A DNA stretch of 64,000 nucleotides from a bacterium (GTDB taxonomy: Bacteria; UBA8248): contig OZ244713.1 of NCBI GenBank assembly GCA_965218885.1, positions 3,128,638 to 3,192,637 of the forward strand. The letters are read 5' to 3'. Made by a program: the position numbers and the translations under genes. The notes under the pieces are model-generated. The model ran no database searches. It saw only the letters and a program-made list of their open reading frames with translations, and was not told where the DNA came from. This document shows positions 1 through 64,000 of this stretch, one piece after another; within the stretch, counting starts at the first letter, position 1, and each line of letters opens with the position of its first letter.

Positions 1-175
1 CCGCATCAGCCATCGTCATAGGCTCGGCTTCTGTGACATTCCCTCCCTCATCGGTCGAAAATGACCCTCAAGGGGGGAGTGATTTTCCTCCCTCGTCGGT
101 CGGAAGAATTCCTCCTTTCTCACTCGGATTTGATATTCATCAATCGCGTTTGACACTCCCGCGCATCGGTCTGGA

Positions 176-205
176 TTGACGAAGCGCGCGGTCCTTCTTT
201 ATAGT
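176..205 (+). promoter_or_regulatory. Sigma70-like promoter TTGACG-18bp-TATAGT inside the repeat element; repeated at 597-626, 1673-1702 and 2094-2123
   Basis: TTGACG at 176-181 and TATAGT at 200-205 with an 18-bp spacer, about 70 nt upstream of the AAGGAG RBS and ATG of each small gene. The same hexamers and spacing are read before copies 2, 4 and 5. Confidence 0.55.
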
Positions 206-275
206 CATTAGCATCACGAGGCGTATGAAAACGCTCCCGCATTGGTCGCGTTTTACCATCGCCAAGGAGAAACGC

Positions 276-509
276 ATGACGACGTATGAACACCTGAATC
301 TCACCATCGCCTTCCTGAGCCTCCTCGCCTCCTACGGCGGCCTTGCGCTCATCTACTACGGCATCCGCGTCATGGCGAAGGGCGCCGAAACCCGCGCGGC
401 CGACTCCGAGCGCAAGCACGAGGAGTCGATGGCGTCGCTGCGCGAACTCATCGACGGGCAGGCGGAAAGCCGCATGGCCCTGCGCAAACTCATCGAGCGA
501 ACCGGATAG
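276..509 (+). CDS. Small single-TM protein, copy 1 (77 aa, one SERKHEESMAS unit, ..RKLIERTG tail)
   Basis: AAGGAG RBS 6 nt before the ATG (MTTYEHLNLT). Copy 3 has the same ATG with no upstream in-frame extension. A hydrophobic helix LTIAFLSLLASYGGLALIYYGI is followed by a charged helical tail. Confidence 0.6.
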   Translation: MTTYEHLNLTIAFLSLLASYGGLALIYYGIRVMAKGAETRAADSERKHEESMASLRELIDGQAESRMALRKLIERTG

Positions 510-696
510 CGCACCAAAGCAGCAAACGCTCCCGCATTGGTCGCGTCAAACACTCATTCATCAATCGCGTTTGACGCTCCCGCGCATCGGTCTGGATTGA
601 CGAAGCGCGCGGTCCTTCTTTATAGTCATTAGCATCACGAGGCGTATGAAAACGCTCCCGCATTGGTCGCGTTTTACCATCGCCAAGGAGAAACGC

Positions 697-996
697 ATGA
701 CGACGTATGAACACCTGAATCTCACCATCGCCTTCCTGAGCCTCCTCGCCTCCTACGGCGGCCTTGCGCTCATCTACTACGGCATCCGCGTCATGGCGAA
801 GGGCGCCGAAACGCGCGCGGCCGACTCCGAGCGCAAGCACGCGCAAGTGATGACCGACTCCGAGCGCAGGCACAATGAGTTCATGACCGACTCCGAGCGC
901 AGGCACGAGGAGTCGATGGCGTCGCTGCGCGAACTCATCGACGGGCAGGCGGAAAGCCGCATGGCCCTGCGCCAACTCATCGAGCGAACCGGATAG
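697..996 (+). CDS. Small single-TM protein, copy 2 (99 aa, three 11-aa SERKH/SERRH repeats)
   Basis: Paralog of copy 1; it differs by two extra in-frame 33-bp repeat units and a K-to-Q change in the tail. Confidence 0.6.
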   Translation: MTTYEHLNLTIAFLSLLASYGGLALIYYGIRVMAKGAETRAADSERKHAQVMTDSERRHNEFMTDSERRHEESMASLRELIDGQAESRMALRQLIERTG

Positions 997-1210
997 CGAA
1001 CCAAAGCGGCAAACAGAATTCCTTCTTAATCAGTCGGAAGAATTCCTCTCTCCTCGGTCGGAAGAATTCCTCCTTTCTCACTCGGATTTGATATTCATCA
1101 ATCGTGTTTGACGCTCCCGCGCATCGGTCTGGATTGACGAAGCGCGCGATCTGTTGTTATCGTAATAGACGTCCCGAAGCGCCGGAGGACCCGTCGCCAA
1201 GGAGAAACGC

Positions 1211-1543
1211 ATGACGACGTATGAACACCTGAATCTCACCATCGCCTTCCTGAGCCTCCTCGCCTCCTACGGCGGCCTTGCGCTCATCTACTACGGCATC
1301 CGCGTCATGGCGAAGGGCGCCGAAACGCGCGCGGCCGACTCCGAGCGCAAGCACGCGCAAGTGATGACCGACTCCGATCGCAGGCACAATGAGTTCATGA
1401 CCGACTCCGAGCGCAAGCACGATGAGTTCATGACCGACTCCGAGCGCAGGCACGAGGAGTCGATGGCGTCGCTGCGCGAACTCATCGACGGGCAGGCGGA
1501 AAGCCGCATGGCCCTGCGCCAACTCATCGAGCGAACCGGATAG
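1211..1543 (+). CDS. Small single-TM protein, copy 3 (110 aa, four 11-aa repeats)
   Basis: Paralog with a variant 5' UTR but the same RBS; it is the longest member of the repeat-number series. Confidence 0.6.
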   Translation: MTTYEHLNLTIAFLSLLASYGGLALIYYGIRVMAKGAETRAADSERKHAQVMTDSDRRHNEFMTDSERKHDEFMTDSERRHEESMASLRELIDGQAESRMALRQLIERTG

Positions 1544-1772
1544 CGAACCAAAGCGGCAAACAGAATTCCTCCTTAATCAGTCGGAAGAATTCCTCTCTCC
1601 TCGGTCGGAATTCACCACACTCGGAATTGATATTCATCAATCGTGTTTGACACTCCCGCGCATCGGTCTGGATTGACGAAGCGCGCGGTCCTTCTTTATA
1701 GTCATTAGCATCACGAGGCGTATGAAAACGCTCCCGCATTGGTCGCGTTTTACCATCGCCAAGGAGAAACGC

Positions 1773-2006
1773 ATGACGACGTATGAACACCTGAATCTCA
1801 CCATCGCCTTCCTGAGCCTCCTCGCCTCCTACGGCGGCCTTGCGCTCATCTACTACGGCATCCGCGTCATGGCGAAGGGCGCCGAAACGCGCGCGGCCGA
1901 CTCCGAGCGCAAGCACGAGGAGTCGATGGCGTCGCTGCGCGAACTCATCGACGGGCAGGCGGAAAGCCGCATGGCCCTGCGCAAACTCATCGAGCGAACC
2001 GGATAG
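1773..2006 (+). CDS. Small single-TM protein, copy 4 (77 aa; same protein as copy 1)
   Basis: Same 77-aa product as copy 1. Confidence 0.6.
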   Translation: MTTYEHLNLTIAFLSLLASYGGLALIYYGIRVMAKGAETRAADSERKHEESMASLRELIDGQAESRMALRKLIERTG

Positions 2007-2193
2007 CGCACCAAAGCGGCAAACAAATTCTCGCTTCTCACTCGGAATTGATATTCATCAATCGCGTTTGACGCTCCCGCGCATCGGTCTGGATTGACGA
2101 AGCGCGCGGTCCTTCTTTATAGTCATTAGCATCACGAGGCGTATGAAAACGCTCCCGCATTGGTCGCGTTTTACCATCGCCAAGGAGAAACGC

Positions 2194-2460
2194 ATGACGA
2201 CGTATGAACACCTGAATCTCACCATCGCCTTCCTGAGCCTCCTCGCCTCCTACGGCGGCCTTGCGCTCATCTACTACGGCATCCGCGTCATGGCGAAGGG
2301 CGCCGAAACGCGCGCGGCCGACTCCGAGCGCAAGCACGAGCAGGTGATGACCGCATCCGAGCGCAGGCATGATGAGGCCATGGCGTCCCTGCGCGAACTC
2401 ATCGACGGGCAGGCGGAAAGCCGCATGGCCCTGCGCCAACTCATCGAGCGAACCGGATAG
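2194..2460 (+). CDS. Small single-TM protein, copy 5 (88 aa, two repeats)
   Basis: Paralog with two 11-aa repeat units. Confidence 0.6.
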   Translation: MTTYEHLNLTIAFLSLLASYGGLALIYYGIRVMAKGAETRAADSERKHEQVMTASERRHDEAMASLRELIDGQAESRMALRQLIERTG

Positions 2461-3760
2461 CGAACCAAAGCGGCAAACAGAATTCCTCTCTCCTCGGTCG
2501 GAAGAATTCCTCTCTCCTCGGTCGGAATTCACCACACTCGGGAAAGCCTGACTTGATCAGTCGGCAAACGCTCTCGCATTGGTCGCGTCAAACAAATCCT
2601 CGCTCCTCACTCGGATTTGATATTCATCAATCGTGTTTGACCTTGGGGGTCATAGCCTACATAGAAGGAAGGAGAACCACTCCCCCTTGAGGGTCAAGCC
2701 CGATTGAAGAATGAGGGATTGTCGGCAAGACGAGGACGAAGTCTGAAGTCGCGTCGGTGGGGGGTCAATCGCGACTGATGAAGGAGCGATTGCTGCGAAC
2801 GAGGAAAATAACAATACGCAATTCCTCGCTCCTCGCTCGGAAGAATTCCTCTCTCCCCGGTCGGAATTCACCCCCACCGGTTCGCTTGCGGGCTTGCGCC
2901 CTTACCTCACCGACAATCCCTCATTCTTCAATCGGGAAACCCTCCTTCCTCAGTCGGGTTTCACCCTCAAGGGGGGAGTGTTTCTTGCTCTTTCATCGAC
3001 CGCGTCAAACCCTCGTTCATCGGGGCTTTTTCAACAACCCCGCATTGGTCGGAATTGATCCTCTTGCCGTCATTCCGGCGAATGTTGGTGGCAACCGACA
3101 GGTTGACCAGAGCCGACTGGAATGCGACATCGCATGACGTTCAAAAGGACGGCCTCAAAGAGGATAAATCAAAAAGCAAAAGGCAAATTCCCTGGATTCC
3201 GGCATCCGCCGGAATGACGAACCAAAATCGTCAAACGCTCCCGCATTGGTCGGAATTCATCACATTGGTTGGGTTTGGCGCGCAATTCCCCGCATTTGGC
3301 GTCGCCGCGTCCGCAACGGGATGCGCGAGAATCCGGTTCGTAAACGCAGTTTCCCGCTTGCACTTGAGCATCATGAGGAAGGCACGATGAAAAAGGGAAT
3401 TTCAGGGGATCATTTCTTCCGCACGCACCTGGCGAATCCCTCGCGGCGGTCGCAATCGCATTTGGCGGACCTCTCGCTCTACCCGCAGGCCGACGGCTCC
3501 GGCGGGGCGATGGAACTCTCAGGCCCCTTCGAGGACGCGCAAACCGCAATCGCTTCTTCATCAGTCGCGATTGACATGAAAAATACGATAAATATCGATA
3601 AATACATGAAAAGGTTTATGGCTCGAACTATCATGGTAATATATTATAATTCATATAATTGTAGATATATATTAAAGTAACATATTAGGAAATTATCGAA
3701 ATTTATCGAATTAAAAACTTTTTTCAAACCCCGCATCAGCCCGCATTTCCCCGCACGGGC
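2460..3760. repeat. Gene-free block of nested hairpin and inverted-repeat (MITE-like) elements ending in an AT-rich tract
   Basis: GGAAGAATTCCTC direct repeats. Inverted copies of a CCCTCAAGGGGGGAGTG hairpin module at 2667-2740 and 2903-2975. Inverted CGTCATTCCGGCG / CGCCGGAATGACG arms at 3060-3075 and 3205-3225. An AT-rich TATCGATAAATA tract at 3575-3720. No ORF here has recognisable features. Confidence 0.7.
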
Positions 3761-3766
3761 CGGGGG

Positions 3767-4300
3767 TCATCTCTTCAGCAGCCACACGCCGTCCTCGCCA
3801 TCCAACTCGCGCATCCGCACCTGGATGTGCTCCTGCAGCGATGTGGGCACGTTCTTGCCGATAAAATCGGGCCGAAACGGCAATTCCCTGTGGCCGCGGT
3901 CTATCAGGGCGGCGAGCCAGATTTTACGGGGCCTGCCCAGCTCCATCATCGCGTCGATGGCCGCGCGCGCCGTCCTGCCCGTGAAGAAGACGTCGTCCAC
4001 CAGGAATACACCCCGATCCGTCAGGTCGAAATCGATGAGCGTGGGCTCGAAACCGCGCCCCTCGGTGGGGTGCCCCGCGTCGTCGCGGTGGACGCCGATG
4101 TCGAGCGCGCCCAGGGGGGGCGAAATGCCTTCGAGTTCCTCGATATGCCCCGCAAGCCGCCTCGCGAGCGGTTCTCCCCGGGTGAGCACCCCGATGAGAG
4201 CGATGTTCTTATCCGCCGCGCACGCCTCCATCATCTCGGAGGCGATTCTCTTGAGCGAGAACTCGAGCTCTTGCGCCGTCATGATGGATATCGGAGCCAT
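3767..4300 (-). CDS. pyrR: PyrR-family bifunctional pyrimidine regulator / uracil phosphoribosyltransferase (orphan copy, no attenuator)
   Basis: 177 aa with a PRTase fold ([21 protein letters not shown]); closely resembles the pyrR at 39481. It lies downstream of cca with no PyrR-binding leader. Confidence 0.85.
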   Translation of the reverse strand: MAPISIMTAQELEFSLKRIASEMMEACAADKNIALIGVLTRGEPLARRLAGHIEELEGISPPLGALDIGVHRDDAGHPTEGRGFEPTLIDFDLTDRGVFLVDDVFFTGRTARAAIDAMMELGRPRKIWLAALIDRGHRELPFRPDFIGKNVPTSLQEHIQVRMRELDGEDGVWLLKR

Positions 4301-4366
4301 GCAGGGTACCCGGAGTTGTCGGAAACGGATTCAGGCCATCCTAGAACTTATGGGTTCGCGGATCAA

Positions 4367-5692
4367 TCAATCATTCTTCGGAACCGGAAAATTCCGCCGG
4401 GCGAAATCCCTGGCCTCCTCGGTTGTGGATATGCGCCCTTCGAGCTGTTCGTCTTCGAGCGCAAAGAGGATTTCCCCCAGCCCGCGCCCCGCCGGATAGC
4501 CCATTTCCATGAGTTCATGGCCATCGATCAAACGTTGCGGGCGCAAAGTTTCCTCATGAAGTTCCGTGAGTTTTTGCGTGCAGAATTCATACGTTCTCAA
4601 ATTCCCGTGACTGGCGAGGCAATCGATACGGTGGAGTTCCAGCAATTCCTCGAAATACGGCTCGCGCAGGAATCGTTTCAGGCGGCTGGACCTCATTTTC
4701 TCCACGTGCATGAAACGCATGTGATTGGCGACCAACTCGTGGATTCTCGCCGTGCGCGCTCCCGGCATGCGGAGCCTTTTGCAGATGCCCAAGCTCATCG
4801 CCGCGCCCGCCTTGTCATGCCCGTTGAAGCGGATTCTGTCGGTTTCGGTGTATGTAACCGGTTTTCCGACATCATGGAGCAATACGCCCCACGAGAGCGT
4901 CGGCGAGGCGGCGCGCTTGATGCGCAACATGGCGAGGACGTGCGTCCACACGTCCCCTTCCGGGTGAAATTCCGGCGGTTGCGCCACGCCCTTCATGGCG
5001 GCGACTTCGGGAAGGACGTATTCCAGGAGCCCCGAGGCGGCGAGCATGGCGAAGGCGCTATCGGCATTCTCGTGGGTCAGCATCATCGTCAACTCGTCAC
5101 GAATCCTCTCCGGGCTTATTTTCCCGATGTTCTTCGCATGGGTTTCGATGGCGACGGCTGTCTTGGACTCGAGCGCGAAACCGAACCTCGCCGAGAAGCG
5201 AACCGCTCTCAGCATCCGCAAATGGTCTTCGCAGAACCTGAGATTCGCGTCTCCGATGGCCCGAATGTTTCCGTCTTCGAGATCGCGCAGGCCGCCGACG
5301 TAATCGAGGACCCGGCTCGTCGATACGTCATAAAACAACCCGTTGATCGTGAAATCACGCCGCTTCGCGTCTCCTTCCTCATCGGAGGGCCGAACCGAGT
5401 CGGGATGTCTTCCGTCCCTGTAGGCGCCGTCTTCGCGAAATTGCGCCACTTCAAACTCTTGGCCATCCATGCGCACGAGCACCACACCGAACTGCGCTCC
5501 CACCGCGACGGTTTTCTCGAAACGGCCTTGCACGATTTGCGGCGTTGCATCCGTGGCGATATCCCAGTCTTTCGGTTGAGACCCAAGCAGGGCGTCCCTT
5601 ACGCACCCGCCCGCGAGAAGCGCTCTATGACCCGAGGCCTCGAGGGTCTGGATAATTTGAATCGCCGCATCCGGAGGCTTTATGTTCAGCAT
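4367..5692 (-). CDS. cca: CCA-adding tRNA nucleotidyltransferase (polymerase head plus HD domain)
   Basis: GGCVRDALLG...DWDIATDA head motif and an HD motif (LLHDVGKP); 441 aa. Confidence 0.9.
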   Translation of the reverse strand: MLNIKPPDAAIQIIQTLEASGHRALLAGGCVRDALLGSQPKDWDIATDATPQIVQGRFEKTVAVGAQFGVVLVRMDGQEFEVAQFREDGAYRDGRHPDSVRPSDEEGDAKRRDFTINGLFYDVSTSRVLDYVGGLRDLEDGNIRAIGDANLRFCEDHLRMLRAVRFSARFGFALESKTAVAIETHAKNIGKISPERIRDELTMMLTHENADSAFAMLAASGLLEYVLPEVAAMKGVAQPPEFHPEGDVWTHVLAMLRIKRAASPTLSWGVLLHDVGKPVTYTETDRIRFNGHDKAGAAMSLGICKRLRMPGARTARIHELVANHMRFMHVEKMRSSRLKRFLREPYFEELLELHRIDCLASHGNLRTYEFCTQKLTELHEETLRPQRLIDGHELMEMGYPAGRGLGEILFALEDEQLEGRISTTEEARDFARRNFPVPKND

Positions 5693-5827
5693 CGTCTACT
5701 CACCGTGGTTGAAATATCCAAATCATCAATACTACGATAGGCCTAATCCTGAGTGCGGGCAAACGGTTGTTCGTGGAGATGCTCGCCCTGTTCCAGACGC
5801 GGCCGCCGACTGTCTATTGGAGGAACG

Positions 5828-6844
5828 ATGGTAGGCCATCATATGAGAGCGTTGATTTTTTTCGTCTTTTTCTTGATGCCAGCGAATATTAGTTATGCCG
5901 CGTCTTTGGATGAGAAATCCATCAACACAGGGCTCGAGCAGGTCGCCTCGGGTGATTATTTGGCCGCCTCGGAAACATTTGATCGGGTAGTCTCATCGGC
6001 ACCCGAGCGCCCGGAGGGGTATTTCTTCAAGGCTTCTGTTTTCCACATCCTGAAAGGGCATATCCAGCGCAAGGACTATTATGAAACATGGCGGAAAAAT
6101 ACCGAGAAAGCGCGCTCCCTCTCCGAGCAATTTTTGGAGAAAAACCCAGATGACACGAGCGCCCTCCTCATCGCCGGTCTGACGGAGGGTATGCGGATTG
6201 TCGATGCGCTTAATAATAGTAGCTATCTCACTGCTTTCTTGCGGGCGGGAGCGATGGAAAAACACCTGGAAAAAGCGATCGAACTGGATCCGAAACTTCA
6301 CGATGCCTACTACGGGCTGGGAATTTACCACATCAGGGGAAGTACGGAGAGCTGGGTGAGAATGTTCCGGTTTTTCATCGGCGATACGAGCGAGAAGGGC
6401 AGAACCTATCTGCGCCGCGCCGTAGATGGAAACGGCTGGATTTCCAATTCGGCGCGTTTGGCTCTCATATGGGCGCTATTCCGGGTGAAAAGATTCCAAC
6501 AGGCGAGAAAAGACGTCGAGTTTCTGCGTGGGAGCTATCCGAAGAACCCCTTGTACGACATCGCCTATGCGGAAAGTTTTTATATCGCGGAGGATTACCC
6601 TCGGGCGCGTGCGGAATATGGGAGACTGCTGTCTCGTTTGAATCAACCCAAAGATGATATTTTCAGACTGTATCGGCAGTTTTCAAAATGGCGGATTCTT
6701 CGTTGTGACTATGCTTTGGGCAATCGTAAAGAGATGAGTGAAGAAACCGAGGAGTTGCTCACCGAAAAACACATGTATGCCTCCCTGATTGAACAGATTC
6801 GTCTGGAAATAAAATCCGCTTCTGGTGTTTTGACAGGGAAATGA
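5828..6844 (+). CDS. Secreted TPR-like repeat protein (hypothetical)
   Basis: Signal peptide MRALIFFVFFLMPANISYA followed by a helical-repeat sequence. Lower GC than its neighbours. Confidence 0.5.
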   Translation: MVGHHMRALIFFVFFLMPANISYAASLDEKSINTGLEQVASGDYLAASETFDRVVSSAPERPEGYFFKASVFHILKGHIQRKDYYETWRKNTEKARSLSEQFLEKNPDDTSALLIAGLTEGMRIVDALNNSSYLTAFLRAGAMEKHLEKAIELDPKLHDAYYGLGIYHIRGSTESWVRMFRFFIGDTSEKGRTYLRRAVDGNGWISNSARLALIWALFRVKRFQQARKDVEFLRGSYPKNPLYDIAYAESFYIAEDYPRARAEYGRLLSRLNQPKDDIFRLYRQFSKWRILRCDYALGNRKEMSEETEELLTEKHMYASLIEQIRLEIKSASGVLTGK

Positions 6845-6883
6845 TTCTCCGGTGATTCACGAAAATCCAAGACGAGGGCTGAA

Positions 6884-7738
6884 ATGATGTTTTATCTGAC
6901 CTTGCGAAGCGGTCTGGTGGTTTTCATGATCATCTTCGCGATCTTCCTGCATTCGAGTTTCGCATGGTCTGCTCAGGTCAGCGTGGATTTGGAACTTGTA
7001 CTGGCCGTCGATGTTTCCGGCAGTGTGGATGAAGTAGAGGGGAAGCTACAGCGGATGGGATATGTGAAAGCCTTTCGCTCCCCGTCTGTTTTGCGCGCCA
7101 TCCAATCGGGAAGACACAAAAGCATTGCGGTCACTTACATGGAGTGGGCCGGTTTCGATACCCAGCGAGTCGTGGTGGGCTGGAAACAGATTCACGATGA
7201 GGCGAGTGCTGAGGAGTTCGCCTCCCTGCTCTCCCGCGAACCAATAGGGGTGGGTCCCTACACATCTATCAGCGGCGCGATTGAATTCGCGCTGCCGATG
7301 TTCGAGAACAACGGATTCACGAGCGAGCGTCGCGTTATCGACATTTCCGGCGATGGCCCGAACAACAGCGGAGACTACGTGACCAATGCGCGGGAGAGGG
7401 CTATACGGGCCGGAGTGACGATAAATGGATTGCCGATTATAAATAACCGGCCGAGTCCCTGGGGAAGGATGCCGATGCCGAATCTGGATTTATATTACAG
7501 AAAATGCGTCATAGGGGGTAGGCGCTCTTTTTTGGTGGTCGCGAATGATTTCAAATCTTTCGGGCGCGCTATTCGTAGAAAACTGATTCTGGAGATTGTC
7601 GGCTTGCCGATGACGGAAAAATCGCGCCAGGCCCTTGACGTGCGAAAAGAAAAACGAACTCCTGTTTTGATCTCCAGAGTGGCGCCCCCATGTGATGCCG
7701 GCGAGAGGCGTCGTAGAAGCTGGTCGGAGGATTTTTAG
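6884..7738 (+). CDS. Secreted vWA-like protein (DUF1194-like)
   Basis: Signal peptide plus a MIDAS-like LAVDVSGSVD motif; 284 aa. Confidence 0.5.
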   Translation: MMFYLTLRSGLVVFMIIFAIFLHSSFAWSAQVSVDLELVLAVDVSGSVDEVEGKLQRMGYVKAFRSPSVLRAIQSGRHKSIAVTYMEWAGFDTQRVVVGWKQIHDEASAEEFASLLSREPIGVGPYTSISGAIEFALPMFENNGFTSERRVIDISGDGPNNSGDYVTNARERAIRAGVTINGLPIINNRPSPWGRMPMPNLDLYYRKCVIGGRRSFLVVANDFKSFGRAIRRKLILEIVGLPMTEKSRQALDVRKEKRTPVLISRVAPPCDAGERRRRSWSEDF

Positions 7739-7834
7739 GTTTTTCTCGTGTGTTCATATAAGATGCGAAACGAATCCTTTATGTTATTCAATGATATTCG
7801 GATTGGTTCCTAAAACTAAGGAGTGAAAATTCTA

Positions 7835-8809
7835 ATGAAAGCCGTGCGTGTGCATCAATTCAATATGGACGTTCCGATGCGGGTGGATGAGGTAGAAGAC
7901 GCAAAACCACAGCCTGGCGAGGTGTTGATAAAAGCCGGTGCAGTCGGCGTCAACCCGGTGGACTTGGCTATTCGGGCGGCCAACCACCCTTACGCCAAGC
8001 TGGTTACGCCGCCTTATATCCCGGGAGCCGAGGCGGCGGGAAAAATCATCGCCTTGGGCGATGGCGTGGAGGGCTGGCGGATTGGGCAGCGCGTGTATGG
8101 TCGCGCCATGGGCGGAAGCTACGCCGAGAATGTGCGGCTCGTGGCCGATGCCACGGCGGAACTGCCCGAAGCCAATTCTTATGAAGAAGGCGCGTGCATT
8201 ACGGTGGCGTTCTATACGGCCTGGAACGCGCTTGTCATAAAAGCGCAGGCGGGCCCCGGCGAGACGGTGCTGATTCAAGGGGGTGCGGGAGGCGTTGGAA
8301 TGGCGGCCATTCAACTTGCCAAGCGGCTGGGATGCCGCGTTTTCGCGACAGTGAGTTCTGATAAAAAGGCGAAATTCTGCAAGGATATGGGTGCGGATGA
8401 GACGATCAACTACCGCGAGGAGGATTTCGCGGAGCGTTGTATGGAACTCACCGGTGGACGTGGCGTCGACATCGTGGTCGAGCTTTGCGCCTGCGATAAT
8501 TTTGATAAAGATTTGGACGCCATCCGCGTCGACGGAAAAATCATCGTCATCGGTACGGGCACGGGAAAAGGTCCGGGTGCGGAATTCCGGGTTCCGGCCG
8601 TCATGACGAAAGACGCCGTGGTGCTGGGATTGGCCGTGGTGAATCTGTTTCCGAAAATGCCGGAGCTGGTGCGCCGCTTCACGCCTTTGCTGCGTGAGGG
8701 AGCGTTCCGGGTCAACGTTGATAAGACGTCGAGTTTCGAGGATGCGAACGAAGCGCATGACTATGTTCTGGAAGGTCAATTCTTGGGCAAAGTAGTCTTG
8801 GTTCCATAA
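7835..8809 (+). CDS. Zinc-binding alcohol dehydrogenase / NADPH:quinone oxidoreductase (MDR family)
   Basis: GAVGVNPVD and GGAGGVG nucleotide-binding motifs with the zeta-crystallin-like layout. Confidence 0.85.
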   Translation: MKAVRVHQFNMDVPMRVDEVEDAKPQPGEVLIKAGAVGVNPVDLAIRAANHPYAKLVTPPYIPGAEAAGKIIALGDGVEGWRIGQRVYGRAMGGSYAENVRLVADATAELPEANSYEEGACITVAFYTAWNALVIKAQAGPGETVLIQGGAGGVGMAAIQLAKRLGCRVFATVSSDKKAKFCKDMGADETINYREEDFAERCMELTGGRGVDIVVELCACDNFDKDLDAIRVDGKIIVIGTGTGKGPGAEFRVPAVMTKDAVVLGLAVVNLFPKMPELVRRFTPLLREGAFRVNVDKTSSFEDANEAHDYVLEGQFLGKVVLVP

Positions 8810-8839
8810 AAACAGGCTGGGGCGCAAAAGGAGAGTGAG

Positions 8840-9814
8840 ATGAAAGCTGTACGAGTGACGCGGTTCGGGCTCGAGCATCCGATGGTCGTAGAAGATGTGG
8901 GAGAGCCGACGCCCGGGCCGGGTGAGATGCTGGTGCGCATAGCGGCCGCGGGGGTGAATCCTCTTGAAATTGCGATTCGCTCGGGAAATCATCCGCGCGC
9001 CAAGGCGATGACTCTCCCCTATACGTGCGGCACGGACGTCGCAGGCGAGGTGGAGGCGGTGGGCGAGGGCGTCGAGGCCTTTGCTCCGGGTGATCGGGTC
9101 TGGGGCCGCGCCTCCACGGGCGCATACGCCGAAAAAGGCTTGCTTCCCGCAGGCTCGACGGGAAAACTACCGGATTCGACGTCCTTTGCGGCAGGGGCCG
9201 CGCTGCCCATCCCGCTTCTCACGGCCTGGAACGCCGTGGTCGTGAAAGGAGAAGTGGCTCCGGGCGATTGCGTGCTCGTGCAGGGCGGAGCGGGTGGTGT
9301 GGGCTATCTGGCCATTCAGCTTGCCCGCACGATAGGTTGCCGGGTGTTTACGACGGTGAGTTCAAAGGAAAAGGCGGATTTTTGTCTTGCAGCCGGTGCC
9401 GAGGCGGCCATCAACTACAGAGAAGAAGACGTGCCCGAACGTGTGATGGAGCTGACTTCCGGGAGAGGCGCCGACATCGTTGTCGAAACCGTGGGTTGCG
9501 ATAATCTGCCTGCTGATTTAAGGCTCAACGCCGTCAATGGCCGGATCGTCATCGTCGGCACGGGAACGGGCAAAGGGCCGGAGGTGACGATTGCCTTGCC
9601 TGCGGCCATGGGCCGGGATGCCAGGATTCTGGCGCTCTCCTCGGGCAATCTGAATCCTCTCGTCCCGGGCATTTTAAGGCGTCTGAATCCTTTGCTTGAA
9701 AAAGGAGTCATCAAACCCCATATTGGGCGAGAACTTCCCGTGGAGAAGGCGAATGAATCTCATGACCTTCTTCTGAGCGGAAAATTTTTAGGTAAAGTGA
9801 ACCTGGTTCCCTAG
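8840..9814 (+). CDS. NADPH:quinone oxidoreductase (MDR family), tandem paralog
   Basis: Same architecture and motifs as the upstream gene (GGAGGVGY). Confidence 0.85.
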   Translation: MKAVRVTRFGLEHPMVVEDVGEPTPGPGEMLVRIAAAGVNPLEIAIRSGNHPRAKAMTLPYTCGTDVAGEVEAVGEGVEAFAPGDRVWGRASTGAYAEKGLLPAGSTGKLPDSTSFAAGAALPIPLLTAWNAVVVKGEVAPGDCVLVQGGAGGVGYLAIQLARTIGCRVFTTVSSKEKADFCLAAGAEAAINYREEDVPERVMELTSGRGADIVVETVGCDNLPADLRLNAVNGRIVIVGTGTGKGPEVTIALPAAMGRDARILALSSGNLNPLVPGILRRLNPLLEKGVIKPHIGRELPVEKANESHDLLLSGKFLGKVNLVP

Positions 9815-9839
9815 AACGGTATGGTCGTATTTTGATAAG

Positions 9840-10541
9840 GTGAGCGCAGAGATGCTCCTGTTGAACGATCATGAAATTGACCTGTGTTTGTTCGATGCCT
9901 ACGGCACGTTGTTCGATGTGTCCGCGGCTGCGGCGGAAAAGCAATCTGACTTGGGCGATCAGTGGCAGGCGCTCTCCTCGCTTTGGCGGACCAAACAGAT
10001 TGAATACACGTGGCTGCGAAGCCTCATGGGCAGCCATGCGGATTTTTGGCAGGTAACCGGCGATGCGCTTGATTTTGCGCTGGATACCTTGGGAATGAGA
10101 AATCCGGGCCTTCGCGAAGAACTGATGATGCTTTACAAACAATTGAGCGCATATCCTGAAGTGAAAAGCGTGCTGAAAAAGCTGAGGGGAAATCAGGTGC
10201 GGGCCGCGATTCTCTCCAATGGTTCTCCAGAAATGCTGGGTAGCGCGGTGAAAAACGCCGGAATCGAGGAATATCTCGAAGAGATTTTATCCGTAGAGAG
10301 CGTAGGGATATTCAAGGTACACCCATCGGTCTATCAACTGGCGGTCGATCGGCTTCGTGTTCCGGCCGATAGAATCTGTTTTTTCTCATCGAATGGCTGG
10401 GATGTTGCGGGCGCATCGTATTTTGGCTATCGCGTCGTCTGGGTCAATCGGTTCGGTCAGAAAAAAGAGCGCGTTCCACACGAAATAGACGCGGAAATTT
10501 CCTCACTCGAAGAACTGGAAAGGGTGTTGATTTATAAGTGA
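9840..10541 (+). CDS. Haloacid dehalogenase type II / HAD-superfamily hydrolase
   Basis: N-terminal FDAYGTLFDV HAD motif I; 233 aa. Confidence 0.8.
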   Translation: MSAEMLLLNDHEIDLCLFDAYGTLFDVSAAAAEKQSDLGDQWQALSSLWRTKQIEYTWLRSLMGSHADFWQVTGDALDFALDTLGMRNPGLREELMMLYKQLSAYPEVKSVLKKLRGNQVRAAILSNGSPEMLGSAVKNAGIEEYLEEILSVESVGIFKVHPSVYQLAVDRLRVPADRICFFSSNGWDVAGASYFGYRVVWVNRFGQKKERVPHEIDAEISSLEELERVLIYK

Positions 10542-10555
10542 AGCCCTTTTGATGC

Positions 10556-11170
10556 TTATGATACGTTCAGCGCCTTTCTGAGGGTTTGAATTCTACCCGC
10601 ATGATCGGAATGGTTGACGGGCGGAAGTTTCTCCTTGTTCGTCACCGGCAAGACGATGAAATGAGGGCCCGCCTCGGTGAGTATCCGGGGCAGAGCCTCC
10701 TGAAACGCTTCGAGAGAATCTATCCGTTCCACCTTGCCTTTTCGCGTGGCACCGCCGCCCTCGAATCCTGAGGCGCGCGCCAGTTCGGCAAAATCAGCCC
10801 CGGGGGGGAGTTCCTGCCCGCCCACCATCTCGTAACTCCTGTTTTCGAGCAGGAAGACAGTCAGGTTTTCGGGCGCATACTTGGCCAGCGTCACCAGCGA
10901 GCCCAGGCTCATCAGTATTCCCCCATCGCCTTTCCAGACGATGGTTTTTCGCTCGGGCCGGGCGATGGCGAGACCCAAGCCGAAATCGGCGGCGTGCCCC
11001 ATGCCGAAGGCGAGAAAATCGAAATCAAGATCACTCTCTGAGACCAGCGGCCATTGCAGGGTGGCCGTCATGGTCATCACCACGATTTCATTCGTTCTTC
11101 GCTCCGCCACCGTCCGGAACAATTCCATGCGCTCTATCAAGGTAGTCCGCCTTTTAAGGTTTGAAAGCAT
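10556..11170 (-). CDS. TPP-dependent decarboxylase beta subunit (sulfopyruvate/phosphonopyruvate decarboxylase ComE-like)
   Basis: TPP-binding C-terminal domain (GDGG...LEN region); co-oriented with the overlapping alpha-subunit gene. Confidence 0.65.
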   Translation of the reverse strand: MLSNLKRRTTLIERMELFRTVAERRTNEIVVMTMTATLQWPLVSESDLDFDFLAFGMGHAADFGLGLAIARPERKTIVWKGDGGILMSLGSLVTLAKYAPENLTVFLLENRSYEMVGGQELPPGADFAELARASGFEGGGATRKGKVERIDSLEAFQEALPRILTEAGPHFIVLPVTNKEKLPPVNHSDHAGRIQTLRKALNVS

Positions 11171-11690
11171 AGCCGGTGATTACGGCCGCCGGATAAGAGG
11201 TTTCCGCCGCCGTTTGGTCCATCAGTTCGAGCGTTCCCAAGTCATCGTCCGACATGAGTCGCCAGGTCGGGATTTTCCACGCCCCAAGCAGTGGCTCCGT
11301 GAATGTGTAGGCCGAGTCGATTGGCAGCTTGCCCGCCATCGCCCCGCCGTATCCCCGCCAGCCGACCATCATGCGCAATGGCACCTTGGGTCCTGCGCCG
11401 CAGCCTCTCAGGGAGTCTCCCGCCTCCATGAGGCCTGTGTTCTGGATTACGAGCAATGGTTTCTGACCACCCGTCCAGAGCCCGGCGGCGATGGCGATCG
11501 ACTCTCCCTCCCGGCAGGGTGTGATCAGGTCGATTTTCGGGTCGTTTCCCAGGGCTTCGTATAGAAGCCGACTCTCGCTGTCCGGAATCATGAGAACGTG
11601 CGTGAAGCCGAGTTCATGGAGTTTCTGGACCGTTTTGTTTGCGCTCGTGCCTTTTTCGCTCAAGGATTTGCCTCTCGGTGAGAATTTCAT
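11154..11690 (-). CDS. TPP-dependent decarboxylase alpha subunit (ComD-like, pyrimidine-binding domain)
   Basis: TPP-enzyme N-terminal domain in split two-subunit form; overlaps the beta-subunit gene. Confidence 0.65.
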   Translation of the reverse strand: MKFSPRGKSLSEKGTSANKTVQKLHELGFTHVLMIPDSESRLLYEALGNDPKIDLITPCREGESIAIAAGLWTGGQKPLLVIQNTGLMEAGDSLRGCGAGPKVPLRMMVGWRGYGGAMAGKLPIDSAYTFTEPLLGAWKIPTWRLMSDDDLGTLELMDQTAAETSYPAAVITGYAFKP

Positions 11691-11882
11691 ATTCTTTCAT
11701 ATTGAGAGACCCATCTTCGGTGTCGCGCATCGCCGAAGTCAAGAGTTACAGACAAACAATCTCTCGAATTGAAGATGCCGGGAATATGATAACCTGCCGG
11801 AAGTGATATGCTTGAACTTTTTCAGGTGGGAAGAGATTTTCCGCTTAGAATGCTCAGTGAAAGAAAGGGGTCCACGTTGAAA

Positions 11883-12905
11883 CGACGACCCGTAATTGCC
11901 ATGACCATGGGGGATCCGGCGGGAGTAGGGCCCGAGGTTTGCCTGAAAGCCGCTCTGGAGGCGAGCGTTCGGAAGAAATGCCTGCCCCTCATCGTGGGCG
12001 ACATGGCCATTATTCGCAAGCACGCCCGGAAGATGGAGATTCCGGCCCGACTGGAAGTGGTGAAGGATGAAGGAGCTCTTGCGCAATATCAAGAATCGGC
12101 CCTAACGCCAGTAATCGATCTAAAAAACGTCGCTCCCGAACACCGCGTATTCGGAAAAGTCATCCCCGAATTGGGCAAAGCGGCGGGCCGGTACATCGAA
12201 AAAGCCGTCTCGATGGTGCAGGCAGGCTGGGCGGACGCCGTTGCGACTGCGCCAATCAACAAGGAATCCTTACAAACCGGAGGGTATGATTACCCGGGAC
12301 ATACCGAAATGCTCGCCGCTCTGTGCGGAAAAGGGCGGCCCGTCATGATGCTGGCGCACCGCAAGATACGCATCGCGCACTTATCGACCCATTGTTCTCT
12401 CCGGGTGGCGCTCAGGCGCGTCAAGAGAAAGAGAATCGTCTACGTGGCTCAGGTTTTGAACGACGCCCTGCGCCTGTTGGACCGGAAAAAACCCAGAATC
12501 GGCGTCGCGGGTCTCAATCCCCATGCGGGCGAGGCCGGGCTGTTCGGCAGGGAGGAGGTGGAGGAAATCGCGCCCGCGGTCTCTGATTTGAGGGAGATGG
12601 GCATTGATGCGCACGGGCCCGAGCCGCCGGACACGATTTTCGGCAAATTGCGCGGCGGCTACTACGGCGGCGTGGTGGCCATGTATCACGATCAGGGCCA
12701 TATACCGGGCAAGTTGATGTGCTTCCGCTTCGACTCCCGGGGGCAGGCGAGCGTTCGCGGCGTCAACGTGACGCTGGGCCTTCCCATCATCAGAACCTCG
12801 GTCGAGCACGGTACGGGCTACCCCATCGCCGGACGCGGCATTGCCGACCCATCCAGCATGGTCGATGCCCTCCTCCTCGCGGCTCGGATGTCCACAAATA
12901 GCTGA
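11883..12905 (+). CDS. pdxA: 4-hydroxythreonine-4-phosphate dehydrogenase, PdxA family
   Basis: VIAMTMGDPAGVGPE signature and a GLNPHAGE metal site. The ORF opens at 11808; the exact start is uncertain. Confidence 0.85.
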   Translation, partial: RRPVIAMTMGDPAGVGPEVCLKAALEASVRKKCLPLIVGDMAIIRKHARKMEIPARLEVVKDEGALAQYQESALTPVIDLKNVAPEHRVFGKVIPELGKAAGRYIEKAVSMVQAGWADAVATAPINKESLQTGGYDYPGHTEMLAALCGKGRPVMMLAHRKIRIAHLSTHCSLRVALRRVKRKRIVYVAQVLNDALRLLDRKKPRIGVAGLNPHAGEAGLFGREEVEEIAPAVSDLREMGIDAHGPEPPDTIFGKLRGGYYGGVVAMYHDQGHIPGKLMCFRFDSRGQASVRGVNVTLGLPIIRTSVEHGTGYPIAGRGIADPSSMVDALLLAARMSTNS

Positions 12906-13188
12906 TAATAAAAGAGATATCAGTTTACTTTCCATTCATTTTTTTATCGAAAAACCCCGTGAATTTATCTAATTTTATCGATATTTATCGAAATTTTCAT
13001 CAATTCAATTTTCCCGCTGTTTAGAAACGCGCCCCCCTCCCGCGCGGGAGCGCAAGGGCGTGAACATAGCGCATGGGCCGGAGCGGGGCACATCGCAAAT
13101 TCGGGGGAATGCGGGAGGATTCACTACACCTTATTCGGAGTGGCGAAATGCAGAACCAGCATGTGGCAGTGAGTTTTTCCCCTGGTGA
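12906..13188. promoter_or_regulatory. Convergent intergenic region with an AT-rich TTTATCGA(A/T)A motif cluster and a GC palindrome
   Basis: tttttatcgaaaaa, ttttatcgatattt and tttatcgaaatttt at 12935-12990. Palindrome gcgctcccgcgcgggagcgc at about 13030-13055. Confidence 0.4.
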
Positions 13189-15519
13189 TCAAGAAATCCC
13201 ATTAACACCCTTCGCCGCTTTTTCCTCGATGCGTTCAAGGATATCCGCAGCCACTTCGAGCACTTCCGCCGGTGCGCGGACCGCCTCACCGGCATATTGA
13301 CGCAGAGCGACTATAAGTGGCGCCAGCGCGCTGGATTTTTCCTCGTCGCTCGTGAGAATTTCGACAAGTTCATTCGCCGATGCGCCTGATGTGACTAAAT
13401 CCGGCGCAACCCACAGCATCTCTTGCATCATTTTATCGTTATCGGGCCTAAATACGTCATACGCTGAGGTGAATGCGTCCATGGCGACTTGATGCTTTCC
13501 TTTTGCCAGAAACGCCATGGCTCGCGTGTACATCACTCGCCATCTAAACTTTATTTCTTCTTCTCCGGTCAAAAATGTCCCGAGTCTTCGTTCGAGTGCT
13601 TCACAAGTTTGCAAAGCTTCATCAGGACGACAAATCTTGATTTGTTTCATGCTTTTGTTGAGTAACGCTGTAGCAACCCACCACTGGATATCCGGCGCAT
13701 TGTTGTTTGCAAAACGCCTGACGACTTCTTCGTAGGTGATAATCGCCGCTTCGAAATCCCCGAGTTCTTCTAGGGCGTTTCCCTTGTGAACCAACGTCAT
13801 AACGACACATTGCTGGACTTCCGGTACGTTGCTGTCACCAAAGCGAACGACCAACTCATCGTAAGTCGCAATCGCCCCTTCGCAATCGCCAAGTTCTCTT
13901 CGCACATCCCCCTTGTAGATTAACGCGGCAGCGATCCACGACTGGATCTCAGACTCGTCACTGTCGCCAAAGCGATCAAGTATCTCGTCGCAGGCTGCAA
14001 TGGCCGTCTTGAAATCACCGAGTCCGAGATATGCGAGGACCTTCGAAAGCCACAGAAATGCCTCATCTGATTCCGATAATTCGGACGAACCCGCATTCGA
14101 CGATTCAGATGAACTTGCAGACAGAGAAGAGAGTGTCTGGTCCGCTATCTCGATGACTCTTTCGAATTCTTTTTCCTTAAGCGCAAAGTTGATTTCTTTG
14201 AGTGCTGTGTTGATTTTTTCAAGTGCTGCATGAGTTTCTTTTTTTGTTTTTATAAGGTGGTGGAGAGCACGCTCCATTCCCTCACGAAGAACCGGTGACT
14301 CCGCCGCCTCTTGCATCAGCTTATGGAACATCTCTTCCTGTTCCTTTTCGTTGTAGAACACCACCATGAAGCGGATCAGATTTTCCACAATAGCCGCCTC
14401 GTCGCGTTCCCGCCGCAGTTTGTAGTAGATGCTGTAGAGGCGTTCGGCGGCGGTGTACAGGCGCTTCCTGCCGCTCCCCTCGGCGATCACCGCGCCCCGC
14501 TCGACCAGCCGACCGAGCATGGTCGATACGGTTCGAACGTCCATACGGGCGCGCGCTGCTATCTCAGCGGTGCTCGATGGTTGCCAGAGGTCGATCGCGG
14601 CGAGATAGACGCGGCGTTCGGTCTTGGCCAAGACCTCCAGATGGCTACGAAAATACTCGGTGTGTTCGTCGATTAGCGTCACCAACTCTTCCATCAGTTG
14701 GCGCAGGGAGTGGTGTTGCGCGAACCCGGCGACGATGACGAGGAGGCGGGGGCTGCCGCCTGTCAATATCTGAAGCGGTCTGATCTCGCGCCCGCTCACT
14801 ACATCGCCACTGACTACTTCCCAAAGGCGGCGGCATTCTTCGGTGGTCAGCGGTTCCAGGCCGATGATTCGGAACAACTCGAAGAATGGTTGGTTTACGT
14901 CATCCAGACTCTCGAAACGACTGGTGGCGGAGGCGAGCAGCATTATCTGAGGTTCTGATTGCAACACCCCGCGAAGCTTCCAGCCGAAATCCGCATCCAC
15001 GCTCTCACAAAGGGCTTGTAAGTTCTCGACCATGAGTACGAGTTTACGGTCCAATCGGTCCGCCGCCGCGAGAACGGCGGCGCGGGCATGAACCTCCAGT
15101 GACTGCTCGCGCCAGCGGGTGGACAGGTCGGCGTGCGTTTCTCGTAACTCGCTTGCAAGTTCGGGATCGTGGGCGGCGCTCTCTCTGGCGAGATGGAACA
15201 GCGTTTCGAGCCAGAAGTCGGCGATGTTGAAAATCTCCTGGCTCTCTTCCATGAAACGGACCGGCAATAGGCGTCTAGCGAGTTCGTCATCGGTGCATAT
15301 TTCCGCGGCGGCTCGGGCCAGAAGCATGGTTTTTCCCCGACCGCGAGGGGCGACGACCAGGATGTGCTGGCACGAAGGTGACTCGATGTTCCCGCGCAGC
15401 ACCTCGATCACGATGCCGAATTCATGTTTTCGGACGACGAACTGCTCTATTACCTCTTCGTCGGACTGGAATGTCCCCGGATTGAACTTGCGGATCTGCC
15501 GAGTGGATAATTCGTTCAT
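13189..15519 (-). CDS. STAND-like P-loop NTPase with winged-helix and C-terminal TPR array (776 aa)
   Basis: Walker A VVAPRGRGKTMLLA and Walker B LVLMVENLQ. MarR-like wHTH (RVYLAAIDLWQPSSTAEIAARARMDVRTVSTMLGRLVERG). A TPR-like array with (GDxxxAIxxYDE) periodicity. Confidence 0.7.
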   Translation of the reverse strand: MNELSTRQIRKFNPGTFQSDEEVIEQFVVRKHEFGIVIEVLRGNIESPSCQHILVVAPRGRGKTMLLARAAAEICTDDELARRLLPVRFMEESQEIFNIADFWLETLFHLARESAAHDPELASELRETHADLSTRWREQSLEVHARAAVLAAADRLDRKLVLMVENLQALCESVDADFGWKLRGVLQSEPQIMLLASATSRFESLDDVNQPFFELFRIIGLEPLTTEECRRLWEVVSGDVVSGREIRPLQILTGGSPRLLVIVAGFAQHHSLRQLMEELVTLIDEHTEYFRSHLEVLAKTERRVYLAAIDLWQPSSTAEIAARARMDVRTVSTMLGRLVERGAVIAEGSGRKRLYTAAERLYSIYYKLRRERDEAAIVENLIRFMVVFYNEKEQEEMFHKLMQEAAESPVLREGMERALHHLIKTKKETHAALEKINTALKEINFALKEKEFERVIEIADQTLSSLSASSSESSNAGSSELSESDEAFLWLSKVLAYLGLGDFKTAIAACDEILDRFGDSDESEIQSWIAAALIYKGDVRRELGDCEGAIATYDELVVRFGDSNVPEVQQCVVMTLVHKGNALEELGDFEAAIITYEEVVRRFANNNAPDIQWWVATALLNKSMKQIKICRPDEALQTCEALERRLGTFLTGEEEIKFRWRVMYTRAMAFLAKGKHQVAMDAFTSAYDVFRPDNDKMMQEMLWVAPDLVTSGASANELVEILTSDEEKSSALAPLIVALRQYAGEAVRAPAEVLEVAADILERIEEKAAKGVNGIS

Positions 15520-16760
15520 GGCGTCCGCTCCTGTGATTTGGCCTCAGAACGGCGCTTTTCAAGGGGGGTGTGGTGGTCGCGGAAACGCGCCGACCACCAG
15601 TCCTTGAGCAAGCGTGACGGGAAGCGATGGTCATTATCACCGGCTTCGAGATAGCCGTCGTGCACCAGGACTTCGAGAGCGTCGGAAATGCGGCTGGCTG
15701 CGTCGTCAGTCACCTTGGAATACAAGCGTTCGAGACAGCGTTGCGCGGCTGGCGTGAACACCTCCTGTGTCGCCGCCTCCGCGAGAATCTCCATGGCGAT
15801 AGAGAAGCTCTCGTCCTCGAGTCCTTCTTTGAGGCGTGTCTCGTAGTGGACGAGATCGTTTTGCCCCGAGGGCCCTAATAGCGCGGTGCGATAGACATCG
15901 TCGACATCTTCCACGGTCACTCGGTCCTGCCCCTGCATCATGGCGAAATCCCGGAGGCGCGCAAAGAAGGACTGTACGTGATGCGGAATGCCGACACCGA
16001 GTGCTTCGTACACCGCGTTCGCCACGCTGTCCTCCACACGCAACCCATGGCTCTTTGCGAGAAGGTCGAAGCACTCAACGCTAGTGTCGCGACTCCACGG
16101 ACCCAGGCGAAAGGGATAGAGATGGTTGATGCGGTCGGGAATGCCGAGTCTGCGCATGAGAGGTTCCAGCCCGAGGCTACCCGATAACATGAGAACCGGG
16201 GAATCATCTCCCAGCGCCTGAAGCACGCCACGCAGCCAACTCATGAACTCGTCCACCCGTCGTGCGTCGCCGTCTTGGAGGAACATACGCTTAAGAAAGA
16301 TCGGCAACTCGTCGATGACGAGGAGAACCGGCTTGTCATACTCGGCGCAATCGCGGAGCAGTCGCTCACCGTGACGTCTCCAACTACCGGCATCCAGCCC
16401 GGCGCGGATCTTCACACCAAATTCAAGCGCGTTGATCTCCTCGATGTTGTCAGTAAACCAGCGCCCCGCCCAAGCGGTGAAACGCGAAGAGAGCGCGCGA
16501 ACCGGATGCGCGGCCTGTGCGATTTCGGCGATTACGTCCTCCGGGCAGGTCGCGCCCTCGACGTCGGTGAAGAGGAAAACCCATCCCTCGGCCTCAAGCC
16601 GTCGCCCGAGTTCTCTAAGAATGCTGGTCTTCCCCATACGCCGTTGCCCGGTCAACAACATATGGTTGTGGTCGCGCACTTGTGCTTCCAGTATCCGCAA
16701 CTCGGATTCCCGATCGAAAAAATCGTCGCCGCTCACCCAACGGCCAGTTGATGATTTCAT
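15516..16760 (-). CDS. AAA+ ATPase of the Arch_ATPase/DUF234-like family (414 aa)
   Basis: Walker A LLTGQRRMGKTS and Walker B LLVIDELP. RBS AAGGAAAG before the ATG at 16760 (MKSSTGRW). Its stop overlaps the start of the downstream NTPase gene (ATGA). Confidence 0.7.
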   Translation of the reverse strand: MKSSTGRWVSGDDFFDRESELRILEAQVRDHNHMLLTGQRRMGKTSILRELGRRLEAEGWVFLFTDVEGATCPEDVIAEIAQAAHPVRALSSRFTAWAGRWFTDNIEEINALEFGVKIRAGLDAGSWRRHGERLLRDCAEYDKPVLLVIDELPIFLKRMFLQDGDARRVDEFMSWLRGVLQALGDDSPVLMLSGSLGLEPLMRRLGIPDRINHLYPFRLGPWSRDTSVECFDLLAKSHGLRVEDSVANAVYEALGVGIPHHVQSFFARLRDFAMMQGQDRVTVEDVDDVYRTALLGPSGQNDLVHYETRLKEGLEDESFSIAMEILAEAATQEVFTPAAQRCLERLYSKVTDDAASRISDALEVLVHDGYLEAGDNDHRFPSRLLKDWWSARFRDHHTPLEKRRSEAKSQERTP

Positions 16761-16808
16761 GTTCTTTCCTTTATGTAATATTCTCCTGCCAGTCAACAAA
16801 TCTGTTGA

Positions 16809-16854
16809 ATTTAATCATGCAACAAGAATGTTGTCAACTATTTTGTTGACAACA
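16809..16854 (-). promoter_or_regulatory. Promoter (TTGACA-17-TTAAAT) embedded in a perfect 10-bp inverted repeat (TGTTGTCAAC-6-GTTGACAACA); candidate operator
   Basis: On the minus strand, the -35 TTGACA lies inside the palindrome at 16829-16854 and the -10 TTAAAT at 16809-16814. A second inverted repeat TCAACAaatcTGTTGA lies at 16793-16808. Confidence 0.5.
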
Positions 16855-16965
16855 AAATAGTTTTTATATGGATTGTCTATTTCTGTGTGAATTCTTAAGA
16901 TGCCGCATCACGATATTTTGATGACCAAACCAGCAGAGACTGATCACGCTACTTCAATACACCCC

Positions 16966-17721
16966 TCACGATCTACAGATGGTGAGCAGGTGCACCGCTT
17001 CGGCGCCCGCTTTCTTGAGTTCCCGGGCGCAGGCCGAGGCGGTCGAGCCGGTCGTGACGACGTCGTCGACGAGGATGCACGTGGCCGCCTCGAGTTCCCG
17101 GCGCTCCCGGTTTGCGCGGACTCTGAAGACGCCCCGCATGTTGCGGCGTCGTTCCCTCCCGGATAGTCCCGTCTGCGAGCGGGTTTCCTTCGCGCGCTCG
17201 AGACAATCCGCGTGGGGCACGCCCAAACAATCCGCCGTCCTGAGGGCGAGCAGCATCGCCTGGTCGAAACCTCTGGTTCTCCAGCGGACGGGGTCGATGG
17301 GCACGTGCGTCAAAAGCACCTTTCGGGCGTCTTCACCCGCCCCGAATTCATCCGCCGCGAGCTTGGCGAGATGGGGCGCGAACTCGCGCGCCAGCTTCGT
17401 GAAGCCCTGGAACTTGAAGAGGTGGACCGATTCCCGCAGCGAGCCCTCATACGCGCCGATGGCGCGGGCCAAGTCGTAATGATGCCCATTTTCCAGGCAA
17501 TCCGAACAGACGTGGGCCGGGGAATGGGCGAGGGTGGTTAGGGAGTGAAAAGGATTCCCGCACCTGGGACACCAGGGCGGCTCGAAGCGCTCGAAGGCTT
17601 CGGTGCAGGGCGCGCATATCGCATGGGGGTCGCCGATTTGCATGGAAGCCGAACACAAAAGGCACTTCGGGGGGATGAGGAAATCCGTCGCTGCGCCGAT
17701 GAGCCTGCGGAGATAACCCAT
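16966..17721 (-). CDS. comF: ComF-family protein (phosphoribosyltransferase domain)
   Basis: N-terminal Cys4 (CLLC...CAPC, CPRC) and a C-terminal PRTase motif ILVDDVVTTGSTA. Confidence 0.8.
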   Translation of the reverse strand: MGYLRRLIGAATDFLIPPKCLLCSASMQIGDPHAICAPCTEAFERFEPPWCPRCGNPFHSLTTLAHSPAHVCSDCLENGHHYDLARAIGAYEGSLRESVHLFKFQGFTKLAREFAPHLAKLAADEFGAGEDARKVLLTHVPIDPVRWRTRGFDQAMLLALRTADCLGVPHADCLERAKETRSQTGLSGRERRRNMRGVFRVRANRERRELEAATCILVDDVVTTGSTASACARELKKAGAEAVHLLTICRS

Positions 17722-17802
17722 GATCCCTGGGATGCACTCGCTTCGGGTCCTGGGTATAGTGGAATGCGGCCCCCTCGCGCGGGCCGTTTGCGGCTGGACG
17801 TT

Positions 17803-18948
17803 CTAGGATTTTCTTCTGAGTTGCACCCTTTTGCTGCCCGTGCCCTCGCTCTGCGCCTCGCCCCGGCGGCGGTGGCGGATGAGTTCGGCGACGATGGCGA
17901 CCCCGATCTCTCCCGGCGTATCGGCGCCGATGTCGAGCCCTATGGGCGCATTGACGCGATCGATGAGGTCGCTTCGGTCGTAGCCCCTGTCCTGAAGATG
18001 GCGATAGGTGAGCAGCACCTTGCTTTTGGAGCCAATCATCCCGATGTAGCGCGCGGGTGTCTTCATCGCCCATTCGAGGACGACCTCGTCGTTCGAATGT
18101 CCCCGGGTGATGATGGCGAGATAGTCCGACTCGTCGACCGGAATTTTCTCGAAAATTTCAGGAAATTCTCCGACGTAGAACGACTCCGCCATCGGGAAGC
18201 GCTCCTTGTTGGCGAACGAGGGTCTGTCCTCGACAATCGCGACCCGGAAACCTGCGAGGTAGGCCGCCTGCGACACGCAGAATGAGACGTGACCGCCGCC
18301 GAACATATAGACGAGCGGCTGGCCGGTTATGGGTTCGACAAAAATTTCGGTCGCCCCTTCGAGCGTGGGCCTTTTTCCGCCCTCGCGCCCGGCGTCCCGG
18401 TTGAACTGCAAGAGAGTAGGACTGCCGTTGCGGATGATTTGCGTGCTCTCCGCCCAGATTTCCGTTGAATAGTTGGGAATCTCGCCCACCGCGCTGCCGT
18501 CGCGCCTGAAGAGCATTTTTCTGGCTTCCGGCGTCGGTACATCGAGTTCGCCGGGCTGAACGATGGTCGCCAGCGCCGCGCTGCCGCCCTGGTTTCTGAT
18601 CTGGTTGATCTCATCGAGCAGCTCTTCCTGAAACGCCTGGAAGGGTTCTACGAGTATTTCCACGACGCCGCCGCAGATATGCCCGCTGTCTTCGGCTTCC
18701 TGCTGGGTGAGGTCGAACTTGAGCTTTTCGGGTTCGCCCGACTCGAGGACGCTCATGGCGGTTTCCCAGACCTCGGCCTCGAGGCAACCGCCGCCTACTG
18801 TGCCTTCCGTGCTGCCGTCCTCGCGCACGAGCATCTTCGCATCGCCGCTCATGGGCGCGGACCCCTTGCGGGCCACGACGGTGGCGAGCGCGCCGCTCTG
18901 GCCGTCTTCCTTGAGTCTCGCCATTTCCCTGAATACGTCCTTGCTCAT
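17803..18948 (-). CDS. xdhC: XdhC/CoxI-family molybdenum hydroxylase accessory protein
   Basis: XdhC/CoxI N-terminal and Rossmann-like halves (ATVVARKGSAPMSGDAKMLV, YMFGGGHVS). The probable start is MSKDVF at 18948. Confidence 0.8.
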   Translation of the reverse strand: MSKDVFREMARLKEDGQSGALATVVARKGSAPMSGDAKMLVREDGSTEGTVGGGCLEAEVWETAMSVLESGEPEKLKFDLTQQEAEDSGHICGGVVEILVEPFQAFQEELLDEINQIRNQGGSAALATIVQPGELDVPTPEARKMLFRRDGSAVGEIPNYSTEIWAESTQIIRNGSPTLLQFNRDAGREGGKRPTLEGATEIFVEPITGQPLVYMFGGGHVSFCVSQAAYLAGFRVAIVEDRPSFANKERFPMAESFYVGEFPEIFEKIPVDESDYLAIITRGHSNDEVVLEWAMKTPARYIGMIGSKSKVLLTYRHLQDRGYDRSDLIDRVNAPIGLDIGADTPGEIGVAIVAELIRHRRRGEAQSEGTGSKRVQLRRKS

Positions 18949-18979
18949 TTTCCGCTCCGCTTGCGTGGAATTGCAGTTG

Positions 18980-19807
18980 TTACGCATCCGGTATGATCCG
19001 TATGAATACTTCACATTCGTTGTTCATACAAGACGTGAAGAGGATGCCGTCCGCCGGACCATGAGGCTTTCCGGCCAACTCCCATATAGTATAGGCCGTT
19101 TTCTTTAATTTTTCCACCGAGGTTTCCAGATCGGCCTTGTTGATGACGATCCACTTGCGCGCGCCGGCCTCCACCTTGTGAAAAAGACCGGAGGGATGCG
19201 CGCACAATCGCCCGACTGCCTCGGCCGTTATCTCCTCGCCCTCTCCCAGGCAGCATATGCGTGAAAACGCCTCGGGACGAAAAACATGCGCCTCGCTCAG
19301 GGGCGCGCCCACCGCGTCCAGCCCCACGACGCCCAGCACGGCGTCAAGGCCTTCGGGGAGTACGGGTTCATCGGGACCCGGCGCCTTGATGGGCAATCTT
19401 CTCGCGCCGTCCGCCTCGATGAGCGTGAGGGCGCCGCTGAGCTTTACGCGCGCGATTTCTTGAGGCGCGAAGCCGCTCAACTTCATGCGCTGCTCACTCT
19501 CCTGGCCCGGAACCGGGACTTTTCCCTCTCGTCTGCGGGCGAACCAGGAGATTCCGCATTCGTTCATGTAAGACTTGAGGTTTTTGGAGAGCGTCTCTAC
19601 GTCGCCCAGTGCGAGTTGAAGCCCTTCCTCGGGGAGTGGCGCGAAAATATTGGTGGTCGTCGTGAGAATTGCAGGCTTCCCGTTTTGCGCATGGAAGCAT
19701 TTGGCGAGGGCCGTCAGCAGGCTCGTCTTTCCGCCCCCGCCGACCGCCGCGACGCATTGGCCCGGCCCGATGCCGAGAGAGTGAACGATGTCGTCTTCCG
19801 CTACCAA
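18980..19807 (-). CDS. yqeC: YqeC-family selenium-dependent hydroxylase accessory protein
   Basis: About 275 aa with an N-terminal P-loop VAAVGGGGKTSLL, typical of the YqeC family. Sits next to xdhC. Confidence 0.65.
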   Translation of the reverse strand: MVAEDDIVHSLGIGPGQCVAAVGGGGKTSLLTALAKCFHAQNGKPAILTTTTNIFAPLPEEGLQLALGDVETLSKNLKSYMNECGISWFARRREGKVPVPGQESEQRMKLSGFAPQEIARVKLSGALTLIEADGARRLPIKAPGPDEPVLPEGLDAVLGVVGLDAVGAPLSEAHVFRPEAFSRICCLGEGEEITAEAVGRLCAHPSGLFHKVEAGARKWIVINKADLETSVEKLKKTAYTIWELAGKPHGPADGILFTSCMNNECEVFIRIIPDA

Positions 19808-21573
19808 GTGTGGCTCTCCACGCCGCCGAGCAGTTCGCGCCTTAGAATGTTCACGAGTTCGGTGGAAAGCTGGGAGAGGTCCTTCACCACGATGTGGTTG
19901 GGGTAGATTTGCTCGACGAAGGGGTCCACCACGCCGACGCCGATGACGCGGACGCCGAGCTTCTGGAGCCGGTTCACCGTGTTCACGAGGTGGGACGCAT
20001 CCCCGTTGGGCTGGCCGTCCGAGGTGATGATGATGATTTTCTCCTCCTCGGGCCGCTGGATGAGCCTCCGGTAGGCGAAGAGCAGGTGTTCCTCGTCCCA
20101 GTTGTTGAAGCGCGGATAGATGTTGACGAGCCTGTTTTTCACCTGGGCGAAGTGATCCTCAAAACCCTTGTAGATGCGGTGTTGCAGGGGAGAGTGCCGG
20201 ATGTGTCGGAACTTGAACGCGGGTATGTGGCCCAGGGCCGCCGCCATGGCGGCTTCTGAACTCTCGGTGGAATAGCCGATGACCTCGAAGGGCACGTCGA
20301 GACGATCGAGCGCTTCGGCGAAGAATATGGTCGCCTCCCTGGCGGCCATGTATTTCGACTCGCGGTTCATGCTGCCGCTTTCGTCTACGAGCAGCGTGAA
20401 GCACACGTCGAGCTTGTCGGGTTCTTCTTTCCGGTGGAAGAGATGGAATTTCCCCAGCCGCTGTTTCCACAGCTTCGGGAGGTTCAGCTTGCCCGAGCGG
20501 TGCGAGCCGCTGTAGCGGGTGTAGGTTCTCTCCTGGATGATCTGCATGAGTTTCCACACCAGCACCTTGATGTGGCTGCCCGCATTGTCGATGACCGCCG
20601 CGTATTCCTCGGCCTTCCCCTCGGGCGGCAATACGATGGTCCGCTCGTCGGGATGATCTGCGGTGGGGTGAATTTCCTTTTTGTTGCCCTCGAGTTCGAA
20701 CCAGGGAGCGGCCCAGTGCCCGAGCGCGGCGAGTTCCTCTGGACTCAGTTCGACCTCTTCCCCCACGTCCTCCTCGTCGATTTCCTCGGCCGCTTCGGGG
20801 TGCAGCATTTCGAGTGGTTCGTCGTCTTCGCCCTCGAGGTTTTGGCTCTCGATTTTCTGGAGAATTTCTTCGGGAATCTCCGAGAGGTCCTGATCCTCGC
20901 TCATCCGGGCGAGTTGTTCTTCGGTGAAATAGCGCTGGATGGCGTCATAGATTTCATTGGCGCAATCGAAGGCGGTCTTGGGGTCATCGGCGGCGCAGGC
21001 GCGATCTATCAGCGGAATGAGTCTGTGAAAAATCTGAACGACGGCGGAGTCGAACCAGGCCGCCGGCAAATCTCCGGGCCGCGAGGAGGGGACGCCGGGC
21101 GTCTGCCCGATCCCGGCGAGGTAAAGCCCCCATTGGATCTGCAAAAACAAGGGGAGTTGTCCGCTCATCTGGTTGCGCTCGGCCGCTTCGATGGCCGGGA
21201 GAATGAAGGCGCGGAAGTTTTTCTTGGTGCCGGGAAGCGATTCCGCGAGGCGGTTTTCGCACCGCGCGTCCTCGAGCGTGTGCCATATGTGGAACAGGCC
21301 CGGTCTTTCGCGGTTCGCGAGCGCGGCGCGCCCCGCCCAGCGGAACGTCCCCTGTATTTTGTGGGCCACCTCGATGAGCGTCATGCCCTTCTGGTATCTG
21401 AGCACGTGCTCGTCGTTCAGCCCGCCGCCCAGACGAGCCAGGGTTTGTTCGGGGTCTTCGACGTGAATGGCGTCTTCCCCGTTCTTCGCCTTGGGGCCGA
21501 AGCTCAGGGCGAGCTCGTAATCGTGCGCGGTCACCTGCGCGAGCGCTTCGAGACGGGCGCGTCGGCGCTCCAT
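19801..21573 (-). CDS. vWA-domain protein (CoxE/NorD/CobT-like partner of a MoxR ATPase)
   Basis: MIDAS LLVDESGSM with a C-terminal vWA fold. Lies immediately downstream of the AAA MoxR gene. Confidence 0.8.
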   Translation of the reverse strand: MERRRARLEALAQVTAHDYELALSFGPKAKNGEDAIHVEDPEQTLARLGGGLNDEHVLRYQKGMTLIEVAHKIQGTFRWAGRAALANRERPGLFHIWHTLEDARCENRLAESLPGTKKNFRAFILPAIEAAERNQMSGQLPLFLQIQWGLYLAGIGQTPGVPSSRPGDLPAAWFDSAVVQIFHRLIPLIDRACAADDPKTAFDCANEIYDAIQRYFTEEQLARMSEDQDLSEIPEEILQKIESQNLEGEDDEPLEMLHPEAAEEIDEEDVGEEVELSPEELAALGHWAAPWFELEGNKKEIHPTADHPDERTIVLPPEGKAEEYAAVIDNAGSHIKVLVWKLMQIIQERTYTRYSGSHRSGKLNLPKLWKQRLGKFHLFHRKEEPDKLDVCFTLLVDESGSMNRESKYMAAREATIFFAEALDRLDVPFEVIGYSTESSEAAMAAALGHIPAFKFRHIRHSPLQHRIYKGFEDHFAQVKNRLVNIYPRFNNWDEEHLLFAYRRLIQRPEEEKIIIITSDGQPNGDASHLVNTVNRLQKLGVRVIGVGVVDPFVEQIYPNHIVVKDLSQLSTELVNILRRELLGGVESHTW

Positions 21574-21587
21574 GACTCATCTCCCGG

Positions 21588-22472
21588 CTAAAAGTGGTTG
21601 TCTACGATGTCCTCGAGCACTTTGGCGTCGAAAGAGTTGACCTTGCTGAAGATGGTCGAAACGGCGGCTTCCATCGGGTTGAACTGAGCCGCCATGCGCG
21701 CCCAGTCGATGAGACGCCTGGTGCTGAACGTGCAGAATACCTTTTCGTTCTGCATGGCCTCGCGCACGTCGTGGCCCACGCGCACCATGCGCTTAATCAG
21801 CTCCTCGTCGCGGTTCCCGCTTTGCTGCATGATAACCTCGACTTCCGCATCGAAGGGCAGGTAGTTCATCTTCACGGTGACCGGAAAGCGATCCAGCAGC
21901 GCTTCGTTCAGGGGCTTCGTGCCGCCGTATCTGCGGTCCTCGTGCGGGTTCATGCTGGCGAAAAGCCTGAAGTTCGGATGGGGCTTGACGATGCGGCCGT
22001 CGTATTCCGATAAAACGATCATGCGGTCATCATCGAGCAGGCTATGCAGGCAAAAGGCGATTTCGGGCAGACACGCATTGATCTCGTCGATGAGCAGCCA
22101 GTCGCCCGATTGCATGGCGTCGACCAGAATGCCGTTCACCCAATAGGTGCCCTGTTCGTTGATCATCAGCTTGCCCACGAACTCATCGACCGTGGTCATG
22201 CCGTTTAGGTTCACGCGCCGGAAGCCGTTGTTGGTCATGTGGGCGAGATGGCGCACCGAGAGAGTTTTGCCGACGCCTGTCTCCCCCACGAGGAGGACGG
22301 GCAGGTTCTGGCTCACCGCCCACGCGATGCGCTCGAGCGCATCACCCGCCGCCAGGTAGAATTGCGCGGGTGGAACGAAGGAGTTGCCGTTGGTTTCGTT
22401 GATGGGAATTTCACTGCGCCCGATGCTGTAGGCGCCGTTTTCCACCGTTTCGGTCAAGATTTCGGTACTCAA
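21588..22472 (-). CDS. MoxR-like AAA ATPase (CoxD/NorQ/CbbQ family, AAA_5)
   Basis: Walker A LLVGETGVGKT and Walker B LLIDEINAC; 294 aa. Confidence 0.85.
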   Translation of the reverse strand: MSTEILTETVENGAYSIGRSEIPINETNGNSFVPPAQFYLAAGDALERIAWAVSQNLPVLLVGETGVGKTLSVRHLAHMTNNGFRRVNLNGMTTVDEFVGKLMINEQGTYWVNGILVDAMQSGDWLLIDEINACLPEIAFCLHSLLDDDRMIVLSEYDGRIVKPHPNFRLFASMNPHEDRRYGGTKPLNEALLDRFPVTVKMNYLPFDAEVEVIMQQSGNRDEELIKRMVRVGHDVREAMQNEKVFCTFSTRRLIDWARMAAQFNPMEAAVSTIFSKVNSFDAKVLEDIVDNHF

Positions 22473-23323
22473 TTCGCATACTCCATGGCTGAAACGCCGA
22501 ACAGAAACATCATGATGGCCTCGAGCGCCCCGCCGCCGATGGCGCGCGATTTATCGGATATCGTGTGGCAATGAACGGGCTCGGCCCTCGGGTCGACGTC
22601 GCCCACCTTAAAGCCCGCGCTCACCTCGATGCCGTCTCTCAACAGTCCGCGCAAGACACCGTCGATGGCGGAGCGCACCTCCGCGCGATTCACACGGGCG
22701 ACGGCCTCTCCCGCGCTCACCACATCGCCGATCTTGGCGATGGACGTAAATATACCGGCTTGGGGCGCGCGCAGCAGCCGCTCTGTGGTGTAGCCGCCGA
22801 TGGGGCCCGGAACGCCCGTGTTGGGCTTAGCAGCGCCCTCCAGAATTACCCGCCCCAGGTCGTGTCCCCGAGAAGTCTCGATGACGGCGTGGCAATCAAC
22901 GCCCGCGGTGAAGCCCGGCCCCAGGCCGATGACGACCTCCGCATCGTCGATGCGCGTGCCGAGGTTTCGCTTGGCCAGAATCGCATCGACCACGACGGCG
23001 GGCCGAACTTGCGCGACCACCTCGGCGCGCGGGTCCACCATCACCGGAACGATGCCCGCCTCCAGGATGGCGCGCGCGCTCGTCGCTTTTTCCGCAGGCG
23101 TTTCGCCGTCCGCCCGGGCGGAGGTTACACCCTCTACTTTCCACTCATCCGCATACAGGCACTCGGCGAAGGAAACGGTGCGCCTCACCATGGTGGGGTT
23201 CTCGATTTCGGTGATCATGACCGGAAAACCCGCGCGGTGTAAGCGATGCGACACGCCGGTGGCGAGGTCTCCGCCTCCCTTGACGAGCACGAGCGTCTCG
23301 GCAATGGACCTGCGGTTGCTCAT
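22469..23323 (-). CDS. yqeB: YqeB-family selenium-dependent molybdenum hydroxylase system protein
   Basis: About 284 aa, a Rossmann-like N-terminus (VKGGGDLATGV) and a GVPGPIGGYTTERLLRAP region. Assigned by family resemblance from the read sequence. Confidence 0.55.
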   Translation of the reverse strand: MSNRRSIAETLVLVKGGGDLATGVSHRLHRAGFPVMITEIENPTMVRRTVSFAECLYADEWKVEGVTSARADGETPAEKATSARAILEAGIVPVMVDPRAEVVAQVRPAVVVDAILAKRNLGTRIDDAEVVIGLGPGFTAGVDCHAVIETSRGHDLGRVILEGAAKPNTGVPGPIGGYTTERLLRAPQAGIFTSIAKIGDVVSAGEAVARVNRAEVRSAIDGVLRGLLRDGIEVSAGFKVGDVDPRAEPVHCHTISDKSRAIGGGALEAIMMFLFGVSAMEYAN

Positions 23324-23721
23324 GACGCCTCATCTTCCACGAAGGCCACCGCGTCGATCTCGATGAGCCATTCGGATTTCGCCAGTCCGCTCACGATCAG
23401 GAGCGTGCTCGCCGGGTAGGGCTCGCTGAAATAGGCTTGCCGCACCTCCACGCTGCCCGGAAAGCTTGCGTAATCGGTGAGATAGACGGTCAGGCGGATG
23501 ATGTCCTCCATGCCTGCGCCCGCCGCCTCGAGCGCGGCCTTGATGTTCTCGTACACCTGCCGGGTCTGGGCCTTGATGTCGTCGCCCCCGACGGTGTTGC
23601 CGTCCACGTCGGTCGCCACCTGGCCCGCCAGCATGATGAGATGTCCGTTCGACACTTTCCAGCCCGTGGAATACGCGCCGACCGGCTTTACCTTCTCTGA
23701 GTTAATCTGTTGTTTTCCCAT
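23320..23721 (-). CDS. ridA: RidA/YjgF/L-PSP family protein
   Basis: 133 aa starting MGKQQINSEKVKPVGAYS with GAGGAGA RBS. The ORF-track entry is longer because it includes non-coding upstream sequence. Confidence 0.8.
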   Translation of the reverse strand: MGKQQINSEKVKPVGAYSTGWKVSNGHLIMLAGQVATDVDGNTVGGDDIKAQTRQVYENIKAALEAAGAGMEDIIRLTVYLTDYASFPGSVEVRQAYFSEPYPASTLLIVSGLAKSEWLIEIDAVAFVEDEAS

Positions 23722-24023
23722 GGGTTCTCCCTCTCGGATCTCATCAGAAAAGAAACCACATCTTTCCCGGAAACGGAAATCTAGCACGGGGCCGAACCCG
23801 AGGCAACGCAAACGAGCGGATTTATTGCACGGCATAGGGCAAAAAAGAACTTCGAATAGAGGCGTATAAGCGCCTCCGGCAATCGCCCGAAAAGGCGCGA
23901 TATTTCGTGAAATGGGCTTGTTCGTGTGATATGCTTCGCCCGGTATGATGATCGGATCCGCCAAACCGGAATGAGGCATACGGGGAAAGTTCATGCTTCA
24001 CCGGGCAAACGAAGAGAGGACCC

Positions 24024-24629
24024 ATGGGAAAATTGCCAAAGTTCGACATGGACGAGGTTTTGACCAAAGCAATGGACCAGTTCTGGCGTCACGGCTATTC
24101 GGCAACGTCGATTCGCGATCTCGAGAACGCAACAGGCCTATTCCGAGGGAGCTTATACCACGCCTTCGGCGGCAAGCGCGAGATGTTCTTCCGGGCGCTC
24201 CGCCGTTACGACCAACTCTACCGGGAGACCCCGATAAAGGAACTCGAAAAGCATCCCTCGCCGCGACAGGCGGTGTTGTCCGTGTTCGAGGCCGCCTTGG
24301 AGGTGACGAAAAACGGTTCGAGCGACGGCTGCCTCGAAGTGAACGTCGCCCTGGAGCTTGGTGCGCACGATGCGGAAGTGGCTTCGTTCGTGGCCGGCGC
24401 GTTCGCCGGCATGCAGAAGTTTCTTCGCGCTTGCATCGAGCGGGGCCAGGCCTGCGGGGAGATTTCTCCCGAAGTCGTTCCGGACCAAACGGCGAAGTCT
24501 CTGCTCGGTCTGTTCCTCGGGCTCAGGGTGCTGGCGCGCGTTTCTCCCGATGAGAGCTTTCTGCGGTCTATCGTTAGCCAAGCCGAGGCCCTCTTGCCGC
24601 CGCCGACCCCGGTTTCTCAGGTTTCGTAA
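24024..24629 (+). CDS. TetR/AcrR-family transcriptional regulator
   Basis: N-terminal HTH (GYSATSIRDLENATGLFRGSLYHAFGGK); 201 aa. Divergent from ridA. Confidence 0.85.
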   Translation: MGKLPKFDMDEVLTKAMDQFWRHGYSATSIRDLENATGLFRGSLYHAFGGKREMFFRALRRYDQLYRETPIKELEKHPSPRQAVLSVFEAALEVTKNGSSDGCLEVNVALELGAHDAEVASFVAGAFAGMQKFLRACIERGQACGEISPEVVPDQTAKSLLGLFLGLRVLARVSPDESFLRSIVSQAEALLPPPTPVSQVS

Positions 24630-24775
24630 AAAAAGACCGGTCCGCGGGACCGCGCTCCTTCCTTTTCGGTCGGGATTGATTTCCTGGGGACGAGCCCGCC
24701 TGTCCGCCCGCATCGTGTGCCGCCAGGAAGAAAACGTGGGTTCTCTTCTACGAAACCATTGAAATTCCTATCTTA

Positions 24776-25852
24776 TCAGCCTGCCTCTATCTTCCGGGTC
24801 ACAGAGCGCGTGGGGCCGAAGGTGGGCATGTGGCACGAGTGCTTGCCGGCCCCGCCCGTCACGATGAGGAGTAAGTCTTGGGGCCCGTCGAGAAGCGGGA
24901 TCTCGAAATCGTCGTCGCCTTCGTTTTTCGCTATCTCCTCGCCCCAGGTCTGCATCCCCCACATGGCGCCGCGCTTTAACTGGCGCACGGGTTTTCGGGC
25001 GAGCTCGAAAATTCTCTGCTTCACGTCCGCTTTCGTGAGGCCGTCCCCCGCTATGGTCGCCGCGTGCTCGGGGCCGAGGGCGAGAACGGGTTCGCCGCGC
25101 AGATAGAAATTGTTGCTCCCCATGATGGACATGGTATCGGCGGCGGTGGCGAGAATCCCCTCCGCCGTGTGGCTCACGTGATCGTTGATGTTGTGGGGTC
25201 CCTCGCAGCCCACGAGCGTCACCACACTCTCCTCAGGCGCAAACCCGCGCTCTACGTGCAGCGGCTCCCAGGGGGAGGCTTCTTCGTTCTCGGCGATGCA
25301 GAATGCGTATTTCGCAGGCGATCCTTGCGTGGCGCGATCCAGAACGCCGGGGCTCGCGCCGCCTACGTTCAAAAGCGCGAGTCGCATCGCGCGGCCTATC
25401 GTCGCGTTCGCCCGGTTGCCGGGGGCGAAGCATCCATATTCGGCGTTGAGACCGATTTCCTCGACGATGGGGCCGTTCACGATGATGAGAGGCGCCACCG
25501 GGTGGGTCGTCGCCTGAATCGCGTGGAGCGAGAACTCGGGCTCGAGCACCGCCCGGACCGCTGCCACGAGAACGGGCATGTACGCCGGGAGGCACCCGGC
25601 CATCACGGCGTTCACGGCGAGTGCTTCGGCAGTGATGATTCCTTGTCGAGGCGGCATGAGGCCGATTTCCGCATCAGGGGCCAGTCCCGCGCCCTCCACC
25701 ATCCGGGCGACGCGCTCGGGCGTCGGGGGAACGACGGGCAGGCCGTCGCCCCATCCCCGGGCTTCGAGCAGGCGCGCCATCGCCTCGGGCGTGTCGCGAA
25801 CTTTCACGCGCTCGCTTTCAAGTGCAAGATTTTCCTGAGAGTGGTCGTTCAT
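24776..25852 (-). CDS. Conserved hypothetical protein (358 aa) co-transcribed with the UGSC selenoprotein gene
   Basis: ATG at 25852 overlaps the selenoprotein stop by 14 nt. No family recognised. Confidence 0.5.
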   Translation of the reverse strand: MNDHSQENLALESERVKVRDTPEAMARLLEARGWGDGLPVVPPTPERVARMVEGAGLAPDAEIGLMPPRQGIITAEALAVNAVMAGCLPAYMPVLVAAVRAVLEPEFSLHAIQATTHPVAPLIIVNGPIVEEIGLNAEYGCFAPGNRANATIGRAMRLALLNVGGASPGVLDRATQGSPAKYAFCIAENEEASPWEPLHVERGFAPEESVVTLVGCEGPHNINDHVSHTAEGILATAADTMSIMGSNNFYLRGEPVLALGPEHAATIAGDGLTKADVKQRIFELARKPVRQLKRGAMWGMQTWGEEIAKNEGDDDFEIPLLDGPQDLLLIVTGGAGKHSCHMPTFGPTRSVTRKIEAG

Positions 25853-25865
25853 ACCGAAGGCCCGC

Positions 25866-26474
25866 CTATGCGAAGAGCGCCTTGTGGCGCACCGTCTTAC
25901 GGGGCGGGACGTATTCGCGCTCGCGGTATTCTTTTCGGAGCGATTCGGCATCGCTCGTGAGTATGCGCCGCACCTCGTCCATCGCGCCGTCTCCCAGAGA
26001 GCGCGCTTTTTCGGGCGGAATTCCTCCCACCGGATGCGCCACGACGACTATCGGGAGGCCGGGCATCCCCAAAGCCGTTCTCTCGTTCGCGCCCAGGGCC
26101 GAAAATTCACTGGAGCAGAACGTGGCCGTCGGAACGCCTGCCTTTTCCATCTCCACCGAGTCATGGATACTCCATGACGTGCAACTCCCTCAGTCGCCCA
26201 CCGCGCAGACTGCCACGTCGATTTGTTCGAGGAATTCTTCGAGGCGGTCCTCCGGCAGGGTCGGGTTCGGCTTTCCCCAGCGGATGAAGCGCAGTGTCTC
26301 ATCCTCCCGGGAAAGGAGTTCTTCGATTCGCTCGAGCAGGACGTCGGCGTTCGGCTTGTTGTTGTGGAAAAAGCCGATTCGGAGTCCCCCCAGGTCTTCG
26401 GGGCGCTCCGCCAGGGGGTGGTCGCCCGAGCGAACGAAGGAGGTGGGTGTTACGATTTCAATCATCTGGCTCAT
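25866..26474 (-). CDS. UGSC-motif selenoprotein (about 202 aa; in-frame TGA at 26190-26192 decoded as Sec)
   Basis: Two ORF-track ORFs (26190-26474 and 25866-26156) lie in the same frame separated only by TGA. The readthrough gives ...CAVGD-U-GSCTSW... A hairpin GUCAUGGA-GUA-UCCAUGAC (plus strand 26160-26178) starts 11 nt after the UGA. Confidence 0.7.
26160..26178 (-). ncRNA. SECIS-like stem-loop (8-bp stem, GUA loop) downstream of the in-frame UGA
   Basis: Perfect palindrome gtcatgga-tac-tccatgac. Its position and loop G are compatible with a bacterial SECIS. Confidence 0.55.
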
Positions 26475-26503
26475 CTCGAATCTCCGTAATGGGGAACTTG
26501 AAC

Positions 26504-26760
26504 TATAAACTCAATAAATTCTGGGCGATGACCATTCGCTGAATCTGGTTGGTTCCCTCGATGATTTGCAGTTGCTTGGCGTCTCTCATGAACCGCTCGA
26601 GCGGATGGTCCTTCATGTAGCCCGCGCCGCCCAAGACCTGAACGCCGTCCACGGCGGCCTTCATGGCGGCGGCTCAGCTCATACACCGTCTCGCCCAGCA
26701 TCAGCTGGGCTTCGCTAAGTTCGAACGCGCCTTGAGAGCTTGGCTTTCCTGTCACCTCCG
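26504..26760 (-). pseudogene. Acyl-CoA dehydrogenase paralog remnant: N-terminal ~28 codons joined out of frame to C-terminal ~58 codons
   Basis: FELSEAQLMLGETVYELSRRH matches the intact gene's N-terminus (FDLDETQKMLRQTVRELSERY). MKAAVDGVQVLGGAGYMKDHPLERFMRDAKQLQIIEGTNQIQRMVIAQNLLSL* matches its C-terminus. The frame changes at the junction near 26650 and a GGAGGTGA RBS is retained. Confidence 0.75.
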
Positions 26761-26768
26761 GCGCGCTC

Positions 26769-27941
26769 CTAGAGGTCGAGCAAGTTCCGGGCGATGATCA
26801 TCCGCTGTATCTGGCTCGTTCCCTCGACGATCTGGATTTGCTTGGCGTCGCGCATGAATCGTTCGAGCGGGTGGTCCTTCATGTAGCCCGCTCCGCCCAG
26901 GACCTGAATGCTGTCTATCGCGCACTTCATCGCCATGTCGGCCGCATAGGTCTTGGCCGTCGAGAAATACCTGGCGTTCTCCTTGCCGATTTGCCCCGCA
27001 TCCACCATGGCGGCCGCGCGGTAGACGAGCAGCCGCGCCGCCTCGATGTCCATGAACATGTCGGCGAGCATGAACTGCACGGCCTGGTGCTGGGCGATGG
27101 GCTTTCCAAACGCCTCGCGCTCCTTGGCGTAGTTGGCCGCGTAGTCGAGACAGCCCTGGGCCAGACCCACCGCGCGCGAGCCGATGGCGGGCCGCATCTG
27201 GTTGAAGCCGATCATCGCGGTCTTGAAGCCCTGGTTCAACTCACCCACCTGGTACTCGAGCGGGACGGCCACGTTGTCGAGATTCAGCATGCAGGTCGAG
27301 ATGCCCCGCATCCCCATCTTGCGCTCGTGCTTGGCGACGCTGAAGCCCGGCGTGTCGGTGGGCACGATGTAGTAGGTGATTCCGCGCGTTCCCGCGTGGG
27401 GGTCGGTCTTGGCGGCGACGGTGATGAAGTCCGCCTTGTCGGGCCCCGTGCAGAAGCACTTGGTGCCGTTGATGACCCATTCGTCGCCCTCTTTGACGGC
27501 GCGCGTGCGGATGTTGCCGGCGTCTGAGCCCGCGTGAGGTTCGGTGAGGGCGTAGGAGCCTCTCAACTCGCCTTTGGCGAGGCCCGTCATGTAGTGGTTT
27601 TTCTGCTCCTGCGTGCCGCTCAAGTCGATGACGCGGCTCGAGAGCATGTTGAGCACGATGAAAAGAGGGGAGTTCGAGCAGACGCGCGCGATCTCCTCGA
27701 TGGCGATGCAGCCGCCCAGAAAGCCCATTCCGCCGCCCCCGTATTCCTCGGGGAAGAAGATGCCGAGCAGTCCGTATTCTTTTTGCAGTTGGTAGATGTC
27801 TTCTGGGTATTCCTCGTTCTCGTCGATGTCGGCGGCTCGCGGGGCGATGTAGCGCTCCGAGAGTTCGCGGACCGTCTGGCGAAGCATCTTTTGCGTTTCG
27901 TCGAGGTCGAATTGCAGCGTGGATTCCGTTTGCAGGCTCAT
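26769..27941 (-). CDS. Acyl-CoA dehydrogenase
   Basis: 390 aa with the ACAD fold and the C-terminal LGGAGYMKDHPLERFMRDAKQIQIVEGTSQIQRMII motif. Confidence 0.9.
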   Translation of the reverse strand: MSLQTESTLQFDLDETQKMLRQTVRELSERYIAPRAADIDENEEYPEDIYQLQKEYGLLGIFFPEEYGGGGMGFLGGCIAIEEIARVCSNSPLFIVLNMLSSRVIDLSGTQEQKNHYMTGLAKGELRGSYALTEPHAGSDAGNIRTRAVKEGDEWVINGTKCFCTGPDKADFITVAAKTDPHAGTRGITYYIVPTDTPGFSVAKHERKMGMRGISTCMLNLDNVAVPLEYQVGELNQGFKTAMIGFNQMRPAIGSRAVGLAQGCLDYAANYAKEREAFGKPIAQHQAVQFMLADMFMDIEAARLLVYRAAAMVDAGQIGKENARYFSTAKTYAADMAMKCAIDSIQVLGGAGYMKDHPLERFMRDAKQIQIVEGTSQIQRMIIARNLLDL

Positions 27942-28125
27942 TTCATGGCTCCAGCGGTTTGGTTATTTTGAGAAAACGCTTGGTTGTCTGGTTCCATGAT
28001 CCACCCCGCGGCGATTGCATGTCAACGCCCGTGGCGGAATAATGCCCCGATCCCGGTCTTTGGACTTATCCGGCGTTCGTCCATATTTACGGCGTGCGCC
28101 CCGTTTCGTCGAAGGAGTCTTGCGC

Positions 28126-29292
28126 ATGGACCTCGTCATACGCGGCGGGTACGTGGTCGATCCCTCACAGAGTCTGGAGGGGACGATGGACGTCGAAATC
28201 GCGCGCGGCCGCGTGAGGCGGATGGCTCCCCACATCGAGCCGGGGGGCAGGCGGACGCTGAACGCCAAGGGAAAAATCGTCACCCCCGGTCTGGTCGACC
28301 TCCACTGCCATTTTTATGAGGGTTTTACGCACTACGGCGTGAACCTGGAGGCCACCATGCTCTCGCGCGGCGTGACGACGGCGGTCGATACGGGCAGCGC
28401 GGGCGCGCAGACGTACCCGAGTTTTCAGGAATGGTTTCTCGATAAAGCCCGTCCTACGGTGCGCGCGTATCTCAATATCTCGGAGGGCGGGCTCCTGATC
28501 GACGGCCTGGGCGAGAACATCGACATGCGCGCGCTGCGCGTGGACAGGGCGGTGGAGTGCTACCAGGCGAACCGGAAGCACCTCATCGGCATGAAGGTTC
28601 GCCTGAGCGACGACGTGGTGGAGCGCAGCGGCATGAGGCCCCTGGACGCGGCTCTCGAGGCGGCGGAGTTCCTGAAAGTCCCGCTCATGGCGCACGTGGG
28701 CAACACGCCCTCCTCTTTGCCGAGCATTCTCAAGCGCCTCCGCCCGGGCGACGTGCTCACGCACGCGTTTCACGGCAGGCGGGAGAACATACTCGACAAG
28801 AGGGGCCGGGTGCGCCGCGCGGTGTGGGAGGCGAGGGATTCCGGCGTTCTGCTCGACGTGGCGCATGGGCGCTCGAGCTTCAGTTTCGAGATTCTGGAGC
28901 GGGCCATGGCGCAGGGCCTGATGCCGGGAAACCTGAGCACCGACCTTCATACGCACTGCATCCACGGTCCGGTGTATGATTTCCCCAGCCTCATGAGCAA
29001 GTTTCTGGCCTTGGGCTTTCCTCTCGCCGAAGTAGTCCGGCTCAGCACGCAGACGGCGGCGGAGTGGATTGGCCTGAAAGGAAAGGTGGGAACGCTCAAA
29101 AAAGGCGCCAGGGGCGACGTGGCCGTGTTCCGGATGCGGGAGGGCAGGTTCGTTTTTGAGGACTCCCTGGGGGCGCAGCGCAAGGGAAACCAGATGCTCG
29201 AGGCGACGCACGTGGTTCTGGGCGGCCGGCTGTTGAGGCCGTCGGGGGCGGGACGGCGCAGACTCACCGAAGTGGCGAGGAAGCCGGAATAA
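28126..29292 (+). CDS. Amidohydrolase-family metallohydrolase (deacylase/dihydroorotase-like)
   Basis: MDLVIRGGYVVD...GLVDLHCHF metal-binding motif. The probable start is 28126, inside the ORF-track ORF. Confidence 0.7.
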   Translation: MDLVIRGGYVVDPSQSLEGTMDVEIARGRVRRMAPHIEPGGRRTLNAKGKIVTPGLVDLHCHFYEGFTHYGVNLEATMLSRGVTTAVDTGSAGAQTYPSFQEWFLDKARPTVRAYLNISEGGLLIDGLGENIDMRALRVDRAVECYQANRKHLIGMKVRLSDDVVERSGMRPLDAALEAAEFLKVPLMAHVGNTPSSLPSILKRLRPGDVLTHAFHGRRENILDKRGRVRRAVWEARDSGVLLDVAHGRSSFSFEILERAMAQGLMPGNLSTDLHTHCIHGPVYDFPSLMSKFLALGFPLAEVVRLSTQTAAEWIGLKGKVGTLKKGARGDVAVFRMREGRFVFEDSLGAQRKGNQMLEATHVVLGGRLLRPSGAGRRRLTEVARKPE

Positions 29293-29398
29293 CCTGAAAA
29301 TTTCCGCGTCCAAGGGGTTGACTCTTATAGGCTTGCGGGATTATCTTGAGGCGCTTTTACAGAGAGATGCATTTTTTGAAATTCCAGAGGCGAGCAAG

Positions 29399-29476
29399 AT
29401 GCGGACGATGAGAAGATTTTTTGAGGGATATTGCTTTTTCGGCTTTATCACCGTCCGTCCGCGCGCCGTGATGTAA
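29399..29476 (+). CDS. Candidate Phe/Tyr-rich leader peptide [25 protein letters not shown] (25 aa)
   Basis: Five Phe and one Tyr codon in 25, clustered as FF-x-x-Y-x-FF-x-F. Located in the 314-bp leader of the DAHP synthase gene, upstream of a terminator. Confidence 0.45.
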
Positions 29477-29531
29477 CAACCGATGGCGAGCGGGCGGACA
29501 GCCCGATCGCCACGGACAAGTAGAGAAACAT

Positions 29532-29565
29532 TCGCCGTGGGACAGCCTCACGGCGATTTTTTTTG
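29532..29565 (+). terminator. Intrinsic terminator/attenuator hairpin (cgccgtg-ggacagcct-cacggcg plus 8 T) in the DAHP synthase leader
   Basis: 7-bp GC stem followed by TTTTTTTT, 40 nt before the aroG-like start. An alternative pairing partner ccgtccgcgcgccgtg lies upstream. Confidence 0.6.
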
Positions 29566-29606
29566 AGAAACAACTGAAATTCCGAGAGGGAAAAAGGAGA
29601 TTTGTT

Positions 29607-30626
29607 TTGATAATCGTGATGAAGCAGGGCGCAACGGATGATGAGATAGGGAAAGCCGTCGCAAGGATCAATGAACTCGGTTACCAGGAGCACGTCATCA
29701 AAGGGGTGGAGCGTACGGTGATCGGGGCCATCGGGGATGAACGGGGGAAATACATGCTGGAGTCGCTTGTATCGCTGAACGGAGTGGAAAGCGCGATGCC
29801 CATTCTCAAGCCCTTCAAACTGGCGAGCTCGGAGGGCAGGCCAGAGCGCAGCCAGTTGCCGATGGGCGAGGGAGTGGAAATCGGCGGTGAGCAGATCATT
29901 ATCATCGGCGGGCCGTGCTCCGTGGAGAACAGGGAGCAGATTATGGAATCCGCCGAAGTGGTACGGGCGGGCGGCGGCCACGTCCTTCGGGGCGGCGCGT
30001 ATAAGCCGCGCACCTCGCCATACAGCTTCCAGGGCATGGCGGAAGACGGCCTCAAGCTCCTTGCCGAGGCGCGCGAGAAGACGGGGCTTCCCATCCAGAC
30101 GGAGGTCATGGACTCAGAAGACATCGATGTGTGCTGCGAGTATGCGGACGTGCTGCAAATCGGCGCTCGCAACGTGCAGAACTTCTCCTTGCTGAAAAAA
30201 GTCGGCAAGACGAACAAGACCATTTTCCTGAAGCGCGGCATGTCCACGACGATAGAAGAACTCCTGATGTCGGCCGAATACATCATGAGCCAGGGGAACC
30301 CGAACGTCGTGCTGTGCGAGAGGGGAATACGCACCTTCGAGACGGCCACGCGCAACACGCTGGACATCAGCGCCGTGCCCGTGCTCAAGGAGCAGACGCA
30401 TTTGCCGATCGTGGTGGACCCGAGCCACGCGGCGGGCGCCTGGAGGTTCGTCGCGCCCCTGGCGAAGGCGGCCGTGGCGGTCGGGGCGGACGGCCTGATG
30501 CTCGAAATGCACCCTGAGCCAGAGAAGGCGATGAGCGACGGCCCGCAATCGCTCAAACCAAAGAAGTTCGCCGCCCTGGTCGAGGAGTTGAAGGTGTTCG
30601 CAGAGGCTAGCGGAAGAACGATATAG
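29607..30626 (+). CDS. aroF: 3-deoxy-7-phosphoheptulonate (DAHP) synthase, type I-beta with N-terminal regulatory domain
   Basis: N-terminal ferredoxin-like domain ([14 protein letters not shown]) plus a KDSA/DAHPS barrel ([17 protein letters not shown]). Confidence 0.9.
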
Positions 30627-30627
30627 C

Positions 30628-31497
30628 ATGTCCGTTCTTTTCGTGTTCGTGGACGGCCTGGGGGTTGCCCCGCCGGGACCGGGCAACCCGCTGTCTCGCG
30701 TGGGGGAGCCTCCGCTGGGGCTTTTGTGCGGAGGCGAGGCGCCCGGTTTCCGGCTCATCGAGGCGGACGCCCGCCTCGGCGTCGAGGGCATCCCCCAGAG
30801 CGCGACGGGCGGCACGGCCTTGTTCACGGGCGTGAATGCGCCCAAAGCGGTGGGAAGGCACCTTCAGGCCCTGCCGAATACGCAGTTGCGCCGCATCATC
30901 GCACGAAACGGACTCTTGAGGCGCGCCCGCGAGAGGGGCGCCGACATCGGATTCGCCAACGCATATACGCCTCGTTTTTTCATGCGCCGCAGAAACCGCA
31001 TCCGCTCGGTGACCACGGTGATGGCCGAGAGCGCGGGGATTCGGCTGAATCTCCTGGAGGATCTCCTCGAGGGCAGGGCCGTTTATCGCGACTACACGAA
31101 CGGGCTCATCGCCGGGCAGGGCCATGATGCGGCGAAGCTCGATGCCGAGGAGGCGGGTGAACGCCTCGGTAAGCTTGCGCGGGCGAAGGATTTGCTGCTC
31201 TATGAATTTTTCCAGACCGATCACGTCGGACATCGCGGAACCGCTGAGGATGCCTTTGAGGTTTTGGCGGATTTGAACCGGTTTTTACAGGCCGCGCTCC
31301 GGCGTATCGACCCGGATGTGGATACGTTCATTCTGAGCAGCGATCATGGCAACGTGGAGGATATGGAAACGTCCGCGCACACGACGAACCCCGTTCCCAT
31401 CCTGCTCTACGGCAAGGGTGCGGACACCTTGCTCGCTGATGCCACGAATCCGAATATCTGTCACGTAACGCCCTTGATTCTCTCCATTATTCCGTAA
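30628..31497 (+). CDS. Alkaline-phosphatase-superfamily metalloenzyme (cofactor-independent phosphoglycerate mutase/phosphopentomutase-like)
   Basis: FVFVDGLG...SSDHGN metal-binding motifs. Translationally coupled to the DAHP synthase stop. Confidence 0.5.
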   Translation: MSVLFVFVDGLGVAPPGPGNPLSRVGEPPLGLLCGGEAPGFRLIEADARLGVEGIPQSATGGTALFTGVNAPKAVGRHLQALPNTQLRRIIARNGLLRRARERGADIGFANAYTPRFFMRRRNRIRSVTTVMAESAGIRLNLLEDLLEGRAVYRDYTNGLIAGQGHDAAKLDAEEAGERLGKLARAKDLLLYEFFQTDHVGHRGTAEDAFEVLADLNRFLQAALRRIDPDVDTFILSSDHGNVEDMETSAHTTNPVPILLYGKGADTLLADATNPNICHVTPLILSIIP

Positions 31498-31645
31498 ATA
31501 GCATTTGATGCGTGATTGACGGGCTTCATTCGGAGGGAGAAAGGCGGCTCTCACCTTTCCAACATTGACTTTCCAACCGATTATGAAATAGACTCGTTTC
31601 CCATAATTCGGGTCGTTTTTGATTGATTTTGGCGAAATGGGGCGC

Positions 31646-32884
31646 ATGATGGAAAATCTCGACCCGACACTGATGGCGCGAATCGAAAAAGAAGGTGTAG
31701 GGCCTTTCTTACGACGTGCGCGTGAGGGAAAAGACGTACCGCTTCGTTCGATCTCCGAGCAGACGCGAATCCGTACATACTATCTGGAAAGTATCGAAAA
31801 CGGTGATTTCGATAAATTGCCGACCGGCCCGGTGGGTCTGGGTTTCGTCCGCGCTTTTGCGGACGCGGTCGGGGTGGATGCCAAGGCCGTCGCCGCGAGC
31901 TATAAACGCGAAATTACAGGCGGTGTTCCATTGGAGGAGTATGGGCTGGAGCCCGAAACTCGAATCCTTTTCAACGCCGCTCCCCGGGTGAATCGATTCT
32001 CATCCGTCGCCACTTTTGTTTTCGTATTGATTTTTCTTCTCGCCGGCGGCGGAATTTTATGGTTCATGAAGGGAAGAACGGAGCAGCTTGTTCCAATTGG
32101 ATCGATTGTCGACAGGGTCAAGACCGCTGTTGCGCCCATAGCGGATAAACTCCCACGGGTGAGTGGGGTGAATGAGAAGGCGAAACATGAAGACGGCGCG
32201 GAGAAAGAAACCGCCGTTGTCGAGAAAAAGGCTTCCGGGCAGACTCTTCCACCCGCCTCGACCGTGAATTTGAAGGAGCCTCCGGTTGTAGAGAAGGAGG
32301 AAAAACCTTCTCCGGTCGAGGAGAAGCATCCGGATCAAGCGAGCGTTCCCGTTCAGGAGAATCAGTCCCCTCCCGTTCAGGAGAGTCCACCGGCCCAGGG
32401 TGAAGTAAGTCCGCCTGTTCAAGCGAACGCCCAGACCCAGGAGACTCCCGGCGCTCAAGAGGAACCCTCGCCTACAGAGAGTCCGCCGGCCTCGCAAAAC
32501 CCTTCGGCTCAAGTGAGTGCTCCAGCCGAGGAGAAAGTCGCCCGCAATGCGGCATCGAACACTCAAGCCTCGGCGCAAGGGCGGCAGGCTCCGGCGCCGC
32601 CGGCGCCAGCCCCCCAGGCGGCTCCCGGGGAACTCCCCCTGGCGTTGAAGATTTTTGCGACGGAAGACACGTGGCTGCGAATCGTGGTCGATGCGAAAAA
32701 CACGGAAGAATTCCTCTTGCTGGCGGGCAAGGAAAGAAACTGGAAGGCGTCGGAAAAATTCGTCCTTACCGTGGGGAACGTGGCGGGAGCTCAGATATCC
32801 CTGAACGGCGCGGAGGTCGCGTTGCCCAAGAATGACTCCAACGTGCTCCGGGATTTCATTATCACCAAAAAGTATTTGAATTAA
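31646..32884 (+). CDS. rodZ: RodZ-like cytoskeletal protein (HTH, TM helix, Pro-rich linker, C-terminal DUF4115-like domain)
   Basis: XRE-type HTH GPFLRRAREGKDVPLRSISEQTRIRTYYLESIENGDF, a single TM helix, a P/Q/E-rich low-complexity linker and the C-terminal WLRIVVDAK...GN motif. Confidence 0.8.
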   Translation: MMENLDPTLMARIEKEGVGPFLRRAREGKDVPLRSISEQTRIRTYYLESIENGDFDKLPTGPVGLGFVRAFADAVGVDAKAVAASYKREITGGVPLEEYGLEPETRILFNAAPRVNRFSSVATFVFVLIFLLAGGGILWFMKGRTEQLVPIGSIVDRVKTAVAPIADKLPRVSGVNEKAKHEDGAEKETAVVEKKASGQTLPPASTVNLKEPPVVEKEEKPSPVEEKHPDQASVPVQENQSPPVQESPPAQGEVSPPVQANAQTQETPGAQEEPSPTESPPASQNPSAQVSAPAEEKVARNAASNTQASAQGRQAPAPPAPAPQAAPGELPLALKIFATEDTWLRIVVDAKNTEEFLLLAGKERNWKASEKFVLTVGNVAGAQISLNGAEVALPKNDSNVLRDFIITKKYLN

Positions 32885-32972
32885 GGGTTTTTCTGAAATT
32901 TCTCATGCGATACGTGACGCTCCAACACACTTCATCGCCTGATGTTCGATTTGAAATCTGAAATTTCACATC

Positions 32973-35900
32973 ATGAATGAATCCTTGTTATTGCTTCAGA
33001 ATCTCGATGGGGCCAAGCGAGTTCACTTGCGTGGCGCGAACGATGCGTCGACCGCCTGGTGGTTGGTCCGAATTGCGCGTGAACACCCTGGACCCGTTAT
33101 TATCGTCGAGAGCGAACAGCGTCGCCTCGAAGTGATCAAAGCGAACATGAAGCTGTTCATAGGCGCTTCGGGGAAGCGGGATTTGCCGATCCTGGGGTTT
33201 CCGGCATGGGATGTGTATCCCTTCTCCCGTTTGTCTCCATCCAGTGAAATTGTCGGCGAAAGGATGTCCGCGCTGCGATTTTTGCGCAGCGGGGAACAAG
33301 GCGTCGTGCTGACGAGCGTATCCGCCATGGGGACGAGAGTACCTCCGCCCGAACGACTGAACGACGCCATGATTCACTTGCGCGAAGGCATGGCGATTGA
33401 GCGTGATCCGTTCATCGGTTCGCTCGAATCGTTGATGTACGAGAGGAGGTCGTTGGTCGAATCTCCGGGAGAATATGCCGTGAGAGGAGGCATTCTGGAT
33501 TTTTTCTCTCCCCAGAATGCATATCCGACGCGCCTGGAATTTCGAGGAGATGAACTCGATTCCCTGCGAAACTTCCATCCCCAGACGCAGCGGAATCTAG
33601 GCACGCTTCAAGGCGTGGACGTTTTTCCATCGAAAGAGATTGTTTTCTCGCCGGAAGAACTGGAGAGGGGCCGCCTCGCCCTTTCGGAAGTCACCGCGCC
33701 GGAAACGAGTGAACGAGTAGAGCGCCTTCTCGAATACCTGGATACGGACGGACATTTTTCGGGTATGGAGGGTCTCGCGCCCATATTCTTGTCCGACATG
33801 ACGACCTTGTTCGACGTCGCGCCCGGAAGCGCGCTCTGGATTTTGAACGAAGCGGAAAACCTCGACGAAGCGATGGATAAGCTGTGGAGCGAAGTGAACG
33901 AGGAGGCGCGTCTTGCGCCCGAGAGGGGCCTCGTCTCATTCGCGCCTGAGCGTTTGTGGCTCGCCCCTGAGGAGATTCGCGAGGAGTTGTCCATCTGGCC
34001 GCGTCTCGAGTTCGACTCACTCGGGCTGGACGTCCCGAATTCCGAGAAGGGCTTCGAGGCGGGCGAGGCCTTGCGCGCGGAAAACATCAACCCCTTCAGA
34101 GGCAGGGTGGAGGCGTTCGTCGACCAGCTGCGTTCATGGCGCAGGGAGGATGAAAGCGTCGTCATCGTGGCGGAGGAGAAGACCCTCGCGCTGAGGATAC
34201 AGGCATTGTTGCGCGAGCATGAGGTGGGCGTGGAAATTTTGCCCGGAGGCGCTTCGTTCATGGAGGAGCGTCACGAAGTCGCTCTGGCGGAGGGGAAACT
34301 CGGCGCCAGCTTCAGGCTTCCTGAAGAGAAGAGGGTGTTCTTTCGCGCCCAGGACTTGCTGGTCGGCGCTTTGGGCCGGGATTCGCGCCGCCGCCCCCAA
34401 TCGAAGCCTGGCGAGGGCTTCAAGGATTTGAATGAGAACGACCTCGTAGTGCACGTGGAGCACGGCGTTAGCCGCTATATGGGCACGCGCGTCATCGAGC
34501 ATCGAGACGGGGAAAACGAATTTCTCACCCTTCAGTATGCGGGGGGCGACAAACTCTACGTTCCGATGGACGACGTCGAGCGCATCCACAAATACCGTGG
34601 AGCCGGGGCCGAGCCGCCCCTGGACAAATTGGGCGGGAACCGGTGGAGCAAGACGAAGAACAACATCAAGAAATCGCTCCGGGGAATCGCTCGCGATCTG
34701 GTGCGACTGTATTCGGAGCGAAGCGCCGCCGAGGGGCACGCCTTTTCTGCGGAAGGCGCATTCGATCATGAAATATCCGCCGGCTTCGGGTTTGAGGAAA
34801 CGCCGGATCAGGAACAGGCCATTCGCGCCGTGCTGGCGGATATGGAGCGCGCCCGTCCGATGGATCGTCTCATCTGCGGGGACGTCGGCTACGGAAAGAC
34901 GGAGGTGGCGCTCAGAGCCGCCGCCCGGGCGATTTCGGCGGGCAAGCAGGTCGCCGTCATCGTGCCGACGACGCTGCTGGCGCATCAGCATTGGGACACC
35001 TTTCGCAAGCGATTCGAATCGCTGCCTGTTCACGTGGAGATGCTCTCGCGCTTCAGAAGCAAAAAAGAGCAGGGCGAAGTGGTGGAAGGGCTCTCCGCCG
35101 GGCGTGTGGACATCGTCATCGGCACCCATCGGTTGTTGCAAAAAGACGTGTCGTTTCGCGATTTGGGCCTTCTGGTCATCGACGAAGAACATCGCTTCGG
35201 CGTTTCCCACAAGGAGAAGCTCAAGAAACTTCGTGTCGACGTGGACGTTCTGACGCTCACCGCCACGCCCATTCCCAGAACCTTGCAGATGGCGCTCTCG
35301 GGCACGCGCGATTTGAGCGTCATCGAAACGCCACCGCGTCACCGGGTCGCGCCGCGGACGTATATATCCCGCTTCAGCGAAAAACTCATCAAAGACGCCA
35401 TCGCCAAGGAAATCGACCGTGGGGGGCAGGTGTTTTTCGTGCACAACCGGGTGAGGAGCCTCCCCGCCATGCGGCGGCTTCTCACGAAACTCGCGCCGGA
35501 CGCGCGAATTCTCGTGGGCCACGGCCAGATGAAAGAAAGGGATCTCGAAGAGGTGATGGAGCAGTTCGTGACCCGCCGGGCCGACGTGCTGCTCTGCACC
35601 ACGATCATCGAAAGCGGTCTCGACATCCCCTCGGTGAACACGATCGTGATTAACCGGGCGGACATGTTCGGCATGGCGCAGCTCTACCAGTTGCGCGGCC
35701 GGGTGGGACGCGACAGGTTCCAGGCGCACGCCTACCTTCTGGTCTCGGGCGCAGGTTCCCTGACGAAGCCGGCCAGAGAGCGGCTCCAGGCGCTCGAGGA
35801 GTTGAGCGAACTGGGGGGCGGCTTCAAGCTGGCCATGCGCGACCTGGAAATTCGCGGCGCCGGACATTTGCTCGGACATCGCCAATCGGGACAAATTTCG

Positions 35901-36434
35901 GCCGTGGGGTTCGACATGTATTGCCGCCTTTTGGAAGAAGTCGTGCAGGAGGCCAAGGGCGAGACGGTCGATCGGCGTGAACCCGAGATCGTCGCGCCGG
36001 TGGCGGGCACGCTGCCCCCTTCGTGGATTCCGGCCCAGGCCGAGCGACTGGATGTATATCGCCGGATTGCATCGGCGCAAGCGCCGGCCGAATTGAGGGA
36101 GTTGGGCGTAGAACTCAAGGATAAATACGGAGAAATGCCGACGCGCGCCCTCCACCTTCTGGAACTGGGGGAAATCCGGTTGCGCGCCCGCCTTTGCGGA
36201 ATCAAGGCTCTCCAAATTCGCGGCAAGGAGGCGCATCTGGAGATTTTCCCGGGAGACTACGAATTGACGGCCGCATTTCTCGATATGCCGGGGATGGTGT
36301 TCACCGACACCCATGCTTTTCGCGCAAGCATCAGCGGGCGCTGGCCGGAGGATTTTGACTTTCTCGTACAAGTGCTGGATGCTTTGGAAGTGTGCAAAGT
36401 CTCCGAAGGCGAGTTGGCGGCGGAAGAAGCATGA
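32973..36434 (+). CDS. mfd: Transcription-repair coupling factor Mfd
   Basis: 1153 aa with SF2 helicase motifs (GDVGYGKTEVA, DEEHRFG), UvrB-homology and TRG domains. Confidence 0.95.
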   Translation: MNESLLLLQNLDGAKRVHLRGANDASTAWWLVRIAREHPGPVIIVESEQRRLEVIKANMKLFIGASGKRDLPILGFPAWDVYPFSRLSPSSEIVGERMSALRFLRSGEQGVVLTSVSAMGTRVPPPERLNDAMIHLREGMAIERDPFIGSLESLMYERRSLVESPGEYAVRGGILDFFSPQNAYPTRLEFRGDELDSLRNFHPQTQRNLGTLQGVDVFPSKEIVFSPEELERGRLALSEVTAPETSERVERLLEYLDTDGHFSGMEGLAPIFLSDMTTLFDVAPGSALWILNEAENLDEAMDKLWSEVNEEARLAPERGLVSFAPERLWLAPEEIREELSIWPRLEFDSLGLDVPNSEKGFEAGEALRAENINPFRGRVEAFVDQLRSWRREDESVVIVAEEKTLALRIQALLREHEVGVEILPGGASFMEERHEVALAEGKLGASFRLPEEKRVFFRAQDLLVGALGRDSRRRPQSKPGEGFKDLNENDLVVHVEHGVSRYMGTRVIEHRDGENEFLTLQYAGGDKLYVPMDDVERIHKYRGAGAEPPLDKLGGNRWSKTKNNIKKSLRGIARDLVRLYSERSAAEGHAFSAEGAFDHEISAGFGFEETPDQEQAIRAVLADMERARPMDRLICGDVGYGKTEVALRAAARAISAGKQVAVIVPTTLLAHQHWDTFRKRFESLPVHVEMLSRFRSKKEQGEVVEGLSAGRVDIVIGTHRLLQKDVSFRDLGLLVIDEEHRFGVSHKEKLKKLRVDVDVLTLTATPIPRTLQMALSGTRDLSVIETPPRHRVAPRTYISRFSEKLIKDAIAKEIDRGGQVFFVHNRVRSLPAMRRLLTKLAPDARILVGHGQMKERDLEEVMEQFVTRRADVLLCTTIIESGLDIPSVNTIVINRADMFGMAQLYQLRGRVGRDRFQAHAYLLVSGAGSLTKPARERLQALEELSELGGGFKLAMRDLEIRGAGHLLGHRQSGQISAVGFDMYCRLLEEVVQEAKGETVDRREPEIVAPVAGTLPPSWIPAQAERLDVYRRIASAQAPAELRELGVELKDKYGEMPTRALHLLELGEIRLRARLCGIKALQIRGKEAHLEIFPGDYELTAAFLDMPGMVFTDTHAFRASISGRWPEDFDFLVQVLDALEVCKVSEGELAAEEA

Positions 36435-36445
36435 GGTTTTCATCA

Positions 36446-37431
36446 TGGAAAACGGGAGGAGCGCGCGGCGTCTGATTCGAGGCCGCCGAACCCGGTGGGC
36501 GTGGATTTGTTCGATGGCGCTGCTCATCGCGGCGGGTTGTGATTCTTCGCTTCAGACGAGAAGCGAGAAAAAAAAGGGTACCCTGCTGGTGCAGGTGAAC
36601 GGCGAGCCGATTACCCGGCAAGATGTGCGCGCGTATTTCATGGCGCGCGGGGATGAGGAGGTTTCGGCCAAGGCCGAAAAAGCCGTCCCCAGGGTCTTGC
36701 TGGATCAACTCGTGGAAAGACGGCTCCTGCTTCAGCGCTTCCGGGAGACGGGAGAATATGTGAGTGAGGGGAGAGTGAGGCGTTTCGTCGAATTCGTTCG
36801 CCGCCAATACGGCGGACAGGATTGGAATGCCGTCATGAAAGAGCAGGGGATCGACGAGGAGTCGTGGCTCAAAACGATGCGCGAGACGCTCGAGATTGAA
36901 CACCTGCTGGAAAGGGAAGTGTATTCGAAGTTGAAGATCTCAGATTCCGAGATAGAAGATTACTATGACCGCAACAAGGAGAAATTCCGGGTCGGAAAAC
37001 GTTGGCGGGTTCGCCAAATCATCGTCTCTTCGGCTAAAATGGCTTCTCAGTTGAGAAAGCGTGTTCTCGAGGGGAAATCGTTCGCGTCTCTTGCGCAGAA
37101 ACATTCCATCGGCCCCGAGCGCGACGAGGGCGGCGATTTGGGTTATTTCCAGAAAGGGGAGTTGCCCGAAAACATCGAGAACGTAGTGGAATCACTGAAG
37201 TTGGGCGAGGTGAGCCGGGTCGTCAGGAGTCCGGCGGGCTTCCACCTTCTGGAGGTCTCGGAGAGAAGATTGCCGATCCAGAAAACGTTGGCCTCCGCGA
37301 GGGATAGCATCAGAAAACGGTTGCTGGCGGATAAGGGCAGAGCGAGACTCGCAGGGTGGATCGGAGAACTCAAGCGAAATGCGAAAATCAAATACTATTG
37401 GGAAAATCTTGAAAATGTCGTATCGGGCTAG
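36446..37431 (+). CDS. SurA-like periplasmic peptidyl-prolyl isomerase (parvulin domain)
   Basis: Signal peptide/lipobox (LIAAGC) and parvulin motif GGDLGYF...GFHLLEV. Confidence 0.8.
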
Positions 37432-38905
37432 GCGTTTCTGTGTTTTGGCGATTGCGTTATACGCCCTGGTGGGCGCGCCCGTCCCGGCGATGTCCGCCGC
37501 CGTGACGATCGAGAGAATCATTGCGAAGATTGACGATGACATCATTATGCTCTCCGAGCTTCAGGATTTGGTGAAACCGAGCGTCGAGAAGTTGAGAAGG
37601 AATTTCAGGGGAGAACAACTGAATCGGCGAATTCGCGAACTCGAACTCGAGGCGCTCGATGCCATGGTCCAGAGAAAACTCATATCGAAGCGCTCCTCTG
37701 CTCTCGAGTTGAACGTCAGCGAAAAAGAAATTGAAAACGCAATCGCGGGCATACTTCGCCAGAACAAAACGACGACGGCCGGATTGCGCTCTTTTTTGTC
37801 GGCGCAGGGAATGAGTATGGAGAAATATCGCGAAGAGCTTCGCGAGAAGCTGCTGGCGCGAAAAGTAGAGAACATGGAAGTCGGCGTGCGCGTCTCGGTG
37901 GTGGAGCAGGAAATTGCGGATTATTACGACGCCCACTCCGATGACTATCGCGAGGCCGAGCGCCGGGTGGTGCGGCAGATTTTCTTTCCCGTGAGCAAGG
38001 ACGCTTCCGCTGCGGAAATCGAAGCGCAGCGCAAAAAAGCGGACCTCGCATACGAAGAGGTCGCCAAGCCCGGTGCGGATTTCCCCAAGCTGGCCGAGAA
38101 GTATTCCGAAGGTCCCGCCCAAAGCCGGGGCGGATCGTTGGGTTCCATGAAGAAAGGCGAGGTTTTTCCCGAACTCGAACAACTCATTTTCTCGACGGCG
38201 AAGGGCGAGACGAGCAAGCCGACGAGAACGAGGGTGGGCTTTCACATCGTCCACGTCGATGAGGTGAAGCCGGGGAAAGTGATCACCCTCGACAGGGTGG
38301 CCGGCAAAATCCGCAACAAACTCTTTAATGAAAAATTCATCAAGAGACGACGCGAATGGATAACGGATCTCAAAAGAGCCGCTTTTCTGGAAATCAACTA
38401 TGACCCCGTCGCTTCGCCGGGCGGCTTGTCTTCCGTGTTCAAGGATGTTCGCGAACAGATTACCTTCAGGCTGGTCGGCATCAAGCTCAAACAAGGCGGA
38501 GGGTTGTTCGGGCAGGACAGGGTTTTGTGGGCCTATGGTTCGAAGAGGGAGAAGCCTCGCTGGAAATCGGACAGGGTGAAAGTGGGTGAGGGGGCCAGTG
38601 TGGGGAAAGACGCCATCGGAGCCCTGGAGGCGGGGCACCGGTTGTTCGTGAATCCCGACCCATCGGCGAACTTCTATTTGTTCCGCTACGTGTATATACT
38701 GCCCGACTCGTATATCGGCAAAATCAGCTTTGCGGATATGATCAAGGCGTTCTCGGCCCAGTCGAAGGACGAGAGCAAAGAGCAAAAAGCCAAAGCGAAG
38801 ATGATGGCCTTCGACACGGAGAACAAGGCCGCGCGGCTCGAGTTCGAGGTGGAGGTTCAAAGGACGCGCAGCATCGTGGCGGATCCCAAAGAAATCACCC
38901 AATGA
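37412..38905 (+). CDS. SurA/PpiD-like peptidyl-prolyl isomerase, second paralog
   Basis: Signal peptide, SurA N-terminal domain and parvulin motif GGSLGSM...GFHIVHV. Confidence 0.8.
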   Translation, partial: KMSYRARRFCVLAIALYALVGAPVPAMSAAVTIERIIAKIDDDIIMLSELQDLVKPSVEKLRRNFRGEQLNRRIRELELEALDAMVQRKLISKRSSALELNVSEKEIENAIAGILRQNKTTTAGLRSFLSAQGMSMEKYREELREKLLARKVENMEVGVRVSVVEQEIADYYDAHSDDYREAERRVVRQIFFPVSKDASAAEIEAQRKKADLAYEEVAKPGADFPKLAEKYSEGPAQSRGGSLGSMKKGEVFPELEQLIFSTAKGETSKPTRTRVGFHIVHVDEVKPGKVITLDRVAGKIRNKLFNEKFIKRRREWITDLKRAAFLEINYDPVASPGGLSSVFKDVREQITFRLVGIKLKQGGGLFGQDRVLWAYGSKREKPRWKSDRVKVGEGASVGKDAIGALEAGHRLFVNPDPSANFYLFRYVYILPDSYIGKISFADMIKAFSAQSKDESKEQKAKAKMMAFDTENKAARLEFEVEVQRTRSIVADPKEITQ

Positions 38906-38914
38906 TCACGTAAA

Positions 38915-39229
38915 ATGCGCCTCGACCAGTTTTTGCGCTATAGCCGCCTGGTCAAGCGACGTCCCCTCGCCAAGAGCCTGGCGGACGGGGGCGCCGTGGA
39001 TATCGAGGGGAAAACGGCCAAAGCCTCCGCCCAGGTGAAAATCGGAGACGTGCTGAGGCTGCGGCTCGAGAACAAGACCCTGCGCATCCGCGTACTGGGG
39101 GAGGCGAGGCGCAATTTGTCGAAAAAAGACGCCTCCGCCCTCTTCGAGGTTCTTGAGGAATCCGCTTCCGCCCTCGATGAGAAAGAGAGTCTCTCGGGCG
39201 CGCCGATGGATTTTTTGAAGCGCCCCTGA
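38915..39229 (+). CDS. S4-domain RNA-binding protein (Hsp15/RqcP-like)
   Basis: MRLDQFLRYSRLVKRRPLAK S4 motif; 104 aa. Confidence 0.75.
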   Translation: MRLDQFLRYSRLVKRRPLAKSLADGGAVDIEGKTAKASAQVKIGDVLRLRLENKTLRIRVLGEARRNLSKKDASALFEVLEESASALDEKESLSGAPMDFLKRP

Positions 39230-39348
39230 TTTCCCTCTTGCTCTTTAAGGGAAAGACTGTTAGTTTTATCGAAATGGCCCGGCTGGATGCTGCGCCGGGT
39301 GGAAATGACATGGTGACATAGAAATTCCCCTTTAATGTCGTCCCGTGA

Positions 39349-39373
39349 GGCGGCGAAGGAGGAAACCCGGATG
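39349..39373 (+). promoter_or_regulatory. PyrR-binding loop in the pyr leader (UCCCGUGAGGCGGCGAAGGAGG)
   Basis: Matches the PyrR anti-antiterminator consensus UCCNGNGAGGC...GAAGGA. Lies immediately 5' of a terminator and pyrR. Confidence 0.7.
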
Positions 39374-39408
39374 CTTGCCGTCCTCTCGTCTGTTCTTAGA
39401 ACTCCATG

Positions 39409-39445
39409 CCCTTTGGGCATGGAGTTTTTTTTGTTCTTTTTTGAT
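39409..39445 (+). terminator. pyr operon attenuator terminator (gaactccatgccc-ttt-gggcatggagtt plus T run)
   Basis: 12-bp perfect stem followed by TTTTTTTTGTTCTTTTTT, 35 nt before pyrR. Confidence 0.8.
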
Positions 39446-39480
39446 ACCGGGCCGCCCGAACATCGGATTTCGCCTTGACG

Positions 39481-40005
39481 ATGAAACAACTCGATGCCGA
39501 GCAGTTAAGGCGCACCTTGAGGCGTCTCTCGCATGAAATACTGGAGCGCACGGCGGATCTGTCGGAACTGGTGTTCATCGGTATTCGCACGCGGGGCGTG
39601 CCGCTCGCGGAAAGACTGGCCGGGGAGCTTCAGTCTCTGGTGGGCGTACGTCCGCTGGTGGGCGCGCTCGACGTGACGCTCTACCGCGACGATTTGAATC
39701 AGGGAGGCGGGGTGAGAACCAGCCTCAAGAAAACGGATCTCCCCTTCTCGTGCGAGGGCAAGGACGTCGTTTTGGTCGACGACGTGCTCTACACGGGCCG
39801 GACGGCGCGCGCCGCTCTGGCCGCGCTCGTCAACTTCGGCCGGCCCCGCAGGGTGCGGCTCGCCATTCTGGTGGACAGGGGAGGGCGGGAACTCCCCATT
39901 CGCGCCGATTTCGTGGGGAAAAACATCGAAGCGATCCATCCCGAGGAGGTGCGGGTGCATCTGGAGGAAACCGACGGCCAGGACGCCGTTTTCAAACGCT
40001 CATAG
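39481..40005 (+). CDS. pyrR: PyrR bifunctional regulator / uracil phosphoribosyltransferase
   Basis: PRTase motif [18 protein letters not shown]. First gene of the pyr operon. Confidence 0.9.
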
Positions 40006-40033
40006 AAATCAAGGCGTTACGGGGGGGAGGATT

Positions 40034-41048
<1,015 letters not shown>

Positions 41049-41065
<17 letters not shown>

Positions 41066-42371
41066 GGGAGGACGCCTCATCGACCCTTCAGGCGGCGTCG
41101 ATGAGAAGTGCGATATTCTGATTGAAGAGGGAAAAATCGCGCACAGAAAAAAGAACATATTGCCGCGCGGCGGGGATGAAATCATCGACGCCGAGGGACT
41201 CGTCGTCGCGCCCGGGTTCATCGACATGCACGTCCATTTCAGGGAACCGGGGCAGGAATACAAGGAAGACATCGAGAGCGGCACCCGCGCCGCCGCCGCG
41301 GGCGGCTTCACCGGCGTGGCGTGCATGGCGAATACCGACCCGATCAACGATACGAGTTCCATCACCGAGCGCATTCTGAAGCGCACGCGCGAGGTGGGTT
41401 CGTGCCGCGTGTTCCCCATCGGCTCTGTTTCGGTGGGCCTCAAGGGTGAGGAGTTGAGCGAGATGGCCGAGCAGATAGAGGCGGGCGCGGTGGCCTTCAG
41501 CGACGACGGCGTACCCGTCAAGACGGCCGCCTTGATGCGCGCAGCCCTCGAATACGCCGGAATGCTGGGGGTGAGCGTGCTCGACCATGCAGAGGATATG
41601 ACGCTCTCAGGCGGCAAGATGATGAACGAGGGGGCGATGTCCACCCTGCTCGGCCTGGCGGGGAACCCGGCGGCGAGCGAGGACATCTGCGTCTATCGGG
41701 ATATCCGCCTCGCGGAACTGACAGGAGGCAGGCTCCACATTCTGCATATATCCTCCGCAGGCGCGGTGGACCTGGTGCGTCAGGCGCGGGCGCGCGGCGT
41801 TCGCGTGACGGCGGAGGTGACGCCGCACCATTTCTCCCTGACCGACGAGGTGATTCAGGACTTCGACTCATCCGCCAAGATGGCGCCTCCTCTGCGTGAG
41901 GAGGCGAACAGACAGGCGCTCCTGGAGGGCCTTAAGGACGGCACGATATCCGCCATCGCCTCGGACCACGCGCCGCACTACGAGGCGGAAACCCAGCGGG
42001 AGTTCGACGCCGTGCCGTTCGGCATCGTGGGCTTGGAGACGGCCGTGTCCCTCGCGCTGGACAGGCTGGTGGGCGGGGGCGTGCTCACGTTGGCCGAGAT
42101 GATCGCGAAATTCACGGCGGGGCCGTGCGAAGTGCTGGGCCTGCCCTACGGCACGCTGAAAGAAGGCGCTCCGGGGGACGTGACGATTTTAGACCCCGAG
42201 CGCAAGGTGGTCGTCGACCCCGACACTTTCGAGAGCAACGGTTCGAACACTCCTTTCGCCGGCTGGAAGCTCAAGGGTTGCGCCGTGGCCACGGTCGTTG
42301 CCGGAAACCTGCGGATGAGCAGGCTTGCGGGTGAAATGAAAATCTCCGCACAGGAGGCGCTCACTCCATGA
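41049..42371 (+). CDS. pyrC: Dihydroorotase (multifunctional-complex type)
   Basis: [10 protein letters not shown] metal site and SDHAPH motif; 440 aa. Confidence 0.9.
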
Positions 42372-43459
42372 AAGGTCGGAAAATCAAACCGGCGCTCCTG
42401 GCCCTGGAGGACGGCAGAGTCTTCCGGGGCATGAGTTTCGGGGCGGATTCCGACGTAGAAGGCGAACTCGTCTTCAACACGGCGATGACGGGCTATCAGG
42501 AGGTGCTCACCGACCCCTCCTACCGCGGCCAGATGGTGGTGATGACGTATCCCCACATCGGGAATTACGGCGTCATCCCCGGCGATGAGGAATCCCGCCG
42601 CGTCTGGGTCGAGGCGTTCATCGTGAAAGAAGTGTGCAGGCGCCACAGCAATTTCCGCGCGAGCGAAGACCTGGACACCTATCTCAAAAAAGAGGGCGTT
42701 CCCGGCATCGAGGGCGTCGACACCCGCGCGCTCACGCGCCACATCAGGGAGGCGGGCGCTCTGCGAGCGATACTTTCCTCAAAGGATCTGGACGAAAGAA
42801 GCCTCATCGCCCGCGCCCAGGCGAGCCCCGGCCTCGATGGGCGCGACATGGTGCGCGACGTCACCTGCGAGGTCGCGCACGCCTGGGGCGAGAGAAATGG
42901 CCGCCCGCTTTGCGTGGCCTATGATCTGGGGGCGAAGGACAACATTTTTCGCGAACTGGGCCGAAGGTTCGACCTCGAAATCGTGCCGGCTTCAGAATCC
43001 GCCGAGAGCGTGCTGGCGAGAAAGCCCGCCGCCGTATTCTTATCAAACGGACCCGGCGACCCGGCCGCGCTCGGCTACGTCGTGGAAAACGTAAAAAACA
43101 TCATGGGAAGGGTGCCCGTCGTGGGCATCTGCCTGGGACACCAGATTCTGGCGCAGGCTCTGGGCGGCAGGACGTACAAGCTCAAATTCGGCCACCACGG
43201 GGCGAACCACCCCGTCCAGGACTTGAGCACGAAAAAGGTGGACATCACCTCGCAGAACCACTCCTTCGCCGTCGACCCCGAGAGCCTGCCCGCAGGCGTG
43301 GCCGTCACGCATTCCTCCCTGAACGACGGCACTTGCGAGGGCTTGAGGTCGGACTCCCCCAAGGTGTTCAGCGTGCAGTACCACCCCGAGGCCTGCCCCG
43401 GCCCGCACGACGCGGGCGCGTTGTTCGATGAGTTCTTCAGCTTCTGCGTGGGGGAGTAG
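42368..43459 (+). CDS. carA: Carbamoyl-phosphate synthase small (glutaminase) subunit
   Basis: GATase catalytic motif VVGICLGHQ; 363 aa. Confidence 0.92.
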   Translation: MKGRKIKPALLALEDGRVFRGMSFGADSDVEGELVFNTAMTGYQEVLTDPSYRGQMVVMTYPHIGNYGVIPGDEESRRVWVEAFIVKEVCRRHSNFRASEDLDTYLKKEGVPGIEGVDTRALTRHIREAGALRAILSSKDLDERSLIARAQASPGLDGRDMVRDVTCEVAHAWGERNGRPLCVAYDLGAKDNIFRELGRRFDLEIVPASESAESVLARKPAAVFLSNGPGDPAALGYVVENVKNIMGRVPVVGICLGHQILAQALGGRTYKLKFGHHGANHPVQDLSTKKVDITSQNHSFAVDPESLPAGVAVTHSSLNDGTCEGLRSDSPKVFSVQYHPEACPGPHDAGALFDEFFSFCVGE

Positions 43460-43561
43460 GGAGTGCGTGCGACGGATTCGTGTAAGGACGATAAGACATT
43501 GAATCAACAGGAATTTGAAACGGCCCTTGTATTTTCCTTTTTCCAGCGGGTGGCTTGATTC

Positions 43562-46500
43562 ATGCCGAAAAGAACGGACATTTCCAAAATACTCATCATC
43601 GGCTCCGGCCCCATCGTCATCGGGCAGGCGTGCGAATTCGACTATTCGGGCGCGCAGGCGTGCAAGGCCCTGCGCGAGGAGGGCTACGAGGTGGTGCTGG
43701 TGAACTCGAATCCCGCCACCATCATGACCGACCCCGAGATGGCCGACGCCACCTACGTCGAACCCATCACGCCCAGGGTGGTGGAGGAGATCATCAAAAT
43801 AGAGCGGCCAGACGCTCTCCTGCCCACCATGGGCGGACAGACGGGGCTGAACACGGCGGTGGCGCTGGCCGAGTCCGGCGTGCTCGACGCCTGGGGCGTG
43901 GAGCTCATCGGCGCGAAGCTGCCCGCCATCCGCTGTGCGGAAGACAGGGACCTGTTCAAGAAGGCGATGCGCGAGATAGGCCTCGATCTGCCCCGAAGCG
44001 AGGTCGTCACCACGATGGATGAGGGCTGGACGGCGGCGCGCGACATCGGCTTTCCGGTCATCTTGAGGCCCGCCTTCACGCTGGGCGGCTCTGGCGGGGC
44101 CGTGGCGTTCACCGAGGAGGAGTTCGAGGCGAAACTCGCCTGGGCCCTCTCCGAAAGCCCGGTGGATCAGGTTTTATTGGAAGAAAGCGTCCTGGGCTGG
44201 AAGGAATTCGAGTTGGAAGTGATGAGGGACCTCAAGGACAACGTGTCCATCATCTGCTCCATCGAGAATTTCGACCCCATGGGCGTCCACACGGGCGATT
44301 CCATCACCGTCGCGCCCGCGCAGACGCTCTCCGACCGCGAATACCAGGCCATGCGCGACGCCGCCATCGCCTGCATCCGCAAGGTGGGGGTCGAGTGCGG
44401 CGGCTCGAACATCCAATTCGGCCTAAACCCCGCGGATGGCCGGATGGTCGTGATCGAGATGAACCCCAGGGTGTCGAGAAGCTCCGCCCTTGCGAGCAAG
44501 GCCACCGGGTTTCCCATCGCCAAGATAGCCGCCAAGCTCGCCGTGGGGCTAACGCTCGATGAGATACCCAACGACATCACGCGGCGCACACCTGCTTCTT
44601 TCGAGCCCTCCATCGACTATTGCGTCACGAAGATACCGCGCTTCACCTTTGAGAAATTCCCCGAAACGCCACCCGTCCTCGACACCCAGATGCGCTCGGT
44701 GGGGGAGGTGATGTCCATCGGCAGAACGTTCCGGGAATCGCTCATGAAAGCCGTCCGCTCGCTCGAGATCGACCGCTACGGCTTGGCGGACCCCAAGCCC
44801 GAAGAGCTCGAAGGGTTATCCGCCGATGCGCGCAAGGAGCTGATTTCAGAGAGTTTGAGGATACCCGGCCCCGATCGTCTATGGAGCGTCGCCCGCGCGT
44901 ACAGGGAAGGATGGACGGAAGAGGAGATTTACGGCGCGTCGGGGGTCGACCCCTGGTTTCTCGCGCATCTGGCCGAACTCGTGGAAATGGAAGAATACGC
45001 CGCAGCGCCCGGTCTGCTGGGCGAAGAGGCGAGCCTTCGCTTTTTGAAGCAAAACGGCTTCAGCGACCTGGACATCGCCCGGAGACAGGGCGTGGACGAG
45101 GGAGCGGTGCGTGCGGCGAGACACCGCCTGGGCGTCCGGCCCGTTTATAAGCAGGTGGATACCTGCGCCGCGGAATTCGAGGCCCATACGCCGTATCTCT
45201 ACTCGACCTATGAGCAGGAAGACGAGGCCCCGCCGACTGCGCGCGAAAAGATCATCATCCTGGGCGGCGGGCCGAACCGCATCGGGCAGGGCATCGAGTT
45301 CGACTATTGCTGCGTGCACGCCGTGATGGCGCTGGCGGAAGCCGGCTTCGAGGCCATCATGGTGAACTGCAACCCCGAGACGGTGAGCACGGACTACGAT
45401 ACGAGCGACAGGCTCTATTTCGAACCCCTCACGCTCGAGGACGTGCTCGAAATCGTTCACCGCGAAAACCCCGTGGGCGTCATCGTGCAGTTCGGCGGCC
45501 AGACGCCGCTCAAGCTCGCCCTGGCGCTCAAAGAGGCGGGCGCGCCGATTCTGGGAACCTCGCCCGAGAGCATCGATCTGACCGAGGACAGGGACCGCTT
45601 CAGCAACATGCTCAAACAACTCCATCTCACCCAGCCGCCATCGGGCACGGCCACGAACACCGAGGATGCGCTCGAGATCGCGCGCGCCATCGGCTATCCC
45701 GTTCTCATGCGTCCGAGCTACGTGCTCGGCGGGCGCGCCATGGCGCTCGTGCACGATGCGGACGAACTCGCGGCTTATATGCGGGACGCCGTCCGCGCCT
45801 CCGCCGAGCGGCCCGTGCTCATCGACAGGTTTCTGGAAGACTCCGTGGAGGTCGACGTGGATGCGGTCTCGGACGGCGAGAACGTGATCATCGCGGGCGT
45901 GATGGAGCATATCGAAGAAGCGGGAATCCACAGCGGCGATTCCGCCTGCTCGATTCCCCCCTACACGCTGGGGCCCGACATCGTGGAGGAGTTAAAGCGC
46001 CAGACGAGGATTCTGGCGAAATCACTGAACGTCGTGGGTCTCAACAACGTGCAGTTCGCCATCCACAAGCGCCAGGTCTTCATTCTGGAGGTGAACCCGC
46101 GCGCGAGCCGCACGGTGCCCTACGTGAGCAAGGTCGTCGGCGTGCCCTTCGCCAAGGTCGCCGCCCGCGTGATGGCGGGCGAGACGCTCCCCGCGCTGGG
46201 TCTCGATCACGACGTGGAGCCCAGGCATTTCGGCGTGAAAGAGGCGGTGTTCCCGTTCAAGAAATTCCCCGGCGTGGACGTGATCCTGGGACCCGAGATG
46301 AAATCCACGGGCGAGGTGATGGGTTTGGGGGAGGATTTCCCCACGGCCTATCTCAAGGCGCAGGAGGGGGCCGGCTCCGTCCTGCCGCTTTCGGGCCGGG
46401 CGTTCATCTCCGTTCGGGACGGGGACAAGGCGGCCATCATCCCCCTGGCGCAACTGCTCGTCGAACTCGGGTTCTCCCTGGTGGCGACGGCGGGCACGAG

Positions 46501-46813
46501 AGCGACGCTCATGGCCAACGGCATCGAGGCGGATTTCGTCCATAAGGTGACGGACGGCGAGCCGGGCCACATCGTGGAGCAGATGGAGGCGGGGGAGGTG
46601 CAGTTCGTGCTCAACACCACGGCGGGCAAGCAATCCATCAAGGACAGCTATTCCATACGCAGAACGGCGCTTTTGCGCAACATTTTCTATTGCACCACAC
46701 TGGCCGCCGGGCAGGCGGCCATCCGCGCCATCCGGATTCTGCGCGAAAACGATTACTCGGTGCGCTCCTTACAGGATTATCACGCAAACATGCCCACCCT
46801 CGCGCGTGTCTAG
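43562..46813 (+). CDS. carB: Carbamoyl-phosphate synthase large subunit
   Basis: 1083 aa with duplicated ATP-grasp halves and an MGS-like C-terminal domain. Confidence 0.95.
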
Positions 46814-46889
46814 CCATTCCCATCCAGCGATTCAGAGTGTAGAGTAGCGTTTTTTGAGATTCTCGCCGCACCTCGTGAGGCCCGGGCGC

Positions 46890-47156
46890 ATGTTTCGATT
46901 CATTTTTTATCTGGTTTTGTCCTGGCTGATATTCTATCTTATTCGTAGCTTAATCAGCGGCGTGACGCAGAAAAAAACCGAGGCCGAGGACGGCGTGGAC
47001 GATGAAATGTTGAATTGTCCCGAATGCGAGACGTTCTTCCCATCCCGCATGGGAATTACGAAACGCGCGGGCGGCGGCAGGCATTCGTTCTGCAGCGTCT
47101 CGTGCGCCGAAAAATTCGCCGAAAGAGGCGGGCCGCCGGAGGCGGAGGATGGATGA
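46890..47156 (+). CDS. Small membrane-anchored zinc-ribbon protein (hypothetical)
   Basis: N-terminal TM helix FIFYLVLSWLIFYLI, then CPECE...CSVSC. Confidence 0.45.
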   Translation: MFRFIFYLVLSWLIFYLIRSLISGVTQKKTEAEDGVDDEMLNCPECETFFPSRMGITKRAGGGRHSFCSVSCAEKFAERGGPPEAEDG

Positions 47157-47277
47157 AAACGTATTGACCCGGTTCGTCCGCATGGGCCCTGAGAGAGGAG
47201 CGAGGCGGGGGTAGCGGCCGCATGAAAACCTGGGCGCCGGATGGATCGGAACGGACGCTGAAAACACAGGAGAACGC

Positions 47278-47954
47278 GATGTCGAGCGGATCGACCGACC
47301 CGAACGCGCGCGGTGAAGACGGATCCACGGCCTTACACCATGCGGTGATGGGTGAAGGCGTGGGAGCCGTCGAGAGCCTGCTCGCGGCCGGGGCCGAGGT
47401 GGATGCGCGCGACAAGAACGGATGGACGCCGCTCCACTGGGCGGCGCGCCACGCCGAAGACCCGGCGGTGCTCGGCGTCTTGACGCGGGCCGGCGCTCAG
47501 CGAGGCTCCTGCGATCCTGGAAGCGCTTCTCGAAGCCGGGGCCGACCCCAACGCGGAGGGTATATACGGATGGACGCCTCTTCATGCGGCGGCGGCCTTT
47601 AGAAGAACCGGGACGAACGTGGAGATATTGGTGCGTGGGGGCGCCCGGGTGGACACGCCGGACAGAAGAGGCCTGGCGCCCCTTCACTGGGCGGGGATGC
47701 GCACCAAGGCCCCCGAGATCGTGAAGGCCCTCCTCGCGGCGGGCGCCAACCCCGACGTGCGCGACAAGCGTGTGCGAACCCCGCTTCACTACGCGGCGGC
47801 GAAAGACGAAGTCCTCCTCGAAGTCGTCGAAGCCCTCCTCGACGCAGGCGCAGACCCCGCCGCGCGAGATTCCGAGAGTAGGACGCCTGCTGAGGGTGTC
47901 AAGCCTGACTCTTCGTTTCTGGGAACGGAGGCGTACCGGAGATTGGGTGGGTAG
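47278..47954 (+). pseudogene. Ankyrin-repeat protein disrupted by a frameshifting deletion between repeats near 47500
   Basis: ANK consensus (GxTPLHxAA...LLxAGAD) runs in the frame of ORF 47222-47602 up to LTRAGAQ. It then continues in the frame of ORF 47619-47954 from AILEALLEAGADPNAEG. About 20 codons of one repeat are missing at the junction. Confidence 0.6.
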
Positions 47955-48095
47955 GGAGCGAATCTGACCGATGAGCGGGTGAGTTTTCCTTCCCTTGGGT
48001 GATTTTCTCTGAAGCTACAGGCAGTTTTCTGTCATGTCGAACATCTTCGAGAACATCGATAAGATCGACAGAAGAAGTACAAAGCGCTAAACACG

Positions 48096-48506
48096 TCAAT
48101 CTTGCGCATCTGACTCATCTGGAATAGTAGAACTTCTATCTTGTTCTGCAATACGTTTTTTAATTTTCCTCACAACATCAGTAACTTCGCCCTTCATTTT
48201 ATACCACATGAGCATGCAAAAAGATCCGCCAACAATGCCTACAACGCTTAGGACTACAAATACGACGAAGATTTTAGTCGACGGAATATCAACGCTGAAC
48301 AACGTGCCTAAGAATGAAATTCCTATTGATAATAGGAAAATCCCAAAATTCAATAGAAGTGAGCTAGGCGAGCCTTTCTCTAATATGTCTAATTCATTAT
48401 CCGTTATTTCATACAATGACAATGAATCTACACGACCGCGCACGATTCTAACTTCGTTGTCCCCTGTAACTTCGTTATGTTCTGGAAGATTCCCCTCTTG
48501 GCTCAC
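48096..48506 (-). CDS. Small two-TM membrane protein in a low-GC island (hypothetical)
   Basis: 136 aa with two hydrophobic helices and a charged C-terminal tail. Its start overlaps the stop of the upstream 87-aa gene. Confidence 0.5.
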   Translation of the reverse strand: MSQEGNLPEHNEVTGDNEVRIVRGRVDSLSLYEITDNELDILEKGSPSSLLLNFGIFLLSIGISFLGTLFSVDIPSTKIFVVFVVLSVVGIVGGSFCMLMWYKMKGEVTDVVRKIKKRIAEQDRSSTIPDESDAQD

Positions 48507-48769
48507 TATAGATTGTCCTTGAGCCAGTCGTTTCTACACTGGGTATTACGCCACGCAGCTTCGACGCCAGACTTCACAACAAATAGACGGTCGTCACTAT
48601 CCATGACACCGCTAAGATGGTCACGTATATCAATCGCGGACTTAGTTGTAACAACTGCCCAAGTAGAGTCGGTAATGCGTGCCCATTTGTTATACGATTT
48701 TATTGCGTCGTACAGGGACTCGTAGTCTCTCTTTTTTCTTAGGTCATACGAAATGATGTAGCAGGTCAT
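48506..48769 (-). CDS. Small alpha/beta protein with a Cas2/VapD-like beta-alpha-beta-beta-alpha-beta pattern (hypothetical, 87 aa)
   Basis: YIISYDL..(helix)..WARITDSTWAVV..(helix)..DDRLFVV layout. Low GC. The similarity to Cas2/VapD is by secondary-structure pattern only. Confidence 0.4.
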   Translation of the reverse strand: MTCYIISYDLRKKRDYESLYDAIKSYNKWARITDSTWAVVTTKSAIDIRDHLSGVMDSDDRLFVVKSGVEAAWRNTQCRNDWLKDNL

Positions 48770-49274
48770 TAATACACCTTATTGTTTTAACGTGGCTCAG
48801 CGTTCAAATGGTTAGTTATAAATACAACATAAATATCTTGAAGAGTGCATGCAGGTTAATTGATAATTCGATAAACAAATTTCACTCTGGATAGGAGACA
48901 TTGGTAATTTCAATTGTGGGTTAGTATGTAATCCCTGACAAAGCGAGAATGAAAATGATAAACATGTGGTCACAATGTTTCAATACTCATAGTCAAAATA
49001 ATTTTACTCTATTTCGTTAAGTCGATCTAGTTCTGCCAAGATTCCTTCTAATTCAGGTAGTTTTATTCGGGTATGGATCATTTACCAGTGCAAAGGACGT
49101 GTATTGGTTGTTCAAATTGGTGCGAGTGAAAAGCGAAGCCCGAACGAACTGTTCAGGAGTAAACCTTGATATGATGATGACTCTAGGATAGAGATACGAA
49201 ATGACACATATCAAGAAACAACAATATCCGCGCCCAGAAGAAATAAACGAATAAAATTGCCAAGGAGATTGACG

Positions 49275-49568
49275 ATGGCTAAAACAGATGTGAATGTCCG
49301 CGAAGCATCAGTATGGGCTGTTGAGGCAAAGTGCGGTGATTCCTCTTCTCGCTGGCGATTTAATAAGGAAAGCGATGCAAAGTGGTTTAGAAAGATTGCT
49401 CAAGAATGGTACTGTGCTCGTTGTCCTAAATGCGGAATGAAAGATATCGTGAATATAAACTTAGAATTAAATGATCACTATGATGAAGATCAAGAGATAT
49501 TCACAGAAGTGATAGTGTCCTGTGGCTTCTGGGATTGTGACTTCGCAAAGAGGATAGTGCAATCTTAA
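49275..49568 (+). CDS. Small Cys-rich (zinc-finger-like) protein, hypothetical (97 aa)
   Basis: AAGGAG RBS before MAKTDVNV; motifs CARCPKCG and SCGFWDCDF. Low GC. Confidence 0.45.
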   Translation: MAKTDVNVREASVWAVEAKCGDSSSRWRFNKESDAKWFRKIAQEWYCARCPKCGMKDIVNINLELNDHYDEDQEIFTEVIVSCGFWDCDFAKRIVQS

Positions 49569-49641
49569 GAGCTCGTAAAGGCTGATAGGATATTTTTAAG
49601 GCATCTCCTGGGACTGTATTGAGAAAGAGAAGTTTTTTGCT

Positions 49642-49792
49642 CACTCCCCCCTTGAGGGGGAGTCGGTGAGCTAAGGGGGTAAGTCCGCAAGCGAACCGGT
49701 GGGGGGTGCTTTTCATTTAGAACCGTCCCCCCACCGCCTCAGCCTTCGCACAAAACGCTCGGCTTCGTCGACTCCCCCTCAAGGGGGGAGTG
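49642..49792. repeat. MITE-like structured element with 24-bp palindromic terminal inverted repeats (cactccccccttgagggggagtcg) and an internal G6/C6 hairpin
   Basis: TIRs at 49642-49665 and 49769-49792. A second copy lies in inverse orientation at 56944-57135. Confidence 0.7.
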
Positions 49793-49995
49793 AACTTCAA
49801 AAGCATGCGCGCAACCCAAATCGCTCCCCGGGACTTTTTCAACAGCCCCACATCAGTCGCGTTTGACCCAGCAGGCGCGAACTTCGCCCTTCAATACGCG
49901 GCTTCGCCGCTACTCAGGGTGAGGCGGAGCGGCAGGTTGCTCACGGGAGGCGATTCGCATTATCTGATTGCGCCTATTCCGCAAAGGGAGCCGCG

Positions 49996-50088
49996 CCATG
50001 CCGACGCTCAAGGTCGACCTGACGGAGAATCAGGAAGAATTGATCGAGAATCTGGTCGCATCCGGCCGCTACCGCGACGCCGGTGAGG
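49996..50088 (+). pseudogene. ParD/RHH antitoxin N-terminal fragment (MPTLKVDLTENQEELIENLVASGRYRDAGEV) fused to an unrelated gene fragment
   Basis: SGRY..AGEV ParD/CopG signature. The reading frame runs directly into the mid-portion of a substrate-binding-protein gene with no stop. Confidence 0.55.
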
Positions 50089-50940
50089 TACTTCGACCGG
50101 ACGCTGGGCAAGGGCAACTACGTGGTCAAGACCTTCAAGATGGGCAAGCTGATGATGCAGGCTCTGCTCTCCAACTCGCTGGACGTGGGCGGGGCGGCCT
50201 CGCGGCCCTTCGTCACCTCGACGGCGAAGTCGAAGAGGATCACGGGGCTGGGAATCTCGAACTACTACTGCCGTTCCGCGCACTTGATGGTCCGGACGGA
50301 TTCCAAAATCCGCTCCGTTGCGGATCTGAAAGGCAAGCGCCTGGGGATCGGCAAAGCCTCGGGAACGAACTTCATCTTCCGGAACTTCATCGCCCCGGCC
50401 CACGGGCTGAAGAAGGGCGATTGGACGGTGATCAACACCCTGGCCACGGATCGGGTAGCGGCGCTGCGATCCGGCAACGTGGAGATGATCATGGTGGCGA
50501 ATCCCTCCGCCTCGATCGCGCAGGAGAAGGGATACGCGCGCACCCTGGAGAATTATTGCAATTACGCAAAAGTCTACTGGCTCATCTTGACGCGGAAAAA
50601 GGCGGTCGAGGAGCAGTCCGACCGGGTCGTCAAGTTCCTGCGCGGGTGGCTCAGGGCGGTTCGGCTTCAAAAGGAAAATCCGGCGCTCTACGCGCGCACC
50701 TATTGGCAACATCTCCAATCGAAGGGATCGAAGCTCTCTCTCGAACTGGTGCGCAAGAACGTGGACGACCTGGAGTTCCCGGCGCCGCTGATCGATGAGA
50801 ACGAGCGCAAATGGCTGGTCGGCGTGGCGAAGGTCCTGAAGAAGGAGAAGAAGCTGCCGCGCACGCGCACCTTCCGGGACGGGGACGGCTTCGATTTGGC
50901 TCCGCTGAGAAAAGCCCTCAAGGCCGAGGGCATGATGTAG
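50089..50940 (+). pseudogene. 5'-truncated NMT1/SsuA-like ABC substrate-binding protein fragment
   Basis: Sulfonate/nitrate-type SBP body (KGKRLGIGKASGTNF...). It lacks a signal peptide and N-terminal region, and the ORF has no credible start of its own. Confidence 0.55.
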
Positions 50941-50949
50941 CCGCCGCGC

Positions 50950-51340
50950 GGAGCGGGCATATGCGGCATCAACACTCCCCCCTTGAGGGGGCTGTTGAAT
51001 AACCCTGTTTTCGTGATTCGGTGAATGGAACCAACCAGGGAGGGGGCCGTAGGGACAGGTCGCGACCTGTCCTTACGAAGCGGTGCGGCTTTGTTCGTCA
51101 TTCCGGCGAAAGCCGGAATCCATTTGTTTTGCCTTTGTTATTAATTTTCTGAATGAATCCCGCCAATGACGGGGAGATGAAATGACGGAGTAGTGTCATT
51201 CTGCTCGACAATGGATTCCGGCTTTCGCCGGAATGACGGCGGTGGTCAATTCAGGCCGAGGAGGTCTTTTTCAACAACCCCTTGAGGGTCGGGCTTCCCG
51301 AGGAGGAAAGACCGACCCTCAAGGGTGGAGTGATTTTAGG
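50950..51340. repeat. Cluster of three hairpin repeat elements
   Basis: cactccccccttgaggggg at 50965-50985. Inverted-repeat arms cgtcattccggcgaaagccggaatc and gattccggctttcgccggaatgacg at 51095-51120 and 51213-51238. cccttgagggtcgg ... ccgaccctcaaggg at 51279-51326. Confidence 0.7.
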
Positions 51341-52661
51341 AACTTTCCTCCTTCGGGACTTCCGACATCGCCCTCTCGTACTCAGCGATCCAAACTTCGG
51401 CTTCTTCTGCGGTGTAGGCTCCGATGATGGCTCCGCTGTATTGAGGTAATTCATTGCTTTCTGACTGGTCAATGTGGGGCGTCAATTTTTCTCGCAACCT
51501 CCTTGCTCCTTCATCGGATAAGCCCACGACAAGGGAATCCATATCTGCCTGGCTTAAGCCACCCGAAAAGAATACACCAGATAGATCAGTATCCCGACCG
51601 ATTGACCCCTTCATGCGTTCTGAAAACCCACCGGAAGGTTTCGGCCCACTACTGACCACTCCTTGAAATAGCGCCTTGTGAAGATCTGCCTCGTGCAACC
51701 GCGCTTTGGTTAGAATAGCCCCTTGAAACTGCGTCCCATTTTCCGGTTGCCCGTTAATTACATTCGCAAAAAGAGTGGCTCCGTACAGGCACGCCCAGGA
51801 AAGAATGGCTCCTTGTAGTCGCGCCCCGCCGAGATTGGCTTTGTGCAGTTGCGCCCCTGTAAGATCAGCCCCTTGCAAGTACGCATTGAGTAGAACAGCC
51901 TCTTGTAGGCGCGCCACCCTCAAACGCGCCCCTTGTAACTGAGCCCGCCAAAGAAAAACTCCTTGCAGTTGTGCCTCACGAAGATCAGACTTTTGCAGGT
52001 AGGTTTTGTCTAGGACGGCCCCTCGCAAACGCGCTTTTTCGAGATCGGCCCCATTAAGCCAACTCCCCTGCAAGTTGATGTCGAGGCCCTTAAAGATTTC
52101 ATGCTCCTGTACGAAAAGTAGCGTCAACAGACTCTGGATTTCCTCCGAGGGTTTCGACTTGTGCTGGTACCGATATTCGGTCTCGCCCGTTGTCCGGCGG
52201 ATGTGGGCGCAGAGAATATCCAACACAGTTTGACGAAGACTCTCGGTATCTTGCGCCAGATGGAAGAGTTCGTAGGCTCCGCCCAGGCGAACGGAGTCCG
52301 ACTCATGCCCCAGATGCTCGATGGCATTTTTCAGGCGCTCCTGCCGCAGTCCCTTCTCGGCGTTCTCGTTGGCTTTGGCTTGTTCCGCCGTGGCACCGGC
52401 CTGCGCGTTCGCCGCGTCCTCCATCGCCTTGGCGCGTTTGTAAGATAGTACAGCCTGGATGGCGAGCAGTATGCCGCCCATGGCGACACCGAGAAAATTC
52501 AGGATCCTGAATTTATCGGACAACCCAAAGAGCCTGAAGGCCCACTCCGGCTTTTCGTTGAACATGACGCCTGCAAAAGCCGCCAGCAGGCCCGCCAGTA
52601 AAGTAACGAGAAAAGGAACTATCGAGTTTTTCAGTTTGTTCAGGATCGTAATGTACATCAT
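51336..52661 (-). CDS. Membrane-anchored pentapeptide-repeat protein
   Basis: Two N-terminal TM helices, then about 30 tandem A(D/N)LxxAxLxGAxL pentapeptide units. Confidence 0.8.
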   Translation of the reverse strand: MMYITILNKLKNSIVPFLVTLLAGLLAAFAGVMFNEKPEWAFRLFGLSDKFRILNFLGVAMGGILLAIQAVLSYKRAKAMEDAANAQAGATAEQAKANENAEKGLRQERLKNAIEHLGHESDSVRLGGAYELFHLAQDTESLRQTVLDILCAHIRRTTGETEYRYQHKSKPSEEIQSLLTLLFVQEHEIFKGLDINLQGSWLNGADLEKARLRGAVLDKTYLQKSDLREAQLQGVFLWRAQLQGARLRVARLQEAVLLNAYLQGADLTGAQLHKANLGGARLQGAILSWACLYGATLFANVINGQPENGTQFQGAILTKARLHEADLHKALFQGVVSSGPKPSGGFSERMKGSIGRDTDLSGVFFSGGLSQADMDSLVVGLSDEGARRLREKLTPHIDQSESNELPQYSGAIIGAYTAEEAEVWIAEYERAMSEVPKEESS

Positions 52662-52830
52662 TTGCTCTCATTCTCACGCGGGCGGGGCCAACAGCCTAAA
52701 TCACTCCCCATCCCCATTCAAGCAGGTTACACAGCCCCCTTTATCTACTTCATGGATTTGGAATCATCAACAAAGGTATCGTCAACCAGAAGCCTTCGAG
52801 TGAAAAATCGGGTCGAGCCGGCTGGGGTTT

Positions 52831-53577
52831 TCAGCCGCCGAACGCGCGGGAGGCGAGGTAGGCGCCCAGCGCAAGAAGGGAGAGGAAGAATATCTTTCGG
52901 AACAACTGCTCGGAGAGTTTTTTTCGAATTCGTTGCCCGATGACCATTCCCGCCATCGCCGGCAGCAGGGCCATGGTGGAAAGGGCGCCGTGCTCGAGCC
53001 GCAGCAGGTTGTTGGCCTGAAGCGCGAAGCCGAGGGCCAGCGTAGATACCGCGAAAAGCATTCCCATCGCCTGAATCAGCGCGTCTCTCGAGAGGCCGAG
53101 CGCCTGAAGGTACATCACCCCCGGCACGACGAAGGATCCCGTCATGCCGGTCAGCACGCCGTTCACGAGCCCGACCAACGGGCCCACCCACCTTTCATGG
53201 CGGGCTTGGACCTGGAATCGCAATCCGAGCAGATTCGCGGCGGCGTACGCCACGAGCAGCAACCCGAGAAGCGCGGACAGCAATGAGAGATCGACGCGCG
53301 TCAGCGCGGACGCTCCGAGCCGCACGGTGATCGCCGCCACCAGCAGAAACAGCCAGATCCGGCGCAGAAGGGCCCAGCCGTGGCCGCCGACCATCGCCTG
53401 CCAGACGTTGGTCACGAAGGATGGCACGAGAAGCAGGGCCATCGCATTCGGCAGATTGATCGCCACCGCCAGAAGGGCGAGGCTGACCGTCGGGAGGCCA
53501 AGACCGATGACCCCTTTGACTGCGCCCGCCAGCAGGAAAGTTCCGGCGATTGAGAGGGTGGCGCCAGCTTCAAGCAT
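52831..53577 (-). CDS. TauE/SafE-family (TSUP) sulfite/anion exporter
   Basis: Polytopic membrane protein with duplicated GxGGG-like motifs (VIGLGLPTV, LTGMTGSFV). The probable start is MLEAGATLS. Confidence 0.75.
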   Translation of the reverse strand: MLEAGATLSIAGTFLLAGAVKGVIGLGLPTVSLALLAVAINLPNAMALLLVPSFVTNVWQAMVGGHGWALLRRIWLFLLVAAITVRLGASALTRVDLSLLSALLGLLLVAYAAANLLGLRFQVQARHERWVGPLVGLVNGVLTGMTGSFVVPGVMYLQALGLSRDALIQAMGMLFAVSTLALGFALQANNLLRLEHGALSTMALLPAMAGMVIGQRIRKKLSEQLFRKIFFLSLLALGAYLASRAFGG

Positions 53578-53992
53578 CTCGTTGTTCCTATGGCGGCGTT
53601 CGTCGATGCGCCCGCGGCGATACGCTCTTCCCGTCGGGTGATGGTTCCACCGCTTCAGTATCACACAGGCGACGCGTCGGCGCAGGGCGGGAGGTGAATC
53701 GTCGGCAGGCGGCCCCCTGCTTCGCCGCCGCGCTCCACCATGCCAGGGAGGGGTTTGCTGCTTGCCGGAAGGCCCGCGCTCATCGTCATCCCTTCACTAG
53801 CACGTGTGTTTGTTGATCCTTGCCGCCGAGGCCTCGTCCCATTCGACCCCGGCGCCGATCAGTGCGTCCGCCTCGGCGTATGCTTCATGGATGCGTATCG
53901 ATTGCTCTTTCGCCTCAGTTGCCATCAAAAACCCCCTTGTGTAGTGTTGTTCGAAATATACATCTTAGAAATCCTGCACGGGGGAGGATGCC

Positions 53993-55381
53993 ATGGTTGC
54001 AAAGACCAAGGTGGATGTTCTGATTGAGAACGGAACCGTCGTCACCGTGGACCCGGAGCGGAGGGTCATCCGCAACGGCGCCGTCGCCATTGCGAAGAAC
54101 CGCATCAAGGACGTCGGGAAGGCTTCCGCCCTCAGGAGAAAATACGAGGCCGAACGGACCTACGACGCCACCATGAAGCTCGTCACCCCCGGCCTGATCA
54201 ACGCGCACATCCACTTCTACCACCACATGCACCGGGGCCTCTCGCCCGAGACCCTGGCGGGGATGCCGTGGTCCGATTTCGTCCACCGCCGCGTCGCCAC
54301 CATCGTGAGCGCCGAGGACGAGATATGGGGCGGTCTCGGGATTCTGGTCGAAACCCTCAAGACGGGGGTGACGACCTTCCTCGAGGCGGGCTCCTACAAC
54401 CCCGGCCCCGTCATCGAGGGCGTTTCCCGGATCGGAATGCGGGGCTTGATGGGCCGCAGGTCCTTCGACATGGTGAGCCAGGGCCACAACATGCTGGTCG
54501 AGAGCACCCGAAAGTGCCTGAACGAGAACGAGAAGTTCATGAAGGACTACCGGGGCGGGGTGGGGCTCGTGAAGCCCTGCGTCGTCGTCGTCGGGATGGG
54601 GCGCTGCTCGGACCGGCTCTACCAAAAGTCCAAGGAGATGGCGGACAGGCACAGGACCATCCTCCACATGCACCAGGCCAACATGATCGAGAACGTCCAG
54701 GAGAGCCTGAACCTGAACGGCGCCCGCCCCATCGAGCATCTGTATAATATCGGCGCCCTCGGAAAGAACGTGGCCCTCACCCACATGGTCCACGTGAGCG
54801 GCAAGGAAATCGGGTTTCTCGCCGAGACGGGGACGAATGTCCTGCATTGTCCGAGCACCGCCATGAAGATCAGCTACGGCCTCTCCGCCTTCGGGAAGTT
54901 CCCGGAGATGATGGAGGCGGGCGTCAACGTCGCCATCGGAACCGACGCTTCGGACTGCTCCAACTTCAACGACATGGTGCGCCTCATGTATCTGGCGGCG
55001 GCGACCCCGAAGGACTACCGCTACGACCCGGCCGCGGGAAGCGCCGAAAAGGCCATCGAGATGGCGACCATCAACGGCGCCAGGGCGATGAACATGGAGA
55101 GGGAGATCGGTTCCATCGAGCCGGGCAAGAAGGCCGACATCGCCATCTTCGACATGAAGCGGCCGGACTGGGCCCCCCTCTACAACGAGCTCCAGAATTT
55201 CGTCTATTCGGCCCAGGGGAGCAGTTGCGAGAGCGTCATGGTCGACGGGAAGTTCGTGATGGAGAACCGCGAGGTCAAATCGATAGACGAGATGGAGATC
55301 GTGGAGCGGATCGGGCGCCGGGCGAAAGAGGTCTTGAAGAGGAGCAAGGTGCCGCTCTACAGCCCGTGGAAGTTCATCTAG
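53993..55381 (+). CDS. Amidohydrolase of the TRZ/ATZ family (MTA/SAH- or guanine-deaminase-like)
   Basis: LINAHIHF metal motif; 462 aa. Confidence 0.8.
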   Translation: MVAKTKVDVLIENGTVVTVDPERRVIRNGAVAIAKNRIKDVGKASALRRKYEAERTYDATMKLVTPGLINAHIHFYHHMHRGLSPETLAGMPWSDFVHRRVATIVSAEDEIWGGLGILVETLKTGVTTFLEAGSYNPGPVIEGVSRIGMRGLMGRRSFDMVSQGHNMLVESTRKCLNENEKFMKDYRGGVGLVKPCVVVVGMGRCSDRLYQKSKEMADRHRTILHMHQANMIENVQESLNLNGARPIEHLYNIGALGKNVALTHMVHVSGKEIGFLAETGTNVLHCPSTAMKISYGLSAFGKFPEMMEAGVNVAIGTDASDCSNFNDMVRLMYLAAATPKDYRYDPAAGSAEKAIEMATINGARAMNMEREIGSIEPGKKADIAIFDMKRPDWAPLYNELQNFVYSAQGSSCESVMVDGKFVMENREVKSIDEMEIVERIGRRAKEVLKRSKVPLYSPWKFI

Positions 55382-55429
55382 TCCCGGCCGGCGGGCTTTC
55401 CCGGCCGCTCGGACGAGGAGGAGGCCCTC

Positions 55430-56563
55430 ATGACTCGCATCGCCACCACCCACGTCGGGTCGCTCCCGCGAAGCCAGCGGGCGCTCGATTTTCTCTTCGC
55501 CCGCGACCGGGACGAGCCCTACGACCCGGCCGACTTCGCCGCCTGCATGGCGCAGGAGTGCGCGGAGACGGTTCGCCGGCAGGTCGAAGCCGGTATCGAC
55601 ATCGTCTCGGACGGCGAGACGTCCAAGATTTCCTACACCACCTACGTCAAGAACCGCTACACCGGTTTTTCCGGGAACAGCGAGCGAGCCGTGCCGGGGG
55701 ACCTGAAACTCTTCCCGCGCTATCTCGAACGCCTCGCGCGCGAAGGCGGAACGCCCAAGCTCGCCCGCCCGCGCTGCACCGGGCCGGTAGCGCCGAAGGA
55801 CGACGCCGACCTTAGGGCCGACATCGCCAATATGAAGAACGCCATGGCGGCGCATGGCGCGCAGCGCGGATTCTTGAACGCGGCGTCGCCCGGCGTCATC
55901 GCGCAATTCATGCCGAACGCCTACTATCCTTCTCGAGATGCCTACCTCGAGGCCCTCGCCGACGCGATGAAGCCGGAGTACGACGCGATCCTCGCGGCGG
56001 GCTTCGACCTGCAGCTCGACTGCCCGGACTTAGGCCTCGCGCGCCACGTGCTGTACGAGGATCGTTCCGACGCCGAGTTCGGTGAGATCGCGGCTGCCAA
56101 CGTCGAGATACTGAACCACGCGCTGCGCGACGCCGACCCGGCGCGGGTGCGGGTCCACATCTGCTGGGGAAACTACGAGGGGCCTCACGTTTGCGACGTC
56201 GCGCTGAATCACGTGTTCTCCGCCTTGATGTCGGCCCGCGCCCGCTACGTCCTGTTCGAGAACGCCAACCCGCGGCACGAGCACGAATGGACCGTATTTC
56301 GAGACCGGCGGGCCGAGATCCCCGACGAGATGATCCTCGTGCCCGGAGTCATCGACTCGACGAGCAACTTCGTGGAGCATCCCGAACTCATCGCGCAGCG
56401 GATCGGGCGCTTCGTGGAGCTCGTGGGTCCGGAGCGGGTCATCGCCGGAACCGACTGCGGATTCGGGACGTTCGCCGGTTTCGGGGCGGTCGACCCCGAC
56501 ATCGTCTTCGTCAAGCTCGCAGCGTTGGCGGAGGGGGCCGCCATGGCGTCCGAGAGAATATGA
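55430..56563 (+). CDS. Cobalamin-independent methionine synthase (MetE C-terminal domain)-like protein
   Basis: UroD/MetE-like barrel (ICWGNYEG, GTDCGFG); 377 aa. Likely in an operon with the amidohydrolase. Confidence 0.75.
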   Translation: MTRIATTHVGSLPRSQRALDFLFARDRDEPYDPADFAACMAQECAETVRRQVEAGIDIVSDGETSKISYTTYVKNRYTGFSGNSERAVPGDLKLFPRYLERLAREGGTPKLARPRCTGPVAPKDDADLRADIANMKNAMAAHGAQRGFLNAASPGVIAQFMPNAYYPSRDAYLEALADAMKPEYDAILAAGFDLQLDCPDLGLARHVLYEDRSDAEFGEIAAANVEILNHALRDADPARVRVHICWGNYEGPHVCDVALNHVFSALMSARARYVLFENANPRHEHEWTVFRDRRAEIPDEMILVPGVIDSTSNFVEHPELIAQRIGRFVELVGPERVIAGTDCGFGTFAGFGAVDPDIVFVKLAALAEGAAMASERI

Positions 56564-56565
56564 CG

Positions 56566-56835
56566 CGCGCAGCAACCGGCGGGCCGAGATCCCCGACGAG
56601 ATGATCCTCGTGCCCGGAGTCATCGACTCGACGAGCAACTTCGTGGAGCATCCCGAACTCGTCGCGCAGCGGATCGGGCGCTTCGTGGAGCTCGTGGGTT
56701 CGGAGCGGGTCATCGCCGGAACCGACTGCGGATTCGGGACGTTCGCCGGTTTCGGATCGGTCGATCCCGACATCGTTTACGTCAAGCTCGCAGCGTTGGC
56801 GGGGGGCGCCGCCATGGCGTCCGAGAGAATATGAC
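56566..56835 (+). repeat. Tandem direct duplication (~270 bp, ~97% identical) of the 3' end of the MetE-like gene (source 56296-56565)
   Basis: The duplicate encodes MILVPGVIDSTSNFVEHPELVAQRIGRF...AMASERI, identical to the parental C-terminus except for about 6 substitutions. Confidence 0.85.
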
Positions 56836-56943
56836 GCGCGTCGGAACCGGCGCACGCGGCAAGACCCCCCTTTCCCGGGTTGTTGAAAAAATCCTCCCAC
56901 ATACAGGGAATGGATTTCTAAATCGACATAAGTTTATGAATTC

Positions 56944-57135
56944 ACTCCCCCCTTGAGGGGGAGTCGATTAAGCCGAGCGTTTTTTGCGAAGGCTGAATCG
57001 GTGGGGGGACGGTTCTAAATTAAAAGCTCCCCCCACCGGCGCGACTTCGGGCTTCGCCCTCGTCTTGCCGACGGACTTTCCCCTCGGAAAGCCCGACCCT
57101 CAAGGGGGGAGTGGTTCCTCTCTCCTCGGACTTTT
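56944..57135. repeat. Second copy (inverse orientation) of the structured MITE-like element seen at 49642-49792
   Basis: cactccccccttgagggggagtcg at 56944-56967. G6/C6 hairpin at 56998-57040. gaccctcaaggggggagtgg at 57097-57116. Confidence 0.7.
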
Positions 57136-57249
57136 TCAACAGCTCACTTCCAGAGAAACCGACGCGGGAGAACTATGGACTAGAAAACAGCTCTTGCATG
57201 CTAACCTGTTTATGGACTATATTTGGACCGAATGGGGGGGGGGAGATCT

Positions 57250-57525
57250 ATGAGCCTGTCCAGCCGGATCAAGCCAATCAGTTATCTCAAGGCCCATGCC
57301 TCTGAGATCGTGCGCACGCTTCGGGACGAACCGGAACCCTTGATCATCACCCAGAACGGCGAAGCCAAGGCGGTCGTGCAGGATATCGACGCCTACGAGC
57401 AGACTCAGGAGACCATGGCCCTGCTCAAGATCCTCGCGCTGGGCAGCCGCCAGGTCGAAGCGGGCCGGATGCAACCCGCCGCCGACACCATCGCGCGGCT
57501 GCGGGAGCGGCGACAGACTCCCTGA
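57250..57525 (+). CDS. Phd/YefM-family type II antitoxin
   Basis: MSLSSRIKPISYLKAHASEIVR...PLIITQNGEAKAVV with a GGGGGGGA RBS. Its stop overlaps the toxin start (ATGA). Confidence 0.8.
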   Translation: MSLSSRIKPISYLKAHASEIVRTLRDEPEPLIITQNGEAKAVVQDIDAYEQTQETMALLKILALGSRQVEAGRMQPAADTIARLRERRQTP

Positions 57526-57851
57526 TGCCCTTCCCGGTTCAGTTGACCGATGACGCGGCGCGCGACCTGGAAGAACTCTTCGACTACGTCGAAAGACACG
57601 ATGCGCAGGACAGGGCGGAGCACATGCCGGAGCGGATAGAAAAGGTGTTCGACAGCCTGTCCGCGCATCCTCACCGGGGAAATTATCCGAAAGAATTGCT
57701 GGAGGTCGGGATACGGGAGTACCGGGAAGTCTTCTTCAAGCCCTACCGCGTCATCTACCGGGTGATGGAAAGAGACGTCTATGTGCTCCTGATCGCCGAT
57801 GGGCGGCGCGACATGCAGACGCTGCTGCAGAGGCGCTTGCTGGGGGCGTGA
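57525..57851 (+). CDS. RelE/ParE-family type II toxin
   Basis: 108 aa with the typical YRVIYRV...VYVLLIADGRRD C-terminal motif. Confidence 0.8.
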   Translation: MPFPVQLTDDAARDLEELFDYVERHDAQDRAEHMPERIEKVFDSLSAHPHRGNYPKELLEVGIREYREVFFKPYRVIYRVMERDVYVLLIADGRRDMQTLLQRRLLGA

Positions 57852-57963
57852 CCCTCTCTTTGGCCTGTCCAGGGCGAGCTTCACTCCGGGTCCCCGCCCC
57901 GCCCCGGGTGCCGGGGAGGGGCCGGGGGCCTTTGTTCGGCTTCTCGCCACTTCCGCCAAGCGG

Positions 57964-58929
57964 CTATTTCTTCTTCTTCACGAGCTTGTTCACGAGCGCC
58001 TTCATATTGCCGTTTTCTTCCATCATGAAGGACTCGAAATCCTTTCCGCTCATGTAGATCACCCGCTCGCCCATGCGCTTCACCATGGAGCGGAAGGATT
58101 TGTCCTTCACTCCCTTGTCGAAGGCCGCCCGTAGCTTCGCCAGGATGTCCGCGGGCGTCTTCTTGGACGCGAAGACCGTCCGGAACATGGCGAACTGGAC
58201 GTCGTAGCCCTGCTCCTTCATCGTGGGCAGGTTGGGAAGCTGGGGCAGCCGGTCGGGCGCAGTTATGGCGAGAACGCGGACATCTCCCTTGGAAAGAGAG
58301 GGCATCACCGTGGAGGCGAAGGCGGGGGCGATGTCGATGTGCCCGCCGAGGAAGGCCTGCCAGGTGGGGCCGCCGCCCTGGAAGGGAACGAACTTCAACT
58401 TGATGCCGGCCTTCAGCGAGAGAAGCTCCATGGGAATCTGGTCCACCCCCAGGCCGGGGACGCCCCCGAAGGAGATCTTGCCCGGCCTGCGCTTGGCGTC
58501 CTCGATCAGATCGCGGAGGTTCTTCCAGGGGGCGTCTTTCTTCACGGTAATGAGAAGGGGGCTGTAGTTGATTCGCCCCACCGGCACGAAAGACGCCGAG
58601 GAATAGGGAAGGCTCTCCAGGAGAGGCTTCACCAGGATGCTCTGCTGGTCGCCCAGGATCAGGGTGTGCCCGTCCGCCCGCGCGCGGGCCACGAAGCTCG
58701 CTCCGATGGAGCCGCCGCCGCCCGCTCGAATGACCGCGAGCATGGGTTGGCCCAGATAGGGTTCCATGACGCTCGCGAAGGCGCGCGCGTGCGCGTCGTG
58801 CGAGCCGCCCGGCGAATAGGGGATGACCAGCCGGACGGGCTTGTTCGGGAACTTCGCGGCCCCCGCGTGGGTTGGCGCCAGCCAAAGAGCCATGGCCGCG
58901 ATGAGCAAAACTGCCGAGAGTCGTTTCAT
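57964..58929 (-). CDS. tctC: Tripartite tricarboxylate transporter substrate-binding protein (Bug/TctC family)
   Basis: Signal peptide plus the Bug-family fold; 321 aa. Confidence 0.85.
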   Translation of the reverse strand: MKRLSAVLLIAAMALWLAPTHAGAAKFPNKPVRLVIPYSPGGSHDAHARAFASVMEPYLGQPMLAVIRAGGGGSIGASFVARARADGHTLILGDQQSILVKPLLESLPYSSASFVPVGRINYSPLLITVKKDAPWKNLRDLIEDAKRRPGKISFGGVPGLGVDQIPMELLSLKAGIKLKFVPFQGGGPTWQAFLGGHIDIAPAFASTVMPSLSKGDVRVLAITAPDRLPQLPNLPTMKEQGYDVQFAMFRTVFASKKTPADILAKLRAAFDKGVKDKSFRSMVKRMGERVIYMSGKDFESFMMEENGNMKALVNKLVKKKK

Positions 58930-58998
58930 GGGAAGTTCCTCCTGTGTGTTGTTCCTGCCATCTGTGAAATCATGCGCCCCGATATGGTGAAACCCTCC

Positions 58999-60564
58999 TC
59001 ATTCATCGCCGGCCAGCGGGGATCGGCGGCGGGCGCCCCAGACGACGACACCTGCGGCCAGCAAAATGAAGACGAGCGAAATAGGCCGGCGGACGAACAG
59101 GGAGAGGTCACCGTCTCCCATAATGAGCGATTGTCCGAGGGAAGACTCGAACGCCCGCCCCAGAATGAAGGTGATGATCAGGGGGGCGATCGGGAAATCG
59201 AATTTTCGAAGAAAATAGCCCACCACCCCGAAGACCAGCATCACCTTCACGTCGAAGAAGCTGTTGTTCAGGGCGTATGTCCCCACCACGCAGAACGCCG
59301 CCACCACGGGGAAGACCGCCCGCTTCGGAAACCGCGCGATCTGGGCCACGTAGCGCAGGCTGAAGAACCCGAGGACCAGCATGAGGACGTTGCAGAGCAG
59401 CATGGCGATCAGGATGCTGTACACGATCGCGCCGTGATCCTCGAAGAGGCGCGGCCCCGGCCGGAGCCCCTGCACCATGAAGGCGGCGAAGAGCACCGCG
59501 GTCACGATGTCGCCCGGAATGCCGAAGCTGAGCAGGGGGATGAGGCTCGAGCCGTTGACCGCGTTGTTGCCGGTCTCGGCGGCAGCCACCCCCTCCAGCG
59601 ATCCTTTCCCGAACCGCTCGGGCTCCTTGGACCTGCGGTACGCCAGGCCGTAGGAGACGAACGCGGATACCACCTGACCCAGGCCCGGTATCGCGCCGAT
59701 GATCGTGCCGACCACCGCCGAGCGAGAGATCGTCCGGCCGCAGCTCTTGAACTCCTCCAGGGTCAGGGGTTCGTTGCCCTCGGCGCGCCACGCGGTCATG
59801 CGCTTCTCGTCCTCGGTGTTTCGCTCCTCTCGGGACCTCTCTGCGTAGAGGAAGATCTCCGAGAGCGCGAAGATTCCGATAAGCATCGCGATGAACGAGA
59901 TTCCCCCGGTCATGTCCACCGAACCGAAGGTGAAGCGCCGCACCCCGATCAGGGGGTCGAGGCCGACCGAGCTCAGAAACAGCCCGAGGGCGGCGGACAT
60001 CAGCCCCCGAAGCACCGAGCGGCCCGTGACGCAGCTGATGATGGCGAAGCTGAAGACGAAGATGGCGAAATATTCCGGGGGGCCCACCAGGATGGCGACC
60101 GCCGCGATGGCGCCCGCGATGAAGATGGTGACGAGATCGCTGAAAGTGTCCCCGATGACGGAGGAATACAGGGCCATCTCGAGGGCCTTTCTCGCCTTTC
60201 CCTGCTGGGCGAGGGGGTAGCCGTCCAGGACGGTGGCCGCGGCCGCGCCCGTCCCCGGAGTGTTGATCAGGATCGCGGGTATCGAACCGCCGAATATCGC
60301 TCCCTTCGTGATGGCCAGGAGGAAGGGAATCCCCAGAACGGGTTCGACGAAGAAGGAGATCGGCAGCAGAACCGCCACCGCCATGGCGGCCGTGAGGCCG
60401 GGGAGGCCGCCCACCACGATCCCCAGCGACATTCCGAGCACCAGGACCGCGAGCACGTCGAAGCGCAGGCACAGGAGCAGGCCTTGCGCCAGCTGGGCCC
60501 ACATTTTAGAAGACCCCGCCCGAAAGTCTGCCCTCCGGCAGCACGACGCCCAGGAAACGGCCAA
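58999..60564 (-). CDS. tctA: Tripartite tricarboxylate transporter permease TctA
   Basis: 521 aa, polytopic, with the TctA family pattern. Confidence 0.85.
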   Translation of the reverse strand: MAVSWASCCRRADFRAGSSKMWAQLAQGLLLCLRFDVLAVLVLGMSLGIVVGGLPGLTAAMAVAVLLPISFFVEPVLGIPFLLAITKGAIFGGSIPAILINTPGTGAAAATVLDGYPLAQQGKARKALEMALYSSVIGDTFSDLVTIFIAGAIAAVAILVGPPEYFAIFVFSFAIISCVTGRSVLRGLMSAALGLFLSSVGLDPLIGVRRFTFGSVDMTGGISFIAMLIGIFALSEIFLYAERSREERNTEDEKRMTAWRAEGNEPLTLEEFKSCGRTISRSAVVGTIIGAIPGLGQVVSAFVSYGLAYRRSKEPERFGKGSLEGVAAAETGNNAVNGSSLIPLLSFGIPGDIVTAVLFAAFMVQGLRPGPRLFEDHGAIVYSILIAMLLCNVLMLVLGFFSLRYVAQIARFPKRAVFPVVAAFCVVGTYALNNSFFDVKVMLVFGVVGYFLRKFDFPIAPLIITFILGRAFESSLGQSLIMGDGDLSLFVRRPISLVFILLAAGVVVWGARRRSPLAGDE

Positions 60565-60988
60565 AAAAGACCCAGATGAAGAGCGGGGTGAGCAAAGCGA
60601 TCAGCGCGAGGGTCCGCCATTCCCGCAGCCCGAGCTGAAAGGCGAACAGGGCGACCGCGACGAGGGTGGCGGGGAGCATCCCGAACCACTCGACGAGGAG
60701 GATGTAGAGGGCGAAGGTGGCGACCGGCACCAGGGCGCGGGTCCGAAGCGGCCCGCCGGGAAGGCCCTCACTTCCGGAGGAGGGGGAGAACCAGTTTCGC
60801 GCGGCCATCAGGGCGGCCATGAGCGCCAGAGCGGAGAGGGCAAGAAAGGGAAAGGCGCTGGGCGGGAACGGGATGGTCCGCTCCCCCACCTTTCGGATCA
60901 GCACCTGGCTGGGTATCAGCGCCAGTCCGGCCAGACTGATGACGAGAACGGCAAGCCCTACCCACGTCTCCCATTGGAATCGCTTCAC
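60506..60988 (-). CDS. tctB: Tripartite tricarboxylate transporter small membrane protein TctB
   Basis: 160 aa with four TM helices, upstream of and overlapping tctA. Confidence 0.7.
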   Translation of the reverse strand: MKRFQWETWVGLAVLVISLAGLALIPSQVLIRKVGERTIPFPPSAFPFLALSALALMAALMAARNWFSPSSGSEGLPGGPLRTRALVPVATFALYILLVEWFGMLPATLVAVALFAFQLGLREWRTLALIALLTPLFIWVFFGRFLGVVLPEGRLSGGVF

Positions 60989-61999
60989 TGTGCTCGGCCT
61001 CCAGCTGGGCGCTCACGACCTCAAGGCCCGCTCTCAGAGCAAAGCGGCGCAACTATCGACCTAACGCTCTCCCGCGAAAGGGCGCCCGGCGAAGGGCCTC
61101 TATTCCGTCGACCTCTTTGAGAGGCAAGGGAGCCGTCATTTCGATTTATGCCATACCCGCAGAATACGGGACGGCGTCATACGGGTCAAACGAGGGGAAC
61201 CATATACTTAGCCGGCCAACCATATCAATCCAGTCATTATGATATCCGGTCACGTCCCGGACGCGCTCCGGCTCAATCTCAATGACGACTCGGTTGATCG
61301 TGAATCGCCGGGATCGGCCGCGTTCCCTCCAGGTGATGCGAAGCCCGAGGGCGGCAATTCCTCCGGGACAAGACCAGTCGCCACCACTTCGGGGCCAACC
61401 ATGCCCGCCTCAAATTGGGGATCTTGGCCTGGAATCTGCTTCACATGTTTCGCACTTTCCATGTCAAAGGCGAGGTGGTCAGGCGATCCATCGAGTGGCT
61501 GATCAAAGGCTCATCAAAGTCGGGGCCAGGGTCTCCTGTAACGCCAGGAGGTGGCAGGTTCACGCGGCGTCAGCCTTCCGGCCGGCGCACCACTACCGGG
61601 CGGCTTTCGGATATGAGTGACGCGAGGTTGCCCTGGTGTCGAACCAGAAAACAGGGCGGCATTGATTCCGGGAAAAAGAGAAATGCCTATTGACCCGGGT
61701 TTTGGCCGGAAAGAGCGCCCCGGGGATGTCTTTCAGCGGCTATGGTGGTCTTCCCTGCGAGAAGCATCGTCCGAAAAAGGAAAAATTGCGCCAACTTTAC
61801 CTATGGGGGTTGTTGGCGCATAATTCCAGAGATTGTAAATTCTGTTTAGAACATAAGGCGCCAGGGGTTTTCGGTCGGAAAGATGTTTCTTGCCTCGATG
61901 GGTGGAACGCGAATCCCCTATGAGGATGACCGTTTCCTGAGTTTCCTCAGAAGGGAAAGACCTACTGATCCATTTTATTCTAAAAGGGAGGGTAGCGTC

Positions 62000-62980
62000 A
62001 TGCACAATTTGAAGAACATGTATTTGTCGGTGGCGGCATTTGTCCTTCTTGGGGCCTTCAGCCTCGGGCCGGTAACCCCTGTCGCGGCAGTTGAGCGCAT
62101 CTCTTTCGCCTCTAGTGGAGTAGGGGCCGTCTTTCACGTCATGGTAGGAGGACTGGCTCCATATGTGAGTGAGCGCATTAAGGATCTGGAGGTGACGGCG
62201 GAGGCTACGCGGGGTTCGTTGGAGAATTTGCGCCTGGTCCAAAAACGTGAGTCGGACATGGCTTTCATCGTTGGATTCATCCTCTACGACGCCATGCACA
62301 AGAGGGGGCGCTTCAAGAAATCGGACTACAGGAAAGTCCGTGGCGTCACGGCCGTTTACAAGGGTCTCCACCACTGGGTAACCCTCGCGAACAGCGGTAT
62401 TCGTACGATGCGGGATCTGAAAGGCAAGACAGTCGCCGTCGGCCCCCCGGGCAGCGGGGTGTCCCGCGCGTCCGAAAGGGCGCTGAAGCTGATGGGGATC
62501 CGCCCCAACGTGAAGGTCCGGAAGATGGGATGGGCGGATGCGGGTAACGCTCTAAAGGACGGGAATATCCATGCGTTCGCCGCCATGTCGGCCATCCCCG
62601 TTCCTGTAGTCGTTAACGTCGCCGCCACCCATCGTATCAACCTGCTGCCTGTGGACAAGGGGCTGATGAAGTCCATCGTGAAAGTGAATCCCACCTATTT
62701 TGAGATGAGCATTCCGGGCAAAACCTACCAGGGAGTGGCCAAGCCGGTCCCGATGCTCGCCTACGAAGCCTTCTGGGTGGCCCATGAGGAAGTGAAACCG
62801 CGGGTGGTGTATGAGATGCTCAAAGTGACCTATAAGCCCAAGACGCGTAAATTCCTCAATAACGTTCACCCGGGCTGGGCTCAACTCGCTCCTGGGGTGG
62901 ACCGTATGAAAAAACTCATAGGCTTGCGCTTGCACCCGGGCGCTGAGCGATACTGGCGGGAGGCGGGGCAAATTAAATAA
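62000..62980 (+). CDS. TAXI-family TRAP transporter solute-binding subunit
   Basis: Signal peptide plus the TAXI pattern (DMAFIVGF..., KGKTVAVGPPGSG); GGGAGGG RBS before MHNLKNM. Confidence 0.85.
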   Translation: MHNLKNMYLSVAAFVLLGAFSLGPVTPVAAVERISFASSGVGAVFHVMVGGLAPYVSERIKDLEVTAEATRGSLENLRLVQKRESDMAFIVGFILYDAMHKRGRFKKSDYRKVRGVTAVYKGLHHWVTLANSGIRTMRDLKGKTVAVGPPGSGVSRASERALKLMGIRPNVKVRKMGWADAGNALKDGNIHAFAAMSAIPVPVVVNVAATHRINLLPVDKGLMKSIVKVNPTYFEMSIPGKTYQGVAKPVPMLAYEAFWVAHEEVKPRVVYEMLKVTYKPKTRKFLNNVHPGWAQLAPGVDRMKKLIGLRLHPGAERYWREAGQIK

Positions 62981-63039
62981 GTCTTCCATGTCGTGAAAGT
63001 CGCGGCAGCCTACGGGGGGATCGGCCCATAGAAGAAAGC

Positions 63040-64000
63040 ATGAAAACCGGAAGACGGGGCTATTCGGCCCGTCTCCGGGAGGGGGTGGCGGCCCTCTTTT
63101 CCCTCCTCTACATCTACCAAGCGGGTTTCGGCACTTTCGACCCCGAGGTGCATCGGGGCTTGTACATCCTCTTTACCCTGCTGCTCGTCTTCCTCTTTTA
63201 CCCTTTGCCACGAGGTTCCCGCCGGCGGCTCGGACTCCTGGCGGATAGCCTATTCGTGATCCTCGCCATAGCCTCCATCGGGTATTTCATTGTCGAGTAC
63301 CCCCGCTTCGCCGAGGACGCCGGCCTCGACCTCGGGCCGTGGGACAAGGCATTGGGCCTAGTGGCTCTCGCCATGGCGCTGGAAGCGTGCCGGAGGACTC
63401 TGGGATGGATCCTTCCCGCCCTGGCGGTCTTCTTTTTCCTCTATCTCTTCTGGGGCCCTTACTTCCCGGCTGTCATCGCTCACCGGGGGTACAGCCTGGA
63501 CCGCGTACTCGGCCTCATGTACGCCAGCACCGAGGGCGTATTCGGGGTGGTCACCTATGTCTTCGCCACCTATGTCTTCCCCTTCATGATCTTCGGCGCC
63601 TTCTTGCGAGAGACAGGGGCGGTGGACTTCTTTTTAGACCTCTCCCAGGCCACCGTGGGCACACTCCGAGGAGGGCCGGCGAAGGCCGCCGTGATTTCTA
63701 GCTTCATCCTGGGATCCTTGATAGGAAGCTCAACGGCCAACACAGCCATCACGGGTACGGTTACCATTCCCCTGATGAAGCGGTCCGGCTTTCGCCCTCA
63801 CGCGGCCGGGGGCATCGAGGCGGCGGCCTCCATCGGCGGCCAGTTCATGCCGCCGGTGATGGGCGCCGGCGCGTTTCTCATGGTGGGTCTCACAGGCATC
63901 CCTTATCTGGAGGTCATCAAAATCTCCGCCATCCCGGCCGTCTTGTTCTTCTTCAGCGTATTTGTCCTGGTTCACTTCGAGGCCTGCAAGGAAGGTCTGG
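63040..64000 (+). CDS. TRAP transporter fused permease (TAXI-associated), 5' partial at window end
   Basis: Begins MKTGRRGYSA and is polytopic. The ORF runs open to the window edge. Confidence 0.7.
   Translation, partial: MKTGRRGYSARLREGVAALFSLLYIYQAGFGTFDPEVHRGLYILFTLLLVFLFYPLPRGSRRRLGLLADSLFVILAIASIGYFIVEYPRFAEDAGLDLGPWDKALGLVALAMALEACRRTLGWILPALAVFFFLYLFWGPYFPAVIAHRGYSLDRVLGLMYASTEGVFGVVTYVFATYVFPFMIFGAFLRETGAVDFFLDLSQATVGTLRGGPAKAAVISSFILGSLIGSSTANTAITGTVTIPLMKRSGFRPHAAGGIEAAASIGGQFMPPVMGAGAFLMVGLTGIPYLEVIKISAIPAVLFFFSVFVLVHFEACKEGL

What the first reader, a model, noticed from the sequence alone, without database searches (positions are those of the whole stretch)
100..2640. Tandem array of five paralogous small membrane-protein genes that differ by an in-frame 33-bp repeat number, each with its own promoter
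Five head-to-tail units each encode a 77-110-aa protein, MTTYEHLNLTIAFLSLLASYGGLALIYYGIRVMAKGAETRAAD-[SERKHxxxMxD]n-LRELIDGQAESRMALR(K/Q)LIERTG. The protein has one TM helix and a charged helical tail. Copies differ only in the number of 33-nt in-frame repeats (n = 1, 3, 4, 1, 2) and a K/Q change in the tail. Every copy sits behind its own TTGACG-18-TATAGT promoter and AAGGAG RBS carried on a repeat element. This looks like a contingency, copy-number-variable or antigenically variable locus of unknown function. I know of no described family it matches.
Basis: seen in the sequence. Interest (0 to 1): 0.75.

Follow-up and report, generated by a model that had tools for sequence, protein, structure and literature searches.

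The report
Variable tandem array of small membrane-rod genes
Five neighbouring copies of a small, undescribed membrane-anchored helical-rod protein gene, each with its own promoter, form an array whose copy number (1 to 7) and internal 11-residue module number differ between closely related marine Nitrospinota genomes; what the protein does is still unknown.

Summary
Window 100-2641 holds five head-to-tail genes of 77, 99, 110, 77 and 88 aa. Each has a sigma-70-like promoter and an AAGGAG ribosome-binding site, and they differ mainly by in-frame 33-nt modules.

The genes are real. Median dN/dS is about 0.35. The promoter position is conserved in 43 of 70 family copies. The same locus in genomes with about 96% identical flanks carries 1, 2, 2, 5, 5 or 7 copies with 1-5 modules.

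The protein family has no match above threshold in Pfam, NCBIfam, PADLOC, PHROGs or PDB. It comprises 178 close relatives and about 980 wider ones, in Nitrospinota and Gammaproteobacteria MAGs, probably from sponges. The architecture is an MTTYE stub, one TM helix, then one continuous helix (AF2 pLDDT 89) built of [ED]S[ED]R[RK]HxExM modules spaced 11, 7 or 18 residues apart, ending in LIERT.

Tandem arrays with mixed protein lengths recur in two distant lineages (3 and 6 copies).

My best reading is unequal recombination acting on autonomous genes for a length-tunable, probably cytoplasmic, membrane-anchored rod.

Antigenic variation or a contingency switch is not supported. A type I toxin is weakly suggested by sub-threshold Hol_Tox hits, but I found no antisense promoter and no sequestered ribosome-binding site.

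The intergenic "repeat element" is a REP-like hairpin family.

The parts
176..205 (+). Promoter-like site of copy 1 (TTGACG-18-TATAGT); predicted TSS near 212
   Evidence: The position is conserved in 43/70 family copies.
228..254 (+). 27-nt REP-like hairpin (AAAACGC-tcccgcattggtc-GCGTTTT) inserted in the leader of copy 1. Identical insertions lie at 649-675, 1725-1751 and 2146-2172. Copy 3 has none.
   Evidence: folds at -9.2 kcal/mol, z -2.3
276..509 (+). Copy 1 CDS, 77 aa, 1 module, K variant; AAGGAG at 264-269
597..626 (+). Promoter-like site of copy 2
697..996 (+). Copy 2 CDS, 99 aa, 3 modules (33-nt repeats 821-909), Q variant
1015..1093 (+). Intergenic tandem 24-nt units, which are chained degenerate REP-like hairpins
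1134..1163 (+). Promoter-like site of copy 3 (TTGACG-18-TATCGT, weaker -10), followed by the leader type without a hairpin
   Evidence: The same leader occurs in L001, L002 and L003.
1211..1543 (+). Copy 3 CDS, 110 aa, 4 modules (33-nt repeats 1335-1460)
1562..1616 (+). Intergenic 24-nt tandem units ending in a perfect hairpin at 1587-1613
1673..1702 (+). Promoter-like site of copy 4
1773..2006 (+). Copy 4 CDS, 77 aa, 1 module. The protein is identical to copy 1 and the 300-nt unit is 99% identical.
2094..2123 (+). Promoter-like site of copy 5
2194..2460 (+). Copy 5 CDS, 88 aa, 2 modules with substitutions
2479..2641 (+). Right end of the array: REP-like hairpins (2504-2530, 2593-2619) and the terminal partial junction repeat at 2613-2641. 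Similarity to a unit stops after this point.
34..152 (+). Left boundary: degenerate hairpins (34-66, 103-135) and the first junction repeat at 124-152
2642..3600 (.). Non-coding repeat island after the array. REP-like hairpins lie in both orientations (2692-2724 -, 2763-2795 -, 2840-2872 +, 2933-2965 +, 3544-3576 +). About 2640-3250 is absent from conspecific loci.

Best explanation
The locus is a genuine tandem amplification, polymorphic in the population, of one member of an undescribed family of autonomous small-protein genes.

**Shown.**
- Each unit is a self-contained monocistronic gene: a sigma-70-type promoter, a leader of about 65 nt, a strong Shine-Dalgarno sequence and an ORF.
- The promoter position and leader motifs are conserved across divergent species and across dispersed loci.
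- The protein has a conserved MTTYE N-terminal stub and one hydrophobic helix. That helix carries one or two 7-residue modules.
- After the membrane helix comes a single uninterrupted alpha-helix. It is built from a variable number of 11-, 7- or 18-residue modules with the nearly invariant core [ED]S[ED]R[RK]-H-x-E-x-M.
- The helix continues with 0-3 copies of a 14-residue LRELIDGQAESRMA unit and ends in an invariant LRxLIERT(G/R) cap.
- Copy number and module number differ between conspecific genomes.
- Arrays of mixed-length paralogs recur in distant lineages.

**Inferred: how the array changes.** It expands and contracts by unequal homologous recombination between near-identical units and their junction repeats. 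Module number changes by the same in-frame 33-bp recombination or slippage.

**Inferred: what the protein is.**
- It sits in the inner membrane N-out/C-in, with its tail projecting into the cytoplasm.
- It probably assembles as a parallel hendecad coiled coil in which Ser/Leu, His and Met form the core stripe.
- Gene copy number would then set dosage. Module number would set how far the conserved C-terminal cap sits from the membrane, about 16 Å per module.
- On this reading it is a length-tunable membrane-anchored rod or spacer. The His/Met layers might additionally bind a ligand or metal.

The cellular role is not known.
For: **The genes are real.**
- Median dN/dS is 0.33-0.36 over the N-terminal 48-55 codons, across about 390 pairs.
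- The search returned 178 close homologs, 128 clusters at 50% identity and 980 relatives with a profile of the distant members.

**Each unit is autonomous.**
- A sense promoter whose -10 box ends 41-80 nt before the ATG occurs in 43/70 copies.
- The promoter and leader align across species.
- Neighbouring genes are unrelated housekeeping genes.

**The locus is polymorphic.** The syntenic locus next to pyrR/cca has 1 (L001), 2 (L002), 2 (L062), 5 (L061), 5 (window) and 7 (L060) copies, with 1-5 modules. Flanking DNA is 95.7-96.3% identical.

**Recombination is visible in the sequence.**
- The units are mosaics. The 5' CDS and -35 region are identical, but -10 boxes, leaders and 3' flanks differ.
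- The junction repeat is present at both ends of the array.

**Structure.**
- AF2 predicts a single helix over residues 4-98, with mean pLDDT 89.
- The best 19-residue hydrophobicity window is 9-27, with a Kyte-Doolittle (KD) mean of 1.81.
- There are 0 K/R before the TM and 3 K/R after it.
- H-x-E-x-M accounts for 759 of 865 motifs. Spacings are 11 (333 times), 18 (128) and 7 (78) residues.

**Arrays recur elsewhere.**
- L063 has 3 copies of 106, 86 and 95 aa, each with TTGACA-17-TAGATT.
- L065 has 6 copies of 93, 162, 104, 93, 104 and 111 aa.
Against: - No expression data and no experimental topology exist.
- The short isoform's hydrophobic segment is marginal for a TM. My hand estimate of its KD mean is about 0.9.
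- AF2 modelled a monomer only, so oligomerisation is untested. The tail could equally be a single stable helix rather than a coiled coil.
- No partner for the LIERT cap is known.
- Copy-number variation could be neutral churn rather than tuned dosage.
- The spacer idea rests on analogy only.
- Reads were not available to verify the assembly of near-identical 421-bp units.
Confidence: 0.55

Rival explanations
1. This is an array of type I toxin-antitoxin-like modules. On this reading each unit encodes a membrane-active toxin related to the TxpA/BsrG (Hol_Tox) peptides. It would be kept silent by an antisense or trans RNA that has not been recognised, as in the tandem LDR (ldr/rdl) repeats of E. 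coli.
For: - Hol_Tox (PF16935) is the commonest sub-threshold Pfam hit. It aligns residues 1-18, matches 10 of 45 members and has a best E of 0.008.
- The genes are small, hydrophobic at the N-terminus, stand-alone, multi-copy and tandemly duplicated, in units of 420-570 bp. These are the criteria used to discover zorO, and they resemble the LDR repeats (PMC8309996, PMC4147584).
- Between conspecific genomes the units are more similar (97-99%) than the flanks (96%).
Against: - All Hol_Tox scores are below the gathering cut-off (about 13 bits against 23.3).
- The proteins are 57-210 aa with a long conserved hydrophilic tail and a conserved C-terminal cap. Type I toxins are under 60 aa.
- No sigma-70-like antisense promoter overlaps any of the 70 genes or their 3' flanks (none in window 1-3600).
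- The leaders are not unusually stable (z -0.06 and +0.8) and leave the Shine-Dalgarno sequence unpaired. There is no conserved leader structure.
- Paralogs are kept at orthologous loci across species.
Confidence: 0.12
2. This is a metal- or ligand-buffering protein. The repeated His...Met pairs (H-x3-M, with an invariant Glu) would bind Cu(I)/Ag(I), another metal, or haem. Gene copy number and module number would then scale binding capacity, as with CUP1 or metallothionein amplification or the His/Met motifs of SilE/PcoE.
For: - H, E and M are nearly invariant in every module across roughly 300 family sequences (759/865 motifs). This is more constraint than a coiled-coil core requires.
- They remain conserved in the distant subfamilies.
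- Both copy number and module number vary, which fits selection on dosage.
- One distant member gives a weak Metal_resist (PF13801) hit, E 0.001, below threshold.
Against: - The predicted topology puts the tail in the cytoplasm. From general knowledge, Met/His copper sites are typical of the periplasm.
- Recalled from the literature and not tested here, SilE-type motifs are HxxM/MxxH rather than HxxxM.
- There are no Cys residues and no metal-resistance genes nearby.
- No significant match to any metal-binding family was found.
Confidence: 0.12
3. This is a contingency or antigenic-variation locus. Repeat-number changes would generate surface or antigenic diversity or switch expression.
For: Module and copy number are polymorphic among conspecific genomes.
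Against: - The repeats are 33-nt, in-frame and imperfect (82-84% matches), so there is no frameshift switch.
- Promoter spacing is constant.
- The variable tail is predicted to be intracellular, and the only exposed stub is invariant.
- In a diderm an inner-membrane protein is not surface-exposed.
Confidence: 0.05
4. This is neutral or selfish repeat churn. The array would be a by-product of a recombination-prone, REP-rich intergenic island, with no selected function for copy number or length. Extra copies would be transient.
For: - The array lies in a cluster of REP-like hairpins: 21 of the window's 22 CM hits fall in 1-3600.
- IS elements have inserted into arrays in L002 and L060.
- Most family loci elsewhere hold 1-2 copies.
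- Copy number ranges from 1 to 7 at 96% ANI.
Against: - All copies keep intact ORFs, promoters and ribosome-binding sites.
- Mixed-length arrays recur independently in two distant lineages.
- Coding sequence is under purifying selection.
Confidence: 0.13
5. This is an assembly artefact: one or two real copies have been expanded or mis-joined.
For: Units 1 and 4 are 99% identical over 300 nt. Reads are not available.
Against: - The units are distinguishable by module number, leader type and 3' flank.
- Independent assemblies from other samples show 5- and 7-copy arrays at the same locus.
Confidence: 0.03

Closest known systems
E. coli LDR (ldr/rdl) and zor/orz tandem type I toxin loci; B. subtilis TxpA/BsrG (Pfam Hol_Tox PF16935)
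   Same: - Tandem direct repeats of about 0.4-0.5 kb.
- Each repeat has its own promoter and a small N-terminally hydrophobic ORF.
- Multi-copy and lineage-restricted.
- The N-terminus M-T-T-Y-E-x-L resembles the Hol_Tox profile (PMC4147584, PMC8309996).
   Different: - The proteins are 2-5 times longer, with a conserved modular hydrophilic helix and C-terminal cap.
- No antisense promoter, no SD-sequestering leader, and scores below the family cut-off.
Coiled-coil molecular rulers and spacers (Braun's lipoprotein Lpp; the WbdD coiled coil that sets O-antigen length). Recalled from the literature, not tested here.
   Same: A membrane-attached helical rod whose length is set by the number of heptad or hendecad units. 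Length variants would change a distance.
   Different: - No sequence similarity.
- The anchor is an N-terminal TM helix.
- The partner and the compartment are unknown.
- Here many length variants coexist in one genome and one array.
Small bitopic inner-membrane proteins with a cytoplasmic helical domain (PspB; ElaB/YqjD/YgaM). Recalled from the literature.
   Same: Similar size, a single TM helix plus a charged helical cytoplasmic part, and several paralogs per genome.
   Different: - No sequence match.
- ElaB-type proteins are C-terminally anchored.
- None of them has variable internal modules or tandem arrays.
His/Met-repeat metal binders SilE/PcoE, and dosage arrays such as yeast CUP1. Recalled from the literature.
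   Same: Repeated His...Met pairs on helices, and capacity that could scale with repeat number and gene copy number.
   Different: - The spacing is HxxxM rather than HxxM.
- There is no signal peptide and the tail is predicted to be cytoplasmic.
- No homology and no metal-related gene context.
REP/BIME (REPIN) extragenic palindromes, for the intergenic hairpins
   Same: - Imperfect palindromes of 27-33 nt.
- They lie in intergenic clusters, in both orientations and sometimes in tandem.
- They are numerous: 111 CM hits in 572 kb.
   Different: - The 13-nt loop is conserved while the 7-bp stem covaries (AAAACGC, GAATTCC, CAATCGC, CAAACCC and others).
- There is no GTAG head.
- No RAYT gene was looked for.
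- One copy is inserted inside the mRNA leader of four genes.

Membership tests
Type I toxin-antitoxin (Ldr/Rdl, TxpA/RatA, BsrG/SR4; Pfam Hol_Tox) | Score at or above the Hol_Tox gathering threshold (23.3 bits) | tested here: not met
   The three window copies score 12.5-13.3 bits (E 0.076-0.14). Across the family 10/45 members hit and the best E is 0.008. All are below the cut-off.
Type I toxin-antitoxin (Ldr/Rdl, TxpA/RatA, BsrG/SR4; Pfam Hol_Tox) | Toxin is a very small (usually under 60 aa), mostly hydrophobic peptide | tested here: not met
   Window copies are 77-110 aa and the family spans 57-210 aa. About 70% of each protein is a charged helix.
Type I toxin-antitoxin (Ldr/Rdl, TxpA/RatA, BsrG/SR4; Pfam Hol_Tox) | Antisense (cis) or nearby trans RNA antitoxin with its own promoter | tested here: inconclusive
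   No sigma-70-like antisense promoter overlaps any of 70 genes or their 3' flanks or lies in window 1-3600. A consensus scan cannot exclude weak or alternative-sigma promoters or a trans RNA.
Type I toxin-antitoxin (Ldr/Rdl, TxpA/RatA, BsrG/SR4; Pfam Hol_Tox) | Toxin mRNA leader structure that occludes the ribosome-binding site | tested here: not met
   Leaders fold no better than shuffles (z -0.06 and +0.82), and the SD is unpaired in the centroid. RNAalifold finds no consensus pairs in 22 leaders.
Type I toxin-antitoxin (Ldr/Rdl, TxpA/RatA, BsrG/SR4; Pfam Hol_Tox) | Growth arrest or lysis on over-expression | not testable with these tools
   This needs an experiment.
Contingency (phase or antigenic variation) locus | Hypermutable simple repeats that change reading frame or promoter spacing | tested here: not met
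   The repeats are 33-nt, in-frame and 82-84% matched. Promoter spacing is 18 nt in all five copies.
Contingency (phase or antigenic variation) locus | Variable part is surface-exposed | tested here: not met
   By the positive-inside rule the variable tail is cytoplasmic. This is a prediction only.
Contingency (phase or antigenic variation) locus | Repeat number differs between closely related strains | tested here: met
   Module number is 1-5 and copy number 1-7 at the same locus in genomes with about 96% identical flanks.
Hendecad/heptad coiled coil | Periodicity of 11 or 7 residues with a regular core stripe | tested here: met
   Motif spacings are 11 (333 times), 18 (128) and 7 (78). S/L, H and M recur at i, i+4 and i+8. 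AF2 predicts a continuous helix.
Hendecad/heptad coiled coil | Oligomerisation of the helices | not testable with these tools
   Only a monomer could be modelled. A single stable alpha-helix is an alternative: there are 9 i/i+4 opposite-charge pairs in the 80-residue tail.
SilE/PcoE-type His/Met metal binders | HxxM/MxxH motifs in a secreted (periplasmic) protein | tested here: not met
   The motif here is H-x-E-x-M, that is HxxxM. There is no signal peptide and the tail is predicted to be cytoplasmic. No family hit was found.
REP/BIME elements (intergenic hairpins) | Short imperfect palindrome, repeated many times, extragenic and clustered | tested here: met
   - 43 perfect 7+13+7 hairpins with the loop signature in 575 kb, against 0 in a shuffle.
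- 111 CM hits in 572 kb.
- 21/22 window hits lie in the non-coding island 1-3600.
- The stem statistics are partly circular, because the seed hairpins were chosen for being perfect.
REP/BIME elements (intergenic hairpins) | Cognate RAYT (REP-associated tyrosine transposase) in the genome | not tested
   Only 64 kb of this genome was available, and no search for a RAYT was made.

The most novel reading that the evidence does not exclude
The genes belong to a previously unrecognised superfamily of modular 'His/Met-zipper' membrane-anchored rods. It has about 1,000 members and spans at least Nitrospinota and Gammaproteobacteria, apparently mostly sponge-associated MAGs. On this reading cells deliberately keep sets of different lengths, encoded as tandem arrays. 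That would be a new kind of length-graded cytoplasmic-face scaffold, ruler or ligand-binding rod, possibly tied to the symbiotic lifestyle.
Probability: 0.2. Interest if true: 0.75.

Novelty: new variant of a known kind. Interest (0 to 1): 0.5.

Why it matters
Small membrane proteins are badly under-annotated. This family has about a thousand members and no database entry. It shows an unusually clean modular design: a TM module, an 11-residue H-x-E-x-M module and a conserved cap. It also shows natural length series within a single genome.

If the rod or ruler idea holds, the natural arrays are a ready-made allelic series for testing how helix length near the membrane matters.

If the proteins turn out to be toxins or metal binders, they would extend those classes to a new architecture and to uncultured symbionts.

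The locus is also a clear natural example of copy-number and in-frame module polymorphism at about 96% ANI. This affects how metagenome assemblers and gene callers treat such regions. Public gene calls for this locus start at an upstream ATG inside an inserted hairpin.

Tried and rejected
**Searches that found nothing usable.**
- Pfam, NCBIfam, PADLOC and PHROGs scans gave only sub-threshold coiled-coil noise and Hol_Tox.
- A PDB sequence profile gave nothing with E below 6.
- Foldseek of the AF2 model against PDB gave no hits, as expected for a single helix.
- An Rfam scan of the window found only a PyrR element, far from the locus.
- A viral-contig scan found no relatives, so there is no phage link.

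**Tests for regulatory features of a type I toxin, all negative.**
- RNAalifold on 22 leaders found no conserved structure.
- Folding the leaders showed they are not unusually stable.
- The antisense promoter scan found none overlapping the genes.

**Tests for function by association or by evolution pattern, all negative.**
- Neighbouring genes are unrelated metabolic or housekeeping genes, so there is no conserved partner.
- For concerted evolution within genomes, mean differences within and between genomes are equal (3.3 against 3.2 per 123 nt). Allele classes are shared across genomes rather than homogenised within each genome.
- REP-like hairpins are 6-fold denser within 400 nt of family genes. 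This is probably just intergenic bias, so I do not claim a specific association.

**Look-ups that failed.** Exact look-ups of the 110-aa and 105-aa products found nothing on record.

Full report
**1. What is in the sequence**

Window 100-2641 contains five same-strand units. Each has an ORF that begins MTTYEHLNL:
- 276-509, 77 aa
- 697-996, 99 aa
- 1211-1543, 110 aa
- 1773-2006, 77 aa
- 2194-2460, 88 aa

The repeat finder reports five 300-nt copies. Four are 96-100% identical. Copy 3 drops to 66% ungapped because of an indel in its leader. TRF reports the 33-nt in-frame repeats.

TTGACG-18-TATAGT sites lie at 176, 597, 1673 and 2094, and TTGACG-18-TATCGT lies at 1134. In total the region has eight promoter-like sites, against 1.5 expected from shuffles. 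AAGGAG lies 6 nt before each ATG.

An alignment of the units shows three things:
- The -35 region and the first 144 nt of the CDS are identical in all five units, apart from one synonymous site.
- Unit 3 has a different -10 box and leader, and lacks a 27-nt hairpin that the other four leaders carry.
- The 3' flanks differ in their content of short repeats.

The junction sequence GGAWTTGATATTCATCAATCGYGTTTGAC occurs before the units and once more at 2613-2641, where similarity to a unit ends. Window 1-140 matches, at 98.6%, the sequence immediately left of the first copy in a conspecific contig. The array is therefore probably complete at five copies.

**2. The genes are real and belong to an undescribed family**

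A search of 5.8 billion proteins returned 178 relatives, 120 of which were listed. The listed proteins are 67-178 aa and none has a Pfam domain. The few that carry a name are 'hypothetical protein', and some are labelled Nitrospinae.

A scan of species-representative genomes found 56 loci, mostly in Nitrospinota MAGs. Several lie in the same genome, mostly as single genes or pairs. The isolate names (RHO1, COS4, SB0662) look like those of a sponge MAG collection (PMC8163846). That link is my inference.

Pairwise dN/dS over the N-terminal 48-55 codons has a median of 0.33-0.36.

In 43 of 70 family copies a sigma-70-like promoter has its -10 box ending 41-80 nt upstream of the ATG. The promoter and leader motifs (GAGGA...GACCC...GGGGAGA) align across species. 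A second promoter class also exists (ATTGCGGA...GGCTATAATGG).

Several paralogs sit at orthologous positions in different species, as shown by shared downstream sequence. Their neighbours are unrelated housekeeping genes such as ffh, MFS and allG. These are therefore stand-alone genes that are maintained over time.

**3. Polymorphism**

The same locus lies between a ~500-600-aa hypothetical gene (itself downstream of an amino-acid kinase gene) and pyrR/cca. In other assemblies it holds:

| Locus | Copies | Notes |
|---|---|---|
| L001 | 1 | |
| L002 | 2 | split by an IS |
| L062 | 2 | |
| L061 | 5 | 67, 70, 77, 88 and 99 aa |
| L060 | 7 | 77-121 aa, with an IS |

The 6 kb to the right of the array is 95.7-96.3% identical to the window in these assemblies.

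Module number ranges from 1 to 5. A 7-residue module in the TM helix and the 14-residue C-terminal unit also come and go.

Individual units are 96-99% identical between genomes. Allele classes are shared between genomes rather than homogenised within each.

This supports the 'copy-number-variable' part of the finding and argues against an assembly artefact.

**4. The protein**

The best 19-residue hydrophobic window is 9-27, with a Kyte-Doolittle (KD) mean of 1.81. There are no K/R residues before it and three within the 15 residues after it, which predicts N-out/C-in. By my hand estimate the short isoform's hydrophobic segment has a KD mean of about 0.9. That is marginal for a TM.

AF2 with 45 sequences predicts one continuous helix over residues 4-98, with mean pLDDT 89.

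Across about 300 family sequences the module logo is [ED]-S-[ED]-R-[RK]-H-x-E-x-M-[AT]. H-x-E-x-M accounts for 759 of 865 motifs. Module spacings are 11 (333 times), 18 (128) and 7 (78) residues. This is a hendecad/heptad pattern in which S (L/I in distant members), H and M form one stripe.

The C-terminus ends in LRxLIERT(G/R), which is invariant or nearly so.

No library gives a significant match.

**5. A wider superfamily, with recurrent arrays**

A profile search of 1.84 billion representatives found 128 clusters. A second search, using a profile of the distant members, found 980 proteins. Some of these are labelled Gammaproteobacteria MAGs.

The shared consensus is MTxxExAxL, then a TM helix (GxGQxxxIWYGIRxM), then [RHxExM]n, then MxALxxLIERT.

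Two distant lineages also carry tandem arrays of mixed lengths:
- L063 has three copies of 106, 86 and 95 aa, each behind TTGACA-17-TAGATT.
- L065 has six copies of 93, 162, 104, 93, 104 and 111 aa, next to capsule and ABC-transporter genes.

The recurrence of mixed-length arrays is the most suggestive hint that length diversity itself is useful. It could also simply reflect a family that duplicates easily.

**6. The 'repeat element'**

The intergenic DNA is built from units of about 24-33 nt. Each is a 7-bp stem of variable sequence around a conserved 13-nt loop, with consensus CAAWCSC-TCCYTCNTCRGTC-GSGWTTG-ACC.

- Forty-three perfect instances occur in 575 kb of fetched loci, against none in a shuffle.
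- A covariance model finds 22 hits in the window, 21 of them within 1-3600.
- The same model finds 111 hits in 572 kb of loci, in both orientations. In other species a hairpin often starts right at the stop codon.
- The hairpins are 6-fold denser near family genes, but this is probably just because they are intergenic.

They behave like REP/BIME elements. One copy is inserted into the leader of units 1, 2, 4 and 5. It is also in six of the seven L060 units.

The promoter itself is ancestral to the gene, although its -35 box resembles the 3' arm of the element (TTGAC).

**7. Mechanism**

Shown:
- The genes are autonomous.
- The protein is modular and helical.
- Copy number and module number are polymorphic.
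- The units are mosaics flanked by junction repeats.

Inferred:
- Unequal homologous recombination and in-frame slippage create the variation.
- The product is a membrane-anchored cytoplasmic rod, likely a parallel coiled coil with a His/Met core.
- Rod reach changes by about 16 Å per module, and dosage scales with copy number.

**8. Rivals**

- **Type I toxin.** It is weakly suggested by Hol_Tox sub-threshold hits and by the LDR-like layout (PMC4147584, PMC8309996). It is weakened by protein size, by the lack of an antisense promoter and by open, unstructured leaders.
- **Metal binding.** The invariant H/E/M residues suggest it. Predicted topology and the lack of homology count against it.
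- **Contingency or antigenic variation.** Not supported.
- **Neutral churn.** Cannot be excluded.
- **Assembly artefact.** Cannot be fully excluded but is unlikely.

**9. Verdict**

This is an undescribed but sizeable family with a clear modular architecture and natural length series. Its function is unknown. The phenomenon, tandem gene amplification plus in-frame repeat variation, is a familiar one.

Interest 0.5.

Noticed in passing
window 34-3576; also L001-L062: A REP-like hairpin family with a 7-bp covarying stem, a conserved 13-nt loop TCCYTCNTCRGTC and a 3' ACC. It is clustered around the array and occurs in both orientations. Tandem 24-nt versions lie at 1015-1086, 1562-1610, 2479-2527 and 2820-2866. 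I know of no described equivalent.
   Followed up: partly
window 225-275 (and 646, 1722, 2143): The hairpin inserted in the leader creates an in-frame upstream ATG. Public gene calls therefore annotate 94-116-aa products that start MKTLPHWSRFTIAKEKR. The conserved AAGGAG-N6-ATG indicates that the real start is 51 nt downstream.
   Followed up: partly
window 2640-3250: A stretch of about 600 bp that is absent from the conspecific loci. It carries inverted repeats (2682-2738 against 2897-2975, 85% complementary) made of the same hairpins. It looks like a REPIN-like insertion.
   Followed up: partly
window ~3018-3040; many loci (e.g. L002, L006, L007, L016): A second short repeat, GGGGYTGTTGAAAAASCCC or its complement ('ctttttcaacaacccc'), recurs in intergenic DNA of these genomes.
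   Followed up: no
L063 1696-3035; L065 3317-5718: Distant relatives (about 35-45% identity) also form tandem arrays of 3 and 6 mixed-length copies. The L065 array sits beside capsule-synthesis and ABC-transporter genes, and one copy carries five 18-residue DADDKRHAEAMQRLDAAR repeats.
   Followed up: partly
L002 4457-5803; L060 6906-8300: IS elements (DDE_Tnp_1 transposase) are inserted inside the arrays of two conspecific genomes.
   Followed up: no
L061 5478-5752 (-); L062 6351-6625 (-): A diverged family copy (72-79% identity) in inverted orientation lies upstream of the array in two conspecific genomes. It may be a pseudogene or an older paralog.
   Followed up: no
window 39325-39434 (+): Rfam finds a PyrR-binding RNA element (55.4 bits, just above the gathering score). 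It lies upstream of a run of ORFs ending in a carB-like 1083-aa gene (43562-46813), which I did not annotate. A phosphoribosyltransferase (pyrR-like) gene also lies 35 kb away at 3767-4300 (-).
   Followed up: no
window 47222-47602 and 47619-47954 (+): Two adjacent ORFs both encode ankyrin repeats. This is either a split (frameshifted) gene or two separate ankyrin genes. Ankyrin repeats are typical of sponge symbionts.
   Followed up: partly
window 48000-49700: A low-GC island (43.5% against about 60%) with three orphan ORFs that have no Pfam hit: 48096-48506 (-), a predicted membrane protein; 48506-48769 (-); and 49257-49568 (+). It is probably foreign DNA.
   Followed up: partly
window 51336-52661 (-): A 441-aa protein with N-terminal hydrophobic segments and pentapeptide repeats (PF00805, E 9e-31).
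   Followed up: no
window units against L060/L061/L062 units: Individual units are 97-99% identical between conspecific genomes, while the flanking genes are about 96% identical. The canonical 5' CDS shows 0 differences in 123 nt across four genomes. This could reflect recent exchange or extra constraint at the nucleotide level. It is unexplained.
   Followed up: partly

Follow-up and report, generated by a model that had tools for sequence, protein, structure and literature searches.

Several described families of NTPases resemble the two proteins, A and B, whose genes we analyse here. Protein A shares its whole-chain fold with the PF01637 proteins PAB2304 (2qen) and SSO1545 (2fna) at TM 0.61-0.71 and 0.56-0.64, as well as an FFDRExEL sequence before Walker A, a GIP motif and a C-terminal winged-helix-type domain. 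However, identity to these proteins is only 17-20%, A falls under the Pfam cut-off, and PAB2304 and SSO1545 have neither an assigned function nor, unlike A, a described TPR-NTPase partner. Protein B has the same order of parts as PH0952 (6mfv) and MalT, namely an NTPase, a GxP helical domain, a winged helix and a C-terminal TPR region, but differs from them in its hhhhEN Walker B, in having no LuxR-type DNA-binding effector and in always being paired with a second NTPase gene. Avs proteins, typically encoded by single genes, carry N-terminal effectors (nuclease, protease, SIR2 and others). B resembles Avs/AVAST in combining an NTPase with a C-terminal TPR-type sensor, in its horizontal spread and in its variable sensor region, whereas the A/B cassette has no effector, two NTPase genes and no match to a PADLOC Avs model. 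In paired NLRs, adjacent genes encode two related NOD proteins, a sensor with variable repeats and a minimal partner. The likeness of A/B to these systems, whether of the plant RGA5/RGA4 type or animal NAIP-NLRC4, is in logic only: several sensor paralogues may accompany one partner, as in loci of the A-B-B' type, but A and B have no death-fold or TIR/CC signalling domains, and an interaction between them is hypothetical here. ORC/Cdc6-like ATPase-wHTH proteins are also core parts of BREX-type systems, one of which may hold more than one such NTPase (PMC12839542). BREX BrxC, BrxD and BrxB belong to the same broad NTPase clade as A and B, with an adjoining wHTH, but the A/B cassette has no PglZ, methyltransferase or other BREX genes and no PADLOC BREX match.

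In the window, by which we mean the whole 64-kb stretch of DNA analysed, A and B form a self-contained cassette of two genes with their own promoter and putative operator (Table 1), present as one chromosomal copy amid housekeeping genes. Our analysis favours, at a confidence somewhat short of probable, an autorepressed, horizontally mobile sensor/partner NTPase cassette, most likely for inter-genomic conflict. The longest open reading frame of gene A spans 15516..16799 from a TTG (427 aa); given that its homologues have 414 aa and begin with MKSSTGRW, we set the start at the ATG at 16760, which has AGGAAAG 6 nt upstream. The start of B lies over the stop codon of A in a 4-nt ATGA overlap (15516-15519), and comF and pdxA flank the pair, in keeping with the translational coupling between housekeeping genes that was proposed in a preliminary description of this DNA. 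The AT-rich cluster noted there beside the genes is real (AATTTATCGA repeated 3.5 times, 12962-12996) but is unrelated to the two-gene module and no part of it.

Table 1. Coordinates of the genes, protein domains and promoter elements of the A/B cassette in the window
Feature	Position	Strand	Description	Basis or remark
Gene A	15516..16760	-	414 aa, PF01637/Orc1-Cdc6-like AAA+ ATPase	ORF call and homologues
Gene B	13189..15519	-	776 aa, STAND-like NTPase: wHTH, coiled coil, TPR-like repeats, C-terminal cap	
B P-loop NTPase core	14785..15444	-	~residues 26-245	AAA_16, AAA_35, AAA_22 matches
B MarR/TrmB/BlaI-like wHTH	14440..14628	-	~residues 298-360	Penicillinase_R, TrmB, MarR, DUF7342 matches
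B TPR-like repeats	13450..14073	-	~five x ~43 aa, residues ~483-690	Pfam, repeat consensus
B helical C-terminal cap	13192..13422	-	residues ~700-776	conserved across homologues
Sigma-70-type promoter	16808..16837	-	-35 TTGACA 16837-16832, 17-nt spacer, -10 TTAAAT 16814-16809	
Overlapping GTTG/CAAC half-site palindromes	16820..16862	.	three dyads around -35	
10-bp perfect inverted repeat	16854-16829		TGTTGTCAAC-N6-GTTGACAACA	right arm holds -35 TTGACA
13-nt perfect dyad	16862-16836			absent from preliminary description
CAACA-N4-TGTTG dyad	16833-16820			absent from preliminary description
TCAACA-N4-TGTTGA, operator-like	16793..16808	.	directly after -10, over expected transcription start	absent from preliminary description

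A and B are distantly related NTPases of the ORC/Cdc6-STAND class, each with a winged-helix domain. In A, both Walker A (GQRRMGKTS, residues 38-46) and Walker B (VLLVIDE, 145-151, with D150 and E151) occupy invariant columns of the homologue alignment and have the GxxxxGK[ST] and canonical hhhhDE forms of the AAA+/ORC-Cdc6 clade; the GIP motif is at 257-259, and the C-terminal domain is winged-helix-like. Homologues of 414 aa are 73-92% identical to A. With the AF2 model of A (pLDDT 84.6) as query, Foldseek places 2qen first (E 6e-10, TM 0.61/0.71) and 2fna second (E 1e-8, TM 0.56/0.64), while Orc1/Cdc6 structures, 2v1u and 2qby among them, rank 3rd to 9th; RuvB is matched as well. A has the fold of the solved PF01637 members (AAA+ core, helical lid and winged helix), and its PDB profile match to 2qen has an E of 2e-4. 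Against the Pfam PF01637 profile itself, A scores 23.5 bits (E 5.7e-5), under the gathering cut-off of 33.2; PF01637 is assigned to many close A homologues in precomputed Pfam, and a distant homologue on pCF003-70 clears the cut-off with 34.5 bits. These folds agree with the original placement of A among the Arch_ATPase-type AAA+ proteins.

B had been described as a Walker NTPase with a MarR-like winged helix and a TPR array, and its Pfam domains and best PDB match reproduce that architecture. The match, to the STAND-TPR protein 6mfv, has an E of 1e-5 and a TM of only 0.27-0.32, a weak value because the N-terminal model of B is poor (pLDDT 30-50 at residues 170-360); the strands of the NTPase core are visible in this model. 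Walker A of B (APRGRGKT, 57-64) is near-invariant, while its Walker B, LVLMVEN with invariant E165 and N166, is non-canonical and departs from hhhhD[DE], as read from motif alignment only. Just downstream of the NTPase core span lies GGSPRL (254-259), invariant or near-invariant. The GxP motif is a hallmark of STAND proteins, and B has the STAND sequence of a helical domain with GxP followed by a winged helix. Among 43 distant B members, 22 match ORC-CDC6-like, 12 nSTAND5 and 6 NACHT profiles, with ATPase_2 also represented, and 26 match TrmB (E down to 7e-10). The wHTH, in which R323, R329, S332, T333, R337 and R341 are invariant, also resembles those of the regulators CopY and ArsR and is weakly similar to the Csa3/CasR wHTH. 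Toward the C-terminus, TPR_6, TPR_16 and TPR_12 exceed their Pfam cut-offs, giving B a repeat region of sensor type, and the helix pairs at 483-690 are modelled with a pLDDT of ~90. This TPR region varies in copy number and is the fastest-evolving part of B, which is 776-1322 aa long among the homologues listed; in those fetched loci that are intact, the B ORF spans 508-1741 aa. The C-terminal cap is kept even in short B variants without the TPR array.

The two genes travel together. In each of the 81 related loci that leave space for it, a homologue of B comes directly after A, always adjacent and co-oriented, with the 4-nt overlap in 27 of 79 loci and mostly a gap of 5-33 nt in the rest. The only real genes common to all loci are A and B; other widely shared ORF clusters are located inside A and B, and we read them as spurious. 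No flanking gene is conserved across the loci, any given one being common to eight at most, nor do the loci share a third gene beside the pair. A and the B N-terminus co-diverge, their pairwise identities being correlated (r = 0.845). More distant A-B pairs, at 20-24% identity, are found on four plasmids (two from Clostridium, one each from Segatella and Moraxella), with overlapping genes in each. Together with the 81 loci, these pairs show A and B to be conserved as a unit, in line with their earlier description as a two-gene module.

The related loci come from at least ten phyla, with A identity of 63-88% across hosts. These hosts comprise Nitrospinota, Nitrospirota, Latescibacterota, Acidobacteriota, Alpha- and Gammaproteobacteria, Gemmatimonadota, Spirochaetota, Chloroflexota, Thermodesulfobacteriota and Binatia, and the pair is also carried by Thiorhodococcus. 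Several carrier genomes are documented sponge symbionts, the APA_ bins being from Aplysina aerophoba and the SB06xx bins from Ircinia ramosa (PMC11706023). In one lineage the cassette is inherited stably at the same site, and in this syntenic lineage amino-acid identity is 55% in the TPR region versus 86% in the B N-terminus. Purifying selection acts on both A and B: dN/dS is 0.15 for A, and within B it is 0.12 in the N-terminus and 0.29 in the TPR region, compared with 0.09-0.18 for flanking genes. The TPR value, a mean, stays below 1 and so does not demonstrate positive selection.

The promoter region moves across phyla with A and B, and with it the palindromes that cover the -35, the spacer and the start of transcription. 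The placement of the -35 inside a perfect 10-bp inverted repeat, on which the preliminary description had based its suggestion of tight repression, agrees with our coordinates, and this palindrome is conserved across phyla within a multi-site, operator-like array. The -35 is formed by the GTTG-A-CAAC junction of the palindromes, and the 13-nt dyad is the longest perfect separate-arm inverted repeat among those listed in the 64 kb. A single 10-bp inverted repeat is not improbable alone, given 75 short inverted-repeat pairs in the window; what sets the palindrome apart from chance is comparative, namely the enrichment of GTTGACAAC upstream of A across loci. Of 83 loci, 70 have this motif or its complement in the 130 nt before A, and the 64-kb window has no further site. 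Its density is 8.8 per kb upstream of A versus 0.006 per kb in the flanks (8 sites in ~1.3 Mb, the chance level), a difference of ~1400-fold. Across loci the consensus reads CAAC-N6-GTTG-A-CAAC-N6-GTTG, its junction supplying TTGACA; 58 of 83 loci show the arrangement GTTGAC-N16-18-TAnnnT, and many related loci have equivalents of the TCAACA-N4-TGTTGA site. The region upstream of A is AT-rich, with 35% GC in the window locus. Some genomes have additional B paralogues in A-B-B' loci; four of these, the B' paralogues in loci L011, L017, L019 and L061, carry their own copies of the operator-type motif. At the equivalent position, the distant plasmid pairs carry palindrome arrays that differ from these: three copies of AACTATA-N4-TATAGTT in Moraxella, and two or three repeats upstream of the pair on both Clostridium plasmids and in Segatella. 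Judged from sequence, a putative operator that covers the promoter and is conserved with the module gives the cassette the layout of an autorepressed operon.

Neither A nor B has a significant match in PADLOC 2.0, where the best matches are to the P-loop or the wHTH only (E 6e-4 or weaker), and their NCBIfam 20.0 scores are far under the cut-offs; the distant plasmid pairs likewise have no significant match in either collection. Neither collection names the pair, which the preliminary description could not assign to a named system either, and profile searches match neither protein to a characterised housekeeping family. No effector domain (nuclease, protease, NADase or other) was found in A or B. 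All but two of the 150 best B-family representatives have a match that begins in the first ~30 residues, leaving no sign of an effector fused to the N-terminus. Among the 125 non-redundant nearest neighbours of the close homologues, metabolic and housekeeping genes predominate; few matches are to integrase, transposase or restriction genes and only a handful to PADLOC models, and the sponge-type loci lie outside defence islands. PIN and ParE modules adjoin some loci, and the pair was not found in phage records or viral contigs. Three of the four distant plasmid pairs do sit amid defence or mobile-element genes: the Moraxella pair has Qat genes and an N6-methylase in its vicinity, the Segatella pair a WYL gene, DUF262 and IS elements, and the C. 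estertheticum pair DUF3800, a GIY-YIG nuclease and an integrase.

In the sensor/partner cassette that we favour, a module-encoded winged helix would bind the palindromes and repress the operon, the likeliest binder being the MarR/TrmB-like wHTH of B as a candidate operator-binding domain. Such autorepression would hold the cassette at a low, fixed level in any host. B would serve as the sensor, its variable TPR array binding a ligand that is probably a protein; the Walker B of B, hhhhEN instead of hhhhDE, points to a switch that hydrolyses slowly. Activated B may then assemble with A, which, with its canonical Walker B and Orc1/Cdc6-like fold, could be the ATP-hydrolysing partner or executor, possibly on DNA. 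This logic would resemble that of paired sensor/helper NLRs, and we infer that the role is most likely in inter-genomic conflict, as a defence against phages or other mobile elements. A more specific form of this proposal, which we regard as rather unlikely, is a previously undescribed, effector-less paired-NLR immune or conflict system that its own winged helix, bound to a portable operator, would keep silent and that would recently have swept through a sponge-symbiont consortium. Here, a hydrolysis-impaired, TPR-bearing STAND sensor B, sometimes present as several paralogues, would recruit A, a minimal ORC/Cdc6-like ATPase-wHTH protein that would have DNA as its direct target, for instance to stop an invader from being replicated or transcribed, and the sweep would have been horizontal, through a multi-phylum consortium of marine sponge symbionts.

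A conflict function must be weighed against signal transduction of the MalT/PH0952 type, in which B, helped by A, would control host genes in trans, the TPR array sensing a metabolite or protein, the winged helix acting on those genes, autoregulation being a side feature and the module having no part in conflict. B does have the NOD-wHTH-TPR layout of MalT-clade STAND regulators, with 6mfv as its best PDB match and a wHTH like those of the sequence-specific regulators TrmB, MarR, BlaI, CopY and ArsR; the neighbours are mostly housekeeping genes and no effector domain was found. However, we consider such a regulator unlikely, as the sole conserved target is the cassette's own promoter, with GTTGACAAC elsewhere at chance level, and the cassette has spread horizontally over at least ten phyla without conserved neighbours. 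A host-specific regulon is hard to reconcile with that spread, with the TPR copy-number variation or with extra B paralogues. Mobility, carriage on plasmids and the PIN/ParE modules that sometimes adjoin would suit a selfish, toxin-antitoxin-like addiction or exclusion module under tight autorepression, in which one NTPase inhibits growth, the other neutralises it, and the cassette persists because its loss is harmful and not for host benefit. A compact, overlapping two-gene operon with multi-palindrome autorepression is indeed the layout typical of toxin-antitoxin operons, but A and B are large, well-conserved NTPases without a recognisable toxin fold, a sensor with variable TPRs and additional copies of B point to ligand sensing, and inheritance at one site is stable in one lineage, which makes addiction decidedly unlikely.

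Two further explanations start from the DNA upstream of A and from the hosts. The repeated palindromes in an AT-rich stretch (35% GC) could be iteron-like, as in archaeal orc1/cdc6 origins and Rep-iteron or ParB-parS loci, and the pair would then be a remnant replication or partition module of a mobile element, with A as an ORC-like initiator and B as a regulator. This is very improbable, even with A resembling origin-DNA-bound Orc1/Cdc6 (2v1u, 2qby) and relatives on plasmids: the repeats have exactly the geometry of a promoter (N17 between a -35 at the junction and a -10), 2qen and 2fna, which match the fold of A best, are non-initiator PF01637 proteins, the surroundings contain no conserved helicase, integrase or other genes of an element, and the window has a single chromosomal copy amid housekeeping genes. 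Scarcely credible, finally, is a factor for interaction with the sponge, in which B would be a TPR "eukaryotic-like protein" acting on sponge cell proteins. Taxa typical of sponge consortia, several of whose carrier MAGs are documented symbionts (PMC11706023), would fit this explanation, but the B N-terminus is hydrophilic and runs straight into the NTPase with no signal sequence apparent by inspection, and the cassette is probably autoregulated, and cytoplasmic in character. Moreover, Thiorhodococcus has the pair too, and more distant versions are on Clostridium, Segatella and Moraxella plasmids.

Other genes adjoin the operator in some hosts. A divergent XRE-family gene lies beside it in the Latescibacterota loci and the WYL gene in Segatella, and either product could be an alternative candidate operator binder there.

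The preliminary description placed two translationally coupled ATPase genes between unrelated housekeeping genes, and this observation is real and its reading essentially right. Gene A encodes a 414-aa PF01637/Orc1-Cdc6-like AAA+ ATPase and gene B a STAND-like NTPase with winged helix-turn-helix (wHTH) and tetratricopeptide repeat (TPR) regions; the B ATG overlaps the A TGA (ATGA), and comF-like and pdxA-like genes flank the pair (table below). We place the start of A at an ATG because its homologues are all ~414 aa with the N-terminus MKSSTGRW. Together, our results show a two-gene cassette with its own promoter-operator that has been kept as a unit over deep divergence, is horizontally mobile and carries a rapidly varying TPR array.

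Features of the A-B cassette and its surroundings, in window coordinates
Feature	Position	Strand	Remark
pdxA-like gene	11808-12905	plus	convergent neighbour on other side of A-B
Spacer, B stop to pdxA stop	12906-13188		283 bp
AATTTATCGA x3.5	12962-12996		in spacer; period 10
GC-rich hairpin CTCCCGCGCGGGAG	~13037-13050		in spacer
75-aa ORF	13073-13300	plus	opposite strand
B	13189-15519	minus	776 aa
A, ORF as listed	15516-16799	minus	TTG start
A, real start	ATG 16760	minus	AGGAAAG 6 nt upstream
TCAACA-N4-TGTTGA dyad	16808-16793		directly after -10
-10 TTAAAT	16814-16809		17-nt spacer after -35
CAACA-N4-TGTTG dyad	16833-16820		inside promoter spacer
-35 TTGACA	16837-16832		in right arm of 16854-16829 repeat
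Perfect inverted repeat TGTTGTCAAC-AAAATA-GTTGACAACA	16854-16829		upstream of A; sequence and scan tool
13-nt perfect dyad AACTATTTTGTTG-T-CAACAAAATAGTT	16862-16836		upstream of A
comF-like phosphoribosyltransferase gene	16966-17721	minus	neighbour on one side of A-B
PyrR binding site (RF00515)	39325-39434	plus	55.4 bits, gathering score 54; sole Rfam match in window

Conservation of the pair as a unit, put forward earlier as a point to examine, is borne out across genomes. A genome scan with A returned 80 loci, and tblastn found a B homologue directly after A in 81 of the 81 loci with room for one, the Latescibacterota loci L001 and L002 counted in; the genes are also adjacent in distant pairs on plasmids. 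In all-against-all ORF clustering, A and B alone are common to all loci, together with ORF clusters inside them that we read as spurious, and any flanking gene is common to at most eight loci. In 27 loci the end of A and the start of B share 4 nt, and in most others the gap between them is 5-33 nt; the pairwise identity of A correlates with that of B residues 1-420 (r = 0.845, 3081 locus pairs). Six Latescibacterota loci (L001, L002, L011, L017, L019 and L061) carry a second full-length B paralogue, B', downstream of A-B, with ~54-57% identity to the window B.

The cassette spans at least 10 phyla, with A identity across host phyla of 63-88%. Hosts named in the records are Nitrospinota, Nitrospirales, Latescibacterota, Acidobacteriota (Vicinamibacterales, Bryobacterales), Gemmatimonadota, Gamma- and Alphaproteobacteria, Spirochaetia, Caldilineaceae, Thermodesulfobacteriota and Binatia, and the GC content of the module follows that of the host (r = 0.72). 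Carriers include documented sponge-symbiont MAGs, namely APA_ bins from Aplysina aerophoba and SB06xx bins from Ircinia ramosa (PMC11706023). A single sample, ERZ18545484 (ENA), holds the cassette in two genomes, a 2.35-Mb Nitrospirales MAG (locus L167) and a 5.18-Mb MAG (locus L170), and its insertion there among unrelated housekeeping genes is consistent with transfer inside one community. In the lineage of the window (loci L003-L006 and L023, labelled Nitrospinota, Nitrospinaceae or "bacterium"), the cassette occupies the same comF-pdxA site. A metagenome scan with the neighbouring PdxA for an empty comF-pdxA site gave one moderately close contig (L087, 64% identity), in which pdxA is adjoined by neither comF nor the module.

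Beyond these close homologues, tblastn identified seven full-length A relatives on plasmids at 20-24% identity, and an overlapping gene follows A in all four of the plasmid loci examined; at this level of divergence, the shared arrangement indicates that the A-B unit is old. In Clostridium estertheticum this second gene encodes a TPR protein of 943 aa; its alignment with B covers B residues 11-557 (E 2e-23), the VENLQ, GSPRL and wHTH motifs included. The counterparts encode an NTPase-wHTH protein of 298 aa that lacks TPR (Segatella copri) and proteins of 699 aa (Moraxella osloensis) and 530 aa (C. tagluense).

The promoter of the cassette is embedded in an array of palindromes. As the preliminary description had it, the -35 box lies within a perfect 10-bp inverted repeat; we find three more dyads there, making the array richer than described, and the 13-nt dyad is the longest perfect separate-arm inverted repeat among those listed in 64 kb. 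The same GTTG/CAAC half-sites recur almost everywhere in the 125 nt upstream of A (all loci printed). Within 130 nt before A, GTTGACAAC or its complement is present in 70 of 83 loci (8.8 per kb), whereas all the remaining sequence, ~1.3 Mb, has 8 matches (0.006 per kb). This exact 9-mer has no site in the 64-kb window outside the palindrome upstream of A. CAACA-N4-6-TGTTG precedes A in 44 of 83 loci and has 3 matches elsewhere. Anchoring the loci on the -35 box gave the consensus tttaCAACaaaat.GTTG-A-CAACaaaaTTGTTG..tat, in which two 14-bp palindromes, each CAAC-N6-GTTG, are spaced at 15 bp and form TTGACA where they meet. A TAnnnT -10 box follows the -35 at 16-18 nt in 58 of 83 loci, and many loci, the window among them, have an extra TCAAC-N6-GTTGA between the -10 and the ribosome-binding site.

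Similar arrangements accompany the module's relatives. The B' genes of L011, L017, L019 and L061 have their own promoters, each with two TCAAC-N6-GTTGA sites, and the distant plasmid pairs have palindrome arrays of differing sequence in the equivalent position: three AACTATA-N4-TATAGTT sites at 27-bp spacing in Moraxella, two TTGACAAAA...TTTTGTCAA sites upstream of the A relative in C. tagluense, and three repeats each in C. estertheticum and Segatella, at 17 and 16 bp, respectively. Apart from those of Moraxella, these AT-rich plasmid palindromes could be partly compositional. ORF clustering of the loci found no other conserved gene able to encode a binder. Given this result, the B' operators and the plasmid arrays, we tie the sites to the module and not to a host factor. 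This assignment is tempered by the XRE-family genes that flank the operator in Latescibacterota loci and the WYL gene that does so in Segatella, either of which could be the binder there. L001 and L002 have small XRE-family (HTH_3) genes on the upstream side of A, and L001 has another between its two B genes. On the M. osloensis plasmid pNP7-2 (L085), a 22-bp palindrome (TTAACTATAAAATTATAGTTAA) occurs in three nearly identical copies, spaced at exactly 27 bp, over locus positions 6911-6991; the array stops 7 nt short of the start of the distant A homologue.

Fold and profile comparisons uphold the domain assignments made earlier for both proteins. For A, described as an Arch_ATPase-type AAA+ protein, Pfam returns AAA_16 and AAA_22, with ATPase_2/PF01637 below threshold, and a search with a profile built from 55 homologues picks out 2qen, a Walker-type ATPase of Pyrococcus (E 2e-4), as well as 2fna. 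The AF2 model of A is good (pLDDT 84.6, pTM 0.82), and its best PDB matches are 2qen (TM 0.61/0.71) and 2fna, followed by archaeal Orc1/Cdc6, eukaryotic ORC subunits and RuvB. Its Walker A (GQRRMGKTS) and Walker B (VLLVIDE) motifs are both canonical and invariant. B, described as a Walker NTPase with a MarR-like winged helix and TPRs, has the Walker A motif APRGRGKT, an invariant yet unusual Walker B motif (LVLMVEN), an invariant GGSPRL motif and clear TPR matches; the wHTH at ~298-360 matches Penicillinase_R, TrmB, MarR, ArsR and DUF7342 models, all with sub-threshold scores. For B, AF2 gives a confident model from ~residue 480 onward only, with five ~43-aa helix pairs and a helical cap, and an unreliable one over the NTPase and wHTH region (pLDDT 30-50); the best PDB match of B is the Pyrococcus STAND-TPR protein 6mfv, with a low TM. 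Since AF2 is poor there, the N-terminal fold class rests on HMM matches of the wider family, in which 43 members (~45-52% identity to the query) match AAA_16 (41), TrmB (26), ORC-CDC6-like (22), ATPase_2 (14), nSTAND5 (12), NACHT (6) and TPR families (~22) in Pfam. From the fold and HMM matches of A and of the wider B family, both are ORC/Cdc6-STAND-class NTPase-wHTH proteins. We rejected A and B as recent paralogues; BLASTP and hhalign detect weak similarity only, around the pre-Walker-A motif and P-loop, and the relation is remote. The B-type NTPase family is large, with 4137 clusters (50% identity) at E <= 1e-3 and 1091 at E <= 1e-30. Among the few source names seen, A is a generic "ATP-binding protein" and B a "tetratricopeptide repeat protein", "ATP-binding protein" or "hypothetical protein".

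The repeat region of B is highly plastic. B ranges from 508 to 1741 aa across intact fetched loci, and short forms (~510-585 aa) without the TPR array occur in L008, L010, L012, L030, L037 and L040; in some short forms the N-terminal module and C-terminal cap are retained and the repeats are gone. The longest B ORF, 1741 aa and more than twice the window B, runs from 9261 onward in L020 (Gammaproteobacteria MAG OY282353.1). In the syntenic lineage holding the window, dN/dS (NG86 method) is 0.15 for A and, within B, 0.12 for residues 1-420, 0.33 for the linker (421-480), 0.29 for the TPR region and 0.27 for the C-terminal cap, with 0.09-0.18 for the flanking xdhC, comF, pdxA and a 178-aa gene. 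A and B are thus under purifying selection, and the low values indicate that both genes are functional. The TPR region is the fast part of B (amino-acid identity 55% versus 86% for the N-terminus; dN 0.31 versus 0.08), and its dS is inflated too, perhaps because repeats have been shuffled or are misaligned; NG86 in the syntenic lineage does not demonstrate positive selection on this region. In the window, the DNA of the TPR region contains no tandem repeats by TRF, so its repeats have not expanded very recently in this genome.

Searches of A and B, and likewise of the four distant plasmid pairs, against PADLOC 2.0 and NCBIfam 20.0 gave sub-threshold P-loop or wHTH matches only, and the pair is therefore not a named system in these collections. 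Literature searched on PF01637/COG1672 and defence, AAA_16 with TPR and anti-phage activity, and sponges with STAND proteins contained no account of the A-B combination. In BREX-type defence systems, ORC/Cdc6-like ATPase-wHTH proteins recur as core components (PMC12839542), a precedent for A and B and not a membership. The cassette belongs to the known kind of STAND/ORC-like NTPase switches with TPR sensors. It is an unnamed variant of that kind, combining two NTPases with a portable operator of several palindromes; it lacks an effector, and its spread over many phyla, sponge symbionts among them, is striking. A phage-borne cassette was rejected, as neither tblastn of phage records nor a pattern search of viral contigs in IMG/VR gave a match.

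We compared 125 non-redundant nearest-neighbour ORFs, picked by a crude longest-ORF rule under which some calls may be wrong, with Pfam and PADLOC. The neighbours of close homologues are diverse and mostly housekeeping (for example AcrB, PdxA, adenosine deaminase, guanylate kinase and ComEC), just a few being integrases, transposases, PADLOC candidate families, a relaxase or a type I restriction enzyme, and three annotated contexts agree in being heterogeneous and mostly housekeeping. A defence-island setting for close homologues thus finds no support in these neighbours and contexts. By contrast, the Moraxella pair adjoins a Qat system, a protein kinase, transposases and an N6 DNA methylase; the Segatella pair adjoins WYL, DUF262 and IS elements, and the C. 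estertheticum pair DUF3800, a GIY-YIG nuclease and an integrase.

These features suggest a model, given here in order of decreasing confidence. Most confidently, a winged helix encoded by the module, B's being the likeliest, would repress its own operon. Next, B may be a ligand sensor with slow hydrolysis (hhhhEN), with A as its catalytically competent partner. Less firmly, A and B may co-assemble in a sensor/helper manner, and extra B paralogues could widen the sensing range. Most tentative is a role in conflict or defence, with an output that is possibly DNA-directed. Set against this role are four rival readings of the same cassette: a MalT-like trans-acting regulator, an addiction module, a relic replication or partition module, or a factor in interaction with the sponge host.

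If the conflict or defence role holds, the cassette would be a bacterial sensor-plus-helper NOD example without a classical effector, raising the question of how an ORC-like ATPase would execute immunity. The portable promoter-operator, where two palindromes meet to form the -35, is an elegant way to keep a transferred module under control in any host and might serve elsewhere as a compact orthogonal regulatory part. Given the 63-88% identity of A over at least 10 phyla, the sponge-symbiont carriers and the two MAGs in one sample, the distribution of the cassette is also a concrete marker of gene flow within the sponge microbiome.

The AT-rich spacer downstream of B does not belong to the A-B module. 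In L003 the corresponding spacer has 89% identity to that of the window; the intergenic element has no match in an Rfam search, and in L004-L006 and L023, where the pdxA end is only ~47 nt from the B stop, the element is absent. The 75-aa ORF covers the B 3' end and the conserved intergenic element, and is probably spurious.

Follow-up and report, generated by a model that had tools for sequence, protein, structure and literature searches.

The gene located at 25866..26474 on the minus strand of the window, as the whole 64,000-nucleotide stretch of DNA analysed here is called, very probably encodes a true selenocysteine protein of the known UGSC family. It starts with ATG at 26474, ends with TAG at 25868-25866, and comprises 202 codons including that of Sec-95, as judged from its translation, HMM scores and alignment to Cys-containing homologues. 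A TGA at 26192-26190 is the sole interruption of this minus-strand frame, and the ORF listing gives two pieces in one frame, of 94 aa (26190..26474) and 96 aa (25866..26156), in agreement with the preliminary description of a gene of about 202 aa split by a single TGA. The in-frame UGA (26190..26192, minus strand) is predicted to encode selenocysteine at residue 95, position one of U-G-S-C, and read-through gives the product ...QIDVAVCAVGD-U-GSCTSWSIHDSVEMEK..., with the motif GD-U-GSC in the context ...AVGD-U-GSCTSW.... The ribosome-binding site previously described in front of the ATG at 26474 was recognized as a Shine-Dalgarno-like GGAG located 7 nt 5' of this codon (26482..26485, minus strand; sequence reading). 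With respect to the 3' end, the preliminary description has to be corrected: the stop was said to overlap the start of a downstream 358-aa gene, but the last base of the TAG is 25866 and the latter gene begins with its ATG at 25852, so that a 13-nt spacer separates the two. Only a 391-aa version of the downstream ORF, starting at 25951, overlaps the UGSC gene, and this start is unsupported by homologues of the 358-aa protein.

With U replaced by C, the protein matched the NCBIfam equivalog model NF041046 "UGSC family (seleno)protein" with 142.4 bits (cutoff 125) and the Pfam model PF24696 "UGSC family" with 162 bits (cutoff 25) over residues 6-173, and its homologues in public databases bear the NCBI name "UGSC family (seleno)protein". 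Among 59 UGSC sequences, residues G93, D94, C/U95, S97 and C98 are invariant; N38, K40, N42, K68, H147 and P148 belong, together with D94, to the further invariant residues (window numbering). The "UGSC-containing protein" was first reported in 2007 (Zhang & Gladyshev, PMC1976440), and reviews up to 2026 still class it as functionally uncharacterised (PMC13188914, PMC9312934). Since the family is already named and curated, the locus is no discovery, and the member found here is an ordinary one. The family is among the most abundant environmental selenoproteins, and gene callers of the Prodigal type split or truncate such genes. This was predicted for the present gene, and indeed the closest database protein, P0004 (85% identical), terminates precisely at ...AVGD, the product expected from a gene caller stopping at TGA; four further Sec-form loci were likewise called split or truncated.

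The codon aligned with the TGA was compared in two sets of loci, the UGSC-seeded set of 85 loci collected with the UGSC protein (L001-L085) and the partner-seeded set of 84 loci collected with the 358-aa partner (L086-L169), the latter being an independent metagenome set. The UGSC-seeded loci carried TGA in 40 cases, TGC in 42 and TGT in three, and the partner-seeded loci carried TGA in 67 cases and genuine Cys codons in five; in all, about 170 loci have either TGA or a codon for Cys at this column. The alignment to Cys homologues, proposed beforehand as a check, placed Cys of full-length homologues at the TGA column, within the invariant context G-D-C-G-S-C. The Cys forms were found in haloarchaea, sphingomonads and actinobacteria, and the Sec forms in Chloroflexota, Betaproteobacteria, Binatia, Nitrospinota, Eremiobacterota and unclassified metagenome-assembled genomes.

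It could be argued that the TGA arose in a Cys-form gene by nonsense mutation, or that it reflects an error of assembly or sequencing, the locus then being a pseudogene or an artefact, because TGA is one base away from TGC and TGT, the organism is uncultured, and a true pseudogene remnant (of an acyl-CoA dehydrogenase) lies immediately upstream. The TGA is, however, kept in L006 (96% nucleotide identity to the window), L007 (90%) and L001, and it recurs in over 100 independent loci spread over many phyla. Within the 107 codons following the TGA, the window differs from L006 by six synonymous and two nonsynonymous changes, and from L007 by 11 synonymous and six nonsynonymous changes, mostly at third positions. 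A complete chromosome of the window lineage is represented by OZ253442.1, with 96% identity at the locus. A genuine stop in homologues with unconserved sequence downstream, named earlier as the finding that would speak against a selenoprotein, was thus not observed; the sequence beyond the TGA is conserved in frame with mainly synonymous change. Taken together with a position-locked hairpin that shows compensatory changes (see below), these data leave the explanation by mutation or error a practically negligible probability.

The second way to discard read-through is to take UGA as a real stop, so that a 94-aa N-terminal protein and a separate 96-aa C-terminal protein, starting from GTG at 26156, are made. 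The ORF listing and the public gene callers give exactly these two pieces, but the Cys-form homologues are continuous over the junction, the U/C-G-S-C motif would be split between its redox residues, and the 11 codons from the TGA to the GTG at 26156 are conserved in frame. The production of two separate proteins is considered extremely unlikely, and the reading of UGA as selenocysteine is retained in the following.

A SECIS-like hairpin, GUCAUGGA-GUA-UCCAUGAC, was located by folding and comparative pairing at 26160..26178 on the minus strand. It is composed of eight Watson-Crick pairs and a 3-nt GUA loop, has a folding energy of -9.7 kcal/mol and starts 11 nt past the UGA, exactly as in the preliminary description of an 8-bp stem with a GUA loop at this distance. 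Perfect hairpins of this kind (8 bp, 3-6-nt loop) occur 19 times in the 64 kb, or at about 3e-4 per position, and no Rfam SECIS model matched. The fold of the single 66-nt sequence is ordinary in comparison with shuffled sequences (z = -0.93), and the significance of the hairpin therefore comes from comparative data instead.

For the comparison, hairpin columns 15-22 were paired with columns 26-33, column 1 being the U of UGA. Over 35 distinct sequences of the Sec form, pairing reaches 97-100% at the seven inner positions, and 93.6% of all cells are paired, as against 12-58% when the partner strand was slid by 1-3 columns. Changes on both sides were detected for three pairs, and the stem thus shows covariation. 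Pair 21:27 is C-G in 19 and G-C in 16 of the 35 sequences, the change from Trp UGG to Cys UGC being offset by that from Val GUC to GUG; at pair 18:30, 33 sequences have G-C and two, both of the window's own clade, have A-U, which arises by the synonymous changes UCG to UCA (Ser) and CAC to CAU (His); and pair 19:29 is U-A in 28 and U-G in seven. Among the 59 distinct Sec sites of the partner-seeded set, 49 form all eight pairs, seven form seven and three form six. The loop of these 59 sites is always G-U-N (GUG in 25, GUA in 22, GUC in 11 and GUU in one). In the column alignment of the Sec forms, G23 and T24 are invariant, and the register is identical in the 35 and the 59 distinct Sec-form sequences. 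Where Cys forms retain the residues T-S-W, they encode them differently (ACT TCA or ACA AGT versus ACG UCG) and form only 2-4 of the eight pairs, and in actinobacterial Cys forms the hairpin is fully absent.

Since the Sec forms keep the pairing and most Cys forms do not, the hairpin is under selection as an RNA structure, and this almost exclusively where the codon is UGA. The earlier reading of the hairpin as a SECIS element is strengthened in the same way, because it covaries in all Sec forms and is missing from most Cys forms. As a separate observation, the haloarchaeal Cys forms L012, L013 and L017 retain a partial stem at the place of the SECIS, a 7-bp hairpin, GUCGUGG-UGCGU-CUACGAC, located 15-33 nt past the TGC. 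This hairpin may have been left over from a Sec-containing ancestor or may be a by-product of the codons for T-S-W-C-V-Y-D. From these comparisons, a scheme of decoding can be proposed, in which UGA-95 would not be read as stop and the 8-bp GUA-loop hairpin 11 nt further on would act as a bacterial SECIS, recruiting SelB with Sec-tRNA(Sec) for the insertion of selenocysteine.

A further alternative is that near-cognate or suppressor decoding places Cys or Trp at the UGA, the organism possibly lacking the Sec machinery. In favour of such decoding, selA, selB and selD were absent from the 64-kb window in NCBIfam scans of essentially all credible ORFs, and no tRNA, and hence no selC for tRNA-Sec, was detected in the window by ARAGORN. 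On the other hand, TGA is the ordinary stop of 13 of the 32 confident genes in the window, which therefore uses the standard genetic code, so that a reassigned code is not the explanation; in addition, a hairpin with a G-U-N loop at a fixed distance is a signature of SelB-dependent recoding. The genes yqeB and yqeC mark the selenium-dependent molybdenum-hydroxylase trait, which depends on SelD, and are found together with selD. Both were identified on the window at 2.5-7 kb from the UGSC gene, yqeB at 22469-23323 (TIGR03309, 366 bits against a cutoff of 220) and yqeC at 18980-19807 (TIGR03172, 162 bits against a cutoff of 73), and together they indicate selenium use, implying selenophosphate metabolism. 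Furthermore, a second UGSC paralogue of the Sec form is present in a sister genome, where L007 and L068 share one contig. Read-through without selenocysteine is accordingly judged highly unlikely. These observations altogether, namely the alignment to Cys forms, the conservation downstream of the TGA and the covarying hairpin, support the preliminary reading of the gene as that of a UGSC-motif selenoprotein.

The paralogous Sec-form UGSC proteins make up a subfamily within the L046-L085 subset (for instance, L068 6211-6258), with the motif CDLAITAVGD-U-GSCSSCSVHDG. This subfamily is found in Nitrospinota and unclassified metagenome-assembled genomes, its partner homologue is located directly upstream and not downstream, and a methyltransferase and an EamA transporter are always found beside it. 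Both UGSC/partner pairs occur in relatives of the window organism, as represented by L007 and L068 on one contig.

The partner gene, which encodes a conserved 358-aa protein without a family model, is located at 24776..25852 on the minus strand, 13 nt 3' of the UGSC stop. No Pfam or NCBIfam match was obtained at E <= 10 when 57 members of the partner family were each scanned, no record of the exact window partner protein was found in public assemblies, and no significant relative of solved structure was detected by sequence for either UGSC or the partner. The partner family is large, with at least 8,000 matches by word-indexed search and 55-60% identity across phyla; by exhaustive search, it comprises 5,628 clusters (50% identity) at E <= 1e-3 and 1,519 at E <= 1e-30. 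About 60 columns are invariant, including C87, H117, C185, E188, H220, D224 and H263, and thus two Cys and three His.

The genes for UGSC and the partner are almost always adjacent, and in many organisms they are fused. The partner adjoins UGSC in 84 of the 85 UGSC-seeded loci, the exception being a contig of 1.2 kb, and UGSC adjoins the partner in 76 of the 84 partner-seeded loci, where it is located directly upstream in 69, downstream in six and in another arrangement in one. The remaining partner-seeded loci include six without room on the contig and two with room on both sides, in which no UGSC was found at this sensitivity. The commonest junction is a 4-nt overlap (27 loci), and the two genes are usually translationally coupled. 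Single-ORF fusions, consisting of a UGSC domain with one in-frame TGA, a linker and the partner, were identified in at least 18 loci. Among database proteins, P0246 (570 aa) is a Cys-form fusion, and P0243 and P0244 (414 and 443 aa) are Sec-form fusions with the start called past the TGA. In the fusion P0242 (553 aa), the UGSC-like domain is degenerate (…AEIGGSLFG…) and has lost both Sec/Cys positions, so that not every member needs redox chemistry here. P0261 and P0314 (about 715-740 aa) carry the partner domain as a tandem duplication and have no UGSC domain. As to the motif itself, P0253 reads C-G-A-S, with Ser in place of the resolving Cys.

The suggestion that the 358-aa gene is a functional partner is borne out by these data, since nearly all UGSC genes have it as a neighbour and it is frequently joined to them as a fusion. 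They bear also on the suggestion made in the 2008 GOS paper (PMC2398784) that UGSC is a thioredoxin-like thiol/selenol oxidoreductase, which, if it acts as a stand-alone enzyme, would make the linkage to the 358-aa protein incidental. The location of the U-x-x-C motif at the N-terminus of a helix agrees with such a function, but taking the near-universal pairing and the frequent fusion into consideration, a stand-alone oxidoreductase is considered very unlikely, and UGSC is treated below as one part of a pair.

The fold was examined on an AF2 model based on a 58-sequence alignment headed by P0171, a Cys form 46% identical to the window protein. The model (pLDDT 91.5) has a beta-alpha x5 topology, in which the loop joining strand 3 to helix 3 carries the Cys equivalent to Sec, and the opening turn of this helix carries the second Cys. 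Based on this model, UGSC would be a flavodoxin-like alpha/beta domain of about 200 aa, and its invariant residues would be located at the C-terminal ends of strands 1, 2, 3 and 5, the usual crevice for ligands. A thioredoxin fold (beta-alpha-beta-alpha-beta-beta-alpha, with a mixed four-stranded sheet) is unsupported by the model, and the flavodoxin-like prediction would correct the thioredoxin-like guess in the literature.

On the minus strand of the window, the gene order is acyl-CoA dehydrogenase (26769-27941), a deleted second acyl-CoA dehydrogenase, UGSC and the partner. Of the second dehydrogenase, about 30 N-terminal and 53 C-terminal codons are left as remnants at 26471-26755 (minus strand), about 905 nt being missing in comparison with L006 (4806-5972), where tandem genes of 390 aa and 388 aa are intact. 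Past the partner are located a divergent TetR gene (24024-24629, plus strand), RidA, yqeB, a CobS/CobT-like pair of AAA and VWA proteins, yqeC and xdhC, and an amidohydrolase gene upstream of the locus is transcribed divergently. The last five minus-strand genes form a cluster at 17803-23323, with an xdhC-family gene at 17803-19014, yqeC at 18980-19807, the CobT-like VWA gene at 19801-21573, the CobS-like AAA gene at 21588-22472 and yqeB at 22469-23323, which represent maturation genes of the selenium-dependent molybdenum hydroxylase trait; no large subunit of a molybdenum hydroxylase was recognised near the cluster. A functional link between UGSC and yqeB/yqeC was considered and rejected, because the adjacency is limited to the two closest relatives, L006 and L007, and thus reflects local synteny and not a conserved module.

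By ORF clustering of the approximately 170 loci, only the partner is universal and there is no universal third gene, the best candidate being present in 26 loci. The neighbours beyond the partner are clade-specific and keep to the level of the clade: a short-chain dehydrogenase (26 loci), components of NitT/TauT-type ABC transporters (16-20 loci), a TctC-type binding protein (18 loci), an IclR regulator (16 loci), an AMP-binding CoA ligase (16 loci), an enoyl-CoA hydratase (12 loci), a Zn-dependent alcohol dehydrogenase (12 loci) and an acyl-CoA dehydrogenase (11-14 loci). This group of genes hints, weakly and with low confidence, at the uptake and CoA-thioester catabolism of an organic acid.

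Several other features were noted on the window. The TGA at 58999-59001, within 57964-60564 on the minus strand, lies between ORFs with high GC3 and was considered as the site of a second selenoprotein; it was rejected as the stop of a TctA-type permease, since the TctC/Bug-type gene in the same frame has its own Met and signal peptide. At 40-2900 on the plus strand, about five tandem copies of a small high-GC3 gene (94-116 aa) are arrayed with a period of about 420-560 nt and 66-99% identity. Internal 33-nt repeats of this array encode 11-residue units of the MTDSER(K/R)H type, the upstream elements are conserved, and no NCBIfam match was found for the gene. Two pyrR genes are present, at 3767-4300 (minus strand) and 39475-40005 (plus strand), the second of which has a PyrR binding site recognised by Rfam in front of it (39325-39434, 55.4 bits) and the genes pyrB, pyrC, carA and carB behind it (39325-46813, plus strand). 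An amidohydrolase at 53993-55381 (plus strand) gave 193.8 bits with the SsnA model TIGR03314, below its cutoff of 455.5, and its best matches are family models of deaminases and chlorohydrolases, also below cutoff.

Whether UGSC and its partner of about 350 aa make up, as subunits or as a fusion, a widespread uncharacterised selenoenzyme with a new selenium-dependent redox reaction may be put at about even chances. The best-supported reading of the pairing is that UGSC does not function by itself and is probably the redox-active component of a two-part enzyme, with the adjacent 358-aa protein as its larger part. As judged from the model of the Cys homologue, U95 and the resolving Cys of U-G-S-C could cycle between selenol/thiol and selenenylsulfide. 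The partner would bind the substrate, and UGSC would supply the selenol/thiol pair, which might then be re-reduced by a cellular thiol system.

If this proposal is true, the selenoenzyme would plausibly take part in the breakdown of organic acids or CoA-thioesters in aerobic bacteria of soils, freshwater and the sea, with a Cys version serving haloarchaea and actinobacteria, and its larger, presumably substrate-binding subunit would represent a family that numbers at least 5,600 clusters (50% identity). UGSC is worth studying together with its obligate partner, a member of a very large, conserved and unannotated family with no structural relative. The natural fusions are ready-made single-chain constructs, and the Cys-form pairs in cultivable Sphingobium, Microbacterium, Natrinema and Halorubrum allow genetics and biochemistry without Sec insertion.

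Among known selenoproteins, those of glycine and proline reductase resemble the proposed two-part selenoenzyme in logic. PrdB works within a reductase of several subunits, in which the substrate is held by its partner subunit. In Table 2 of the GOS paper, PrdB is listed as a U-x-x-C selenoprotein (PMC2398784). Homology to GrdB/PrdB was suspected from the U-x-x-C context and rejected, as none of the 59 UGSC members matched PF07355 even at E <= 10; GrdB/PrdB structures were absent among the top structural neighbours of the UGSC model, and the partner has no detectable similarity to PrdA or GrdE. The likeness is one of analogy only and not of homology.

The window hairpin can be compared with bacterial SelB-dependent SECIS elements, with which it shares the location inside the coding sequence, 11 nt past the UGA, and the covarying stem; its apical loop starts 19 nt past the UGA, with G-U first. 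SelB requires the G-U bases of the apical loop, and both the 11-nt spacing and the G-U loop fit the minimal SECIS of E. coli fdhF and the bSECISearch consensus. The fdhF SECIS has a bulged U in its upper stem, whereas the window hairpin has eight uninterrupted pairs closed by a 3-nt loop; the bulge is a feature of the E. coli fdhF element and is not known to be universal among bacterial SECIS elements. The betaproteobacterial relatives extend the helix to the UGA, whereas the window clade is without such a lower stem.

In Figure S1A of the GOS paper, UGSC is fused to "Unknown_1", a conserved domain of unknown function with a conserved Cys (PMC2398784). The 358-aa partner family is likewise fused C-terminally to UGSC and has two invariant Cys, and by this analogy it may be identical to the "Unknown_1" domain. 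With the UGSC family itself (NF041046/PF24696), the window protein shares the motif GD-U-G-S-C-(T/S)-S-W, the length class and the alternation of Sec and Cys. The Sec forms outnumbered the Cys forms in the GOS data (255 versus 21; PMC2398784), as they do in the metagenome loci examined here (67 versus five). The difference from the published family is in the fold, taken as thioredoxin-like in the literature and predicted as flavodoxin-like by the present model; otherwise the two are essentially the same.

Follow-up and report, generated by a model that had tools for sequence, protein, structure and literature searches.

In pheL-pheA of the Enterobacteria (with pheM-pheST), a Phe-rich leader peptide, alternative hairpins and an intrinsic terminator sense the charging of tRNA-Phe in a four-segment scheme. 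The his leader of Salmonella and E. coli is organized in segments A-F, which form either the hairpins A:B, C:D and E:F, the last being the terminator, or the shifted pairs B:C and D:E; seven consecutive His codons lie inside the first segment. Aromatic T-box leaders of the Firmicutes also contain a terminator/antiterminator switch in the 5' leader that responds to tRNA charging. A T-box binds the uncharged tRNA directly and needs no ORF. The closest precedent for the locus described herein is aroR-aroF of Corynebacterium glutamicum, in which a leader ORF with the motif Phe-Tyr-Phe precedes the DAHP synthase operon and ribosomes that stall when Phe is limiting raise read-through (Neshat et al. 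2014, as quoted in PMC11802643 and PMC4046766).

The locus considered here is the leader of a DAHP synthase operon within a 64-kb window (the whole stretch of DNA analyzed). This leader is likely a ribosome-mediated (leader-peptide) transcription attenuator, which couples the operon to charged tRNA-Phe and probably to tRNA-Tyr. It shares the pathway step and the logic with aroR-aroF, a likeness judged from the Phe-Tyr-Phe motif as those papers quote it. The latter system belongs to another phylum, the Actinomycetota. The enzyme here is of type I-beta with a ferredoxin-like domain, and the signal would have to cross an extra hairpin (B:C). While the target of pheL-pheA is the terminal branch to Phe or the synthetase, the present leader precedes the common first step; runs of consecutive Phe codons, typical of pheL, are replaced by a Y-x-F-F-G-F core, and five to six segments are involved instead of four. 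The his leader is similar in that the position of one ribosome is passed on from segment to segment as far as a distal terminator. Its sequence is unrelated and its pathway differs, and the regulatory codons here are located in the loop between segments Z and A, unlike in his. A preliminary description of the locus had proposed ribosome stalling of the pheL/pheA type. Leader-peptide attenuation as such is supported by the conserved parts, but the pheL-type antiterminator has to be replaced by a relay with a weak C:D step.

Locus and Promoter

The coordinates of the locus are collected in Table 1. The regulated enzyme matches DAHP_synth_1, the ferredoxin-like domain PF18152 and NCBIfam NF006421, and its alignment with the DAHP synthase of Thermotoga maritima (1RZM/3PG9) runs end to end, in agreement with the N-terminal regulatory domain assigned earlier. 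The ATG of the metalloenzyme superfamily gene follows 2 nt past the final base of the stop codon of the DAHP synthase gene. Every Nitrospinota-type locus has this second gene immediately 3' of the DAHP synthase gene, and the Desulfobacterota loci lack it; the two genes are presumably co-transcribed.

Table 1. Positions of the leader elements and neighboring genes within the 64-kb window.
Feature	Position	Strand	Remarks
Amidohydrolase gene	28015-29292	+	5' neighbor of the leader
Intergenic leader	29293-29606		314 bp, between the amidohydrolase and DAHP synthase genes
Promoter-like site	29318-29347	+	-35 TTGACT 29318-29323, 18-nt spacer, -10 TATCTT 29342-29347
Shine-Dalgarno-like AGAGG	29386-29390	+	8 nt upstream of the leader ATG
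Segment Z	29389-29407	+	3' end of the SD box, ATG and codons 2-3; predicted to pair with A in untranslated RNA
Leader ORF	29399-29476	+	25 codons + TAA; ATG 29399, stop TAA 29474-29476
Candidate regulatory codons	Phe7-Phe8 29417-29422; Tyr11 29429-29431; Phe13-Phe14 29435-29440; Phe16 29444-29446	+	
Segment A	29453-29469	+	last third of the leader ORF (codons 19-24); pairs with Z or B
Segment B	29483-29499	+	with A via 29483-29488 and 29490-29499; with C via 29485-29495
Segment C	29501-29515	+	29501-29511 is the 3' arm of the B:C hairpin
3' part of C, UCGCCACGG	29507-29515	+	potential partner of D, the terminator 5' arm
Segment D, terminator 5' arm, UCGCCGUGGG	29532-29541	+	
Segment E, terminator 3' arm, CUCACGGCGA	29547-29556	+	
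U8 tract of the intrinsic terminator	29557-29564	+	
DAHP synthase SD AAGGAG and TTG start	29594-29599; 29607-29609	+	
DAHP synthase gene	29607-30626	+	type I-beta, N-terminal ferredoxin-like regulatory domain; regulated gene
Metalloenzyme superfamily gene (PF01676)	30628-31497	+	289 aa; second gene of the regulated operon

The promoter-like site is the sole sigma-70-like site between 28800 and 30000, and transcription would start near 29354. In all orthologs read by eye, TTGAC(T/G) is found at a fixed position and is followed 17-18 nt on by a TAnnnT-like hexamer. The SD sequence AAGGAG before the DAHP synthase is kept in the type I orthologs.

Leader ORF and Its Conservation

The leader ORF contains 5 Phe and 1 Tyr in 25 codons, so that Phe accounts for 20% of its codons versus about 4% in the long ORFs of the window. 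Among the 530 ATG-started ORFs of 15-40 aa in the six frames of the window, a density of 6 aromatics in 10 residues is reached only by this ORF and its nested start at 29408. The Phe/Tyr-clustered ORF reported previously at 29399-29476 of the 314-bp leader is thus present and above chance. In the ORF list it appears as the 3' part of a longer ORF started by TTG at 29318, a start that was discarded as it falls inside the promoter, ATG 29399 being the one conserved in relatives. Another Phe-rich ORF at 14230 was attributed to chance, since it runs antisense inside a 776-aa gene.

Conservation was assessed in 28 distinct orthologous leaders from Nitrospinota-type genomes and metagenomes, with DAHP synthase identities down to about 58-75%; the closest relatives include several MAGs that carry the label Nitrospinota. 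The -35 box, the ATG, the aromatic cluster, the position of the stop codon and the terminator are kept in all 28 leaders, although the type I sequences are closely related and much of this 'conservation' is shared ancestry. The absence of the small ORF or the hairpin from orthologous leaders had been named beforehand as evidence against attenuation; both are retained in 28/28. The leader frame is open in every ortholog, compared with 11/28 and 21/28 for the other two frames, and aromatics make up 21% of its residues, versus 5.5% and 14.6% in those frames. In type I, the ATG is placed 42 nt before the Gly15 codon, and the stop follows 33-36 nt after it. Most orthologs have a purine-rich box (AGAGG, AAAGG, AGGGG or GGAGG) 7-10 nt before the ATG, which is less clear in the L019/L081/L082 lineage.

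The conserved core of the peptide is Y-x-F-F-G-F, in which synonymous TTT/TTC changes and Phe-to-Tyr replacements are tolerated; in L010 and L011 it reads GYFGF. Phe7 and Phe8, nearer to the N-terminus, are not conserved. Almost no variation is seen at F14-G15-F16, V19, R20 and A23 (L013 has Cys in place of F14), and Gly15 remains constant while its codon varies between GGC, GGT and GGG.

Such constancy at the residue level, with Gly15 preserved despite codon variation and an aromatic-(x)-Gly-aromatic arrangement recurring in 34/40 Desulfobacterota leaders, would also be expected of an arrest or sensor peptide acting in the exit tunnel (TnaC-like or SecM-like), which would sense free aromatics or stall by itself instead of reporting tRNA charging. 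This explanation is nonetheless quite improbable. V19-R20 and A23 fall within the CCGUCCG / GCC core of segment A, where RNA pairing explains their constancy, and substitutions of P to L, R to P and R to H occur there with A:B still predicted. The Gly is missing in six of the Desulfobacterota leaders. Moreover, stalling provoked by the free end product would have the wrong sign for a biosynthetic gene, because in the geometry of this leader stalling before A gives read-through.

Intrinsic Terminator

A GC hairpin with 8 U had been described at 29532-29565, and the sequence indeed shows a stem of 10 bp (29532-29556) with U8 directly behind it (29557-29564). The stem-loop contains 7 G-C pairs and has a calculated energy of -17.9 kcal/mol. 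Only two hairpin-plus-U8 terminators of such strength exist in the whole window, the other one being in the PyrR leader at about 39.4 kb. The terminator is present in all 28 orthologous leaders, with D:E paired in 97% of the alignment cells and a T run of 7-12 in all orthologs, broken by one A in L001. Compensatory change was detected at two D:E pairs, which are altered on both sides in 5 sequences of one lineage. The minimum free energy (MFE) of the entire leader beats 200/200 dinucleotide shuffles (z = -3.3).

No separate terminator was seen after the upstream amidohydrolase gene, and T-rich DNA yields Phe codons in one of three frames. The hairpin could accordingly be conceived as a constitutive terminator or insulator, for instance against amidohydrolase read-through, and the Phe-rich ORF as a by-product of a T-rich spacer. 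This is extremely improbable. The upstream gene is separated from the ORF by a conserved promoter, and the leader accompanies the DAHP synthase gene even where the sequence upstream differs (L013, L014, L019 and L081-L086). The Tyr codon and the open frame are also conserved, and a constitutive terminator of -18 kcal/mol with a U8 tract would silence an essential pathway gene.

Alternative RNA Pairings

The leader RNA can adopt several mutually exclusive pairings. Segments A and B form a helix of 16 bp (-31.6 kcal/mol), which is better than shuffles in 25/28 leaders (mean z -3.1) and is picked by the RNAalifold consensus; the CCGUCCG core of segment A is invariant. Segment B can alternatively pair with C in a hairpin of -20.8 kcal/mol, whose loop-closing pair covaries as C-G / U-G / U-A. 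An indel in B shifts half of the sequences against the others, so that pair counting based on MAFFT under-counts both A:B and B:C (13/25 'not paired' at four columns); folding of each sequence by itself and duplex tests were therefore used instead. Upstream, Z and A can pair through GGCG 29389-29392 with CGCC 29464-29467 and GCGGACG 29401-29407 with CGUCCGU 29452-29458. This complementarity exceeds shuffles in most type I (window-like) leaders, with a mean z of -1.6 over all 28, and was unsupported by the shuffle test in the divergent lineage.

Position-specific folding was performed with 27 leaders. A ribosome placed at Phe14 results in A:B and C:D, while a ribosome at the stop codon results in B:C and D:E in nearly all leaders, the exception being L005, whose MFE structure retains C:D. 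The predicted ribosome-dependent switch between A:B and B:C is thus well supported.

The terminator-blocking last step of the relay, C:D, is weakly supported in the lineage of the window. It consists of CCACGG 29510-29515 with CCGUGG 29535-29540, extended by U29507-A29542 and C29508-G29541, and is short in this lineage (6-8 bp), with -9.4 kcal/mol versus -17.9 for D:E. It overlaps B:C by five bases only (UCGCC, 29507-29511). When shuffled by dinucleotides over the whole C-to-D spacer and by mononucleotides over the C arm, C:D in the window was not better than shuffles (z -0.7, p about 0.2), and p <= 0.05 was obtained in only 4/27 relatives. In L015 the helix reaches 12 bp. At equilibrium, A:B + D:E is favored over A:B + C:D by about 8 kcal/mol, so that read-through must be kinetic. 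The estimated barrier to terminator folding rises from about 3 to about 9 kcal/mol with C:D. A 6-bp C:D is also possible with the ribosome on the stop codon (barrier 8.4 kcal/mol), and discrimination would hence need release of the ribosome before D is transcribed.

Two other antiterminators were examined and rejected. Segment A acting directly on E through CGCCGUG 29463-29469 is not conserved, as L012-L015 have GCCGUUU. Pairing of C with E as the main antiterminator amounts here to 5 bp plus mismatches and, with D nearer to E, is implausible on kinetic grounds. The alternative pairing segment given upstream in the preliminary description is correct insofar as alternative pairings exist, but these constitute a relay of five to six segments and not a simple pheL-type antiterminator.

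Comparison with RNA and Peptide Families

Searching 29200-29700 against Rfam at E <= 10 returned no Phe_leader or other amino acid operon leader family, the best match being the unrelated sRNA P13 (29 bits versus a gathering score of 70). For the T-box (RF00230) there was no match in the leader under permissive settings or in the whole window at the gathering threshold, where PyrR was the only Rfam family identified; the 12 related loci gave tRNAs only. The leader peptide matched no family of NCBIfam or Pfam at E <= 10. A search of the freely accessible literature retrieved no account of a leader on the DAHP synthase genes of Geobacter, delta-proteobacteria or Nitrospinota.

These searches also bear on whether the leader is instead an RNA that binds a protein or a ligand (a riboswitch, a T-box-like element, or a TRAP/PyrR-like site) and thereby controls the terminator, the ORF being incidental. 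The leader RNA is highly structured and conserved, the PyrR attenuator of the same window indicates that protein-mediated attenuation exists in the organism, and the weak C:D leaves room for a factor stabilizing one conformation. Still, such an element is distinctly unlikely. Neither a T-box nor a known aromatic-related motif was detected, the Rfam matches at E <= 10 being chance-level sRNAs, and the five GAG triplets are irregularly spaced by eye, which is not a TRAP-like array. An incidental ORF is difficult to reconcile with a frame that is open in 28/28 leaders behind a conserved SD-like box and ATG, and in which aromatic codons stay in frame through synonymous and Phe/Tyr changes. Leaders of other orders, unrelated in sequence, are likewise rich in F/Y/W, for which an RNA-only sensor would not select.

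Proposed Mechanism

For ribosome-mediated attenuation, the following sequence of events can be proposed from the predicted structures. Transcription would begin near 29354, and a ribosome would load at AGAGG/AUG (29386-29401) and translate the 25 codons. With Phe and Tyr plentiful, it would cross segment A (29453-29469) and reach UAA 29474; B would then pair with C, leaving D free to form the D:E terminator, and the polymerase would halt at U8 29557-29564, yielding a transcript of about 210 nt. When charged tRNA-Phe or tRNA-Tyr is scarce, the ribosome is expected to stall as its A site reaches Tyr11, Phe13, Phe14 or Phe16. The ribosomal footprint would end at about 29441-29456, so that segment A would be wholly or mostly free to capture B in the 16-bp helix. 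Segment C would remain single-stranded and could pair with D once D emerges; by delaying the terminator hairpin, C:D may allow the polymerase to pass the U tract into the DAHP synthase gene and its downstream neighbor. If the RNA is not translated, Z (29389-29407) would hold A, and the default combination of Z:A, B:C and D:E would lead to termination. The analysis establishes the parts, their conservation, the choice between A:B and B:C, and the terminator; that the ORF is translated, that ribosomes stall on it, that C:D intervenes and that the operon answers to amino acid supply are putative events in this scheme.

Aromatic Leaders in Desulfobacterota

In Desulfuromonadales and Syntrophales (loci L024-L079), F/Y/W-rich leader ORFs of unrelated-looking sequence precede the orthologous DAHP synthase. 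At least 6 aromatics in 10 residues were counted in 50/80 loci compared with 1/639 control pieces. That independent lineages have different leader ORFs rich in these residues leaves little explanation other than selection for aromatic codons. Three of these peptides were searched against NCBIfam and Pfam, and no family was found at E <= 10.

The architecture is similar to that of the Nitrospinota type. An aromatic-rich ORF is combined with two tandem hairpins. The G+C-rich end of the ORF is complementary to the 5' arm of hairpin 1, whose own 3' arm complements the 5' arm of hairpin 2, with z values to -5.2 and p <= 0.05 in 17/29; the relay thus has statistical support in this group. The first hairpin usually has a U tract, giving two terminators in series, whereas the Nitrospinota B:C hairpin is without one. 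Trp codons appear in Desulfobacterota leaders, but in the Nitrospinota type only in the divergent lineage. A covariance model built on the leader gave only marginal matches in Syntrophales and no second copy in the window; a marginal match in L044 (E = 0.0085) is correctly placed. The two groups have too little shared sequence to show common descent.

A more far-reaching variant regards the near-invariant F-G-F...V-R-x-x-A core as a sequence-specific stalling or sensing module within an ancient cross-phylum family of aromatic leaders that relay through two serial hairpins, the first of which would have lost its U tract in Nitrospinota and become a pure relay. It is suggested by the persistence of Gly15 through synonymous changes and by the aromatic-Gly-aromatic core in 34/40 Desulfobacterota leaders, and it is considered unlikely.

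Significance

The leader most likely works by a well-known mechanism, but its family is undescribed and conserved in Nitrospinota, with look-alikes in Desulfobacterota. Our understanding of attenuation itself is unchanged by it. An amino acid attenuator family missing from Rfam, Pfam and NCBIfam is added to the catalogue, which could improve annotation, as a 25-codon ORF and a premature terminator are ignored by gene callers. The proposed relay is a his-type chain of hairpins serving aromatic control. DAHP synthase commits carbon to all three aromatic amino acids, and the leader offers a testable account of how enzyme-level control is set atop the allostery of the ferredoxin-like domain in mostly uncultured, poorly studied lineages, namely Nitrospinota and, with the sister design, Desulfuromonadales and Syntrophales. 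Furthermore, the uncharacterized metalloenzyme-family gene at 30628-31497 is placed under the proposed aromatic control, which provides a lead to its function.

An Aromatic Leader Upstream of the DAHP Synthase Gene

The 314-bp spacer (29293–29606, + strand) between an amidohydrolase gene and a downstream DAHP synthase gene contains all the parts reported in the preliminary description, whose coordinates and sequence of the leader ORF and of the terminator hairpin with eight U were found to be correct. The regulatory domain noted at the N-terminus of the enzyme corresponds to a ferredoxin-like domain (PF18152). The protein is a type I-beta DAHP synthase that also matches PF00793 and, in NCBIfam, NF006421 (495 bits; cut-off, 335), and it aligns over its full length with the DAHP synthase of Thermotoga maritima (1RZM/3PG9).

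Features of the leader and other elements of the window discussed in the text
Feature	Position	Strand	Remarks
Sigma-70-like promoter	29318–29347	+	TTGACT-18-TATCTT; sole such match of the region
Shine–Dalgarno-like sequence	29386–29390	+	AGAGG
Segment Z (initiation region)	29389–29407	+	
Leader ORF	29399–29476	+	25 codons, Phe/Tyr-rich; ATG at 29399, TAA at 29474–29476
Segment A (ORF end)	29453–29469	+	
Hairpin B:C	29485–29511	+	G+C-rich, no U tract; B, 29483–29499; C, 29501–29515
Spacer between both hairpins		+	Purine-rich, 20 nt
Terminator D:E	29532–29556	+	G+C-rich, 10 bp; D, 29532–29541; E, 29547–29556; U8 at 29557–29564
DAHP synthase start	29607	+	TTG, preceded by AAGGAG
PF01676 gene	30628–31497	+	289 aa
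PyrR binding site (RF00515)	39325–39434	+	55.4 bits; gathering score 54
PyrR-site terminator	39402–39424	+	Stem, −17.7 kcal/mol; U8 from 39425
Rejected Phe-rich ORF	14230–14298	+	MSFFFCFYKVV...

Among the 530 ATG-started ORFs of 15–40 aa in the six frames of the window, the leader ORF alone has at least six aromatics in ten residues. Phe accounts for 20% of its codons, compared with about 4% in the long ORFs of the window, and UUU and UAU are preferred against the genome preference for UUC, a choice that the attenuator model leaves unexplained. Another Phe-rich short ORF was rejected as a chance ORF, antisense within a 776-aa gene (13189–15519, − strand). The leader RNA folds more strongly than all 200 of its dinucleotide shuffles (z = −3.3). 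Hairpins of −17 kcal/mol or below followed by U8 occur just twice on both strands of the 64-kb window, in the DAHP synthase leader and in a PyrR leader at about 39.4 kb. As both sit in 5′ leaders and none at a gene end, canonical intrinsic terminators seem to be reserved for attenuation in this window. The second terminator overlaps the RF00515 match, and this region looks like a PyrR-type pyrimidine attenuator in a Nitrospinota-like genome.

Directly 3′ of the DAHP synthase gene, with its ATG 2 nt past the last base of the stop codon, lies a gene for a metalloenzyme superfamily protein (PF01676) that shows only weak similarity to the C-terminal region of two enzymes, cofactor-independent phosphoglycerate mutase and phosphopentomutase. 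It occupies this place in all Nitrospinota-type loci, is missing from the Desulfobacterota loci, and is probably co-regulated by the attenuator.

Conservation in Nitrospinota

A scan with the DAHP synthase protein against one genome per species returned 80 loci. The enzyme is 86–99% identical to that of the window in 22 of them and 75% identical in L019, a locus of a divergent Nitrospinota lineage; the named loci among these close relatives are Nitrospinota MAGs. A metagenome pattern scan with the conserved core added seven loci, including two more divergent lineages, and both scans together gave a comparison set of 28 distinct leaders.

When checked in this set, as the preliminary description had suggested, the ORF and the hairpin proved to be conserved: all 28 leaders have the TTGAC −35 box, an ATG, an open frame with the aromatic core, a stop, and a terminator with 7–12 U. 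The other two frames are open in 11 and 21 leaders, and aromatic residues make up 21% of the leader frame against 5.5% and 14.6% of the others. From the ATG to the Gly15 codon the distance is 42 nt in type I (window-like) leaders and in L083, and the stop follows this codon by 33 or 36 nt throughout the set. A purine-rich box precedes the ATG in most leaders; in the L019/L081/L082 lineage it is less distinct. As its own start codon, the DAHP synthase gene has TTG in every type I ortholog and ATG in the divergent lineage.

Within the peptide, the N-terminal half is freely variable (FFEG, HGDG, YCGG, YYGG, LGDG, and others), and the core (Y/F)-x-F-F-G-F is retained despite TTT/TTC changes and Phe-to-Tyr replacements (e.g., GYFGF in L010 and L011). 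Conservation of the C-terminal V-R-(P/L)-(R/P/H)-A can be attributed to the RNA, because it coincides with the invariant CCGUCCG core and because substitutions that alter the amino acid leave the predicted A:B helix in place in all leaders. Gly15 (29441–29443) is kept in all 28 leaders through GGC, GGT, and GGG codons; plain charging-dependent attenuation needs no Gly, and this invariance is left without explanation.

Alternative RNA Structures

A ribosome usually covers about 12–15 nt downstream of its A or P site. This footprint was used to fold each leader with the ribosome stalled at Phe14, on the stop codon, or absent. With Phe14 in the A site and the RNA extending up to arm D, the minimum-energy structure combines A:B with a C/D helix (27 of 27 leaders folded); in the window, A:B joins 29453–29462 with 29490–29499 and 29464–29469 with 29483–29488 (16 bp, −31.6 kcal/mol). 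With the ribosome on the stop codon, B:C and D:E are predicted in nearly all leaders, and L005 retained C:D. With no ribosome and the RNA reaching the end of A, this segment pairs with Z in most type I leaders (in the window, GGCG 29389–29392 with CGCC 29464–29467, and GCGGACG 29401–29407 with CGUCCGU 29452–29458); the full-length minimum-energy structure is Z:A with B:C and D:E. The leader therefore has two forms, one with Z:A, B:C, and D:E and a shifted one with A:B and C:D. Folding of the alternative structures, which had been proposed as a check, predicts a choice between A:B and B:C that depends on ribosome position.

The terminator D:E is paired in 97% of alignment cells, and five divergent sequences have both bases of two adjacent pairs replaced (G-C to A-U, U-A to C-G), the arms being in effect swapped. 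A:B is the consensus chosen by RNAalifold; as a duplex it is more stable than its shuffles in 25 of 28 leaders (mean z = −3.1), and different sequence extends it in L083 and L086. B:C amounts to −20.8 kcal/mol with a varying loop-closing pair (C-G, U-G, or U-A), and Z:A (mean z = −1.6) holds in most type I leaders but is not supported in the divergent lineage.

C:D is the weak link of the relay, and weakest in the lineage of the window. There it consists of CCACGG:CCGUGG and two pairs across a bulge (−9.4 kcal/mol), shares only UCGCC (29507–29511) with B:C, and does not outperform shuffled C segments (z = −0.7, p ≈ 0.2); p ≤ 0.05 was reached in 4 of 27 relatives. The upstream alternative pairing segment of the preliminary description is better read as a relay of five to six segments than as a simple pheL-type antiterminator, and the C:D step facing the terminator does not rise above shuffles in the window. 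The relay gains support from L015, where C:D is a 12-bp helix overlapping B:C fully, and from the divergent lineage, where the same C sequence (GCCCCG) is common to the pairings with B (GGGGGC) and D (CGGGGC).

At equilibrium, the combination of A:B with D:E is favored over A:B with C:D by about 8 kcal/mol, and read-through must therefore be kinetic; the same holds for the textbook trp leader, where calculations make the antiterminator far weaker than the terminator. A path search gave a barrier to D:E formation of about 9 kcal/mol with C:D in place versus about 3 with D free, a gap equivalent to about four orders of magnitude in folding rate. With the ribosome parked on the stop codon, a 6-bp C:D would remain with a similar barrier (8.4 kcal/mol), and discrimination would therefore need ribosome release during the next ~54 nt of transcription.

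Proposed Mechanism and Known Systems

The leader parts and their conservation, the alternative of A:B and B:C, the terminator, and the codon bias are observed features. From these, we infer that the leader is translated and that ribosome stalling makes DAHP synthase expression respond to Phe and Tyr, with C:D acting kinetically. When both amino acids are ample, the ribosome would cover A and get to the stop, B:C and then D:E would form, and transcription would end at 29564. When charged tRNA-Phe or tRNA-Tyr is scarce, the ribosome would stall at 29429–29446 and leave A free to capture B; the freed C would pair with D, and the polymerase would go on to transcribe the DAHP synthase gene together with its downstream neighbor. 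Without translation, Z:A would lead to the terminating fold. We consider it quite likely that the leader is a ribosome-mediated Phe/Tyr attenuator of the DAHP synthase; the specific hairpin relay through C:D has, in our judgment, roughly an even chance of being correct.

Leader attenuation itself is classical. The his operon leader alternates between three hairpins and two shifted ones, a layout which the window relay resembles. T-box control was excluded by Rfam searches of the leader and the window. The pheL–pheA system originally suggested as a model has the proposed Phe logic in common with the window leader, but it acts on a different step, and the window leader matches none of the Rfam leader families. 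Neither the leader RNA nor its peptide is represented in Rfam, Pfam, or NCBIfam, and a search of the literature available to the analysis found no paper describing this DAHP synthase leader. The nearest functional precedent is aroR–aroF of Corynebacterium glutamicum, where the aroR leader (Phe-Tyr-Phe) lies upstream of aroF and read-through rises under Phe limitation (PMC11802643, PMC4046766).

Leaders in Desulfuromonadales and Syntrophales

In the remaining loci of the 80, the DAHP synthase is 60–66% identical to the window enzyme. In most loci from Desulfuromonadales and Syntrophales, the orthologous gene is preceded by another, dissimilar short ORF rich in Phe, Tyr, and Trp (e.g., MRAISFRFFGFSFWYGFFRPSARGKGLSA and ..LTYWFGFYYFGPQVCLVLGRR), which in L024–L079 lies ~100–260 nt before the DAHP synthase start; no such ORF was found in the Bacteroidota-labelled loci and a few others. 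Short ORFs with at least six aromatics in ten residues occur within 300 nt upstream at 50 of the 80 loci, versus 1 of 639 control pieces of 300 nt from the same loci. In-frame UGG and UAY codons cannot arise as a by-product of T-richness. This finding provides the strongest argument that selection acts on translated aromatic codons. An aromatic-(x)-Gly-aromatic core is found in 34 of 40 Desulfobacterota leaders.

The Desulfuromonadales and Syntrophales leaders have two tandem hairpins, and in most of them at least one of the two is followed by a U tract. By eye, the G+C-rich ORF end (GUCUGCC) shows complementarity to the first hairpin's 5′ arm (GGGCAGAC). The 3′ arm of this hairpin in turn complements both the 5′ arm and the loop of the second hairpin, far more than shuffles do (p ≤ 0.05 in 17 of 29; in L041, −27.3 versus −13.2 kcal/mol for shuffles, z = −5.2), which lends the relay further support. 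No Rfam family is reported at these leaders, and a covariance model built from the Nitrospinota leaders gave only a marginal match at the right place (L044, E = 0.0085). The Desulfuromonadales and Syntrophales leaders look like an undescribed two-terminator aromatic attenuator, of which B:C in Nitrospinota looks like the counterpart of the first terminator minus its U tract, and D:E that of the second.
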